DNA from: Haliotis rubra
Taxonomy: Eukaryota
Direction: 5' to 3'
Length of the DNA stretch: 64,000 bases
Assembly: GCF_003918875.1 (NCBI RefSeq)
Contig: NW_025767679.1
Coordinates: 620,001 to 684,000 of the forward strand
Shown here: positions 1 to 64,000 of the stretch, piece after piece
Numbering within the stretch: the first letter of the stretch is position 1
How the letters are laid out: each line of letters opens with the position of its first letter
Position numbers and translations under genes: made by a program
The notes under the pieces: generated by a model
The model's database searches: none
What the model was told of the DNA's origin: nothing
What the model saw: the letters and a program-made list of their open reading frames with translations, nothing else

Positions 1-2807
1 ATGTCTGAATGCTGATGTTAGTGAAGTTATTTTTCCCCCATTAATTATAACTTGTATCTTTCAAAGATAGAGATATTTGTGAATACATATTTCATTTTCC
101 TTGAATAGATATTGATGCTTGGACATCCAGTGCAAAATTCTCCCCTGTTGTGTGGCATAAGGGTGGGCATGTTTGAGTTTGGCGACAACTCTTGCTTATT
201 TATAGGAAAATTCTCACATGATATGCCTTGATTATGTGCATTCATATGTGATATAAGGTAAGATAAGCAATCTTTATTGTCCTGCAAGGGAAATTTGCTA
301 ATTTGCATTAATTTTTAAAATATAACAAAGTATAAATGGTATTTATATTGGATCTTTAATATGAGAAACGATAAGAAAGACTGCAAGTTGCCAAGTTCTT
401 GTGTTGAAATAGAACCTCTCAATTTACCTCAGTTATTTTATCTATGCACTGGTACGCAAGCTAAGATTTGACATCTTTGTGTGTACGCACGTAAGGTCAA
501 ACTTATTGAGTATTTACAAAACTTCAAGCGCTACTTGGACTTAATGAGAATTAAGTTTTCACATAAATATTTGCGTAATTTACGCAGATACACAGCTTAT
601 CTGTACCTCTGGAATAATTTTAAGATATTAGTGTCTACATTAAATTATCGCAATTTTCGCAGAAAGAAAAGCCTCTGTTGTGCTTTCCTATGTACAGAAT
701 GTGAATTTGATTTCCATGAATGTTTATTATCAATGATAGTACCCAGATATTTATACTCTTCTACTGTTTCTACTTACATAGTATGATACACATAGAATTA
801 TATATTTGTGCCAAGGGGGCATGATATATATATATAGGAGATTGTGAGTCATATACAGTATACTGCAGTCATTACCAACTCTATTCTTAGTTTATTATAA
901 GCTCTAACACAGATAACAGGCAGTTGTCAGGACCAAAAACTAGTGTTATCTGTCAGTTCTTTTATGAGTATTTCTTACAAATGTATTGTAATTTGTATTG
1001 TAAATAAAATTAAAAATATATGAATAATCTGTCAGTCTAAACATTATATTTCTCTGTTTTCTTTTCCATATGTAGACTTATTGTATATGTATGAGTGTGA
1101 AGCGGATGTCAGATAGTCACAAATCTTCTCTTTTCACCCATTGACAGACATTTTTCAAAAATAAAGATGTCTGCTCTGTATCATGTTCAGACAAACAAGT
1201 TCCTGTGCCCCAGAAACCCTGACAAGATTGTATGTGTCATAAAATATCTATGTCCACGGTTAACGCCATCGATTGTTGTTCATCGCTGACAGGTGATGAT
1301 ACCCATGGTGGCCAGGTACAGGAGTCAGTATGGCAGACTGTGTTCGCCACCAGCCAAGTGGAACACATTTCCTTGTCATGGTGATACATATTGATAGGTG
1401 GTCAATTGTGTGGTCATGCTCAAATGCTCCTCAGTAGCCTCTTCGTCACACATTCCAGATCTGGGCATGTTTGCTCCGCATTAGTCAATTTCCACACTGT
1501 CACGACAATTTTCTGCCATAACATGCTCACACAGGTGTCCATTGTGACTGAAATGAGTCTCTTTTGGAGTGACCTTGGAAACTGACGATATGTGTCGGAT
1601 CTATATTGTAGCGTTCAATACATGAGGACACAGGATTAAGACATGTTTGTATATGGCATGGTGATAATTTGGAAATGTACAGGTTGTAATGGCCACAGCA
1701 AGTAGGAGTGTGCACTCGACTTAATGGAACGTTCTGGGCCATTCAGGAGGATTTTAGACCTCAGTTCTCAAGAAGGCTTCAGAAAAGGATTGACCATGCC
1801 ATGTTTTGTCCAGCTGTTATGGCTGCTCATAGCCAGGACCATGAATGAGCTCAGAGCAGTTGAAGTATGTGTAGCAGTTGTTAGATGTGAGGGCTAAGGG
1901 AGATTAAATTCATTAGAATCCTAATCGTGATCCTTCCAGGACATGGTAAGCTGTGCAGTTTCCTATGCTTGCCACAAGAGATGACTAATAATGATTGGAT
2001 GGTTATATTGTGTGGAAAGTGTGACCATCATCTTATGTTGACAACATCATTCATAGTTAATATTGTGTCCTCTAGGTGGAGTATTTGCAGGCAGCCATGA
2101 TAGCATTTACTTACAGGTAATACTGGTGTCACTCAGTACAGTTGTTTTTCATATCTATGCTGAAAAACTTGTCTGATGTTCATCATCATGTTCATTCTTA
2201 CATTTGAATCTTCTGCATGGGACTAAAATGGATGCAAATTTCAATCTAAATTTCGGTTTGTCTACTATAACAGATTCAGTGGTCCCCAAATCCTGAAATT
2301 ACTTCTTTGACAAAATATATCATGGAGACTGAATTAAATTACTTCACATTAATAGAGACAGAAATAACTGTACATTTGCTAGACAATTTACTTGACTGCT
2401 AGTTGTTTTATATCAAAGTGGAATTTATTGACTATGTCAGTGAACATTTCAAAATCTTCTTGCAACCCTCCTAAGATTAGGTTACTCAAAATATTATACA
2501 CATATACATGCAATACATGTGGTTTAGAAACTCACCTGTTTTATCTTTGTTAATCTAAGTTACTACACAAACACTTAGTCTTTGAAAATGAAAATTTTGA
2601 TAGCAACAAATAACTCAATCTTAATTGAGCTCATGTTTTCAGAATCCTGAAGCTTTTGAAATCTAGACTTGCTTTACTTAGTACTTTAAGCCTGAAGGGA
2701 AACTATTGTGGCTGAGGAACTGTGAGACAGACTGCTACAGACTAACCTCAGCATTTTGGTTGTAGTGAAGTGTTAATTTACTATTGATGCTCTATGATAC
2801 AGTTGGG

Positions 2808-3155
2808 TGAGGTGAGGTGAAATTGGGTTTAACGTCGTGCTTGAGAATATTTCGCTCATATGACGATGTGCATGCGTGTGTATGTGTATGTGCGGCTGCT
2901 TGTACTAGCCCAGACTTAAGCTGGTTTTATAGTGCTAGCCCACTGAGATACCAATCCGCAGTAAAGCATGAATTCCCCACTCAGACACATTATACTGACT
3001 CCGAGCCGACCAGTCCTTGTTGTACCCATTAATGCTGAGCGCCAGGCAGGGATCAACAAGTACCATATTTTAATGTCTTTTGGTATGATGTGGTCGGACC
3101 CGCGACCTTCCACTCTCCGGGCGGCCGCTCTAACCACTACACCACGGAGGCGGTC
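2808..3155 (-). mobile_element. tRNA-derived SINE (family C) with Meta/MESC-like central domain, full length
   Basis: Minus strand starts GACCGCCTCCGTGGTGTAGTGGTTAGAGCG (A-box-like). Central part reads CATACCAAAAGACATTAAAATATGGTAC...TGCCTGGCGCTCAGCATTAA and the tail is (TCACC)n. Perfect 12-bp TSD GATACAGTTGGG at 2796-2807 and 3156-3167. The domain name is from recall of mollusc SINEs. Confidence 0.85.
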
Positions 3156-3376
3156 GATACAGTTGGGACATTAAGGCATCATGGATACATCAATATCATG
3201 ATGTATAATTACATCCCTTGAGCTTGATAACAGTAAAGAATATTTATTCATTATTCAACGTACATGTGATGGATGAAGTAAAGGAAGATGAAAGATTTAA
3301 CAGATTTAACATAGGAAACACGAGTAGGACCTGACTTGTCCACAGCTAATTCAGACTTGTTGTTATTGTAAGTAAA

Positions 3377-3562
3377 GTGAGTGAGCGAGTTTAGTTTTTT
3401 ACACCACACTCAGCAATATTCCAGCTATATGAAGGCAGTCTGAAAATAATCAAGTCTGGACCAGACAATCCAGTGATCAACAACATGAGCATCAATCTAC
3501 GCAACTGGGATAGGATGACATGTGTCAACCAAGTCATCAATCCTGACCACCCAGTCCCTTTA
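3377..3562 (-). mobile_element. SINE-like retroposon family B, 5'-truncated copy
   Basis: Reverse complement of the 3' ~185 nt of the copy at 3582-3828, including the GCTGGAATATTGCTGAGTG and (ACTC)n tail. Confidence 0.85.
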
Positions 3563-3581
3563 GGCATTCTTCTTTCTATCC

Positions 3582-3828
3582 AACCCATGAAGGTCCGGGT
3601 TAGAATGAATCTTCAGTAACCCATGCTTGTCGTAAGAGGTGACAAACGGGATAGGGTGGTCAGGCTCGCTAGCTTGTTTGACACATGTCATCGGTTCCCA
3701 ATTGCGCAGATCGATGCTCATGCTGTTGATCACTGGATTGTCTGGTCCAGACTCGATTATTTACAGACCACCGCCATATAGCTGGAATATTGCTGAGTGC
3801 AGCGTAAAACTAAACTCACTCACTCACA
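3582..3828 (+). mobile_element. SINE-like retroposon family B (no tRNA head), TSD-bounded copy
   Basis: 11-bp TSD TCTTTCTATCC at 3571-3581 and 3829-3839, (ACTC)n tail, and several homologous copies in the window. Confidence 0.9.
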
Positions 3829-4012
3829 TCTTTCTATCCGCCTTGTATGTAATATGGGAGGATATAATAATCAGTCTTTCTGCTCGACCATAATGAAAAT
3901 ATTTTATTGTCCAGATCATATCTCTAAAACTAATAGATATTCATTCTTTCATGAAAATTTGGAGGTAGTTTGTCATCTTCTGTGATACTTGTTTAATAGT
4001 AAATATATTATC

Positions 4013-4240
4013 TATCCGGATTAGAATTTGTCTCAGCAACCCATACTTGTTGTAAGAGGCGAATCACAGGATCGGGTGGTCAGGTTCGCTGAGACATTTC
4101 ATCATATCCCAGTTGCATAGATCAGTGCTCATGCTGTTGATCACTGGATTGTCTGGTCCAGAATTGATTATTTACAGAATGCCATTATATTGCAGGAAAG
4201 TTGTGGAATTTTTAACAACAAATAAACAATAAAACAAACG
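4013..4240 (+). mobile_element. SINE-like family B, diverged copy
   Basis: Aligns to 3590-3800 (GTAAGAGGCGA...GGATCGGGTGGTCAGG...GATCACTGGATTGTCTGGTCCAGA) and has a CAAA-rich tail. Confidence 0.8.
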
Positions 4241-7159
4241 GTATTATCTCAAACATCAAAGTCTTTGTGGATATCTCTGTATCGGTATGACATGTAATGT
4301 ACACAAAAAGACAATGCACTTACATATAATTTTTATGTTGTGTTCATGTATATCCGCTGAGAAATGTTACAAGAACATTTTCTTTAATCACACCTGTAGG
4401 AAAAGCAATGACTATGATTTCAGAATTAGCTCCCAAGCTTGATAGGATATGTCCACACACAAGGATTCTCAAGGAGATGAGCTGACTGTAATAGCTCGTA
4501 CCATATAAGTATGTCCTGTGTGAGTGACATAGACTGACCACTGGATAACCCTTCACCTGTCAAGGAGGCACCTCACCTGAGTTGTCCACCTGAACACCAC
4601 CAGCTAGCCAGTCGCAACACACCTTGCCAGCACAGTGTTGCATAGTTAGGGGCTAAACTAGGCCTGTCTCTGTCTCCCATCAGCATTTCATTGTCAGGTC
4701 AGGTCACATCGGCAGTTCTTGTGTTACCGGCCATATTGTTTACTTGTCTGAAATTGGGAATTTGTCATAGAATTAGTCTTTTGAAAATGAAATGGAATTG
4801 ATATTTGTGAGGCAGTAATGCATAGTTTCAGAATTTTAGAGTTTGTATAATATCTAGCTTTCTCTATATACATTTTTACTAAAACAGATGTACTGGTAGG
4901 TAATTTTGGAAAGATTTCTTAATTTTAGCAGTTTTGGTTACATATGTTTACAAAGGGTACATTAATATCATTGTCAGATTTCTTTTCAAGTAACATGTTT
5001 TATGTAAAAATATAACAATTATATTTTTGTTTTGTTTGTGTCACATGAAGAGGGTTAATTTTCTTCAGATTGTATACATCACACCTGAAGAGAGTAACTT
5101 GATCAGAAAATTTACTTAAACATTTGATCCTGTTAAAAACAAAGAAATAATTATGATTGAAAAGATTCTGACAACATCTAATTTTGGGACTGCTATTGGG
5201 ACTGACATAGTTTAGTGAAAGAAAGTTTCCTGTCAGTGTAGCTAAAACGAACTAACGGTAATCATGCATAAATACCACAGACTCCCAAAATTACTCAGAG
5301 ACATCCAAGCCATTAGCAACAATGTCCTTTATTGACAGTTAGCAACAGATCAGGAAACATGGTCACTCATGTAGTTCAAAATAGTTTTTGGTTGGTGTGT
5401 TTCACTTCAGTACATCAAACACCATGAATATTAAAGAGTGCCTTGTTTTTATTTTTTTATTTCTATCATGCCTTATAAGCTGAGATAAATGATAATGATT
5501 GAAAATTGTTTCTTCAGCATGTATTGAAAAGTTGTAGAGAAAATAGGTTTGGGATTATATTATTTAGATCGTGTGCTTAGTCTTCACTTTCTTGCAACAA
5601 AAATGTGCCCCAAAAATATTCATGATCCCTAAATATTTATGTTCAATATGAATTGGAAGTGATTTTTGGATATCATGACTTCCTACATTCGCTACATTAA
5701 GTATTTGACAGTACAAGGTTGTGTTGGATACGAATAGTACACCTGATTCAGGTTTTGTTAAGCAGAGCTGACTTCAGATCATGATTTTCTAAAGTCTTTT
5801 GGCACTTCTATTTTGTTCCTTCTTTCTTTGTTTTCCCTCTTTCCTTGTCTTCCTTTTTTTGTGTAAACATGCAAGTTCCTTTGTCCACAAACCCTGGATG
5901 CTACTTCTCAGTTTCCATTTCACTGTCATACTTAATTTGTAAATTAAAAAACATGAATGTTTCTGCCTGTACTTATTCAAGTCAATGAAGATGGGAATCT
6001 TTTTGTAATTTTACCATCAGCTGAAGAAAACACCCATTGATTGTAATGAAACTCAGTAAGACATTATATCTAAATCAAGGTCTCCTTACTTCAAGACAGT
6101 TTTCTCTGGAAAAGGAAACAAATGAGAAACATCCAATTCAAAATTGTGCCTTAACCACCAAGTAATGCTCATTAAATCATAAAGCTTAAAACATCCCCTA
6201 ATTCCAGTCCTGGACTCTTTCAAGTGCCGGCATTAACCATTGAAAGAAGTTCATCCCCCTTTCCCTGGTCATTGGCATGTCAAAATGAATTGACCAGTAG
6301 TATCCCACGTGGTGTTGTGTTTCGGAGAGGCATGCTCAAGGCCTTGAGGGACCTCAATAGGGGTCAGTCTGACTCAATAGGGCCAGAGTGACCCCACTCC
6401 TTCCATCTGCGGACAGCGGAAATAGTGGCTGGAGTTTTCTGGAAGGACAATGAGTTTTTTGGCCATGTCATTGTTGTTGAAATTATAGAATAGTGCATGT
6501 CCAGCTGCTAAGATGATGGTGAAAGTTTCTGATTGGTCAATGTCGGACTTGGTCAGAAATCGAAGGAAATTGTGTCCTGATGTCTGGTTTCATGGTTGCC
6601 ATATTTGGTTATGATTCCTGACAGTGTTAAATTGGGTCAGTTAAAGATTAGTTCAATGAGTTGGTGTCATGGGAAGAAAGTGTGTGAAATATATTTTTAG
6701 GAAGCAAGTTTTGAAAACTGTCAGATATTTCTCTCTTGTTTTAGTTGGAAGATGTAATCTGGCAACTTTAAAAGATTTTTGTTGTATGTTTAGTATTTGT
6801 TCAAATATGTCTTTTGTGTTCATTCCATCATTGTGTTAAGAGTTATAAGTTTTTAACTTTGTTTGAACAGTTGTTGTATATGTTTATATTAGGAAAAATT
6901 AGAACCAATTTTGTGTAAAATGCCTTATTTTATAATCAGGGAAGACAAGTAAACCCTCAATTAGGTTACATAATTTTGCATCAACTATCATTATCCTCAT
7001 AGTGGGACTAGTAACCATTTCTTCAGACAGCTTACCAGGTTTTAATCTGTTTCTGAATAAACAATACCAGATAAGAAAAACAAGGCATCAATAGCTATCA
7101 CTGGTACAATGTTGGGTCATTTTATTGCCTTGTTGGTATCTAATGCTTCATTCTAATAG

Positions 7160-7285
7160 GCGCTAGCCGCTACACCCCATTCAATGATTCACAGTTGGGG
7201 TTTACCATTCAAATGGAGAGCCAGCGAACCAGTCTTGCCTCAAGCCATCTGGGCAGATCGGAGGTCAGTGACGTAGCGTGGGTTA
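7160..7285 (+). ncRNA. Candidate structured intronic RNA element immediately upstream of a 3' splice site
   Basis: Closing helix CGCTAC 7168-7173/GTAGCG 7273-7278 encloses three hairpins. Six CpGs are retained in a CpG-poor background. Confidence 0.55.
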
Positions 7286-7310
7286 TGTAACTTTTTTCCT
7301 TGCTTCACAG

Positions 7311-7388
7311 GCCCAGGCCATCAGCCATTGCTGATCAGGGACGCTTGGCTTGAAGCTTGTTCATGGGAAAGGACTTAAAAGATTTCTG
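7311..7388 (+). other. Candidate 78-nt cassette exon (poison or start-codon-containing)
   Basis: TAAC branch-like motif at 7288-7291, pyrimidine tract CTTTTTTCCTTGCTTCACAG|G and donor CTG|GTGAGT. All three frames contain a stop, but an internal ATG (MGKDLKDF) is open to the donor. Confidence 0.5.
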
Positions 7389-10300
7389 GTGAGTTGTCTT
7401 TTGATGGTTTTTCATTCTTATTTTTGTATAAAGTTGTGAAATGTTTGTTTGAAAGTCGTAGATAAGAGTTTGTTGAACAGGAATTTGTGTTTGATACTTG
7501 ATTTGAAGTTTCAGTTTGGCTGGTTTTGCAGAGAAGGTAAGGGGGTTCGACAGGAGTTGCCCTCCCATCCACAACTGTGTATGTGTTTGATTGGAGTGTT
7601 GATGTATAAAGAATGCAAAGAAATGCAGTTTGATGCACAATGTATTTAGACAGAAGTCGTTGTTATTTACATGACAAATTCTTTCCTTACTGCAGCCATC
7701 TTAGAATATTTATCATCTTGGACAAGGAGTGAAACAAACACTCTTGTCTGAATGACCTGACATTGCAGATAATAAGAAATACTCATTTCATTTTGTCAAG
7801 GTTAGTTAAACATATATTTGCTCTGCATGATATGTTATAACCTATATTGCCAATATCATTATTGCGATGTTAATTATTGAAATATTGATTATCTTATTAA
7901 GAATGACTGTATGATGTTTGTGGGATATTAATTATTGAAATCTTGATCATTTGAAAATTGAGAATTAATTTACGTTAGTTCCATATTAGTTGTTGAAATC
8001 TTAATCACTTAAAATTAGGAATGATTTTATGAGCCTTAAAAGTATAATAATATAAAATATAATTCTTCCAGATCTGAGGTTTTGTACTGTATTCAATTCA
8101 AAATAACTTTACAATTCAGCAAGGATGAATTATTGGATTAATGATAAACAGAGTTAGTTTCAGATTGATTATGGAAAGTGCAGATTATGGAAAGTGCAGC
8201 ATATTTGATATCAGCAGGAAAATATATTAAAACCCAAAACATTAAAATCTGAAAATAATGAATGTTATTTTTGTAGCAGTGAGAATATTGCTTAGGGATT
8301 ACCTTTAGATATGCTTGTAACTGTTTTGTTTTCTAAAAAAGCATTTTTGTGATTTGTTTATCCCACAATGTATTCTCACATGGGTTATGCTTTCGGTTAA
8401 GCTTAGCTATTGGCTCAATGTTCAATACAACTCACGGCCTTGATTAAACAGCAGGTGTAATGGAAGTGCGTGGGTTTTATTCAGTCTCCAGTAGTTCTCT
8501 GCAAGTGTCCATCTTGACCGCTTGTTAACACCATTACCTTTCAGAATTGAAAGATGCAGCTATGTGTTTCTAATGCACACAATAGATGTAAACAAATGTA
8601 CCTGACTGAACAAAGTAAAATGAATGTGGCTCACTGTCAGGGATGTGTGTAAACAGACAACATTGTCATACATTTCAATTAGCAAGTTTGTCAGATATTG
8701 ATGTCATTGATTTAGTGTTGAACTTGAGGATTAGTTTTGGGTGTTGTACGTATTGTGTGAACAAATAGTTCTTGCCTTCAAAGGTTCTGTAATAAATTAT
8801 TTCGAAATCTTTTCTACTTTCATGTTCAAAAGATTTAGTTGTACTGACAGTAAATATTTGGAATTCTTCTTAAGCAACAATAGGTTTCAAAATTTTTTTA
8901 CCTTTTTAATAATGATATTAGTGAAAATATTGTGCATTTTATTCAGTGAATGATCTTTGAATTTGTTGTCTTGATATCTGAATTTTCTTTTCCTTGGAAT
9001 TTGAGCATGGTCTTACCCCAAAAGCGACACACATAAACATTTCCAGGTGCTAGACAGTTGGGGATGTTATTGACGTCTTCTCAAGATTGACAGCAATCAA
9101 ACATGATGAATCCTGTCAACTGCCAAGGCCGCAGAGACATCCTGTGAAGCTCACCAGCTGACCACAATTGGACATTATTACAAAACACAAGGAGCTGCAT
9201 GGACACTGGGAGAACAATATGGCCATCTTATGATGGGCTGTCCTCAGGATAGTGTTGGTGACAAGAGTGTACTTGTATGGATCTTCCCTTGAGCGGATCA
9301 CTGGCTGAGGATTGTCTTTGATATTGACTGACTTGGAGTATATGCAGTTGTTGCTGTGGAGGTTTTCATGGTGTGAAAGAGTTGCCATCAAGTTGATTAT
9401 AGATGCTAGGAGAGGGTTTTGAAGTGTGGAATGGGGATAGAGAGTCTTGATTAATCGTGGCTCCTGGTTGTATATTTCACATTATTTTAACGATTTCCTA
9501 TTATATTTGTTGTTTGTCAAAGGTTCATGTTAAAGTGCAGGGAGTTATTATATGAAGACTTTCTACTTTGATATCGAGAAAGATCATTACCTTTTGTATT
9601 TGAAGATTGAACACTTAAAACTGTACATTAGAATTGAAATGTGTCAACTGTATGATGTATCATAAGAGCAATGGATTAACACTCAATATTAATTTTGAAT
9701 TTAAATAGACTATGAAACAGGTGTAAAGACAGCAAGGTCTTTTTGTAAAAGTTTTTGAATAGTTTTTGACTTCTGTATCATTTCAAAATCTTCTTGCAAC
9801 ATAAAATACTATTGTTTTTTAAGCATTTGACAATTTGAGCATGTTGAATATATCTCTTTTCCTGAATGAAAAACTCAACCCTACCAGTCCTAAAAGACGA
9901 ATTTGGAATAACTCAAACGTATCTGGTATTTGGTAGAGACTGCTCCCTGTTTCAGCATTTGCTTTGATCTTGGTAGTACATAAGGACACGGATTTCAGTG
10001 AAAGTCAAAGATTTAGTCAGTCATGACATTCAGGTGAAAGTTGTGTTTTGAACCTCAAGGCATAGATTTGGAGGGAGACATGACACATGGTGAAGGCCTC
10101 AGGATGTGCAAGGCTTCTTGTGTCATTGCTGTTATTGGCAGAACCATCTCTGGTTTCTGTGGCCACTCATCATGATTTATGTTTTGGGGCTTCTGCCTGA
10201 ACTGCCTTGAGTTCAGAAACTTCCTGAAGACAGTGCATTGGGTTTGGGGAAGCAGATTGGATAATGATTATCTGTAAATAGCACCATAACCATGAAGCAC

Positions 10301-10727
10301 ACTTTCTGCCTGTGATGTAACTGACAATACCTGGGGATCATTATAGACTGGATGGGCGGGACACCCTCACCTTTAATCAACACCAGGTGTCATGACGATG
10401 AGTGATTCATGTACACATGCTCACGATAAAGTCTGTATGGATCAAGTGACTAATTTAACAGAGATTTCTTATGAATATTGAGAGGATTTTATGCTTTTGT
10501 TGTTGACCACAAATGTGATGAAGTTTGAATACCTGATGTAAACATATGATTTGGAGGTCTGTTCATGATATTATGGAAAAATATGCATGGCATCGTGTGG
10601 ATGTTGCTGAAGTGCAAAGAGAAAGTTAAATCAGTCGGTGCTAGAGTTTGTGAAAAGCATGCTTCAGTGAATAATTAACATGATACAACCTGATCTCACT
10701 TCCTGTCATTTTCTTTTCTCAAATACC

Positions 10728-11727
10728 AAACTGGACATGTTGGAAGTCTAACATATGACTGTCTTATATCAAGAGCTATGCCAAGCATGTTTGAAGTCCT
10801 ACACTTGATTGTCTTACACAAGGACCAACCGTGAACATGTTGGAAATCTAACAGTTGATTGTCTTACACAATTGCTAGGCTGAACATGTTTGAAATTTGA
10901 CAGCTGATTGTCTTATACAAGGAGCTAAACTGAACATGTTGGAAGTCTAGCAGTTGATTGTCTTATACAAGGAGCTAAACTGAACATGTTGGAAGTCTAG
11001 CAGTTGATTGTCTTATACAAGGAGCTAAACTGAACATGTTGGAAATCTAACAGTTGATTGTCTTATACAAGGAGCTAAACTGAACATGTTGGAAGTCTTA
11101 ACAGTTGATTGTCTTATACAAGGAGCTAAACTGAACATGTTGGAAGTCTAACAGTTGATTGTCTATACATGGAGCTACACTGAACATGTTGGAAATCTAA
11201 CAGTTGATTGTCTTATACAAGGAGCTAAACTGAACATGTTGGAAATCTAACAGTTGATTGTCTTATACAAGGAGCTAAACTGAACATGTTTGGACAGTGA
11301 TTGTCTTACAACAGCTAAACTGAACATGTTGGAATACAAGGATTGTCTAAATGGAGCTACACTGAAAATGTTGGAACATGTATACAAGGAGCTAAACTGA
11401 ACATGTTGGAAGTCTAACAGTTGATTGTCTATACATGGAGCTACACTGAACATGTTGGAAATCTAACAGTTGATTGTCTTATACAAGGAGCTACATTGAA
11501 CCTCAAGGCATAGATTTGGAGGGAGACATGACACATGGTGAAGGCCTCAGGATGTGCAAGGCTTCTTGTGTCATTGCTGTTATTGGCAGAACCATCTCTG
11601 GTTTCTGTGGCCACTCATCATGATGTATGTTGTGGGGCTTCTGTTTGAAATCTAACAGTTGATTGTCTTATACAAGGAGCTACACTGAACATGTTTGAAA
11701 TCTGACAGTTGATTGTCTTCCACAAGG
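10728..11727. repeat. 50-bp minisatellite, interrupted at 11496-11643
   Basis: Unit GGAGCTAAACTGAACATGTTGGAAGTCTAACAGTTGATTGTCTTATACAA in tandem, degenerate at the edges. Confidence 0.95.
11496..11643 (+). repeat. Direct duplicate of 10048-10195 inserted in the minisatellite
   Basis: About 148 nt near-identical (2 mismatches seen), from TTGAACCTCAAGG to GGGGCTTCTG. Confidence 0.95.
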
Positions 11728-14433
11728 TAACTACGCCAGACAAGTGGGAAGGATTATACCAGGACCTACAATGGACGTACTTGATGCCTAGCATTTGTCT
11801 GTTAGCTATACAGGACAGGCTGAATGCCTAACAATTTGCCATCTTATGGCCGGAACTACATTGGAAATGTTTGAGTTTCTTTGACTGCAGTAGCCCTTAT
11901 ATATAAAATATCCAAACCCATTATGGATGTCTGAAGTCAGCAGCAAAGACATTCTGTTATATGTATCCTCTCGGAGAGTGTAATGATCATGGAATACCGC
12001 AGTCATCTGATACACTTATTAAAGCTTTGAACTACATCAGTTTACTTATCAACATTGGTCCATCAGAATGGCTTTCATGCTCCAGGCTAATGGTTATGGT
12101 AACCATAGTAACAGACTGCAACTGTAGTATTTAAAGTCAGTTTGTTTGATGGTGAATATCGGAGACCCTTGAAGTTTGACTTGAGGAGGAAACTCTTACC
12201 TTTGTGACTTACATGCAGTCAGTATTTTGAGCTACTTTGCATGTATGTTGTGTCAGTATGTTTGTCAGTTTGTTGGGTGTATGCTGGAAACAACAATGCA
12301 TCCATTTAATGGAAAGGGGCTTGAAAATTTGAAATCACATGTTGTATGAGAAATGGCCCCAGGGTTGTCTGCCTGACAAAGGAATGCACTGAACCCAACT
12401 TGCATTTGTGTGAAGGAAAAATCTTCAACTGGACAAAATTACATTGATAACAAGTAGCAAATGTATTTTTATTTTGATTGAACTTTAATTTATAATGATC
12501 AATAGTAAATGTTTATGACACACATGACATAGTGTATGATGATGTCATGGCTCAATAAATAAGTGAAAATACATTGTATTAAAGAAACTATAAATATGTT
12601 GTACACAACCTGAACAAGTACACCCAAGAACTTTTGTTCTAGGATAAGCATGATAAGAACTGAAGAAAGTTAGTATTCATAATTAGCCTCCAGCAAAGTA
12701 GGAATATACATTGCCAGGGTGTCAGTGTCTGAAGTGATTGAGGAGCTGGACATGGGGGGGGGGATAGAGAGGGGGACAGACTGGCAGACATTACTGTCAT
12801 ACTGTGGTAGGTCAAGGGACAGGGCAAATTCTGGAATACCTGGCTCTGTTGACAGACATGTCTGGACAGGGTTGTGTGCTCACTGGACACTGGTCACTGC
12901 TTGCATAGGAAGTCCCCAGTGGAGGGGGATAAGACAAGGGGTTATATTGATGGTGGTTGTTTGCTGATTGATGGTCTCAAAGTGAGATAATCTGATTATG
13001 TGATGTGAGGCATCTAACTTCTCATTGATGTCAAGTAATTACAGGCGACTATTCTTGTATTGTTAAATATTGTAAAGTTGATATTTGGACCTTACATAAC
13101 ACTGTTTCATTGATTAGACAAAACTGAGACAAACTGATGAAATAGAGTTTAAGAACAATCTATCTGTAAATTCTGAAAAAAAAGGATTTTCGATTTTAAA
13201 TGGTAAAAAAAGAAATGTTAATTTTGAACATTTAAAATTTCAAGTCTTTCATAAACAATTGCACTACCCAGTAATTATAACCAATATACACATAGATTGT
13301 ATTCATTAAAGATCTCTGCACTGTTTCAACATCACTTCTTGCTAAGAGTAATCTTGATGAGAATGCTAATTGCTTGTAATCCACTTTGCATAATGATGAG
13401 ATATTGGGTCCTCCCTGCATGTGAAATACCCACACAATGTCCTGACTGTCTGGACAGTTTGGTCAGCGAAATGACCACATCAGTGGCTTTGCTTTCATGG
13501 CTTCCCTGCCTGAAATGGGTCAAACGCTGATTTACTGATTGCTATCAATTTAGGATGCCTCAGTCCCCATAAAACTCATTTGGGGAGGTTTGATTCGTTT
13601 CTTAGTCATGTAGCCCTTGCATTTCCTTAATGTGTTGGTTTTAGAGCATTTTACACATAGGGAAACTAATTCATTTGAATCTTTCTGAATGTATTGCCTC
13701 TGTTTAATAACAGACTGAATATAAATGAAAGAAATATGGGAAACTGTATTTGTGGAGCTTACTTTTACCATCTGTTACAAGTTCTGAAAAGTGCTAGAGG
13801 GAAGTGGTTCATCCATTATTGATGAATGTCATTTATAACACTATTGGTACAAAGGTTTCAATTATTTTAAAAAAAAAGACTTGAAAAATTCATCTTTTCT
13901 GTCTTAATTTTCAATAATGTTCTCAAGGATTTTTGTGTTTATCAATTAAGTTCTTTCATGTCGATAATAAAAGAACAGTGAAGGGAAAATCAACACACTT
14001 ACTTATAATTTTTAGTGAATAAGTTGTGTTAATGACCCATAATTTGGGGTTCGTGTTCTTTTTGGGAGTGATCAAAGAAAATTTAAATATATGTAACTAA
14101 GGGAGCCGGGAAGAGAACAAATGATATGTCATGTTGAAGAGACATATCATCATAAATGCATATTTAGGCAAGGAAAAAATAAGTTCAAATTTCTTTTGAA
14201 ATTTCTGACCAATAAGTGTCTAGTAATATATCTCAGAAAATATTTCATAATATTTAGTTTCTGCAGCTGTTTATTATTTATAGGATAATTATGTTAATAA
14301 TATAAATTCCATATTTCACAGAATTATATGTTTTTCTGTTATTAGAATCTGTCACATTGTCACAATGTTTTAACATGAATTGCTGAGGAATTCTGTTCAT
14401 AATGTTGACACCATATTTGGTGTATTTAGTGCC

Positions 14434-14598
14434 AGGGGCGGTGGGGTAGCCTAATGGTTAAAGCGTTGGCTCGTCATGCCGAAGACCCGGGTTCGAATCC
14501 CCACATGGGCACAATATGTGAAGCCCATTTCTGGTGTCCGCCCGTGATGTTGCTGGAATATTGCTAAAAGCGGCACAAAACCAAACTCAGTCAGTCAG
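14434..14598 (+). mobile_element. Short tRNA-derived SINE (family A), full length
   Basis: A box TAGCCTAATGG, B box GGTTCGAATCC, (TCAG)n tail, and TSD GTATTTAGTGCC at 14422-14433 and 14598-14609. Confidence 0.92.
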
Positions 14599-14949
14599 TA
14601 TTTAGTGCCCCAGGTGTTTCGCTAATTAAAATCTAATAGGGGCACTTATTAGTATTCCCTTTGAAGGGGGGTACTAATTAGGAACAGGTTTAAAACCACA
14701 CAAAACAGTTAATTAACTTTTTTTGCCATGCCTTTGTATGAGAGGGTTCACGCTTTCCTCAGTGACCTATACTGACTGCATATACTGCTCACTTTTTCTT
14801 CTGTGCAGAAAGATGAAATATACATGCAGTAATGAATTCTAATATTGTTTTCACTTTTGTACCATTAATCATGCAATTGAACTTATATATTGGGACTCAT
14901 TTGTTATATCATTTTTATTGATTTTCGGGGAATTAATGTTTTTACATTT

Positions 14950-15191
14950 CAGGGGTGGAAATAACTTTAAAATTGCTAGTGTGCATCGGTACAGTGGCAC
15001 ATGTAAAATCACTTACCCTGATAATTTTTTCCTCTATACCGGCCAATTTTCTTGTTGATTTTTTAAATAAACAACATAATTAACTTTGGAAAGTCAACTG
15101 GACATTGGTACAGCGTGATATACAAATTTGCTTGCCTGACTGGAAAAAACACTGGACTCGGACGTCGGGCAATGGGTTATTTCCACCCCTG
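14950..15191. mobile_element. Non-autonomous DNA transposon with CAG termini (hAT-like)
   Basis: Perfect 16-bp TIR CAGGGGTGGAAATAAC/GTTATTTCCACCCCTG, with a 5-bp direct repeat CATTT on both sides. Confidence 0.8.
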
Positions 15192-17074
15192 CATTTACTT
15201 TTTTTTTGGGGCCATTATATGCCGCTCACCTGATAAGAAACAAAGGAAGTTAAAAAAATTAAAATAGTAAAAATAGCAAATTTTATCTTTCAAATATTCC
15301 CAGAAACAGAGTGGAGCAGAGAGAAAGGTAATGCCACAGGCTGCTCAGCTGGCATATATGATATACTCAAGTGTGCAACTAACATCTCCATATTCCCTTT
15401 TTATTTGTATTTTTTTTCCATCCCTACTGACCTAATAAGGTTTTTTTAAATTATGTAAACCAAGTAATTTTACAAAAAGGCCTAATATACGTAAAAATAT
15501 CCTTTCACAGCAATCAGCTGTAGCAATTCTTAGTTACAAATGAAGGGCAGTTCACTCAGGCAGTACTCTGAACATTCCTGCTCTGTTATTAGTGTTCTAC
15601 TTTTATTAAACTCTCAACTTCAGTTATTTAGAAATTATACAGTTTGTGTCATAAATAGAACTCGGGACATAACATAAGTATTAATTTCACAAAAGACTCC
15701 ACCTAATAATAAGCAGAATAAAGATTTCCAATTATATATTCTCACTGATATATTTTCAGATTTTTCTTGGAAATTTGATAATGTGTTTAGAAAGGTAACA
15801 CTTTGGAGTAAATATTATGTTCTGTGATTCCATCATATCTGTATCTGCAGCAAGTGTGGCTCTATACTTCGGGCATATCCACTCAGCTCATGGCTCAATA
15901 CACAGCTTTTATTCCTAATTGATGGTCAGGCAGGCAGGCAGGCAGGTCATATTGGCAAACTGATGGCCACAATCGTGGTCACTGAAGGATAGAAGTTACC
16001 CACAACCACAAAATGCAGGCAACAAAACTGTCAGTACCTCTCAAGGGCCTCCCTGTTGTTTGATTGTGCCCCATGCCATGTATATGTGAGATGTAATGGT
16101 CTTTTGCCTAGCTTGACCTGGTTCCGGTATTGTTTTCTGGTGAGGTATTGATTGAAGCTGGTCCGTGACCTAGATGTTCCCATATTTACTATGTGGCACA
16201 GATACAATTAGGTCACAGAATAGAGAGAGCAAGCTGGTGATCTTGGATGGGGAAATTCACATGCTACAGGTTGGACCTTGTTGTTGGAAGGGATCGGGAG
16301 AGTTTGATTGATTGATATGTACCAGTGTACATTTACTGTGGTAAGTCAAATCTGTGTGTTGTTTCGTGTAACATGTGGTAGTCATTAGATGTAGAACTGA
16401 TTTCTCTGCTGGGTGGTTTGCAAGGAAAATGTTGGCATGGTGAACACACCAAACAGAACCAGGGATGTTGGTATTTGTAGTATTGTGGTGCTTACAGGAA
16501 TAGACATATTGGCAATTCAGGGAGGTAGGTTCAGACTTTGACATACTGTTGTTTTGCCTTTGTAACGAAATTGATTATCAATATTGGGAATCATATGAAA
16601 CACAGACTGTATGTTGCAGCAGTAGGACTTCTTTGGTTAATACAACACATACAGGCTAATGATATGTTAGGTGATGTTAAAAGTTTATCTCTGATTTAAT
16701 TAAAACTTGATTTGTTACAGTTAGGTGGTTAATCAACTTATAATGACGTGTAAGGAAAATTTATATTCACCTTAAAATACTCATAATATAATGTTGTGGA
16801 GAAGACATTTTACTGTTACTTAACTGAAATATTTAGACCAATGAGAAAGTACAATTTATTTCAGTATTATATATCACTCCAGTTTGTTTTTTACTCAAAT
16901 GAAGTGGTATCAAACTGGTATAACATGTGCTTGTTTCTATGGGTATTATGATCAAAATCTGTGCTGAAACTGTTAACACTAGAAACCCAGTTGATGATAC
17001 AGATCTTTTCCTATTTTCGTGGAAGTCCAATGTGTTGTTGTATACATGTGATTGCATGAGTAGGTATAATACTA

Positions 17075-17226
17075 GGGCCCCGTTTCACAAAGCTCTTGTA
17101 AGCTTAAAGATCTCGTAACTTTTCTCGTAGCATTTGTACCTCCTATACTGTAACATAGGGAGTATGAATGCTACGAGAAAAATTACGAGATCTTTAAGCT
17201 TACGAGAGCTTTGTGAAACGGGGCCC
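17075..17226. mobile_element. Palindromic MITE (PIF/Harbinger-like termini)
   Basis: Near-perfect fold-back of about 70-bp arms: GGGCCCCGTTTCACAAAGCTC...GAGCTTTGTGAAACGGGGCCC. Confidence 0.85.
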
Positions 17227-18534
17227 AGGCAGATGCTATTCTGGGTACTGTTCGGACCAATAGTATACTCAGGTATAATCCAGGTAGGTGTTACTTGGAA
17301 GAATGGAGGTGATCACTGACCCAATTTACCATTATCGGAACAGATTTGGATCTAGGTCAAAGGCCATTGAGGATATGTAGAGTGATAACTGGGTCAGCCC
17401 TGATCAGGGGACTAAAGCTCAATGTGTCCAAATGCTGAAGTAGTCTTGTAATGATGTCCTATAGAGGCTTCTGTGACTTTTATGAATGTCATAGAATGAC
17501 TACATATGTGTGAGTTGATGTTTTAAGAACTCTGGGTTGCTCAGATGCAGTTCATGGTGGTTGTTTGTCATCCTAGGTCACTCACATTTGGAACAGATGT
17601 TATGTTGTGTTTGTATCTGTTTGAAATTGAATCATGTCAATCAGACAAGGTCCATTCATTGAAAGGTTAAATGAAACTGAACAAGAATGTGTGACACTTA
17701 ATTAAAAATTGTTAAATATATATAGGTGTTTGGGGTGAGTTATGATGGATAAGGACTGTACAGTTGTCATGTATTGGGTTCTTGGTTTGTTGAAGCTCTT
17801 CGTTGCCATGATCTCTATTTTACATTTTTGTGGAATATGGTACCGTAATGAAGCGCTTGGTATGTGGAAAAAATCCTCAATGTTTGTGACTTTGGTTAGG
17901 CAAATGTAACGTGAAGGTCGTCAATGATATTGGTCAACAATATTGATACCAAGTAAGAGATTCATAAAAACATGTACATTTCATATTTAACTATCAAGTG
18001 CTGATTTAGCTTGAATGGAAGCATTGTTATATTTGCGTGTTATCATGTAACCAATACACCATAATATTGCATGTCACATTCAATGCTGAAGTACATTTCA
18101 CTCCCTATCAGTCATGTGTCAATCAATCACAGTGTGTTAACATTATTGAACCGACACCATATGAAATTGACAGCTTATTGATAACAGTATCCAAGGGATA
18201 CATTTGTGACATCCATATTAAGCCACACACAGCATCTGTGAAACTGGTATATTTTCCCTGTCGCAAAAAGTAATTTGTTATTCTGACAATCCTTGGAGCC
18301 ATATGACAAGGGATGGAGATGCAGGTAATTGGGGCAAAGGACACTGGTACATTGTTGATAGCCTGGACTGCACACTGAGATCAAAGTGACTGATGAAAGG
18401 TACATTGTTCTAGCATCAGCAGCTCTGTCCCCCAACAGCTGACAGCAGATTGATAGGTGTACATAGCATGTCGGTTTCATCACTCTGTCAGTGGTACATC
18501 ATGACTGTGAGCATGGTTTATTGCTTTAAAATAT

Positions 18535-18751
18535 AGACAGGGAAAGAAACCTTTCAAAATTTCCCACTAGACCACAGGGCCAGTGAGTGGACAATGATTT
18601 GTGGTCCTCTCTGTACTTCACTGGTCCAACATACTTAACTATCAATACAACATTCACTGGCCACCAGGACAACTGCAAACTTATCATTTAGTGGTCGTGA
18701 TGAATTTGTAATAGCCAGGGACCACAGGACCTGTATAAATTTCGCACACTA
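18535..18751. mobile_element. Old hAT-like non-autonomous element remnant
   Basis: Ends in AATTTCGCACACTA and has repeated GACCAC/GTGGTC subterminal motifs. The left end is degenerate. Confidence 0.35.
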
Positions 18752-21683
18752 TATGGATACTCAGGTTTGTTTCTGATAAGTTTCAGTAAACATTCATTCA
18801 TTTGTTCGTTCTTCAATCCTTCCTTCTTTGATTCAGTCATTCAGTAATTCAGTCATCAGCAACAACACAATAGTTGATGTGTTGTAGTTTTCATCTTTCT
18901 GTTAGGGGAAGTGGTATAAATATTTTCAGTGTTACTCATCTGATTGAAACACTAGTTCCATACCTTTGTCAATCTGACATTTCTTCAACCATACAACCAG
19001 GACTGATTGTAGGTTGTCATACCTGCTCACAAATATACAAGTATGTATGACAAACCAAGTACTAATGTAGGCTTTAGCTACTGCAATAACAAATTGGGAA
19101 AACATTCTGTATAAACAGTATACCTGTACTTGATGTACATTGAACCCTTTTTACTCAAATTTGACTGATCATAACTGACTTGTGAAAAATAATCATAAAA
19201 AGTCCATTAGTGTTTAAGTGTTTTCCCATGCAAGCCAGTGTTTCATACAAAAATAGTCATTATAAAAAAAAATTGTCATTAAAATATAAACTTCATATAG
19301 CCTTACTCTCCATCTGAACTATGACAGTTTGTTTGGTCCGGTCGATAAAACAGTATTGTTTCCTTTTGAAAGGAGAATAATAATGGTCAGATTATCATGT
19401 TAATGTAGGCAGTCTCTTCATACGTTTATGTTAGAGAGGAAAGGACAATGTTGAATTCACTGGACAACTGTAATAATAACATACTTAATGAATGGACAGA
19501 AATCTATACAGTAATGTACTCAACGTGTTGCACCATTACAATGTAGGTCTAAGCATGTTGCCAGCAGCTCCATTCACTGGTGGCTGTAGCCAGAGCATTC
19601 ATTGTCACAGTAGTGAAATTGACCAGTGTTAATTTCAACAGTCTGTCACTTACGCTCATAATGATACATGTAAAGATCTATAAATGCACATTCAGGGATC
19701 AGCTGGGGAAAGGGTTAGGGCTCCAGCTTTGCAACTGCTATGAAAAAGAGCCATTAGCAAGATGATGATGGATAATTGTTAGTTCCTGAATTTATAATTT
19801 TGGATATTGGAAATGACTTTACAGTGTAAATATACTGATGTAGTTTTAGGTTAGGATCAAAGGCGTACAGGGGACTGATTAACTTGAAACAGCCAAACAC
19901 CATTGAGAGAATGCTGGGCCGATGTGGCTGGTGGGTTTGATCCCACACTTCAAAGAATGTACAAGATAAAATAGTTAATTTGTCTCTGCCCAGACTTTTA
20001 TTTCTTGGCCTACAGATCTTTTATTGAAAACTCAGGGTTGATAGAAAAAGAATATATAAAAAGACGTTTGAGAAAGTGTTGTGATGTGTGCTGCGGTGGT
20101 TCAGTTAGTCAAACTGGTCCTTCTTTGAACCTTTAAATAAACGAGGTCATATTTTGAAGCTTTTTTTTCATACATTGCAGGATTTGTTCCTTACTGGGTC
20201 TGGGTAAACAATGGTTTTGTCTTATTGTATATTCAGACAGGATGATTGGTTTTGTAGTAATTGTGCCTGAACTATTTTCTGTTAAAAAGGTACAAGATCG
20301 CTGAAGTCCGATTTTCCATTAAGTGATTTATTGTCAACATCTTAATGATGATCATAAGCATTTCCATCATCATGAAAACATTATGATCACCGTCATCAGA
20401 TCCTTTCTGTATCATATGTAGGATCATGCATTTTATATAAGCTCTGAAAATTTACTGAACTGTGGATGCATAGCTATACTTGAATGAGAAATGACAGTAT
20501 GATACTAACTAGTGTAAATCATTGATCTTACATTAATTGATTCATCTTTGGAGAATATTCATGCAGATCTTGTATATCAGATATTTAAGAGATAGAACTT
20601 TAATAACTTCTTAACCGAAGACATTACCACGTCTTAGGCTTTGTTATTACATCTAATTTAGAGGCCATCTTCATTATAGGTAAACATCTCAAATTCTCAC
20701 AATTCTCTCTTTTGCAATACTTGTACCACAAATGGAATAATATTGCAGTAATGTTTGGACACCATTGCAATGATGACCATCTCCCAATAGCTACCCTGAA
20801 TATTACCTATGTTTTATAATGACTGTTGTGCAATGCCACCTGAAAATATGAAGTAAGCTTGACTGTCTGCTTGGTCCGCTTGTGGTGTCAACTGTCTGGC
20901 ATGTCCACTGTCAATCTGGGATGTCCACTGGAGTGAGATGGACATTCAGTAAACAACAGGGATCAAGTGTAGCCTGTGGCATATATCTAACTGCCTTGGC
21001 CAAAAGGTCAGCTCTTATTTCAAGGAGAGAAATTTATTTCCATTTCATAAGCTTTTCATGCCCTACCTGTCAATCTTGAAGGATGTATATAGCACTGGGG
21101 CTGATATCCAACATGGCTGTTTAATCCTTCTGTTCAGCATATGTTACAGGTATGGAGGTGTGTTTAACTTTAATCCTGGATTGTATTGCAGTCATGCTTC
21201 TTGTCAGTGGTCAATTGAGTTCTTTTGGTCACTTTAAAAAGAGTCCATTTAAAGGAAGGTGTACTTTGTGTAACCTGGACAGGATAACCAGAATTTTTTA
21301 TATTGAACTGTGTTTAGCATTCAAAATAACAGTTCTTTTAAAAATGTCATGATAAACGTATCATTGAATCGTCTTTTGTTACAATACTGCCTCAACAAAC
21401 CTGGGACAAGGCTTAATTTCTTAATGTGTTTAATGTGTCCAAATTTACAAACAGTCTCAGAACCTTTCAGAGCCATCAAACCAAATCATTCTAACACTAA
21501 AATGTCCAGATGGAATTCTCCTATAAAGATTCAATGAACTGAGGTTAATTAACTATCTTCGATGGATACGTGTGATTGTACATTTCAGTATCTGATTGGT
21601 ACATTTCGTTGCTCAGAATTAAGGAATGTTTCTCTGACACTTCGCTTCACAGCCTTTGAATGAGTTATTAATGTTAATGTCGC

Positions 21684-21809
21684 CAGCATGACAATGCCCA
21701 TAGACGCCAGTGCAGGGGCAAATCTCGAGTGCAGATTTGATTAGTCTCACCTACAGGGCATATTAGGTGTAATCAGGCTCATCCCGTTAAACCCCTAGCG
21801 GTTATGCTG
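21684..21809 (+). ncRNA. Candidate pseudoknotted multibranch RNA element
   Basis: 9-bp closing helix, an inner helix, two hairpins and a 6-bp loop-to-linker pairing (see findings). Confidence 0.55.
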
Positions 21810-22041
21810 TCTGTTTGAACCAAGCTGCTAATTATAGCTTTGATTACTTATTTACTGTATTGCATGTGAGGGTGGTTACATATCATGTATACTCAGCAGC
21901 AAGCTGAATGTTTGGTCATTGGGAAGGGATTTGAAATGTGGTATTATTGCTAACATATTTCTCATTTGAAACAAGGATATATGCAGTATGTTATTTAATT
22001 AATGAAAATTGTTTTAAGATTACAGGTAAAATCTGAACTTT

Positions 22042-22092
22042 GGTGTGTGTTTGTTTCCGTGTGTGTGTTTCCGTGTGTGTGTGTGTGTGTGA
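22042..22092. repeat. Imperfect (GT)n microsatellite
   Basis: GTGTGT runs interrupted by TTCC. Confidence 0.85.
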
Positions 22093-23994
22093 GTGCGACC
22101 GTTCATGCATGGGTGAGTTTCCATGTGTGTCTGTTGTCTTCTATATTTTGATTTATTGTAGTAGCAAGATTTATCAGACTAAAAGCAAACTTACTCCACA
22201 TCACGGATCACTTACAGCAATGTGAGTAGACAGGTGACATTCTTCTCCTAAAGACTTGACTACATTTTAACCTTGTTGGATCTTGTATAACTGCATGATG
22301 TCATCAGTGAAATGTCGGTCCATGTTAGCACTTGAGGGAAAGGCTTTTGTACTATCCATTCTCTAAAACAAGTATGAGACTGAAATGTGAAAATTTAGTA
22401 TTTTCTTCTAGATGATGTCTCATCCATAATGGTTAAAATCATTTGGAAAGTTAAACTCTGTTAGTTATAATTCATGCAAAACTGTTGATACAGTGATATT
22501 CCTAAAACCCATAGCAGTATATTGTGACTAAGGCAGAGTAGTGAATGCATACAATCCACCAATCATCAAGATTTGTTGCTGTTGTGGTGTTGTTTTGTTT
22601 TAAGTACTTTAAGCATTTAGTGACTAGTGAACATTGGTGGAGATGTTTTCAGTACCTGATGAAGAATTAGGTAGCATACCATTGATACAGAAGATTGGCA
22701 ATGAAAGATTTAACAATTTCATTTTCCAAGCATATGAACAGGTATGGTTTAGTTTCCTTGTTTGGTACGCCTTTGTAAAGGACTCATCATAGCAGTTGAT
22801 AGCCGTCATGGCCCCAAAATCAAACAGACAGAAGAAAGAACAAAACAAAGAAAGAATAAGGCCTATGTTGTTTCAGATGTCTTTTTAATCCCAATATGAC
22901 GTTGATGTGTTTATGCTGGTACCTTTATTAATATCACTAATTATTTGTTTAAGAAAATGTTTTTGAATGTCTATACAGGCAGTTGATCGATAACCTCACA
23001 CAGATATAAAAAAAAACAAGGTTATTTCCTGTTTCTGACATGCCCTAGGGTCAGAGAGTGTACTGCGTAGATTGAGGCGTGTGATATGTGCTGACGGACA
23101 AACCAGACATGGTCATAGGTCCCTTGACATGTGTGATGTAGATGCGTAGATGGAGTCCTTTTAAAACCAGTTTACTTTTTCACTGTCTTGTATTATCAGG
23201 TATAATATTTACTTCTGTGCTTTCAATGTTTTGATATATACGTTATAATATGAAATATTAGTTGAGAAATAAGTAACTGTGATCACTTGGTGATTTTAAT
23301 TAAAATTATTTTAACAGTAAACTGTGTGACCTTGACCTTTCTGTTGAAGATATATTTATAAAGAAACATACGAGAGATGATGGATACATAGTACTGAAAA
23401 GATGGTTGTGCTAAATGATGAAAGGAATTATCAGCTCAATACTAAGCCCGAACTTATTTGATGACCTTGACCTATCAGTTGCCAGAATTTATTTACTTGC
23501 CTGTTCTGCGAAATTAGTTTCTCACAATAGATCGGTCTCTGGGTAAAAGGAGATACAAATTAATAAAATCTTCAGACATTGATAAATTGCATTGATTTAC
23601 ACTAATACATAAATGGAATCCTTAGGAAAGTCTGACCAGTGCAGGGCTATTTGTCTTGTGACCACTTAAGTTTGTGGGAAATGTTTCCCCAGTGGACAGT
23701 CCAGCATAAGAGGGTGACATTTACACTGCCTTGTGTTTACAGAACTTATAACGTCAGTGTTCCAATAACAGAGGATAGATACCTCCACTGGGCATCTTGT
23801 GAATGAATACTCAGAAATTAGTAAGTATGTGATGTTGATGGTTGGGCTTGAAAGTCAAGAAGGAATACTCTTAGCATTTGGTAAGCAAAAGATTACCATG
23901 CTCTCTTTTTTTGAAAACGTTTTCAAACCAATGTGTAATAATTGTTTGGAATTAGAATACACCAGAATTTTATTTACTGGACTTTTTGCAATGC

Positions 23995-24048
23995 GTGAAT
24001 GAGTGAGTTTAGTTTTACACTGCACTCAGCAATATTCCAGCTATATGG
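23995..24048 (-). mobile_element. SINE family B 3' tail fragment
   Basis: GAGTGAGTTTAGTTTTACACTGCACTCAGCAATATTCCAGCTATATGG is the reverse complement of the family B 3' end. Confidence 0.8.
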
Positions 24049-25588
24049 TGATAATGCATGAATGTGCAATCCAATAGCTTTAGTTAATGACCTGTAAATA
24101 TACTCCTACGACCTCTCAGTAGCGAAAGTGTATCAGTTAGCATCATGATTTTAGTGGTTTTAAATCATTTGAAAAATACAAACAACAACATATTTATTTA
24201 GCTTTAGATGACATCTTCATCTGGTGTGGGGCTGTTTGTTGTTTACTGTTCTGTGATTGATGTTTTATATGTGATCTGTGTGTTTTAATACTAATTCAAA
24301 CCCTTAGTCTTGTTAACTTAAATCAGTTTTGTAAAAAAAACTATGTCTATGACATAATTTATTGTTAATTGAATATCTTTATTAAAAATTTCAAAATAGA
24401 ATAATTTCTGATGAATTTATGGAACATTAAATATCTCTGTTAAAATTTTAAAATTAAAATCATTTTCAAATGAATATATCTTACGTTAGGTGGGTTCATC
24501 TGTTTCTGTTTGTATCTAAGTTTAGGGTCTATATTTACAGTTGGTGTCAAAAATGGTTGTGGCCTGAACTGAACAGTAGAATTTTCAGATTGGTTCATTT
24601 TCACTGACTGACTGTTTGTCATCCAAAAAAAAATGTAGAAGAATGTCTTCTAAAAAGTTCAGAAAATTGAAAAAAAGTAGACAAATTACATTTGTCTCAA
24701 ATATAATGACTGGAAGGATCATTTTAGCAGCAAAAGCTGCAAAAATATGTAAACATATTGTAGAGCAATAAAGTAACTCACTCACTCATTCAAACTGTTT
24801 TGTAAACACTTGTTGCTTAATGGTGTTAAAAGAAAACAGTGAATTTTCAAATTTCTGCATGTGAAAGATTTCAGTAGAATGAGGTAGGTTAATACAATGA
24901 GGTGGTGAGACCTCTTACTTTGACTGTAAACTCTGACAGTATAACAGTCACAACATAACAGTTTCCTAAACACTCTTATCTTAACCATCCCAAACTAACA
25001 GTACTTTCTTTGATCCTGTGTAAGAATGGCAGCACATCCTGCAGTGATCATGTTGCATAAGGCAGTCTCTAGGGGCATAAATGTTTCAGGGTGTTTTAGT
25101 GGAGTATCTGTTCTATCTGACACACAGCAAGGTGTTATGCAACTTCACTTGAACATATGGCATAATCCAGGGTTCAGTCAGAGGTCAGAGTAGGAGGGAG
25201 GTATAAATAGCCCTTGTGGTTTGGGCAGTTAACCTATATTGGAATTGTGTAAATACTTGAAGTTCGTTGACAGCTACATGAAGGTAGTGTCTCTAACCGA
25301 TTTGGTTGATGCAGTTTGTTTAAGGGTTGTTTCGTGTATAGAGAACTTTGTAAATGTCTGACTGTTTATTTATTTAAAGATATGTTTTGAATTCAGGACA
25401 GTATGATGCAGTTATATTCAATTCAGATTATGAACCAATGTTACATTTTTATGTTGAATATTTCAATAAATTTATATTCATTCAATATATGTTATATTGG
25501 GAGTCTTTAATGGCAATGTTTGAGGCTTGAAATCATTCCACCTCAAGACATTTTTATAAGTAAAATGAAAAAAATATTAAGTAATACT

Positions 25589-25670
25589 TATGAGACAAAA
25601 TATTATGGATGTCAGCTTTTTGTTCTTTATTGTGTACACCAAGTTGGCATCCATAATATTTTGTTTCATA
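25589..25670. repeat. AT-rich inverted repeat, probable MITE remnant
   Basis: About 30-bp arms TATGAGACAAAATATTATGGATGTCAGCTT/AAGTTGGCATCCATAATATTTTGTTTCATA. Confidence 0.6.
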
Positions 25671-28600
25671 CTTAATACCAATTTTTATGTGCCTCTCAAG
25701 AACCCCATTAAGTGAAATTGTAAAACATTATTTCAAGATATCTTGTGTGGAAGGTTTTTTTCATGTTATTATTAACCATATCATCATTAGGTATGAGTTT
25801 TAAAGCATTGGATTAGGTTTTGACATTTAGATAAGTGTAATTCTGTTGTAAAATGAAGTGTCTAAAATGGGTTCTTTTCATCTATTATAGATTTTCATTT
25901 ACAAGTGCGTCATTCTGTTTCATTCAAGTACAAGATAAAAGAAATAGAGATGTTTTTCTATTGTTGGATTAATTTTCTATCTCCTTTAAATGTCTATTTA
26001 ATTAACTATTTATGGTTTAACTTGAAAAAATTACGAAGATTATACTTATGTGAATGCGACTTCAATGTTTTTATAACTGATGTAGTGTACTTTGCATGAA
26101 TCAACATGTGTGTGATATCTGCAGTTGGTATGGGATGATGGAAGTTGATGGACCAGTGGGTGGTATTCATTTTATCTGTAGTATTTAACTTGTCATTTTT
26201 CATGTTCACTGTCACCACTCATGTCAGAGACAAGGCCATAGTGGACATGTGGACATGGCTAATCCCATCCAGTCTGCACACACCATCCCATTAGCTTGCA
26301 ACAATATTTACAAAATCAACACAAACTGAGACTCATAGACAGAAAGTAATTTCCTACCAACTGCTCTCATAATAAGATAGCGATTTCCTGTAAACTGCTT
26401 CTCTAGGAGACCAAACAAGAGCTGGAATTGAACAGAGAGAATTGACAAGTTGAAATCAGCAAGTGCCAATCAAACTGTTGGTGTGGGGATGAAATAAACA
26501 CCATCTTCAGTTTCAAGGATACAAGTCAACATGGCTACTGCTTTGATTGCCTTTAATGGAAATTGATCAACTGTGATGTGTAAGTGTTGTTTCGTTTGCA
26601 ACCAACCATCTGATTTTCATGCATAGGTTTTTTAATGCAAACATCATTTTGAATTTAGTCATTTTACTAACATTGTAGTTGTTTGGTGCCATGAAGTTCA
26701 TATTTGCAAGCTTTTAGTTCAGTGATTTTCTCTTGCAGTGGAAATCGTTTAAGCTTCACTTCTGCTGTATATGCTTCAATATATGATCATAAATGTGGGT
26801 GGAAATATTTTGTCCATTTGTAATCTTTTTGAAAGGATGTTGACCATTAGTGGACATTATTTAGACCAGGGTCCAGGCAATTACTTATTGAAATGCCAGT
26901 GTTGACATGGACGATCATCCATATATTGGTCATTTCACTTGATAATGAGCTTCAACTGGGGTGTTTTGTGTTGAGGGGTGGGTGAGGCTCGTGCTTTGAA
27001 AAGTAGTGGTTGTGTCAACATACTGGACGTTCACTGGACACACACTGGACAGGTCAGGAGCATATTGCTTTTAACCACCACTCCACGATGAATGCATTTC
27101 CAAGTGCAGGTTTTCATTCTGACAATTCTGTATAGTGTTGATTGAATTGAGTTTTTGTCACACTTGAAATTGCCTGTCCAGTTTTGAATTTTACATCAGC
27201 AATTACTGTGGTAACTATGACAACCCCAAATATTTGTTAGCACCTTGTTTATACTAAAAACAAATGTTTATGTGAGTAAAATGAAATCTAGATTTCAAAT
27301 GTGACATTCAAAAGACTTTTGAAATTCGGAAGGTCAGTTGTCCTTGTTAGACCCTAATGGTAACAATTGAACATCAAGGGGCTTATAGATGAAAGGCTGT
27401 TGTAGGAGATCACGCATCACCTTCTTCCTTTATACACAGGTAGATTATCACCACATGCATTTTGTGAATATGTGATCTCCTGACTTACACATATATCAAT
27501 GATACATGAAGAATGTGGAATACTCCAAGAGCATTAAGAGGTTAATACTGATAATTAATATCTTTCCTTCCACCATGGTAACGTCTCAGCTGCCATTTTC
27601 CTAATCAAGATTATTGTGTGTTCCCATTACATTTAATATATCTCTACAGTTACCTAATTTAAAATAGACTTCACAATATAGTTTTGCATAAATTGGTATG
27701 AAAGTAAAATGGGTGTATTTGTTGTGTTTTTTTATAATTATCATTCCATATATTTAAGCCAATTCTTTAAATAAAATGGCAAGTAAGGTTTATATCCTTG
27801 AATAATCAGAACAGAAAAGAATTTTATTCTCAAAAAACACAAAAAGTGATATAGAGAACATACAGGTATTATACCGTATGTAAATATAAATAAAACATTA
27901 ATCAACAGTTGGTAGACAACAACATAACCAGTTACATTTTTCTGCGCGTTATTGTGCAACATGCCCCGCCCATTTCTATATCATGTATATTGGCCAATAA
28001 CGATACTGTAGTCTGCTTATGGACATGGACAAACTTTTAGCAGGTATATTATATCAAAAGATTTGCTTGCCCTAATTAAAATTTTGTAATCATTGCAAGA
28101 GCATTTAATTCCTAGATCACAAAACAGTCTTCCCATACATTCGAGATATACCAAAATGTGATATTTTTCACAGAACACAAGGAATTGTTCTTCTCACTTC
28201 TTCCATTTCTTTCTGTCTGTGTGTTCCGAGACCTGAGATTTGTCAGTGTGGATGCTTTACCATGTTGTTGTCCAGATCAAGTACTCCTGAGTGCCTGGGT
28301 GGCGTACAGTTCTTAGGATTCAGCAACAACTTCTAAGTTTACTTGTATGTTTCAGGTTTGACCGCTGCCCAGCTGACCTTTCCTGGACAGACAGCAGCCC
28401 CTCTGGTAGTCTCCAAGCACCTCAGTGTATTCATAACAACTAGGGATCTCTGACCTTTCAAGTACGTGTGTATTTTCTTAATTTTAGTCGGCAAAAGAAA
28501 CGGTGATCCTGATGGATGATGCTTGTTTTCTGTTTTTCCTGTTTCTTAAGAAAAATGTGCCTACTAACAGACAGATCGTTCTTTGAGAGCACATTTTGTC

Positions 28601-29301
28601 AGGACTGCATAATGTGTTTGACCAAACTGTTGGCAGTAAACTGAAGAATTGAAATGGTTCTTGTGGTCCCTGCCTCTTTGTATATATTCTGATTTAAACT
28701 TAAAACTGGGGAGAGGTATGTGATGAGGCTTGTAGAACTCCTGCATATGTACAGTAATATCTTGGCATATCCTCTTGCATCATATTTCACAAGCCCATCT
28801 TGTACCTGTGACTGCTGTACCTCTAGGTTAAGTTATGTCAGTGTTCAAACTTCAGCTGAAAGTCACAGGTCTGTGTCAGTGCCCTAGTGGTAGGTGGTAA
28901 AGATATATTGGGGTACCTTCATTCCATCAAGCAGTCTTCAATGACCACTGTAATTTTGAAGGATGTTAAGCAATATGGGATATTTATGGAATGAGATCCT
29001 GAAACAGGCAAACCGGTGGTTGATAGCGCAAGCATCTCTCTCTGTTGATGGTTGTGAAATAACAGTAAATCAACCAATGGGATTGTGTCACCTGTGGTCA
29101 CCCACAGTGGTTCTATCAGTTCTAAGCTGGTGTTGTCAGTTTAGCAGCCTCTGGAGCTATTTGAGACAACCTTCATGATCTATATTCCCACAAAGCAGAG
29201 GTGAGCTGAGACATGTCCTGCCACTGGATACCCAAATGTGTTGTTGTTCATAGGAAACATTCATCTTGTTGTGTCACATAAACCTCAGTTGATGGTTGTC
29301 C

Positions 29302-29435
29302 TGGGGTTACTAGGTGGTTAAGGAATCAGCTTGACACACCAAAGACCTGGTATAATTCTCCACATTTATGCAATGTGTGAAGTCCATTCCTGGTATCCCC
29401 CAAAAAGAACCATCTGCAATATTGGTAAAAGTAGC
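29302..29435 (+). mobile_element. Degenerate SINE family A copy
   Basis: GTGGTTAAGG...AAGACCTGG...CAATGTGTGAAGTCCATTCCTGGTATCCCC...AATATTGGTAAAAG aligns to family A. Confidence 0.65.
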
Positions 29436-31966
29436 ATTTTGTAAATTGAAAATTTCACTTTGATTTCATCTTTGAATTTATTTGTTAACAATTTACAATT
29501 AACAACAGAAAGATTATTTTCATGTTCAGTTTGCGCCATCAGAAAGTTTTTGACGCAATGAAGCTTGACACAGTCAAATGGTCTTCATATGACATATGTT
29601 GCTCTTGTTTGTTTCTGATTATATATGAAACTCCTATGGATTATCTATCGGGTCAGTTACAGACAGGCACCGATGATCCTATCACAGTGCTCAGCACTGA
29701 ACCATCACCACCATTATGCTACAGGCATTTAGATTTCAGTGAACACAATGGTTCATATTGCACATAAATCATGCTTGAATTAATCTGAAAGCATATCTCA
29801 TGAGATCGATTTCAACATGGAACATGCCTGAATAACTTCTCCGTTTAACAATGAGACATGAATATTTCACTCACCACATTATCAGCTTGCATGACAAACA
29901 GGTCAACTAAATACCTCCAATCTGTGTAGATTAAGGGGTCACTGTAGCAGATACACTAACATATATGTGAGCCTGATGTTTGATGTTCTAGGGGAGGTTC
30001 TGGGATGTTTTTACAACATAACCTTTCTTAAAATTAATTTTTTTACGTAAAACTATAAACACAAGCTTGATATACTGAAAAAGAATATCTTGTGGATAAA
30101 AAGACCTCAAGCCTGTTTGAATTATTTTTTTTTTTTTTTTTTTTAGAAACAAAAACCCTGTCCACACCCTCATTTTGTTAAATGGTTGGCCCCTTCCTAG
30201 CCTTATTTACATTGGGATGAGACTCTGTACTGACATTGATCATATACACATGTGCCAACATTGCTGTGCATTGATTGTATATCATATTGGCCACTTAGAC
30301 CAGTATCACATAGGTGTGAAGGTGTAGGATATTGTCAATGGCATGTGCAGATATGTGATAATGATTCTTCTCATGCATGTAGGTACATGTCCCCAAATAG
30401 ACTTGTTGATGTAATTGGCTAGTTTGCTCTTGTCCATGTTGATCTTTGATATGGACATTGACAATCTGTCACTATGTTGGGACAGATTAACACTTCAGGA
30501 TACGGGACTCTATGTCTTAAAGTAAGGGCACATTCTCAATATGATTGTTGTTGTTGATTACAATTCAGTGGGATTTCTTGGTAAGGACCTGAATGCATAT
30601 TTCATGCAGTGTTAGTAAATTTGATGTCATTTTGTGCCTTAGCCTGATTTGACAAGTAGTAAAAAAAAGTACATTTAGATCTTTGATAATTTTTGAAAGA
30701 AATTATGAAGAACAGCAGAAGACAATATCGTAGAGACTTATAAGTGATGTAAAACATTTTGATTAATTATGTGAAGACAATATCTGAACTCAGATAATGT
30801 TTCACGTTTTATGAGGGGTTAGTATTAATTGTTCTAATGAAGGAATTCTTAAGGGGCTCATATGAATAAGTTCAATGTGCCATGTTGAGAGATTGCTTTC
30901 AAAAGAAAATCTCCTCAAATCCCAACCAACATATACAATTAAGTATTTTGTTGCTGTGGTATTAAATCTTCAGCTAGAGTTATGCTTGAGGCAAAAAAAA
31001 AAAATAGAGAAATATTATGTGCATGTCAGCCATATGCCACAAATTGACATGTAATACGAAACACAAAATGTTTTCTTCTTAATATATATCTTTTAGATAA
31101 ATGAGTTTTCTGGACGTACAAATCTATTAAGGGAACTGCTGGAATCATTTATTCATGGCCAAGGAATACGCTGCCATTTGGAGTTATTCTTATGTGTTGT
31201 CTAGAATACCTGAAACCTGTAATTGTATTCCTCTAGCAGAAAAAGAACGTCAAAAGGAAAGCATTGAACTATTGATCTTTTGATTAACAAGCTAAAGAAC
31301 GTCTCACGAAGCAACTTACTGTTGACTGATGATGATACTGGAAGCATTACAGTGTCTTGTAGCATCTTGATTTGGGTAATAAATTACTCAATTTAGTTAA
31401 CTGGCTCTGCAGAATCATTCAGAAGCCAACAGAAGCTGGAACAACTGGCCTTTGATGTTCCTTGGAATGTTTCCTTGAGGTAGGAAGATTTGTACCGGTA
31501 TTCAAATCTGTATTGTATGTGATAAAGTCTGACTACCTTGTACTGTTGAAAAATCCATCACATTGAAAGAGTGAGAATAAGAAAAGGGATTCTTACAGAT
31601 TGGGAATTACTGTGTAAAATGCATCTTTAGGGACTTGGTTGCAATTTACATCTATGTGATCAAATACACATACAAGCATTATGAGTCTCTGAATATTTTT
31701 TAAATCTACACCTGAAATCTTTAAGACTTCAGGTTGAGATGGAATGGAAGATAAAAAAACCAAAACATACCAAATAGTAGTAGGGGGAATGATAAGAAAA
31801 AGACGTATAGGTGCACCTTTGCTTAGAAGCTTCCATACGGGCTAATTCTGCTACCAGCCTAGTAAAAAATGAGTGTTTGCCCAAACCCTTCGACAAGACC
31901 ACTTTCGGCTGCTCCCAATGCAGTGCACTCCCAGTTAGAGCTATGTGGGTGCATGGATATAGAAAC

Positions 31967-33140
31967 ATGCCAGGAACCAAGCTCTCGCGCGAAGCCTATA
32001 CCGAGATCCGATCGGGTCGTTTGTCCCTTCGGGAAGCGAAGAGGAAGTACCACATATCGCAAGCTCGATACACGCGAATCCGAGGTGGTATAGACCCCGA
32101 GCCCCAGACGACGACAACTCCCGACATGGCCGAAGACTTGAGGCCCTGCTGCAGAAGTGTCGCCCGTGTTGCTTTCCCGACCGAGAGAAACAAATCCTGG
32201 GGCAATCGGGGCACACCTTCTCTGGCTACCAGATCCCCAAACAGTTTCTCGAACTCTACTTGCTGTGCTTTCACCCACTAGTAGAAGCCGGCAAAATAGT
32301 CGATTTCGTCTACATCTACCCACCCAACCAATTTCGACCCTCGGCGGCAAACTCGAATCATTCTCGCCGGCGACTGCTATCCGGGCCCCAAGGACAGACA
32401 CAACCGATGCACTGACTGCCTCGCCACTCTATCGGAACTGCCTGCTCTCATCGGACCCCGACAACTCGATGCAGTAAGTCGCGGCGCCATCGACCACTGC
32501 GTCGACAGCAAGAAATGTGTTCTCTGGGAAAAGAAAGCGATAGACTACACACCCCAGGAGCGACTCCAACTCGAGGTTCCAGAAGAGATCGTGCTCGACA
32601 GCTGTTTTCGCGAATATAGAGAACCTGTACGACAACGCGTGCGCTTTCTGGAGCATACGGTATGCACTCCTCGCCAGCAAATTTGTGGACCATTGTCCAT
32701 GCAAGGAGAAAGAGTCTTGTATCTTCCGGCAGCTATCGGGGAAAGCAGAGGTACCACAGGGACGGGGCAATATTTGGCATACCCCATTGCCTAACTATGG
32801 CGGACCCAAGGATATGGAAGTAGCACCCCCTCCGTGCAGCGAACACAGAAAAGCCGCAGACGTCCCAGAAGGAGTCTACTTGTGCAAAAAGTTTGCTGTA
32901 GCGAGATACGAAGGGAAGAACCGGCTGTTGTTGCTACTCGATCCCCCGACTGGGGAAACAATTCCAGTCTACGGCTACAAGATACGAGAAACGATTCGGG
33001 CCGCCGGTGGAATAGAACGCCTACGGTTGGTGCGGGAACCGTTTCTGTGCATGCTAGGCAAAATCTGCCGCTCTCCCATATCGAAAGAGAAAGACGATAG
33101 AGAAGTCGACTTGCTGCTTCCAGACCTTGGGCGAGAATAG
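31967..33140 (+). pseudogene. Frameshifted gene: N-terminal psq-like HTH, Cys-containing middle, uncharacterised C-terminal domain
   Basis: MPGTKLSREAYTEIRSGRLSLREAKRKYHISQARYTRIRGG resembles a pipsqueak-type HTH. Protein-like open frames continue by about 3 frame changes into track ORF 32685-33140. Confidence 0.5.
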
Positions 33141-33143
33141 CTT

Positions 33144-33406
33144 CTATGGGCCCTTCCAGACACCGCAGGGCCAGGGAGAGTAGACCTCCAGCAGCTCGCC
33201 TAGTATTTTTGCAGATGCAGTCGCGGGCTGGGGGTTGCAAAGGACGAATGGAAATTAAATACACTTGTCTAGGCCCGTTTTAAGTATTCCAACTGCTTTT
33301 CATGGAATTTGTGGTACGGAAAGTAGGGCACACGCCCCGACGGGGAAAAACAAACGCATGGTTCGTATACCCTACAACAATACTTTTTTCCCCAAAAACG
33401 CTGCAT
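33144..33406 (-). pseudogene. Small disrupted ORF (MQRFWGKKYCCRVYEPCVCFSP...ELLEVYSPWPCGVWKGP)
   Basis: ATG lies 8 nt after the stop of the 33415-33873 ORF and the proposed stop abuts the + gene stop. Joining the two halves needs a frameshift and passes one stop. Confidence 0.3.
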
Positions 33407-33414
33407 TCCACACT

Positions 33415-33873
33415 CTACTCCATATGGAAGGGATCCCCACATTTGGTCTTGGGTGTTTCTACCTTCTCTGTCGGTGTGTGGAGGGGGTGCACGAAGGGGG
33501 AAACTGGTTTGCTGTGCTTCCAGGTCTTGTAGACGACCTTCCAGAGAAACAGGGCGGCTAGCGAAAGGTAGGTCCACCTTTGGGCTGTTTCTAGCAACTG
33601 CCGCACCTTCTGGATATCCAGACGGGTCTCTTCTTGTTCCTCCTCGACGTTTTCTATTTCCTCCCGGAGTTCTTCCTTGTCGTCCTTGTCCAGCATCGAC
33701 AAGATGTCGACCAACAAATTCGTGGTTTGCTCCACACGAGCCGGCAACGAATTCGTGGTTTGCTCCACACGAGCCGACATCACCGCAGTTTGCTCCACAC
33801 GAGCCTCGAGCCTCCCCAAGCGAGCCTCTCCAAGCGATATTAATTGATCAGATGAAGTGTGTGAAGACTTCAC
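33415..33873 (-). CDS. Hypothetical coiled-coil protein with a hydrophobic (possible TM) segment
   Basis: 152-codon ORF with E/K/R heptads (DKEELREEIENVEEEQEETRLDIQKVRQLL), hydrophobic WTYLSLAALFLWKVVY and three in-frame ARVEQT repeats. The true ATG may be at 33920 across a frameshift. Confidence 0.55.
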   Translation of the reverse strand: MKSSHTSSDQLISLGEARLGRLEARVEQTAVMSARVEQTTNSLPARVEQTTNLLVDILSMLDKDDKEELREEIENVEEEQEETRLDIQKVRQLLETAQRWTYLSLAALFLWKVVYKTWKHSKPVSPFVHPLHTPTEKVETPKTKCGDPFHME

Positions 33874-33956
33874 TCCTCTTGCAAAGCGAACAAAACCATC
33901 TCAGAAGTACAAACCGTCATGCTACTTAAAAAATACATCCCGCTCTAGCAAAAGCG

Positions 33957-35345
33957 TATGGAATAGTCAGTGTTGTAATGTATACAAGCACACATACAAG
34001 ACAATGTGTGGAATATCCAGTGTTGTAATATATACAAGCACACACATAGGGCAATGTGTGGAATAGTCAGTGTTGTAATATATACAAGCACACATACAAG
34101 ACAATGTGTGGAGTATAGTCAGTGTTGTAATGTATACAAACACACACATAGGACAATGTATGGAATAGTCAGTGTTGTAATATATACAAGCACACATACA
34201 AGACAATGTGTGGAGTATAGTCAGTGTTGTAATATATACAAGCACACATACAAGACAATGTGTGGAGTATAGTCAGTGTTGTAATATATACAAACACACA
34301 CATAGGACAATGTGTGGAATAGTCAGTGTTGTAATACATACAAGCACACACATAGGACAATGTGTGGAATAGTCAGTGTTGTAATATATATCCAAGCACA
34401 CATACAAGACAATGTGTGGAATATAGTCAGTGTTGTAATATATACAAGCACATATACTCATAGAAAACAATAAGGGAAAACATGAAAGTACAAGTGTTCC
34501 TTTATTTATTTCCAGAATTTCACTCACAGTGCAATACATACCTTGTGAAGAAACCTGGAAAAGAATAAAGGAAGACTTGTACTTTCATGTGTTCCCTTAT
34601 TCGTTTCCATGAGTATATACAGGACAATGTGTGGAATATGTCAGTGTTGTAATATATACAAGCACACATACAGGACAATGTGTGGAATATGTCAGTGTTG
34701 TAATATATACAAGCACACATACAGGACAATGTGTGGAATATGTCAGTGTTGTAATATATACAAGCACACATACAGGACAATGTGTGGAATATAGTCAAGT
34801 GTTGTAATATATACAAGCACACATACAGGACAATGTGTGGAATATGTCAGTGTTGTAATATATACAAGCACACATACAGGACAATGTGTGGAGTATAGTC
34901 AGTGTTGTAATATATACAAGCACACATACAGGACAATGTGTGGAGTATAGTCAGTGTTGTAATATATACAAGCACACATACAGGACAATGTGTGGAGTAT
35001 AGTCAGTGTTGTAATATATACAAGCACACATACAGGACAATGTGTGGAATATGTCAGTGTTGTAATATATACAAGCACACATACAGGACAATGTGTGGAA
35101 TATGTCAGTGTTGTAATATATACAAGCACACATACAGGACAATGTGTGGAATATGTCAGTGTTGTAATATATACAAGCACACATACAGGACAATGTGTGG
35201 AATATGTCAGTGTTGTAATATATACAAGCACACATACAGGACAATGTGTGGAATATGTCAGTGTTGTAATATATACAAGCACACATACAGGACAATGTGT
35301 GGAATATGTCAGTGTTGTAATATATACAAGCACACAAATGTGGAA
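33957..35345. repeat. 51-52-bp minisatellite with a MITE insertion
   Basis: Unit ATGTGTGGAATATGTCAGTGTTGTAATATATACAAGCACACATACAGGACA in tandem. Confidence 0.95.
34453..34617. mobile_element. TA-flanked MITE (Tc1/mariner-like) inside the minisatellite
   Basis: Arms TATACTCATAGAAAACAATAAGGGAAAACATGAAAGTACAAG/CTTGTACTTTCATGTGTTCCCTTATTCGTTTCCATGAGTATA. A relative lies at 49605-49761. Confidence 0.85.
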
Positions 35346-35987
35346 TAATCGGTGTTGTGATATATATGAATGTGGTTGTGTTTTGAGACATGTTACTTTT
35401 TTCGGCCACAACAAACAGTCTAATCATGGCTGTCACTTGTGTGCCCTCATGGTCCATTAGACGAGTAAACACATGCAGAGTAAACACATGCTAAGTAAAC
35501 ACAGCCAACTGCCATATCAACATTACAAATAAACACTAGTACCTCTCCCGACAGCTGGGCCACTCAAAAATAATGAGCCTGAAATAATGTGACATCTTAC
35601 CTAGTGTAAAAATAATCACGTCAGATCTAAATTCTAAATCTTTGTGCTTTCATTGATGCTAAAAATAAGAAGTCAAAACCAGGAGCTTCCATCTTATGAA
35701 TGTCCAGACATTTTCATCTATCGGAGATCAGAGGATCAGGAAAGTTGTCAGAGATACAGAAATAATATGGAATTTGACTTTTGACTTTCTCGCCCCTTTG
35801 TAATATACATGTGTTTCTCCTGAAGGGAGGCACTTAGCAGTGATGGAACTGACTACAAGTACCATGGGGAGGCCTGCTGTTGAGATAGGTACTTGTGGGT
35901 CACCCATGGTGCTGTGTTTTGGAGATTTATCTCCTGACCAGAAACATGTTTCACATTGACCCTGTGAAGTGAATATAAATTCGGAAA

Positions 35988-36095
35988 ATATAAGTTAAGG
36001 ACCAGCCCAATATCAAATATTTAAGTATTTTATGGATCATAATATGAACTATCAAATACTTTAATATTGAAAATTGGGGTGGTCCTTACCTTATT
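35988..36095. mobile_element. Degenerate fold-back MITE
   Basis: About 40-bp imperfect arms TAAGTTAAGGACCAGCCCAATATCAAATATTTAAGTATTT/AAATACTTTAATATTGAAAATTGGGGTGGTCCTTACCTTA. Confidence 0.6.
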
Positions 36096-36613
36096 TGTTG
36101 AGTATGTATTAAGTTATCGTGAATTATATCGTACATATTATTTGAATTGATAGGGGTAGACGTCTGTGTTAGATTCGCATTTGCCTAATAGTCTTCAGAA
36201 GGGAACTGTTGAGTTGTTCTGTAACTGATTTACATGTTTGTATGAACTGGAGAATTTAAGTCTGTTGAGTTTACATGTTGCATTTCGTTTTGGTTACTTA
36301 TAAACAAATTCTGTTTGTAATTTACTGCAGTAAGTCAACTTTTATTGAGAATAATTGATCTCTGATGAAGAAGAATATCATAGCTACAAATTTGTACCCT
36401 TTGTTTGTTGTAGTTCCAAAATATTACAAATTTAGGACTGCTGCCATATTTTATGGAAAGAATTATTCTAAACCAAAAACTTATTCACAAGCAACCAACA
36501 TGCTGGTGTATTACATTGTCCAGTTGTTTCATTAAACAGTTTATACAGGTGATGCATATGGATGCGTCAAGACTCCTTTCATACAGAAACTCATATTAAT
36601 AATCGGACTTAAC

Positions 36614-37057
36614 CAGTGTTTAAAACTCCCAGAATTCCAAGCCAGACAGCCGGACTGGTAACTTTAACAAATTACCAGTACACAAACAAACTTGCCTGTC
36701 CGGTTTTCAACAATGAAAAAGGAAAAAAAAAATCAGGTTTCTGAATACTTTACTGTTTGTAGGCATCGCAATGAACAACATAGCACTAACAGGCAATGCA
36801 CCGAGTTTAGGTAAACTGAAAGTACATGTGATTTGATTGCTTATTGCAAAATGAACTGTCCAATCTTAAATATTTTGACATAATTATCATGATACCTAAA
36901 ACACCTCAAACTGACGACAAGATATTATGAAATATTTACTGTTAGGGGTAAAAACATCTACCAGACCACCGGACAGGTTACTTTTGAATTTGACCGTCCG
37001 AGATGAAAGTTTTTAGACCGTTCAGCATTGTCGGACCGGCGGGAATTTTAAAAGCTG
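36614..37057 (+). mobile_element. Non-autonomous DNA transposon with CAG termini, copy 1
   Basis: TIR CAGTGTTTAAAACTCCC/GGGAATTTTAAAAGCTG, flanks ACTTAAC/TCTTAAC, and an inverted homolog at 56204-56713. Confidence 0.85.
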
Positions 37058-40000
37058 TCTTAACTGAAGAAAATGGTACATCACTGTCCAACATATTTTT
37101 ATCAATAGTATCAAGTTAACAGAATCTCAGACCTGTAGCATATTTTCAGGATGGAACCTGCTGGAGGTGTATGGCTCCATGGGCTCCAGAGGCTCCTTGT
37201 CCATCATGGCTCCCAGATCTGAGGTTGTCTATTACACGCACTGGCCACAACCACATAGCTTTGTCTTGATTTTCAACCCCTATCTGGCATAACACCAGTC
37301 CAGCTTGTGTCCATCCAACTCCAACCAGAGCCTTTAATTGAAAGGATGAAAGAATCTCTCCCAAGATCCCTCTATCTTATCTCCAGTGGATTCTTGAGAC
37401 CGTACTGGCGGAGCTTCTCAATCAATTACCATAATTGAAATAATTGTGCTATTTCTTCTGATGCTTCCAAGGTTGTTTGTGGTCTCTGGTTCTAACTGGA
37501 ATTAACAACAGAATTGGCTAACCGTTATTGGATTATGTGAGACCCAGTTTACTCAGCCTTAACTGTGGACTTCCCTGCAAATATAAAGTTACTGGAATAC
37601 AAATGACGGTCATTTAAGTCACTATGCTGGAGGGACACTTTTTCTGAAAACGACTGCATAGAAAGGTATTTTAAAAAGTAATTAACCGTTCAAGTATAGA
37701 GACAAAAGATGTAGATGAATTGATTTCTTTTGAATGAATATATGTCTCAATTCTTCACTCTTCAATTATTTAAAAGTGATTGGAAGCCTTTTTTGTGTAC
37801 GAAATTTCTTCTTTTGTCTTTTGTTTTCAGATAGTCATGTCTTATCTTATACACATGCTATTCCATTTCATTCTCTTCTTGTTTCAAAGCCCCAAACAGA
37901 AATTATAGAGATTGATATAAAAAAACTTTGGAAAAATGTTGATTTGAAGAAATGCTTCAGAAACAGATAAGAATAAATAAAAAAGTGTTTATGATTTCTA
38001 ACCATTTTCCATACATTTGATTATCCAAACTGTTTATGTGTTGCAATGCCCTTTGCCACAACACATGCCTTGTGGAGAGTCTACTTTAACATACTGTGTA
38101 CATCTAAAGACTCCACTTCAGGGTAGGTCTGTGACTCATAATTGTGGCATATGGTTCTATGTTAATATAGGACTTGAATGCCAGGAAATAACCAGTCTTG
38201 ATTATCGGACAAAACCGGTTCCTTTGAGCTGGAACAACAAAATACTGGTGAAAATTATACAAATGGATCAATGACAATCTGTGATTGCACAAGGTGTTCA
38301 CTAAAAGTTTAAGCATGTCTTGACCCACCAGCAGTGCCTGAGACTCAGACAATTTGCAGACAAAAAGTCCTGCTATGATATCTACCCCAGCATAATGCCT
38401 AATATAGTTCTAATTGATAGAATATAATATATTTAATCCTAACCATGAAGGTAGTGCCTGACCATGAGGAGTGTAGATGACTCTCAAGGTTGAGGGTTGT
38501 AAAGAAGGAATAAGAAAACGAACAGGATTACCTTGAGCATGCCAAATCAGCTTGAGGTCATTGTTACAATGGCATCTTGTGATGACTGGATTGTAAATTT
38601 CTTCCACAAATTAGACAATCTACCATGATAAGTGTCCAGCCGCAGATATCTGTCAGACATATGTTCTGTTTGTGATACCTTGTTAGGGCATTCCACTGGC
38701 AATTGGAAATTGAAACTGAAATAGCAAGGATATTCAAAGAGTCGTTTTTTGTTTTGTCAGATTGTTTGGTTATGTTTTGAAATGGAATGTTGTTCAAATG
38801 ATGTCAGTTTTCATCCTCATTTCTGTATCTGTGTGTGACTTTTCAGAAATGAAATCATTCCATAACTCTATGATGTTTTTGAATAACGGGATTTATTTCC
38901 TGTTCATCAAAGCAAGGAAACAAGTGACAAACACATCGTATGATTGATTATGTTGGATTACCACAATTTACTGGGCTATAAATGTTTGTGTTGTATATGA
39001 CAAGCAATCAACGCCAGGTCAAAGGGTTTAATTGGATCCACTATTGATTACCAATATTTGAACTTATTGTCAGACATTCGAGAGAAAACTAACTGACAGC
39101 AGGATATCGGTGGCATGCTGGGATACTATGTAATCTCAGATCGGGAAATATCGTATCATAGAGACCGACAATTGGACCAGAGAAGCTTGAAGCACAATTT
39201 ATTGCTAAGAACATGGCGCCTATTGGAGATGAGAATGGTAAAGGCTGTCTGATAATGGTATGAACCTGCACACATTTTATAGAAGAACTGGGAGTTTGGT
39301 CCAGATTGGTATATTGATTCTTTACTGGTAAATAACTGTTCTGTCATCACTATTTTGAATCATCATGCAAAAGGAGATTGCTAAACTGCTAGAGTTGTTG
39401 AACACAAAAAGGTATATTTGTAGAGTGTTGAAAGGATTGCTTTCAGTAAAAGGGGCTAAGTGAATGGGAATAACTTTACAAATAAATACAAGGAATGTAT
39501 ATTAAAATTTGTGTAATACATTTTAGCATTGATACAGAAAATCAACCTATGCTTGTTTTGCGAGACTGGTACATGTTCATTTTATAAACTCCTGTTACGT
39601 CATTGATAATGATGGAATTCAGTCCTCAGCTATTGAATGTTCATTTGCATTTGAGTGAATCCTAAAGCACCCATATATTCTGATCACAACAGGATTAGAG
39701 ATGAGTACTGCTGCTGTTTGTGCAATGCTTTAATGAAGGCTCAGTAAAGTAATATCCATACCTTGACATGCTACTTCCATGCTGCTTGATGGATCTGTAA
39801 TCTCATCACTTGCTGCCTGTTTGTTCCTACCTTTCCAAAGGGGTATAATTATGGTGATCTAATTTACCCCAGTAATACACTCTGGCTTGCAATGATCCCC
39901 CTACAGTGTGATGAATGCTTGGACACTGAGGGAACCATTGACCATACATGAGGTCATACTTGGAGTGATTGGGTGGACATTCAGCTGGACTGTTCCTGTA

Positions 40001-40734
40001 TGGGCATCTTATTGGTTTATCTGACATCAATATGCAAACACAGTTTTTGTATCGTTGACACCAGCTTGCAGAATAATTAAGGTATTTGTGAGGATTTCAC
40101 TTTTTAGTTGTATGGTATAGATGTAAACTTTAGGTTTTGCTGGTGGAGAATTAGTTCTCAGCGAAATAATTTGCAGAGAAACAGAATGACATGGTGAATT
40201 CTGATTCCTCTTTGTATGGCGCAGCTGTAACAGTAATTGTATGGATTACTGTGTCCCAGTCAGGATCATCTGGTTGGAGTCCCAGATTTACTTTGAATGT
40301 GACCTTTGGTCTGTTAGGACCTACCTGTGCATATGGGTGTCACTTATGTGGTTAAAATCAGTTTGCATTTTGCTTTATCAATGTACTCTGAAACACTGTT
40401 GACAGTATCATACGTCTCCATCAAATACATCATATTGTAATATGGATCTCACAATCTCAGATGTAATGAAAATGTATATTTATAGAGAAACACTTCAAAT
40501 ATGTTCACAAATAAGGTTTCTGTTTTCATGCCATTAAATATTGTAAGAACAATGTCTCCATTAATACTCTCAGGCAGTGGGTGCTTTGGTTGTGTGGTTT
40601 TGATGAGAACCTTTCAGACTTTGCCATTGCAGTGTATTTGGACATCTTTCAGTCATTACTGGACCTGGCACTAGTTCACCAAGTAAAGGTGTAGGTCTGT
40701 AGCTTTGTAAATCCAGTCAAGGTGTTGGCAGGAG

Positions 40735-41020
40735 ACCTGTAGTTCAGTTCAAGGTGTTGGCAATGTACTTGTATTAATCCAGTTCAAGGCATTGGCATTG
40801 TACCTGCATGAGTCCAGTTCAAGGTTTTGGTGATGTTAGTTTAAGAGTTCAGTTCAAGGAGTTTGCATTGTACCTGCATAAGTCTAGTTCAAGGTTTTGG
40901 TGATGTTAGTTTAGAAGTTCAGTTCAAGGAGTTGGCATTGTACCTGCATGAGTCTAGTTCAAGGTTTTGGTGATGTTAGTTTAGGAGTTCAGTTCAATTT
41001 ATTGGTGATGTACCTTTAGG
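40735..41020. repeat. 35-bp minisatellite with 70-bp higher-order dimer
   Basis: Alternating AGTTCAAGGTTTTGGTGATGTTAGTTT and AGTTCAAGGAGTTGGCATTGTACCTGCAT units. Confidence 0.85.
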
Positions 41021-41436
41021 AGTGTATGGCCACCATTAGCTCAGTTAGGCTTCAAATCCATGTCTCACACTTTTTACAAAAGAAGGTTCACAAATAAATA
41101 GATGTGATACTTTGATGTTAAAGGGTATGAGTAACCTAGTGTAGTACATCCAGTCTGACAGTCAAATAATCAGTGCCCCCATACTTGGAACACCTCCCAT
41201 GACCTAGTGCTCTATGTAAGATGCACATAGTAAGCAAGTCCAACTCAAGACTTCTGACCTTTGCTGGGTTGTGAGTGTTGAGATTCCGACCCCTCCCTTC
41301 ACCACCATCATATGTACACCTTTGTAGTGTTCTCTCTACTTCCAGAATAAGAAAGATAAAACTCCTATCAGTATGGCAATTTCCTATGCTGCACATATCA
41401 ATGAAAGATGTCACATATCATATAGGTGAAGACTGA

Positions 41437-41505
41437 CGGACTGAATTTGGTTTTACGCCGCTTTTAGCAATATTCCAGCAACACAACGGCGGGGGACACC
41501 AGAAA
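41437..41505 (-). mobile_element. SINE family A 3' fragment
   Basis: GGTTTTACGCCGCTTTTAGCAATATTCCAGCAA...GGGGACACCAGAAAT is the reverse complement of the family A 3' half. Confidence 0.85.
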
Positions 41506-44162
41506 TATAGGTGAAGAGGGTAAGGTAGACTGTGTTGTTCAGCTCCTGGTTTCGAATCATGAAGAGATTCATATTTGTAACATATACTAAGTATTAAGTA
41601 AAAACGGAATACTTAGAATGTCATTGATGAAGAATCTTCTTTATAAATGTTCAGAAGATTTTCAAGTGTGAGTTAATTAAATCTAAACAAGGTTATGTTC
41701 CTGGAAGTAATTTGTGTTGTTACTTGGCATTCTGAATCAATCCTACAGAGATTTTAACATATTTTCCTTTAAAAGACACAAGTGGAATTCCCTACCTGTA
41801 AATAAGGACATATGGATGCCAAGTCTTTGAGTGTCTTCCTGTGATATTGCTTTAAATGACTTATACACACTATATCTACATTATTATACCAATACAAATC
41901 ACAAAGGTTAGATTGTCATCTTGGGGTTAAATATGAAAGCTTAAATTCATGGGGATATGTGGTATATATTTGGTATATGTGAAAAAGAAGCACACTTCTA
42001 AACTGACGTCTAATTTCACATTATACTTCATTTTACTGAAAAGTGATGAGAGAGTTTTGAGCTGGAAGCGTGTCACATTAACATGCGATTGGCAGTAGCT
42101 GTTGACTGGTATTTGCTAACAAGCAGTAGACCATGATAGTGGGTTCAGTAATCAGCTCCAGAAATAGCCACCTCCCTCTGGCCATCCACCAGACCTGTGG
42201 TCAGTGTCAGGGGTCAAGGCTATGGCCAAGCTATTTCAGGTGTGTATACTGAGAGGTACATAAATACTTTCAAGATTCCATCAGTGACAGGTTTATTCAC
42301 TGAATAGAGGTTTGCCCATTAAAGTTTAAGTCCAAATTTTTTGAAAATATTATGATGGAAGAAAAGTATCTTCAAAGTGAAATTAGAGGAAAACAACTTT
42401 TATTTTCCGAATTGACTTAAAAAAATAAAAATTTTTTATGAGAAATACAATTTGTCATGTACATTTGATTATATAGTTTCAAAATCTTACTGGTAAATGA
42501 TGTGAATAAATTTTGTTTATACTTGATACATATTTCATGTATCAGTTTGTTTCTTTCTTTAGAGTTAAGCTAAGTTGTTATTTCCCAGTTCTCCCTTGGA
42601 GAGAAGGGGTGATGGAGTAGCCCAGTTATAAAAGACTTTTCTCATCATGCTGAAGGCTTACTTTGTGATATGGGGTAATATTGCCAAAAACAGTGTAAAA
42701 CCATAAAAGTACCTTTTTGTAGTTTCATTTTGTATGTTATACAGGTGTTGATTTTCAATTTTCAGTCCCACTAATTTGTTGTTTAAAACATTGATGTTTT
42801 GTAATCATATTCATTGCTGCAAAGTTGACAAAAATTATTGACACCAGCTATTATAACACAGCTGTCTGTGCCATGTCATATAAACCATACCCAACGGCCA
42901 GTTGATTTGTATCGTAATAAAATCAGCTGACCGACATCCTGTGTATGTAAGTAAGTTATATAATACTGGCAGATAGCACTGACCATATCTTGTTTAGCCA
43001 GTGGCCTGGCATGTGTTACATGCAGTTTCTAGGCCAGTGGTCAAGTGCTTGACCATTAATCAAGGGAGCACATTGACCCTATGTTGGCTCATGTTAAACA
43101 TTGTGCTTCAATATACAAAGGTCTTCAGTGAAAGGTGTAAGTCTTATGCATAGACCAATGTGTTCATTTTAGGTCAATATTAATCACATATGGATTAATT
43201 GTTTGTTTAGAAATTTGAAAAAGATCTGAGGTATCAGCTAAAGAAAGAAGGGAGGACATATAGAATTTCCTTGTCTGTACTCCAGGACGGTAAAAGAATG
43301 TGACGTAGATGAGTAAGTAGCAAAGTGAAAAGGCAGGCATGAAAGTCTAATACTTAGTTTAATATGTCCATCAAAGGCTGGTTTATTTTTCTCTGTGGAC
43401 CACATAACTGTTCAGTTGACATTTTAAACCTGTTGGTCACTCCAGTTGTTTGTATCTGTAGTTAGTCTTCAACAATATTTTCCTGAAACATTGAAAGCAT
43501 GATCATGCTAGTTTTGTAACATATCAGTCATTCAAAGCTCTGTGATCATGTTGTAAAACTGTGGTTATTTAAAACAAATGTAGTTCATATACCTGTAAGT
43601 TTCAAACATAAATGACTGATGTAATAGTGCATGGACATTAATGACACTAGAGGCTTGGTTTAGAAATAAAGTGAAATTTCCCTGACAGATTTCTTATGAA
43701 AAAGTCTGAAATGATGAATCCCAGAAGGGACTAAAGAGCTTGTACAGGTTCAGTCAAACCTGAATAATTGCCTATGAATCATGATGAGTTTAAGTCATCA
43801 CTGTTTAAGTCAGGTAGAATGATTCTGATGTTTGATTTTCAAGTGAAACGTATGTAGCAATGTCATGTTCAAATATGTTCAATTGAAATGTCCATGTTTC
43901 AACAAGTGTTCATATTTGGTTTGAGCTAGCACAGCTAACTATGTGTATGACTAATATACTTATAATAAACTGGAACTGGATATATGGAACTGTTTTGGGG
44001 GTGGCTCCTACCATTTGCAGTATATTTTATTTGAAATGCGTACAATGAAGTATGGTTAAAATAAACTAAAATTAGTGATCACTTTAAGTTGATATAACCG
44101 TAGTTTACTGTACATTATTTGAAAGTGGTAAAAGTTGTGCTGATTCCAAATGTGATGACAGA

Positions 44163-47100
44163 GCTTATTACAGGACTAGATGTGAGATCACTATGTTCTC
44201 TATGCTTATTACAGGACTAGATGTGAAATCACTATGTTCTCTATGCTTATTACAGGACTAGATGTGAAATCACTATGTTCTCTATGCTTATTACAGGACT
44301 AGATGTGAGATCACTATGTTCTCTATGCTTATTACAGGACTAGATGTGAAATCACTATGTTCTCTATGCTTATTACAGGACTAGATGTGAGATCACTATG
44401 TTCTCTATGCTTATTACAGGACTAGATGTGAGATCACTATGTTCTCTATGCTTATTACAGGACTAGATGTGAGATCACTATGTTCTCTATGCTTATTACA
44501 GGACTAGATGTGAGATCACTATGTTCTCTATGCTTATTACAGGACTAGATGTGAGATCACTATGTTCTCTATGCTTATTACAGGACTAGATGTGAGATCA
44601 CTATGTTCTCTATGCTTGTTACAGGACTAGATGTGAGATCACTATGTTCTCTATGCTTATTACAGGACTAGATGTGAAATCACTATGTTCTCTATGCTTA
44701 TTACAGGACTAGATGTGAGATCACTATGTTCTCTATGCTTATTACAGGACTAGATGTGAAATCACTATGTTCTCTATGCTTATTACAGGACTAGATGTGA
44801 GATCACTATGTTCTCTATGCTTATTACAGGACTAGATGTGAGATCACTATGTTCTCTATGCTTATTACAGGACTAGATGTGAGATCACTATGTTCTCTAT
44901 GCTTATTACAGGACTAGATGTGAGATCACTATGTTCTCTATGCTTATTACAGGACTAGATGTGAGATCACTATGTTCTCTATGCTTATTACAGGACTAGA
45001 TGTGAGATCACTATGTTCTCTATGCTTGTTACAGGACTAGATGTGAGATCACTATGTTCTCTATGCTTATTACAGGACTAGATGTGATCACTATGTTCTC
45101 TATGCTTATTCAGGACTAGATGTAGAAATCACTATGTTCTCTATGCTTGTTACAGGACTAGATGTGAAATCACTATGTTCTCTATGCTTATTACAGGACT
45201 AGAGAAATCACTATGTTCTCTATGCTTGTAGATGTGATCACTATGTTCTCTATGCTTGTTACAGGACTAGATGTGAAATCACTATGTTCTCTATGCTTAT
45301 TACAGGACTAGATGTGAAATCACACTCTATGCTTGTTACAGGACTAGATGTGAGATCACTATGTTCTCTATGCTTATTACAGGACTAGATGTGAGATCAC
45401 TATGTTCTCTATGCTTATTACAGGACTAGATGTGAGATCACTATGTTCTCTATGCTTATTACAGGACTAGATGTGATCAATCACTATGTTCTCTATGTTC
45501 TCTATGCTTGTTACAGGATTAGATGTATCACTATGTTCTCTAGGATTACAGGACTAGATGTGAGATCACTATGTTCTCTATGCTTATTACAGGACTAGAT
45601 GTGAGATCACTATGTTCTCTATGCTTATTACAGGACTAGATGTGAAATCACTATGTTCTCTATGCTTACATTACAGGACTAGATGTTCTCTGAAATCACT
45701 ATGTGAGATCTATGTTCTTGTTACAGGACTAGATGTGAGATCACTATGTTCTCTATGCTTATTACAGGACTAGATGTGAGATCACTATGTTCTCTATGCT
45801 TATTACAGGACTAGATGCTTGTGAGATCACTGTATGTTTCTCTATGCAGGACTATTACAGGATGCTTATTAGATGTGAGATCACTATGTTCTCTATGCTT
45901 ATTACAGGACTAGATGTGAGATCACTATGTTCTCTATGCTTATTACAGGACTAGATGTGAGATCACTATGTTCTCTATGCTTATTACAGGACTAGATGTG
46001 AGATCACTATGTTCTCTATGCTTATTACAGGACTAGATGTGAAATCACTATGTTCTCTATGCTTATTACAGGACTAGATGTGAGATCACTATGTTCTCTA
46101 TGCTTATTACAGGACTAGATGTGAGATCACTATGTTCTCTATGCTTATTACAGGACTAGATGTGAGATCACTATGTTCTCTATGCTTATTACAGGACTAG
46201 ATGTGAGATCACTATGTTCTCTATGCTTATTACAAGGACTAGATGTGAGATCACTATGTTCTCTATGCTTATTACAGGACTAGATGTGAGATCACTATGT
46301 TCTCTATGCTTATTACAGGATTACAGGATTAGATGTGAGATCACTATGTTCTCTATGCTTATTACAGGACTAGATGTGAGATCACTATGTTCTCTATGCT
46401 TATTACAGGACTAGATGTGAGATCACTATGTTCTCTATGCTTATTACAGGACTAGATGTGAGATCACTATGTTCTCTATGCTTATTACAGGACTAGATGT
46501 GAGATCACTATGTTCTCTATGCTTATTACAGGACTAGATGTGAGATCACTATGTTCTCTATGCTTATTACAGGACTAGATGTGAGATCACTATGTTCTCT
46601 ATGCTTATTACAGGACTAGATGTGAGATCACTATGTTCTCTATGCTTATTACAGGACTAGATGTGAAATCACTATGTTCTCTATGCTTGTTACAGGACTA
46701 GATGTGAGATCACTATGTTCTCTATGCTTATTACAGGACTAGATGTGAGATCACTATGTTCTCTATGCTTATTACAGGACTAGATGTGAGATCACTATGT
46801 TCTCTATGCTTATTACAGGACTAGATGTGAAATCACTATGTTCTCTATGCTTATTACTTGTTACAGGATCACTATGTTCTCTATGCTTATTACAGGACTA
46901 GATGTGAGATCACTATGTTCTCTATGCTTATTACAGGACTAGATGTGAGATCACTATGTTCTCTTTGTTCTCTATGCTTATTACAGGACTAGATGTGAGA
47001 TCACTATGTTCTCTATGCTTATTACAGGACTAGATGTGAGATCACTATGTTCTCTATGCTTATTACAGGACTAGATGTGAGATCACTATGTTCTCTATGC

Positions 47101-47661
47101 TTATTACAGGACTAGATGTGAGATCACTATGTTCTCTATGCTTATTACAGGACTAGATGTGAGATCACTATGTTCTCTATGTTCTGTGAGATACTGCTTA
47201 TTACAGGACTAGATGTGAGATCACTATGTTCTCTACAGGATGATGTGAGATCACTATGTTCTCTATGCTTGTTACAGGACTAGATGTGAGATCACTTATT
47301 ACAGGACAAGATGTTCTTTGTTCTATGCTTATTACAGGACTAGATGTGAGATCACTGTATTCTATGCTTATTACAGGACTAGATGTGAGATCACTATGTT
47401 CTCTATGCTTATTACAGGACTAGATGTGAGATCACTATGTTCTCTATGCTTATTACAGGACTAGATGTGAGATCACTATGTTCTCTATGCTTATTACAGG
47501 ACTAGATGTGAGATCACTATGTTCTCTATGCTTATTACAGGACTAGATGTGAGATCACTATGTTCTCTATGCTTATTACAGGACTAGATGTGAGATCACT
47601 ATGTTCTCTATGCTTATTACAGGACTAGATGTGAGATCACTGTGTTCTCTACGCTTATTAC
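44163..47661. repeat. 41-bp tandem repeat, about 3.5 kb (about 85 units)
   Basis: Unit GCTTATTACAGGACTAGATGTGAGATCACTATGTTCTCTAT, highly homogeneous with patches of scrambled units. Confidence 0.97.
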
Positions 47662-48386
47662 ATAGTGTGCTGTCATTACCTTGCCTGGATGGTCCCACTT
47701 GATTAATATTGAAACAGGCATCCCTGATGACAGGGATATCACTCAAGTATGCACTGGTCAGTGACATGGGAGTGGACAGCCGGTCCAGCCACTGGACACT
47801 CAATTTCAGCAGTCTGACAATGGAAGATGCATCACTGAATGGACTGTAGTGGAAATCGCGGAGGTGATGATTGTATTGACATTTTAGTACTTAAACTATG
47901 TTGATTTCAGTGAGTCAGTGGTTGAGATTAGACTGGCAATTTGAGCGAATGTGATCGTGTTATTTCACATTATAGATGTGCCAACAGTATGATTCAAACA
48001 TTGGTAAAAGTTACATCATTATTAACAATATTTACAAATATAATCTGGAAATATGTGACACTGACGTGCATATTATCAAATTTGAAAATAGAAACAATAT
48101 AAAATATAAAAAGTTATGGATGATTATCTTTACATTTAGGTGTGAAGTTAACAAGTGTGCCTCAAGCATAGTGACTTGGTTTTATTCTTTTGAAAAGTTT
48201 GATTAGATTCAATTATATTTTAAAAACTAATCATTGAAAATGTACTGACATTTATAGTAAGGAGAATGCTGTGATATCTGTCATGGTTGAAGTGTCAACT
48301 GTAGCTGTACCTCCGACAAACATATCAAAGTGACTTAAAATAGATGAATAACTATTTAACCTTATGTTCATTTTTATGCTATTTAG

Positions 48387-48835
48387 TAGTGTTGGGAATT
48401 GGTTATATTCTCACAATTGATGATTGGTTCATTACAACCGATCAATCATCGAAAATAATTGGTTAGCGTCATTTATGAAATGTTCATGGTTATGTTGTTA
48501 ATGCACCAAAAATATAGAACAAATATGTAGTTCTTTCAGGGTTTTTTCTTTGCAAATTGCACAAAATGCATTAAAAATGTCATCTATTTACAGGATGACT
48601 AGTATGTTAGGAACATAAATTTCCTGGAGTCTTTAAGATAAATTCAATCATGACAAGGAACGAGCTTGTAGTGCTTATGAAATTTAACAAAAACCAACCT
48701 TGTGTAAAATGTGGTTAATGCAAACAAGTGTTTCAAAATTGGATGTGTTCGATTATGAGAAAACATGATCGATTGCTCGGTCGTTTAGTCATTGCGACCA
48801 ATCTTCGATTATTTCAACTAATCGAACCACCACTA
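48387..48835. mobile_element. Non-autonomous hAT-like element
   Basis: TAGTG...CACTA termini, perfect 8-bp TSD CTATTTAG (48379-48386, 48836-48843) and CGATT subterminal motifs. Confidence 0.75.
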
Positions 48836-49395
48836 CTATTTAGGTGACGGAACTCCACTGTTACAAATTTTTCCTGCAACTTTAAATGTGTTTAACGGCT
48901 TAAATATAATTTTATGGAACATGATCCCATGCTAAACTCTGTATGATGAGACAAATGTCTACAAATTGATGAAAGTATTGAGAGAGATGTTGGAGTGAGG
49001 TGAATCTGAAGGCGGAGGCCCAACACCAGATAGTTGGCACTGTGATGAGCAGGGTAAAGATTCCAGGGCCATCTTGACAGCACGTGGCACAGCTTGGCAG
49101 TCACCTCTGGCGGTGGGTAGGTCGGTAGGTAGCACACTGGTCTAACTTACAGGGGCATTTCCTGCATGTCAGTATGCGTGACCTTTGTTACCTAGAGATG
49201 CGGGATATGCCATCAGGTGCTGTGGAGATTTACTGCAGGCTGTGGTTGTATATATACCTTTCTTACATAATACTTGTACTGTTATTCACCATCATACTGA
49301 TCAGTATTTGTGCTCAATTTCAACGGGAAACACATTGAATAAGATTCAGATCGTTCATGTTGAATCATATCACCCTTGATTGTTACTAGACTGTG

Positions 49396-49569
49396 GGGGC
49401 GGTGGGGTAGCCTAGTGGTTAAAGCGTTGGCTCGTCACGCCGAAGACCCGGGTTCAAATCCCCACATGGGTACAAATTCACATGTGTGAAGCCCATTTCA
49501 GATGTCCCCTGCCGTGATGTTGCTGGAATATTGCTAAAAGCGGCGTAAAACCAAAACTCAGTCAGTCAG
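49396..49569 (+). mobile_element. SINE family A, full length
   Basis: A/B boxes and (TCAG)n tail. TSD TACTAGACTGTG/TACCAGACTGTG with 1 mismatch. Confidence 0.92.
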
Positions 49570-49604
49570 TACCAGACTGTGTCTGTGTGTATACAATATA
49601 TATA

Positions 49605-49761
49605 TATACTGGGAGAAACAAATAAAGGAACACAGGAAAATTCAAACATTCCTTTAATATTTTCCAGGTTTCATCATCACAGTGCTGTGGGAGGAAATCT
49701 GAAAATAAATAAAGGAACACTGCCATGAAGTGGTGTTCCCTTATTTGTTTCCCTCAGTATA
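49605..49761. mobile_element. TA-flanked MITE related to 34453-34617
   Basis: TATACTGGGAGAAACAAATAAAGGAACAC/GTGTTCCCTTATTTGTTTCCCTCAGTATA, inserted in a (TA)n run. Confidence 0.8.
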
Positions 49762-50076
49762 TATCCATAGTTGAATGACTGCATTTACTGATTTAGTCCT
49801 TTTTCATTCAGGTGTTTGATAGAGAAATACTGTTTATTCGTAAAACGAAAAACAATGTGACCTTAACGCTAAGGTGATTGTAATTCCCATACCTTAACAC
49901 AGACATGCAACAGTTGGAGCGCTAAGATTGTTCAGTACAATACCACCCATACAATTGTTCCACAAAGTGATGTATGTGATAATATTGGTGTGAATGTTAA
50001 ATTATGGGAATCCTGATAATACAGTGCTAACAGGCACAGGATTTTGTCTGGGCATTGTGTACAATTTAAATGTCAT

Positions 50077-50240
50077 AGGGGCTGTAGGGTAGCCTAGTGG
50101 TTAAAGCGTTAAGGTGTCATGCTGAAGACCCGGGTTCGATTCCCCACATGGGTACAATGTGTGAAGCCCATTTCTGGTGTCCCTTGCCATGATATTACAG
50201 GAATATTGCTAAAAGCTGCGTAAAACCATGCTCACTCGCT
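50077..50240 (+). mobile_element. SINE family A
   Basis: GGGTAGCCTAGTGGTTAAAGCG...GGTTCGATTCCCCACATGGG...GCGTAAAACC and CTCACTC tail. Confidence 0.9.
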
Positions 50241-50696
50241 ACATGTGATAATTGTCCATGTGTTCATGCTGCATGACTCTGTTAATGAGGCCTGTATTTT
50301 AACACCGGCTGCTTAGGAATGAATTACATTACAGAGCACTATGCCATGATTATTCATATACAAGCATGATCGTAATAGACCATCCTTCTGACAAGGGTGT
50401 CCTGGGAATAGCATGCATTACTTCATTTGATATTCATTCAGAATCTGACTGATTGGAAGATTTCCTTTTGTTTATTCAACTGGAAACTCCTTTCATATCT
50501 TCATGAATTTGTTGGGTGGTGGGATAGTCTAGTAGTTGAAGCATTTGCAGGCCATGCTGAAGAGCTGAGTTTGATTCCACACAGGGGTACCTCGTGCCCC
50601 TCCATCATTTTACATGAATGATGTTGAAACAGTGGTTAACTGGAACCATCATTATTTTGTTTACTTTTTGTTGAAAGACATTTCTTGCCCAGATAG

Positions 50697-50847
50697 CAGT
50701 GTATGAAATAAGTTTGGAAAATAGCCAGTTCAAATATGATAATTTTGTCTATTTAAATGGCAAAATAAGACAAAAACTTCTAAAAGTTGCCAGCCCAGAC
50801 CAAAAGTAACCAGGTTATAGTCTTATCAGGTTTTATTTCATACACTG
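50697..50847. mobile_element. Short non-autonomous DNA transposon
   Basis: Perfect 15-bp TIR CAGTGTATGAAATAA/TTATTTCATACACTG. No TSD recognisable. Confidence 0.65.
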
Positions 50848-51738
50848 TTTTATCACTGAAACTCTGGCTGTCTCTTCAGTTTCTTTGTTGAACACATGGT
50901 ATGATCTGCATGTCAAAGTGAATGTCGCATGAATAACTTATGAAGAATTGCACAGATGGCTTCACAAAGTCAAATGCTTTAACAGCATGCTGGTTTCATT
51001 AGAATAAAATTCAAGAAGTTCTTTTTACAGCCAGGATTATGCACACCCATTTGGAATGCATAATAGATGATATGGTTTGCCTACAGTTTGTCTGTCACTT
51101 GTAGTATCTGCAGCACAGATGTATGAAGTCGATATGGCTTGAAATGGACAATTGGAATGTTGGTTCACTCATTACAAATACAACTGCATTTTATAAAAAT
51201 GCGAAACATGCTTTTCTGTCTAATGTTTTATGCTTTTTGTAATATAGTTTTTGCATCTTCCCATGTTAATCTTATGTTTCAATGAACATTTCTGTACAAT
51301 ACAGTTTCATTTTGTATTGACCTCTGCTGAAGTGGATTTCCATGCAAGTAGGGGAGGCAACTCTCAGAGCAGAAGCTGTCAGGTACACAGGTTTTCCATT
51401 TTGTGTTCAATATCGGGATCATCTGACACCGGTCACTTGTTTGATTCCCTGACCAATCACAAACCCAGCTAGGATTGTATTTCCTGCTCTATCAAGGAAT
51501 TGATTCCTCTACAAACAAAGCACATTCCACTGGATGGTGCTGGGATAAACTTCATGCATGTGCTGATTTCCAGGCCATTCACCATTGATAGGGTTGATAC
51601 GCCATGGTGCTAGCCTTTTGCGTGAAGGATTGGAGGGGGGGATTCAGATTGTGTTTGTGAGTGAGTGTCAGAGACTATATCCTTACACAATTTTCTGGGT
51701 ATAGCTGAAAAATTGGTAACACAGGTCTAACTTCTAAG

Positions 51739-51949
51739 NNNNNNNNNNNNNNNNNNNNNNNNNNNNNNNNNNNNNNNNNNNNNNNNNNNNNNNNNNNNNN
51801 NNNNNNNNNNNNNNNNNNNNNNNNNNNNNNNNNNNNNNNNNNNNNNNNNNNNNNNNNNNNNNNNNNNNNNNNNNNNNNNNNNNNNNNNNNNNNNNNNNNN
51901 NNNNNNNNNNNNNNNNNNNNNNNNNNNNNNNNNNNNNNNNNNNNNNNNN
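51739..51949. other. Assembly gap (211 N)
   Basis: Run of N. Confidence 1.
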
Positions 51950-52626
51950 ATGTTGCTGAAAGTGGCCAGAAACAATCACTCTTACCAAAAGTGACATTTA
52001 CAGTATAGAAATGACTCACACAGGTACTCACCTGACATGTGGAAGGAACTTTCAAATTTATTTATAAAGTGGAATTATGTTTTAACAAAGAGCTGCCAGT
52101 AGCTCACTACAGCAATATCATGTCAGTATATGCATGAAAGTATTCATATATTAGCCTTGAAGCGAACATCTTGTACATGTATAAGCATAATGTACACCTG
52201 CTTGCTGGACATACTGACCAGGCCGATCAACTGATGAGAGCCAGGGGTGTGTGCGGAATTTCGCTCATCTCAAATTACCTGTTTTTATTTGAGAATTGAT
52301 CATGGCCAGGCTGTGGAGAGCCTGTGTTTGTTGAGTGAGTCATGTCCACCTCTCAGACCTTCACTGACCGCTGCATACAGCTGTAAGCTCACACATCACT
52401 TGATCCTTGGGTTGGGCCAAGTGCATCTGTTGAATGGAAAGCACTCACACTGAATGGAGGTTTGATATCAAGAAAGAGTTCAGGGTAGAAGTCATGGTTT
52501 TGTAATATGGGCAACATGTTATTAGCAGAATTGTTTCTCAGTTGAAACAGATATGATGATCGCAATATGTACTCTGTTGATGAATTTGTAATTAATGTCA
52601 GGGTGAGTTTCATTTTGTAGTGAATA

Positions 52627-52838
52627 AACAGCTTTTCTGTCAGTTTTGGAATTGGTCTTCAGAATTGGTCGTAAGAGATGACATAACGGATATGGTAGCC
52701 AGACTCTGGCTTGGTTGATGCATGTCATCAAATCCCAGACATGCTCATTGAAGCTCAGGACGTCAGTCAATGGATTGAATATTTACAGACTGTCGTCATA
52801 TAACAGGAATTTTATTCTGAGCATTCAACAACAAACCA
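52627..52838 (+). mobile_element. Old SINE family B-related copy
   Basis: GTCGTAAGAGATGAC...CTTGGTTGATGCATGTCATC...ATTTACAGACTGTCGTCATATA aligns loosely to family B. Confidence 0.6.
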
Positions 52839-54308
52839 TTTGAACCATTTCTGTGAGTAAATGTCATTATTAGACTTATCAATCAATAATTGAAACATGG
52901 ATGATCCTATTTCCAATAGTAGGATGTGGCTTGTTTCATCAGGTAGGTTCTCTCTGTGTACTTGGTGAGACTACAACAAACATAATTCCCCTCAACCATT
53001 CACTGATCACTGTCCAGCTCATCTCCAGCTCTGAATAGCTCTCTCCTGATTGACCACAGACACAGGGTGTTGACTACTCCCCAGCTCTCTGTACAAAGGA
53101 CATCAGTTAAAATCATCTATTACAATCATCTATTACAATCAGCAGTAATTACATGATGTGAATATGAGCCCCGCCACATCCTGCATCTCCACTGTATTAT
53201 CAGGATGGGCTGTGGCCTCACATTCCTAGCCACTGGCCAGAATGCAACTCTGAGCTGGCGGCCTAGGAAGAGCTGGTTCAGAGACTTGGTCAGTCGGTGT
53301 ACTGGACTAGACGCTGACCAACCTGACCTGCTGGCCAGCCAGCCAGCCAGGAGTGACCACGCACTTGTTTGTTTCTTGCTGTGTGCTCACTTGTGCGGAT
53401 CAATATTTCCTCATTGTTCAGTTGGGTCTTGCTGACTGACCACTGTCCTTGTACTGGCCTTCATTCACAGCAGGGTGTTACTATGGAAAACTGTAATGGG
53501 CATCAAGGTTAGGTAAGTCACAGTTGTTGAGCAAATACAGGCGTCTAGGGTGTGTGACCTTCTCTTTACTGCTGTCATGCACTGCTCATGCACTGTTCCT
53601 GGACGGATTAATGCACTACCTTATCCCATAATGTGTGACTGTTACTCCAGTTCTGGACATATTGAGTAACATGTCCAGTGTCAGGGTCCATGGTGGACTG
53701 AGCTCAGTGAGAGCTGATCAGCTTCATGAACATTTAGGACGTGACTAATCTTAAGTAGAAATACCTATAAGTGAATTCATTGATTGCCACATGGTTTGGT
53801 CAGTAATAGAGTTGTTACATAATCATGGATATAACAAATACTGCTTTATTGACACTGATTGAAAGCTAGCTGTTTCAATGTTGTGTTCTTGTGACGTGTT
53901 CAGGCAACAGATTATGTATGGTTGGTTTATTGACAAACACAACTTCATGTGCAGATGCATGGACATTGTTTACACAGACATTAAGAGGCCTTCAATTCGG
54001 CAATCCAGTTTTGAATGAATTTACATTCAAATCTCTTTTTGGAAAGCCTTTATGTTTTATAAAGCCTTGTTACGGACATTGTAATTATCATTTTCTCTCT
54101 GTTGAGATGATGAGACATTGTTTATTTAGAGATGGTGAAGGATCAAGGTCATTTGTAAAGTTTCATCACTATTTTCATTTTACTCCCCATACTCATTTTA
54201 CTCCCCAGAGAACATGTTGTAACATGTAAGGTAAATGTCCTCAATCATTGACTGCACACACAAGAGAAAATCAACTTGGATACATCATTTACTCTCTTCA
54301 TCATTATG

Positions 54309-54490
54309 GGACCGGTGGGGTAGCCTAATGGTTAAAGCGTCCACTCGACATGCTGAAGACCTGGGTTCGATTCCCCACATGGGTGCAATGTGTGAAGCCC
54401 ATTTCTGGTGTCCCCCCCGTGATATTGCTGGAATATTGCTAAAAGCGGCGTAAAACCATACTCACTCACTCACTCACTCACTCACTCACT
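54309..54490 (+). mobile_element. SINE family A with (ACTC)n tail
   Basis: A/B boxes and TSD TCATCATTATG/TCATCATCATG with 1 mismatch. Confidence 0.92.
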
Positions 54491-55830
54491 CATCATCATG
54501 ACACCATCTTTATTCAGAAATACAGTGTACAGACTCTGAATTAGACTTGTTTATTGACACTTGTCTGTAGGCAGCTTGTACTCAACAACAGCTTCAACAG
54601 CTGGAGTTGTGGCTGTGTATTCCGTCCATTTGTTGAACGCTTCAAAGTCCCTGGTAACAATAAGAACATGTCTGGAGTGATGGCCACTCAGTTCTTCTCT
54701 GTAGGGGGCTTGTCTTATCCCACACACGATATACAGGAGAAGGTGTTTCAGGTGTGAGGCAAGGTAACTGGGAACCCGGTCAATGTTTGTACTGTACAAA
54801 ATCCCATAGTGAGCAACAGAGACCATCTCTATTGTGCACATGTAAAATGTGTGTGAGACATGTACACATGAAGCTGCTTTTTCATTGTGTACTGTTCATA
54901 AGTGTTAATTATTGTGGGTATATTTATTTTTCAAATGTTATTGTGATTGTGCATACAAAGCCCTTGATTTCAAAAGCATTTGATATAAAAAGTAACTAAT
55001 TTGTTTTGCATTGAAGAGCCTGTATGTTTTGGTCATGTGATAAATTCACTACTTTTTCTTGATTGCCTGGTCATAGAGATGGCGGCCTATGTGTTGCCGA
55101 ACTGTGCTGATTAATGGGATTTTTTAACTTCATGTAAATAATTTATTACCCTACTTATTAATGACCTATTTATTTATAAGACTTCAATACAAGATTTATG
55201 CCATGTGCATAAAACCAAAAACAATATGGAAATCAACTCTGAAGTGACATTCATGGTGTATGCTTCAAGTTGTTTTTGTTTTGTTGTTCATGTTTCAAAT
55301 TTGTATGCTAGGTTAGTACTGTGATGGAGTACTGACAGTGGGTTGTGAGTAGAGGTGGCAGATATATCTGGTGATAGATTGCTCTACAGATCAAACAAGG
55401 AGTTGATGTCAGTATGGCTACCTACAGTTACTGATCTTATAACACTTTCTTTTGAGCACATAGCACAACTGGCCAAAATCTTAGATGCTTCTGCCAAAAC
55501 AGTAGGAATTGTGAACAATTTATCTTTACGTACACAATTTACAGTGGGTAACACAACTAACGACAACAAAAACAACTGATGGTTTTTTAGACATTCATTA
55601 TTAAATGCATCTCATCAACTCTGACTGGTGCATACATGAAGTGAATGCTTGTTCAGTTCCTGGGAACATTGTCCTGATGGACATCAACTCAAGCATTCAA
55701 CCAGGGACCCTCTTTACAAAACAATCTCAGCACCACTACGGACAACACGACCTTCCACAGCTTCAGCTGCAATAGTTGTAGCCCCACTGTTCACGAGGGA
55801 TTGTTACACTACATGTGTTGTAAGTTTACA

Positions 55831-56079
55831 TGAGTGAGTGAGTTTAGTTATACGCCACACTCACCAATATTCCAACTATATGGCAGTGATCTGTAAATAA
55901 TCCAGTCTGGACCAGACAATCCAGTGATCAACAGTATGAGCATCGATCTACGCAACTGGAATGCGATGACATGTGTCAACCAAGTCAGCGAGCCTGACCA
56001 CCCGATCCCGTTAGTTACCTCTTACGACAAGCATGGGTTACTCAAGATCAATTCTAACACCGATCCTCACGGGTCGTAA
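55831..56079 (-). mobile_element. SINE-like family B, full-length copy
   Basis: Reverse complement of 3582-3828. Probable TSD GTAAGTTTACATGA (55820-55833)/GTAAGTTTGTATGA (56080-56093). Confidence 0.9.
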
Positions 56080-56203
56080 GTAAGTTTGTATGAAGCAGTG
56101 GGAGATAAGTCAGTGTTAGTGCTAAAATTGTTTTTTTGAAGAGGGTTGCGCTACACGTGTTGTAAGTTTCAGCTAAACTGTTACTAAACTGTTGTAGTAA
56201 TAA

Positions 56204-56713
56204 CAGCGTTTAAAATTCCTGCCTGCCCGACCGTCCGGAATGGTCTATTTTCATCTCGAACGATAAATGTTTTAAAAAAAAAGTAGCCTGTCCGGTGGTC
56301 TGGTAGATATTTCTACCCCTAACAGTAAATATTTCATAATATCAGACAGGTTCTCTTGTGGTCAGTTTGAGATGTTTAAGGTATAATGAAAATTTTGTTA
56401 AACTACTTACGATTGGACAGTTCATGTTACGATAACCAAAGACAACACGTGTACTTTCAGTTTATCTAAACTCGGTGCATTGCCTGTTAGTCCTATGTAG
56501 TTCATTGTGATGCCTATCGTCGCTGTCGTATAGGTTAGGCCACACGATGATATGGAAATTTGTTGGGCTTCCCACAGTAAAGTATTCAGAAACCTGTATT
56601 TGTTTTGTTTTTGACTGTTGAAAACCAAACAGGCAAGTTTGTATCCGGACTTTTAATTTTTAAAGTTACTAGTCCGGCTGTCTGGCTTGGAATTTTGGGA
56701 GTTTTAAACACTG
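56204..56713 (-). mobile_element. Non-autonomous DNA transposon with CAG termini, copy 2
   Basis: Inverted homolog of 36614-37057 with an exact 7-bp flanking repeat GTAATAA. Confidence 0.85.
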
Positions 56714-59700
56714 GTAATAAGAATGTTTGATGAATACAGACCCAGTTCTTTTGTCTTACTTTTCTCTAAATATTCCAGCCTGGGATCATATTCACAAATC
56801 CATCTTAGTGCTAAGACTGGCAATTCTCCTAGATTAAACAAAGTCACTCCTAGCACTACAGTTGCTTTGTGAATATTGAGCTGGATCAGTTGAACTGCTT
56901 GGTCAATGACTTTGCTGTTCTTGCCCGACCTTTCAGTCAATGGTTATCTTTCAGAGATATTATCTCTAGAAAGATCAGTAAGAGTACTGAATTATCTCAA
57001 ACAAAAGACACTGAATCATCTATGTCTTGTCAAAATAAGTATGTTATGAAAAATTAGTCTGTATGTTAACAATGATCAGAGTAGTCTTCTATGGGTATTT
57101 GTTTATGAGCTCATACAATATATTTTGGCACTTAGTATTGCTCAAATTTGTAAGCTTTGTGAAACAATTGATAAAATTTGTGTAAAGTTAGTGCATTACC
57201 ATCTGAGTAAATATGTTGACACCAGTGACTACTGTAGTTTGTTTGAAATAACATGCTACTGTTTTGTAAACCCACAACAGACTAACGTTGACTGAAACCA
57301 TCCATTTTGACTGCTGACATGACAGCCAATGGTTTGTTTGTTCCGAGCAACTGTATGTGCTGGGATAGTGATGCGATACACCTGACAATGTCTTCCATAA
57401 CTCCAGCATGACTTACTCTGATACTATCTAATCTAGTAACAATACAACTGGGTACATACTCTGATGGACCCCAGAGAAGGTGTAGGTGCACACGACACTC
57501 TCCCTTACACCTAGACTGTCACCACATTGTGGTGGTCCCTGTATGTGTTTTATTGCTTATTGGGTCCCGTCAAGTCCCATCCCATTTTACAAACTGCCAG
57601 ATCCACCTTGTCAATTGTCATGTTAACTGGCATGGTTACTTTCAGTGTAATAGGGATACATGTGAAGGAAACTTACCTGAGTTCTTTATTTTCAGATTGA
57701 AGTGTTGGATAACCAGTTCCTGTACCCTGAGAAGCTGACATGATTACAAACATTGGGCCCACAAGTTATGGACATATTAGCTGCTGAACATCAGTATTTG
57801 TGTTGGTAAGTAAGTCAGTGGACAATCTCTTCTTCATCAGTGTCTGTGATGCATGAAACTGTAATTCAGATATCACCTGGTGTATAATGTAAGAAGAAAG
57901 CCCATAGTCAGGCAGGTCTTTTGCCAATTTGGTCAAACCCACACTCAAGGTGGCTGTTCATAATGAAGCTGCGTCAAACCCATTATCATAGGATCCTAGG
58001 ACACAACACTGCATGGCTTATTGAAACTCTGTGGAAGATTAGGCCACCCGTGTGCCCCAACATTATGGTATCCTTGGCTCATTGTCACCCTTTCATAGCC
58101 CTAATCTCAGTATATTTTACGTGATTATGTTGCTCCATTCTGCTTATGCCTATGTCAGGATCAAGGTGGACCATTTGCCTTAATGGTTTTGTTGTGAGTG
58201 TATTTTAGTGTTGGTTGTAGTGTTGCTCATGTCCTGTAGAAGAAATGGGACACTTGGCTGAGAACCAGCTCTCAGAGCCACCCTGTGGGCAGTCCACTGT
58301 TAGGACAAGAGTGTAGAAATCCATCAAGCATAACATGATAGTGTATGTACATTGTAAACCAGAACTGCCACGAGGCTCTCTGTATCATGTTGCAGAAAAT
58401 TGACAGATTTGATTTCACATGCTAAGGTCCATATTGTCCAGTAGGTACAAAGTTGGCTCAGAATAAACAAACAGGCTGGACATGTGGTGTAGTATGTTGA
58501 CATCTGGCTACATGATATATGCTTGGAAGAATAAAAAGGGATAGAGGCTGACCATCAGTGGGCAGACCTTTATGAGATTTTGATGCATACATACCCATTT
58601 TGGGTGACTGATAAAAATGGAGATTAGATCGTCACAGTGGTAGATGACCATCAACAGCCGGCACCCAGGCCAGACTGACCCACTTTTCATTCAGTGTTTT
58701 TGACAATTTGGGAGTGGCCCATGTCATAACCCTGAATTTGAAAACACAGATTTGGGCTTTCTTTGAAAAAATACTGTGACAAAAAGGAATACAAAACCAA
58801 AGCCCAATAAGTTTTAACATTCTTGTTCATTCAGACAATGTCTGGAACCTGAGTCAGATTCAATTATTAGCAGGCTTGAGGTAGCTTGAGTAATTATTGC
58901 TGACTTTGTCCAAGAACTATGTTTCTTGTTGACTTGGTTATGACTGGTGAACAGACTTTCTTGATGCCTGTTGTGAACTGACTTTCTTGATGATTTGTCA
59001 GTCCACTTTGTTATGAATGTGGTGAACTAACTTTCCAGTACCCTGTGTCATCAATAGACAACAATTTTTTGTTGTTGAGTTTTGCCATAATAAGATGCAT
59101 GGTTCACAGGACAAGGTAGACGCAGTATTGATTATTTGTGAATGCATGTGACAGTGTTGAATTTACTGCTTGTGCCAAGATAAACAAATGTCCATCTGTG
59201 TAAACCAGTCCGGAGTGGTAATTAATGTCGAACCTGAAGAATTCCCCCTCCATACAGACCAGCTGTTGACAAGGGCGGACATCACCTGTGCATGCTCTTT
59301 CCTCATCAGTGTGCTAAATAACTGTGAGGCTGTTATCTCAATGCTGATTACTAGCCATCATTCACGTCTCCTATATCCAAGCTTGTTATATATTTCCATC
59401 ATATCACCAAAAAGATGGACAGATTGCATGTAATAACGTCCCCACAGCATTTTTGTGGTTCTCAGTGCTGATTGGCCAGTTGAATCCTTAGTACATACAA
59501 CATACAAGAGCAACATGATATGATAGTTAGTGTCACAAGCTGATAGCATTGTGTGATCTGAACAATAAGCGGACTCTTGGGAATTTTGTCTTCAGTGTTG
59601 GCTTTTTCACAGGTTTTCTACTTTTAATTTTCTTTAAAAATAATAGTAACAATTACTAACATGATGAAAATCACCTTGAAATGATATTTAGGATATCTAT

Positions 59701-59826
59701 CATTCTAGAATACATGATGTAAGACCATCTCCAAACACCCTGGTCAGCTACTTTGTAATATTTTAATGATCGCTTGCTATTCTCTAAATATCTGTCATCA
59801 CTTGTGATCAGAATGGAGACTTTTTT

Positions 59827-60198
59827 AGGGCTCAAAAAATAAAAAAATCTGCACTCCCCTGCAAATTCGTAAGTAATATGAACTTTCCACTCGTCCTTCT
59901 AAAATTGTACTTGCCCAATAGATCATGCATCACAAAGAATATAAATTATTATATTTCAAAATGTTTGCTTGGAATAAAACTACAATGAACATTACTTAGC
60001 TTGTCTTCTGTACAAAATCGTTGACAAAATTAAATTCGTTCACCATTTAAGACAGCTGAACTTCAAGGAAAAAGAAAAATGTTACTTTTGGGTCAGAAAA
60101 CGTACTCGTTCTCTAGGACAAGTCAATTATGTTTTTCACTTGCCCGAAACAAATTTTACTCATCAATATGAGCGGACAAGTGGAATTTTCGTGGCCTG
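59827..60198. mobile_element. Degenerate hAT-like non-autonomous element
   Basis: Imperfect termini (AGGGCTCAAAAAAT / ATTTTCGTGGCCTG) and repeated ACTCGTCC/ACTTGCCC subterminal motifs. Confidence 0.45.
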
Positions 60199-60582
60199 TT
60201 TTTTTACTCTACAATTGCAAATGACTTATCATATGCCTTAGGCTAACAATGAGCAGATGGACAGTTCACACTTCCTTAGTTACATACAAATTGTGTTGAC
60301 AACCATACTGACATGATATACATTTCTGAAGCCTTCCATTCCTCCAGAAGCTTCATGCCTGGGAAGGTTCTGGGTGGGGATGATTCCCCAGCAAATCTAT
60401 AACTGTCTTGGCAAGTTTTGATTGTTACAGTGTGTGATCAGGCTGATTGTCTTTGCTATGTTTGTTCCCAATAGTACTCATGCAGTCAACCACTGGTTTG
60501 TGTGGCTTACAGCCGAACGTAAAGGTGTCATGATGTGACTGGAATATTGTTGACTCACAAACAATCTTTCATTAAATTACAG

Positions 60583-60725
60583 GAATGAGTGCATTGTGTT
60601 TTGCTTCACTTTTAGCTAAATTCTTGCAAAATCACAGCAGGGGATACTAGAAATGGGCTTCACACTCTGCACATGTCTTCAAGATCGAACCTGGGCCTTC
60701 TGTTTAATGGGCAAATACTTTTATT
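60583..60725 (-). mobile_element. Degenerate SINE family A copy
   Basis: AGAAATGGGCTTCACAC...ATCGAACCTGGGCCTTC is the reverse complement of the family A body. Confidence 0.7.
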
Positions 60726-63700
60726 ACAAGCTATGCCAGGAATTTCATTTGCTGGTCGTTTTTCATATCGCCCAATTTACTGTGGCTCTGTATTTAAGTA
60801 TGTATGTAACTATCTGCTTAGTGTGGTGGGAAGGTTTGGAAGTTTTAAGTGGCGTGTTACAATTTTGCATGGGTTTGATGCTCACAGGTCAAAGAGCTTA
60901 ACCTCGGCAAATTGGGGATGAACATCTACAGTTTTTATATCTTTTTTTAAAATATATATATTTTTTTATTTATTCATTTTTATTTTATTTTTTTTTTTTT
61001 TTTTTATTTATTTAATTATTTTTTTATTTTAATTTTTTCGTGGGGAGGGCAGGAGACGGAGGCACAATTATGTATCACCTTAGGAAGTCTAATGTGTCAG
61101 TCTGTCTGTCAAATATAGCCCCATCACTGATCATAATCACTTTCAACATTATTTGAAACATCATCGTACAAATAACAACTTAAGTTAACTTAAATGTACA
61201 GAAATTGTAGAATTTAGAGAAAGCGTGAAGTTGTTCACTTATTCTTACCGCTGAAAAGAATTATATTAAATTGGAGGATATGTTCAATTTGTCTCATTGT
61301 TTTCATTCAATGCATCATCTGTGGTGTGACAGGATTAGAAGAATTTGTCATATGAACACCAGGTGCATTTTACGTACACACGCTTCTGACAGAAACTTCA
61401 TGAAATCAGATATATTTAAGCACGGTGATCATTTACAACAACCTGCGTCAGTCATAATATACATTTAATCTTAAAACATTGCAATGAAATATATTTACTG
61501 TTTAACAGTTTGCGACAGAAAATCTTTATTGTCATGCTGAGTGGTAATCTATACTGGACAAAATAAGTTAGGGATTTTGGTATTTTTATGATTAATATTT
61601 TATCAGTGTCAGTGAATAAATAGATCATTATTCATAATTTCAAAATTTTCATATATCCCTAACTATGTTTGTCCAGTATATGTGAAATACGAAGAAACAG
61701 GTGTAGTTTTAAAGTTAAAATTCTACATGACATGGTGACTGGACTGGTTACTCATCTGTCAGCTGCATCAACTGCTGGAATCAATGAGCACCAGATGGCA
61801 ATAGATGTAGGCCAGGCAGATATACACACAGGGCTCATGTTGGATACATCTGTCATGAACCACATCCTGTTTCACATGTCCTCAAAAAGGTAGTAGATTT
61901 TTTATGTACAGGTGTGTATGTCTGTCAGCTGTAAACCATCCTTAAACAGTGTATTGCAATCAGATAACATCAGTTCAGTATGGAGAGTCAGCTGATCTGA
62001 AATTGTTTTTACAGTTGAATTGAAGGTAAAAGTTTATGTAAAACATGCTCGGCTAATGTTAAAGGCACAATGTCTCACATTTTCGAGATTATTTTGGGGC
62101 ATATGCACCCACTTTAGCTTCCTATTGATGAAATAAAAGATTTATTATTGCTTATGAATTGAATGAAATTGATAATTGAAACTTTAAGGAGTACAGCTTC
62201 CAAACAGGAAACTTGCCATATATGGAATGTAAACAATTGCTCTGTACATCGAACACTGTCGCACGTGGTGTTGTCGGGAATAAATTATATGGTAGCTTAC
62301 CTGAAAGCTGATAATAGTATTATTGAGAAAAATGCATTATTTATTTTTAGAGAAGTGTGGTGTGATGTAGTGTATTTAAGCATTGACAAATTATATTTGG
62401 TTTGGGTTACCACAATTTTAAGGAGTTGTGCATGGGGTTTACCCATTAAATTTGTCTTGTAAATTCAGTTTGTATTAACAATTTTGAGAACTACAAGTCT
62501 ATAGTCAAAGGTTTGAATGTTTAGTTTAGAGATAGTGTTTGTTTATTGTGGTCAGCATTTTCTAAATTACACAGGTCCACATACAATAATCTGTCACAAG
62601 ATCCACCCTTTCAAATGATTTTGATACATGACTGTGTTTTTGAAGGAAACTGCACACTAAAGTAACAATCAATTTTAGCATTGTGTTTCATGTTAATTCT
62701 TTCAGCCAACTGCCAATAAATGTGTCCAGCAATTTGGACTTCCTACGATCAATAGAAATGATAGAACGGGCCCTGTAATTATCATGTAAAGGGAAAAGCA
62801 GGCCCAAGATTTGAGATCAGACCATTACTAAACTAGATCCTCCTGCTGACAGTAAAAATACCCCCTGCTTTTCATGGCAGCATAGGAAATATTCAGTTAC
62901 AAGCTCTGGTCATTTCAGCTTGACATGACCTACTTCTAGGGTCAATGAGGCAGAAAGGTTACATTGACCTTTTTGACCTAAGGTTGTGTTCAAAGGGAGA
63001 TAATTCAAGCATAGTATCAAGATGGTCAGCCCTAAAATGCTGTCACTGCAAAGATCATTCTATATTGGTCCTTGATCTACATTCAACCACATTCAGTAGA
63101 TTAGTTGATGGCATCGTACGGGATCAGTGAACTTTGTGTTTGAATGAAGGCCTTACATGTATCTGATGATGATTTAAAAATATTAGGTACTGTTTCCTTG
63201 AACATGTTTATCATTGAATTTGACTTCTTTTGATAAAATATTGAATTTGCTCAAAAGAATAAGGAAATGTGTGCATGAAGGTGTGTAAATAATGGTCTAA
63301 AAAGAGTCGAACTGGATCAACAAACAGAATTATTTGAGAATGTTTTACCGGATTTTAATGGTATTAGAAATCAGATATCCTGACATTGATGATTCAGAAT
63401 TTCTGGAAGGAAATGTTGATTTGTAATCATCTTACTAAAATGTATATGTAATTTATATGGAAATCTTATTAAGATGAGCACATTTAGTTAAAATGTTTTG
63501 TTAACTATGTGTAACAGTGACCTGTGCCTGTGTCAGACTGTATAGCTGAATATATTTCAGGGCGTCTTGTCTCCATTTCCAAATGCAACCACATGTTTTG
63601 GTATTATGTATTTTTAACATCCATTCTTATGATTTCAGGTTCAGAAGATTCAAGAAACAATGAACTCATCTGAATGGTGAGAATACCATATTTTATAGTT

Positions 63701-64000
63701 TTCCTTTCTCAGTTTGCAGACAAGTGACTGATTCAGTGTGATGTCATCAAAATATGTATTATATGTATTAGTGCAAGAATGGCAGATTAGTGACTACTTC
63801 GTATCATCTGCAAACCATAACTAAACTTGTAAAAACATAAGTTCTATTTCATCATCATTCATGTGCAGTATCTGGAAAAAAAGAAAGATATAGAACTGCT
63901 TTTAGTTCAGTATAAAGAGAAATGACAACCGGAAATATCTGTTATCAGTATTGACTCAGCAGAAGATTGGACCTTATCATTCTGATTTCAACTATAACCA

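What the first reader, a model, noticed from the sequence alone, without database searches (positions are those of the whole stretch)
7160..7388. Multibranch RNA fold docked directly on the branch point of a stop-containing cassette exon
Seen: CGCTAC 7168-7173/GTAGCG 7273-7278 closes three hairpins: ACCCCA 7174-7179/TGGGGT 7196-7201, CCAT-TCAA-ATGG 7205-7216, and CCAGTCTTGCCT 7229-7240/GGGCAGATCGG 7251-7261. Purine-rich linkers (AGAGCCAGCGAA, AGGTCAGTGAC) join them. Six CpGs survive in CpG-depleted DNA, suggesting purifying selection. Ten nt downstream come TAAC, a pyrimidine tract, CAG|, 78 nt with stops in all frames and a GTGAGT donor, with YGCY motifs clustered around it. Inference: a structure-controlled poison or alternative exon. 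Unverified recollection, offered only as a hypothesis: the core CCATTCAAATGGAGAGCCAGCGAACCAG...GATCGGAGGTCAGTGACGTAGCG may be deeply conserved in protostome muscleblind (MBNL) introns; MBNL is known to bind YGCY.
Basis: partly seen in the sequence, partly recalled or inferred. Interest (0 to 1): 0.85.

Follow-up and report, generated by a model that had tools for sequence, protein, structure and literature searches.

The report
Conserved exon-like non-coding block, no fold
The stems are there but fold no better than shuffled sequence and one is lost in a relative; the real feature is a 550-base non-coding block under strong selection that holds a very exon-like 78-base unit, with nothing linking it to muscleblind.

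Summary
The multibranch fold is not supported. It is no more stable than shuffled sequence (z +0.39, -0.97 and -0.52 in three frames of reference). It is not the minimum-energy structure, and no Rfam family matches it.

I recovered one diverged relative, a Logan contig with spacer identity of 53-67%. Against it there are no compensatory changes. Five of 52 paired positions changed and four of those break pairs. Hairpin 2 is lost.

What holds up is strong sequence-level constraint. Positions 6950-7500 are 91.5% identical to the relative, and 7279-7310 is 100% identical. This block is one of four conserved non-coding blocks between 4.3 and 8.8 kb.

Inside it, the acceptor at 7310|7311 is the best of about 7,400 AG sites on both strands of the window. 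The donor at 7388|7389 ranks 4th of 4,289 GT sites on the + strand. That pairing is unique in the window.

YGCY motifs are not enriched. No CCCH zinc-finger exon lies in the 64 kb. The exon's frame-3 stop is absent in the relative.

No RNA data could be obtained, so splicing is inferred, not shown. My best reading is a conserved non-coding exon (5'UTR or alternative) with linear regulatory flanks. The rivals are an enhancer or promoter element.

The parts
6950..7500 (+). Conserved non-coding block B, which contains the whole finding
   Evidence: 91.5% identical to relative contig L002 (47 differences in 551 nt). Neighbouring spacers are 53-67% identical. Within organism A, only one variant (7203) was listed between 7007 and 7506, against several in each flank; the table was truncated.
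7160..7290 (+).
   Evidence: The stems exist. z is +0.39 on the + strand and -0.77 on the - strand. Identity to the relative is 93%, no higher than the unstructured flanks. Nothing in Rfam overlaps it even at E<=10.
7205..7216 (+). Hairpin 2 (CCAT-TCAA-ATGG)
   Evidence: Its 3' arm is lost in the relative through a 2-nt deletion plus substitutions at 7212-7215 and 7218.
7262..7292 (+). Run of protein-site-like motifs: AGGTCA (also a GAG|GTCAGT donor-like site), TGACGTAG (half CRE) and GTTATGTAAC (fits RTTAYGTAAY and contains the putative branch point TAAC)
   Evidence: 100% identical in the relative. The motif names are my own reading of the sequence and were not tested. TGACG is rare in GC-matched windows (2%).
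7291..7310 (+). Pyrimidine tract and CAG acceptor
   Evidence: By a rough PWM of my own, this is the best of 3,713 AG sites on the + strand, and none of about 3,700 on the - strand equals it. 7279-7310 is 100% identical in the relative.
7311..7388 (+). 78-nt exon-like unit
   Evidence: It has a stop in each frame in this genome. In the relative the frame-3 TAA reads TGG. Identity is 95%, with 4 changes.
7363..7388 (+). ATG-initiated frame that stays open to the donor (MGKDLKDF plus TG|)
   Evidence: It is the only ATG in the unit, and the frame is open in both species. The two changes are TTA>TTG (synonymous) and AAA>GAA. The -3 position is T, a weak start context. This is a sub-hypothesis only.
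7389..7394 (+). GTGAGT donor
   Evidence: PWM score 11.0, 4th of 4,289 GT sites on the + strand. Unchanged in the relative.
7537..7542 (+). Second strong donor (GAAG|GTAAGG), a possible alternative 5' splice site
   Evidence: PWM score 11.3, 2nd of 4,289. Still donor-like in the relative (AAAG|GTAAAG). Using it would end the ATG frame at once (TGG TGA).
6050..6700 (.). Conserved non-coding block A, 0.6-1.2 kb upstream (context)
   Evidence: 93% identical overall and 96% over 6150-6500. No ORF longer than 55 aa. By eye it contains CGGAAAT, CTGATTGGTCA (CCAAT-type) and CCATATTTGG (CC[A/T]6GG).
8400..8750 (.). Conserved non-coding block C (context)
   Evidence: 90% identical. By eye it is rich in CAGGTG, ACAAT and TAAT-type motifs.

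Best explanation
Positions 7311-7388 are most likely a real, short, non-coding exon of a long + strand transcription unit. It would be either a 5'-UTR exon, possibly carrying the start codon at 7363, or an alternatively included stop-containing cassette.

The exon sits inside a ~550-nt block (6950-7500) that is conserved at the level of primary sequence. The GC-rich 120 nt upstream (7160-7280) belongs to that block. I think it works as a linear platform for sequence-specific proteins, either splicing regulators on the pre-mRNA or transcription factors on the DNA, and not as a multibranch RNA fold.

Shown: the coordinates, the strength and uniqueness of the splice-site pair, constraint against one relative, and the lack of support for the fold.

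Inferred: that the unit is actually spliced, the strand and extent of the host transcript, and which proteins bind.
For: Splice signals:
- The acceptor at 7310|7311 is the top-scoring AG site on either strand of the 64 kb.
- The donor at 7388|7389 is 4th, and a second donor at 7536|7537 is 2nd, of 4,289 GT sites.
- No other acceptor-donor pair within 30-300 nt comes within 2-3 bits on either strand.

Conservation:
- L002 is collinear with window 4338-8829.
- Block B is 91.5% identical, 7279-7310 is 100% and the exon is 95%, against 53-67% in the spacers.
- Conserved flanks of 100 nt or more are typical of regulated exons. That is established knowledge, not tested here.

Strand:
- AATAAA is under-represented on the + strand both upstream (4 against 9) and downstream (38 against 66) of the exon.
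- T exceeds A and G exceeds C throughout.
- The whole window is CpG-depleted (o/e 0.1-0.5), as expected for a methylated gene body.

Against a fold and for a linear reading:
- z-scores run from +0.39 to -0.97.
- There are no compensatory changes, and 4 of the 5 changes at paired positions break pairs.
- Paired positions changed at 5/52 and unpaired at 3/59.
Against: - No RNA evidence at all. Every run that holds the locus is genomic DNA, with contigs running straight through the flanks.
- No upstream or downstream partner exon and no coding exon was recognised anywhere in the window, so the host gene is unknown.
- Blocks 0, A and C are equally conserved, lack an acceptor-donor pair of comparable strength and look like transcriptional enhancers. 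Block B could be one more of them.
- Block 0 shows that E-box clusters (CAGGTG) can mimic strong donors, as at the - strand site near 4577.
- The PWM is a rough one of my own, not trained on this taxon.
- Only one relative was found. It cannot be excluded that L002 is an old paralogue and not an orthologue.
Confidence: 0.5

Rival explanations
1. Block B is a transcriptional cis-regulatory element (an enhancer or silencer) like its neighbours. It is never spliced, and the acceptor-like and donor-like sequences are fortuitous.
For: - It is one of four conserved non-coding blocks within 4.5 kb. These are ~4400-4700, 6050-6700, 6950-7500 and 8400-8750.
- Conservation is uniform over 550 nt and does not peak on the exon.
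- Conserved motifs resembling AGGTCA, TGACG and RTTAYGTAAY are present.
- No coding exon lies in the 64 kb.
- E-box clusters in block 0 already mimic a top-scoring donor.
Against: The single best acceptor of about 7,400 AG sites lies 78 nt ahead of a top-4 donor. By my estimate, about 0.02 such pairs are expected by chance in the window. No transcription-factor motif is known to me that mimics a 17-nt pyrimidine tract followed by CAG.
Confidence: 0.25
2. 7160-7290 is a promoter, possibly an alternative or internal one. Transcription would start in the pyrimidine run near 7291 (C followed by ten pyrimidines, TCT/TOP-like). In that case 7291-7388 is a first exon, or a 'hybrid' exon used both as a first and as an internal exon, ending at the GTGAGT donor.
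For: - bZIP-like sites (TGACGTAG, GTTATGTAAC) lie 0-25 nt upstream of the pyrimidine run, and all are 100% conserved.
- Local CpG o/e is 0.67 against 0.31 for the window.
- Two of the four strongest + strand donors lie within 250 nt downstream.
- There is no ATG between 7291 and 7363.
- GC skew rises from about 6 kb onward.
Against: - There is no CpG island.
- AT skew and the AATAAA strand asymmetry are already present upstream of the site, which suggests transcription comes in from further upstream.
- The acceptor is too good to be needed by a pure first exon.
- There is no TSS evidence of any kind.
Confidence: 0.17
3. One reading: a multibranch RNA structure at 7168-7278, docked on the branch point, controls inclusion of a poison exon. 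The host gene would be muscleblind, and the element would be deeply conserved in protostomes.
For: - The helices can be drawn, and each has an ensemble probability of 0.3-0.75 in the isolated 131-mer.
- The region is under selection.
- The exon has stops in frames 1 and 2 in both species.
- A large gene with long introns and many conserved non-coding blocks is compatible with a gene like mbl. That is my own knowledge, not tested here.
Against: - The fold is no more stable than shuffles and is not the MFE.
- There is no Rfam hit.
- There are 0 compensatory and 4 pair-breaking changes, and hairpin 2 is deleted in the relative.
- YGCY is not enriched.
- No CCCH or MBNL-like peptide occurs in any frame of the window.
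- A 22-mer from the recalled core found only a chance 23-nt match in an unrelated metagenome contig.
- A literature search gave nothing on such an element.
Confidence: 0.05

Closest known systems
Conserved alternative or 'poison' cassette exons with conserved intronic flanks, such as the ultraconserved NMD exons of SR and hnRNP genes
   Same: A short exon with stop codons and strong splice sites. The exon and 100 nt or more of both flanks are conserved without codon periodicity.
   Different: Inclusion, skipping and NMD sensitivity have not been shown. The host gene and reading frame are unknown. One of the three stops is not conserved. Conservation is documented against a single relative only.
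5'-UTR exon carrying the start codon, ahead of a very long intron
   Same: The ATG at 7363 is the only ATG in the unit. It is open to the donor in both species, and no coding exon lies for 56 kb downstream.
   Different: The start context is weak (T at -3). Only 8 codons are available, so there is no statistical support. No downstream coding exon was identified.
Clusters of conserved non-coding elements (developmental enhancers) around regulator genes
   Same: Four blocks of 90-96% identity lie within 4.5 kb of gene-poor sequence, rich in E-box, Sox-like, homeobox-like and CCAAT-like motifs.
   Different: Only this block has a complete, top-scoring acceptor-donor pair.
Hybrid first/internal exons and exon-proximal promoters
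   Same: Transcription-factor-like sites abut a strong 3' splice site and a pyrimidine initiator-like run.
   Different: There is no TSS evidence and no CpG island.
MBNL/mbl autoregulated exons
   Same: Only the general idea of a regulated exon with conserved flanks.
   Different: No YGCY enrichment, no CCCH exon in the window, and no homology shown.

Membership tests
Conserved structured cis-regulatory RNA | Match to a curated covariance model | tested here: not met
   Rfam 15 gave 0 hits at gathering score in the window. Nothing overlaps 7160-7390 at E<=10. ARAGORN found 0 genes.
Conserved structured cis-regulatory RNA | Folding energy beyond dinucleotide shuffles | tested here: not met
   z is +0.39 (7160-7290), -0.97 (7168-7278) and -0.52 (7140-7400).
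Conserved structured cis-regulatory RNA | Compensatory base-pair changes among relatives | tested here: not met
   Two sequences only: 0 pairs changed on both sides, 1 changed to G-U, 4 paired positions broken, and hairpin 2 lost. Power is low because 47 of the 52 paired positions are unchanged.
Cassette / poison exon | Functional-looking 3' and 5' splice sites at a suitable distance | tested here: met
   The acceptor ranks 1st of 3,713 and the donor 4th of 4,289. The pair is unique on both strands. This uses a rough PWM of my own.
Cassette / poison exon | Premature stop in the host reading frame | tested here: inconclusive
   There are stops in all three frames here. The stops in frames 1 and 2 are conserved, while the frame-3 TAA reads TGG in the relative. 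The host frame is unknown.
Cassette / poison exon | Junction reads showing inclusion and skipping; rise on NMD inhibition | not testable with these tools
   No RNA run holds the locus. All four runs laid are genomic contigs.
Cassette / poison exon | Conservation of the exon and its intronic flanks | tested here: met
   The exon is 95% identical, the upstream 32 nt 100% and the downstream 112 nt 89%, against 53-67% in the spacers, all against one relative.
muscleblind (MBNL) locus / MBNL-regulated exon | Host gene encodes tandem CCCH zinc fingers | tested here: not met
   No C-x7-9-C-x4-6-C-x3-H match on the + strand, and one chance-like match on the - strand. No LEVCREF-type peptide. Exons beyond the 64 kb cannot be excluded.
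muscleblind (MBNL) locus / MBNL-regulated exon | Clustered YGCY motifs near the regulated exon | tested here: not met
   Six YGCY motifs, a count reached by 11-21% of GC-matched windows or shuffles.
Promoter plus first exon | Local relief of CpG depletion or a CpG island at the TSS | tested here: inconclusive
   o/e is 0.67 over 121 nt (6 CpG) against 0.31 for the window, and 0.42 over 7100-7400.
Promoter plus first exon | Mapped transcription start | not testable with these tools
   No RNA, CAGE or 5'-end data.
Intronic snoRNA (C/D or H/ACA) | C (RUGAUGA) and D (CUGA) boxes next to a terminal stem, or H and ACA boxes | tested here: not met
   By inspection, AUGAUUC lacks the second GA, and there is no CUGA next to the 3' arm on either strand. 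There is no Rfam snoRNA hit in 7160-7390.
Recursive splice site | AG immediately followed by GTRAGT | tested here: not met
   The sequence reads CAG|GCCCAG.

The most novel reading that the evidence does not exclude
The 78-nt unit is a lineage-conserved, regulated stop-containing exon of a large RNA-binding or developmental regulator gene. The invariant 150 nt upstream, including the branch point, would act at the RNA level as an autoregulatory sensor, through bound protein or through a fold too conserved to show covariation at this distance. That would be an invertebrate counterpart of the vertebrate ultraconserved poison exons.
Probability: 0.08. Interest if true: 0.6.

Novelty: new member of a known kind. 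Interest (0 to 1): 0.25.

Why it matters
If the unit is spliced, it marks an unannotated non-coding exon and its control region in a very long mollusc-like gene. It would be a tractable case of an invertebrate alternative exon with near-invariant flanks.

As it stands it is an ordinary conserved non-coding block. Its main value is negative: the attractive multibranch fold and the muscleblind recollection do not survive testing.

A practical side result is that spurious ORFs called on Logan contigs can be used to fetch orthologous non-coding DNA of animals when no animal genome collection is available.

Tried and rejected
- Rfam at gathering score and at E<=10, and ARAGORN, found nothing relevant.
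- C/D snoRNA, H/ACA snoRNA, Sm-site snRNA and recursive splice site were rejected by inspection.
- The element is not a repeat or SINE. It is single copy in the window, and single contigs span it.
- EF-1beta, suggested by the MG.DLK start and the TOP-like run, was rejected. No EF-1beta peptide motifs occur in any frame.
- CCCH and MBNL peptide scans were negative.
- An ab initio search for coding exons (stop-to-stop ORFs of 55 aa or more, and PWM-flanked open exons) gave only repeats and nothing convincing.
- Sequencing runs: all holders are genomic DNA. Organism B is about 96% identical, too close to be informative.
- The metagenome scan with a 22-mer of the recalled core gave one chance 23-nt match in an unrelated contig, L001.
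- A protein search with the block A ORF (6176-6388) found no candidates.
- phmmer of P0001 against 1.84 billion representatives found only itself.
- Splicing-factor motifs (YGCY, YCAY, GCAUG, UCUU, UGU) are not enriched.
- Earlier-findings look-ups gave nothing on this locus.
- Paper searches gave nothing on a protostome mbl intron element or on the run DRR299178.
- One protein search was left unused, because a further spurious-ORF query seemed unlikely to succeed.

Full report
**1. The observation**

- The closing helix is CGCTAC 7168-7173 with GTAGCG 7273-7278.
- Hairpin 1 is 7174-7179 with 7196-7201.
- Hairpin 2 is CCAT-TCAA-ATGG at 7205-7216.
- Hairpin 3 is the imperfect helix 7229-7240 with 7251-7261.
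- There are six CpGs between 7161 and 7278.
- TAAC lies at 7288-7291, followed by a pyrimidine run and a CAG ending at 7310.
- The 78-nt segment 7311-7388 has a stop in each frame.
- GTGAGT lies at 7389-7394.

The window is AT-rich (37% GC) and strongly CpG-depleted (o/e 0.31). Its SINE-like repeats and minisatellites look like those of a mollusc-type animal genome. That taxon is my impression and was not tested.

**2. Is the fold more than chance? No.**

- The 131-mer 7160-7290 folds at -34.7 kcal/mol, against -36.3 +/- 4.0 for dinucleotide shuffles (z +0.39). The minus strand gives z -0.77.
- Cut exactly at the closing helix (7168-7278), z is -0.97, and 37 of 200 shuffles fold as well.
- In a 261-nt context, z is -0.52 and the closing helix is no longer predicted.
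It is not the minimum-energy structure. Its closing-helix pairs have ensemble probabilities of 0.09-0.31, and most pairs of the three hairpins lie between 0.56 and 0.76.
- Rfam has nothing at gathering score anywhere in the window, and nothing overlaps the element even at E<=10. There is no tRNA or tmRNA.
- By inspection there are no usable C/D or H/ACA boxes, and the acceptor is not a recursive site (AG|GCCCAG).

**3. The other quantitative claims**

- YGCY occurs six times in 241-291 nt. That count is reached by 11-16% of GC-matched windows and 21% of shuffles. YCAY, GCAUG, UCUU and UGU are not enriched either.
- CpG o/e is 0.67 in 7160-7280, against 0.31 for the window. This is a weak excess and not a CpG island.

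**4. What does stand out: the splice signals**

I used a rough metazoan PWM of my own.
- The acceptor for an exon starting at 7311 is the best of 3,713 AG sites on the + strand. None of about 3,700 on the - strand equals it.
- The donor after 7388 ranks 4th, and a second donor after 7536 ranks 2nd, of 4,289 GT sites.
- No other acceptor-donor pair 30-300 nt apart comes within 2-3 bits on either strand.
- Given one such acceptor and four such donors in 64 kb, I estimate about 0.02 pairs of this kind by chance.

**5. Coding potential**

As an internal exon, the unit is closed in all three frames in this genome. The only ATG, at 7363, opens a frame that runs to the donor (MGKDLKDF plus TG|), preceded by an in-frame stop. 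The -3 position is T, a weak start context.

I found no convincing coding exon anywhere else in the window. I looked both among stop-to-stop ORFs of 55 aa or more and among open, PWM-flanked candidate exons. No CCCH zinc-finger or LEVCREF-type peptide occurs, and no EF-1beta motif.

**6. Transcription evidence**

None could be obtained. The runs that hold the locus are genomic. Their contigs run uninterrupted through 5.9-10 kb, including all flanks.

Organism B is about 96% identical, too close to be informative. One variant, 7203 T>C, is shared by all four runs, so the T in the window is private.

Within organism A, only that variant was listed between 7007 and 7506, while each flank has several. 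This fits constraint, but the numbers are small and the table was truncated.

**7. A diverged relative**

The spurious 101-aa ORF at 7338-7640 (minus strand) hit one protein, P0001, at 46% identity. P0001 is a TGA-readthrough ORF called on a Logan contig of run DRR299178. Its contig, L002 (4,783 nt), is collinear with window 4338-8829.

Identity to L002 in the pairwise alignment:

| Region | Identity |
|---|---|
| Block 0, ~4400-4700 | high by eye; the BLAST segment 4338-4788 that contains it is 81% |
| Block A, 6050-6700 | 93% (96% over 6150-6500) |
| Block B, 6950-7500 | 91.5% |
| Block C, 8400-8750 | 90% |
| Spacers | 53-67% |

Within block B:

| Part | Identity |
|---|---|
| 6950-7159 | 89.5% |
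| The 'fold', 7160-7290 | 93% |
| 3' splice-site region, 7279-7310 | 100% |
| Exon, 7311-7388 | 95% |
| 7389-7500 | 89% |

The selection, however, covers 550 nt uniformly and does not single out the proposed structure.

**8. Structure test on the alignment**

- Of 52 paired positions, 5 changed. Of 59 unpaired positions within 7168-7278, 3 changed.
- 7201 T>C turns an A-U pair into A.C.
- Hairpin 2 loses its 3' arm. CCATTCAAATGGAGAG becomes CCATTCAG--CGATAG.
- 7257 A>G gives a G-U pair.
- There is no compensatory change.
- The frame-3 stop of the exon (TAA) reads TGG in the relative. 'Stops in all frames' is therefore not a conserved property, although the TGA stops of frames 1 and 2 are retained.
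- The ATG frame stays open. Its two changes are TTA>TTG (synonymous) and AAA>GAA.

**9. Context**

- AATAAA is under-represented on the + strand, both upstream (4 against 9) and downstream (38 against 66) of the unit.
- T exceeds A and G exceeds C along most of the window.
- CpG depletion is uniform.

Together these suggest, weakly, that a + strand transcription unit spans the whole window. That would make the unit an internal exon and not a first exon.

The neighbouring blocks look like transcriptional elements by eye. Block A has CGGAAAT, a CCAAT-type CTGATTGGTCA and a CC[A/T]6GG box. Blocks 0 and C have CAGGTG clusters plus Sox-like and homeobox-like motifs. In block 0, the CAGGTG E-boxes produce a top-scoring donor on the - strand near 4577. 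This is a warning that conserved elements can mimic splice sites.

Directly upstream of the acceptor, AGGTCA, TGACGTAG and GTTATGTAAC are invariant. As DNA they read as nuclear-receptor and bZIP sites. As RNA, the last contains the branch point. The data cannot separate these two readings.

**10. The muscleblind sub-hypothesis**

- No CCCH exon lies in the window.
- YGCY is not enriched.
- A 22-mer of the recalled core found only a chance 23-nt match in an unrelated metagenome contig, with flanks that do not align.
- A literature search gave nothing on such an element.

No collection of animal genomes was available, so conservation across protostomes remains untested. A blank here means little.

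**11. Verdict**

| Reading | Confidence |
|---|---|
| Real short non-coding exon (5'-UTR or alternative, stop-containing) inside a sequence-conserved block, with flanks acting as linear protein-binding sites | 0.50 |
| Enhancer-type conserved element with fortuitous splice-like signals | 0.25 |
| Promoter with a first or hybrid exon starting near 7291 | 0.17 |

This is a new member of known kinds, of modest interest.

**Caveats**
- There is only one relative, and an old paralogue cannot be excluded.
- The PWM is home-made.
- There is no RNA data.

Noticed in passing
window 6050-6700: Non-coding block, 93% identical to relative L002 (96% over 6150-6500) against 53-67% in the spacers, and with no ORF over 55 aa. 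By eye it contains CGGAAAT, CTGATTGGTCA (CCAAT-type), CCATATTTGG (CArG-type) and twice TCAATAGGG. It could be the promoter or an enhancer of the same transcription unit.
   Followed up: partly
window 8400-8750 and about 4400-4700: Two more conserved non-coding blocks. The first is 90% identical to L002. The second looks similarly conserved by eye, and the BLAST segment 4338-4788 that contains it is 81%. Both are rich in CAGGTG E-boxes and in Sox-like and homeobox-like motifs. The E-box cluster near 4577 scores as a top donor on the - strand, an example of a transcription-factor site mimicking a splice site.
   Followed up: partly
window 31800-33950: A GC-rich island (52% GC, CpG o/e 0.93) in an otherwise CpG-depleted window (o/e 0.1-0.5). 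It has overlapping ORFs of 100-200 aa on both strands. It looks like a recent or unmethylated insertion, and another first-stage note already flags it.
   Followed up: no
window 44040-47630: A large minisatellite of 41-nt units, with more than 65 copies, many 94-100% identical. Each unit carries an acceptor-like and a donor-like site.
   Followed up: no
window 33910-35410 and 10715-11745: Minisatellites of 50-51-nt units that give long spurious Cys/Tyr-rich ORFs on both strands.
   Followed up: no
window 3380-4203, 14432-14600, 23992-24048, 41429-41506, 49393-49568, 50075-50243, 54306-54476, 55831-56074: A dispersed SINE-like repeat family in both orientations. It has a shared core, ...GCAATATTCCAGC..., and a (GAGT)n-like end.
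   Followed up: no
window 7203: The window has T here. All four laid runs (organisms A and B) and the relative L002 have C, so this is a private allele or an assembly error. It lies in a linker of the proposed fold.
   Followed up: yes
L002 1239-1754 (protein P0001): The public protein collection holds a 171-aa 'protein' that is a TGA-readthrough (code 4) ORF called across non-coding animal DNA. It is an artefact, but useful for fetching orthologous non-coding loci.
   Followed up: yes
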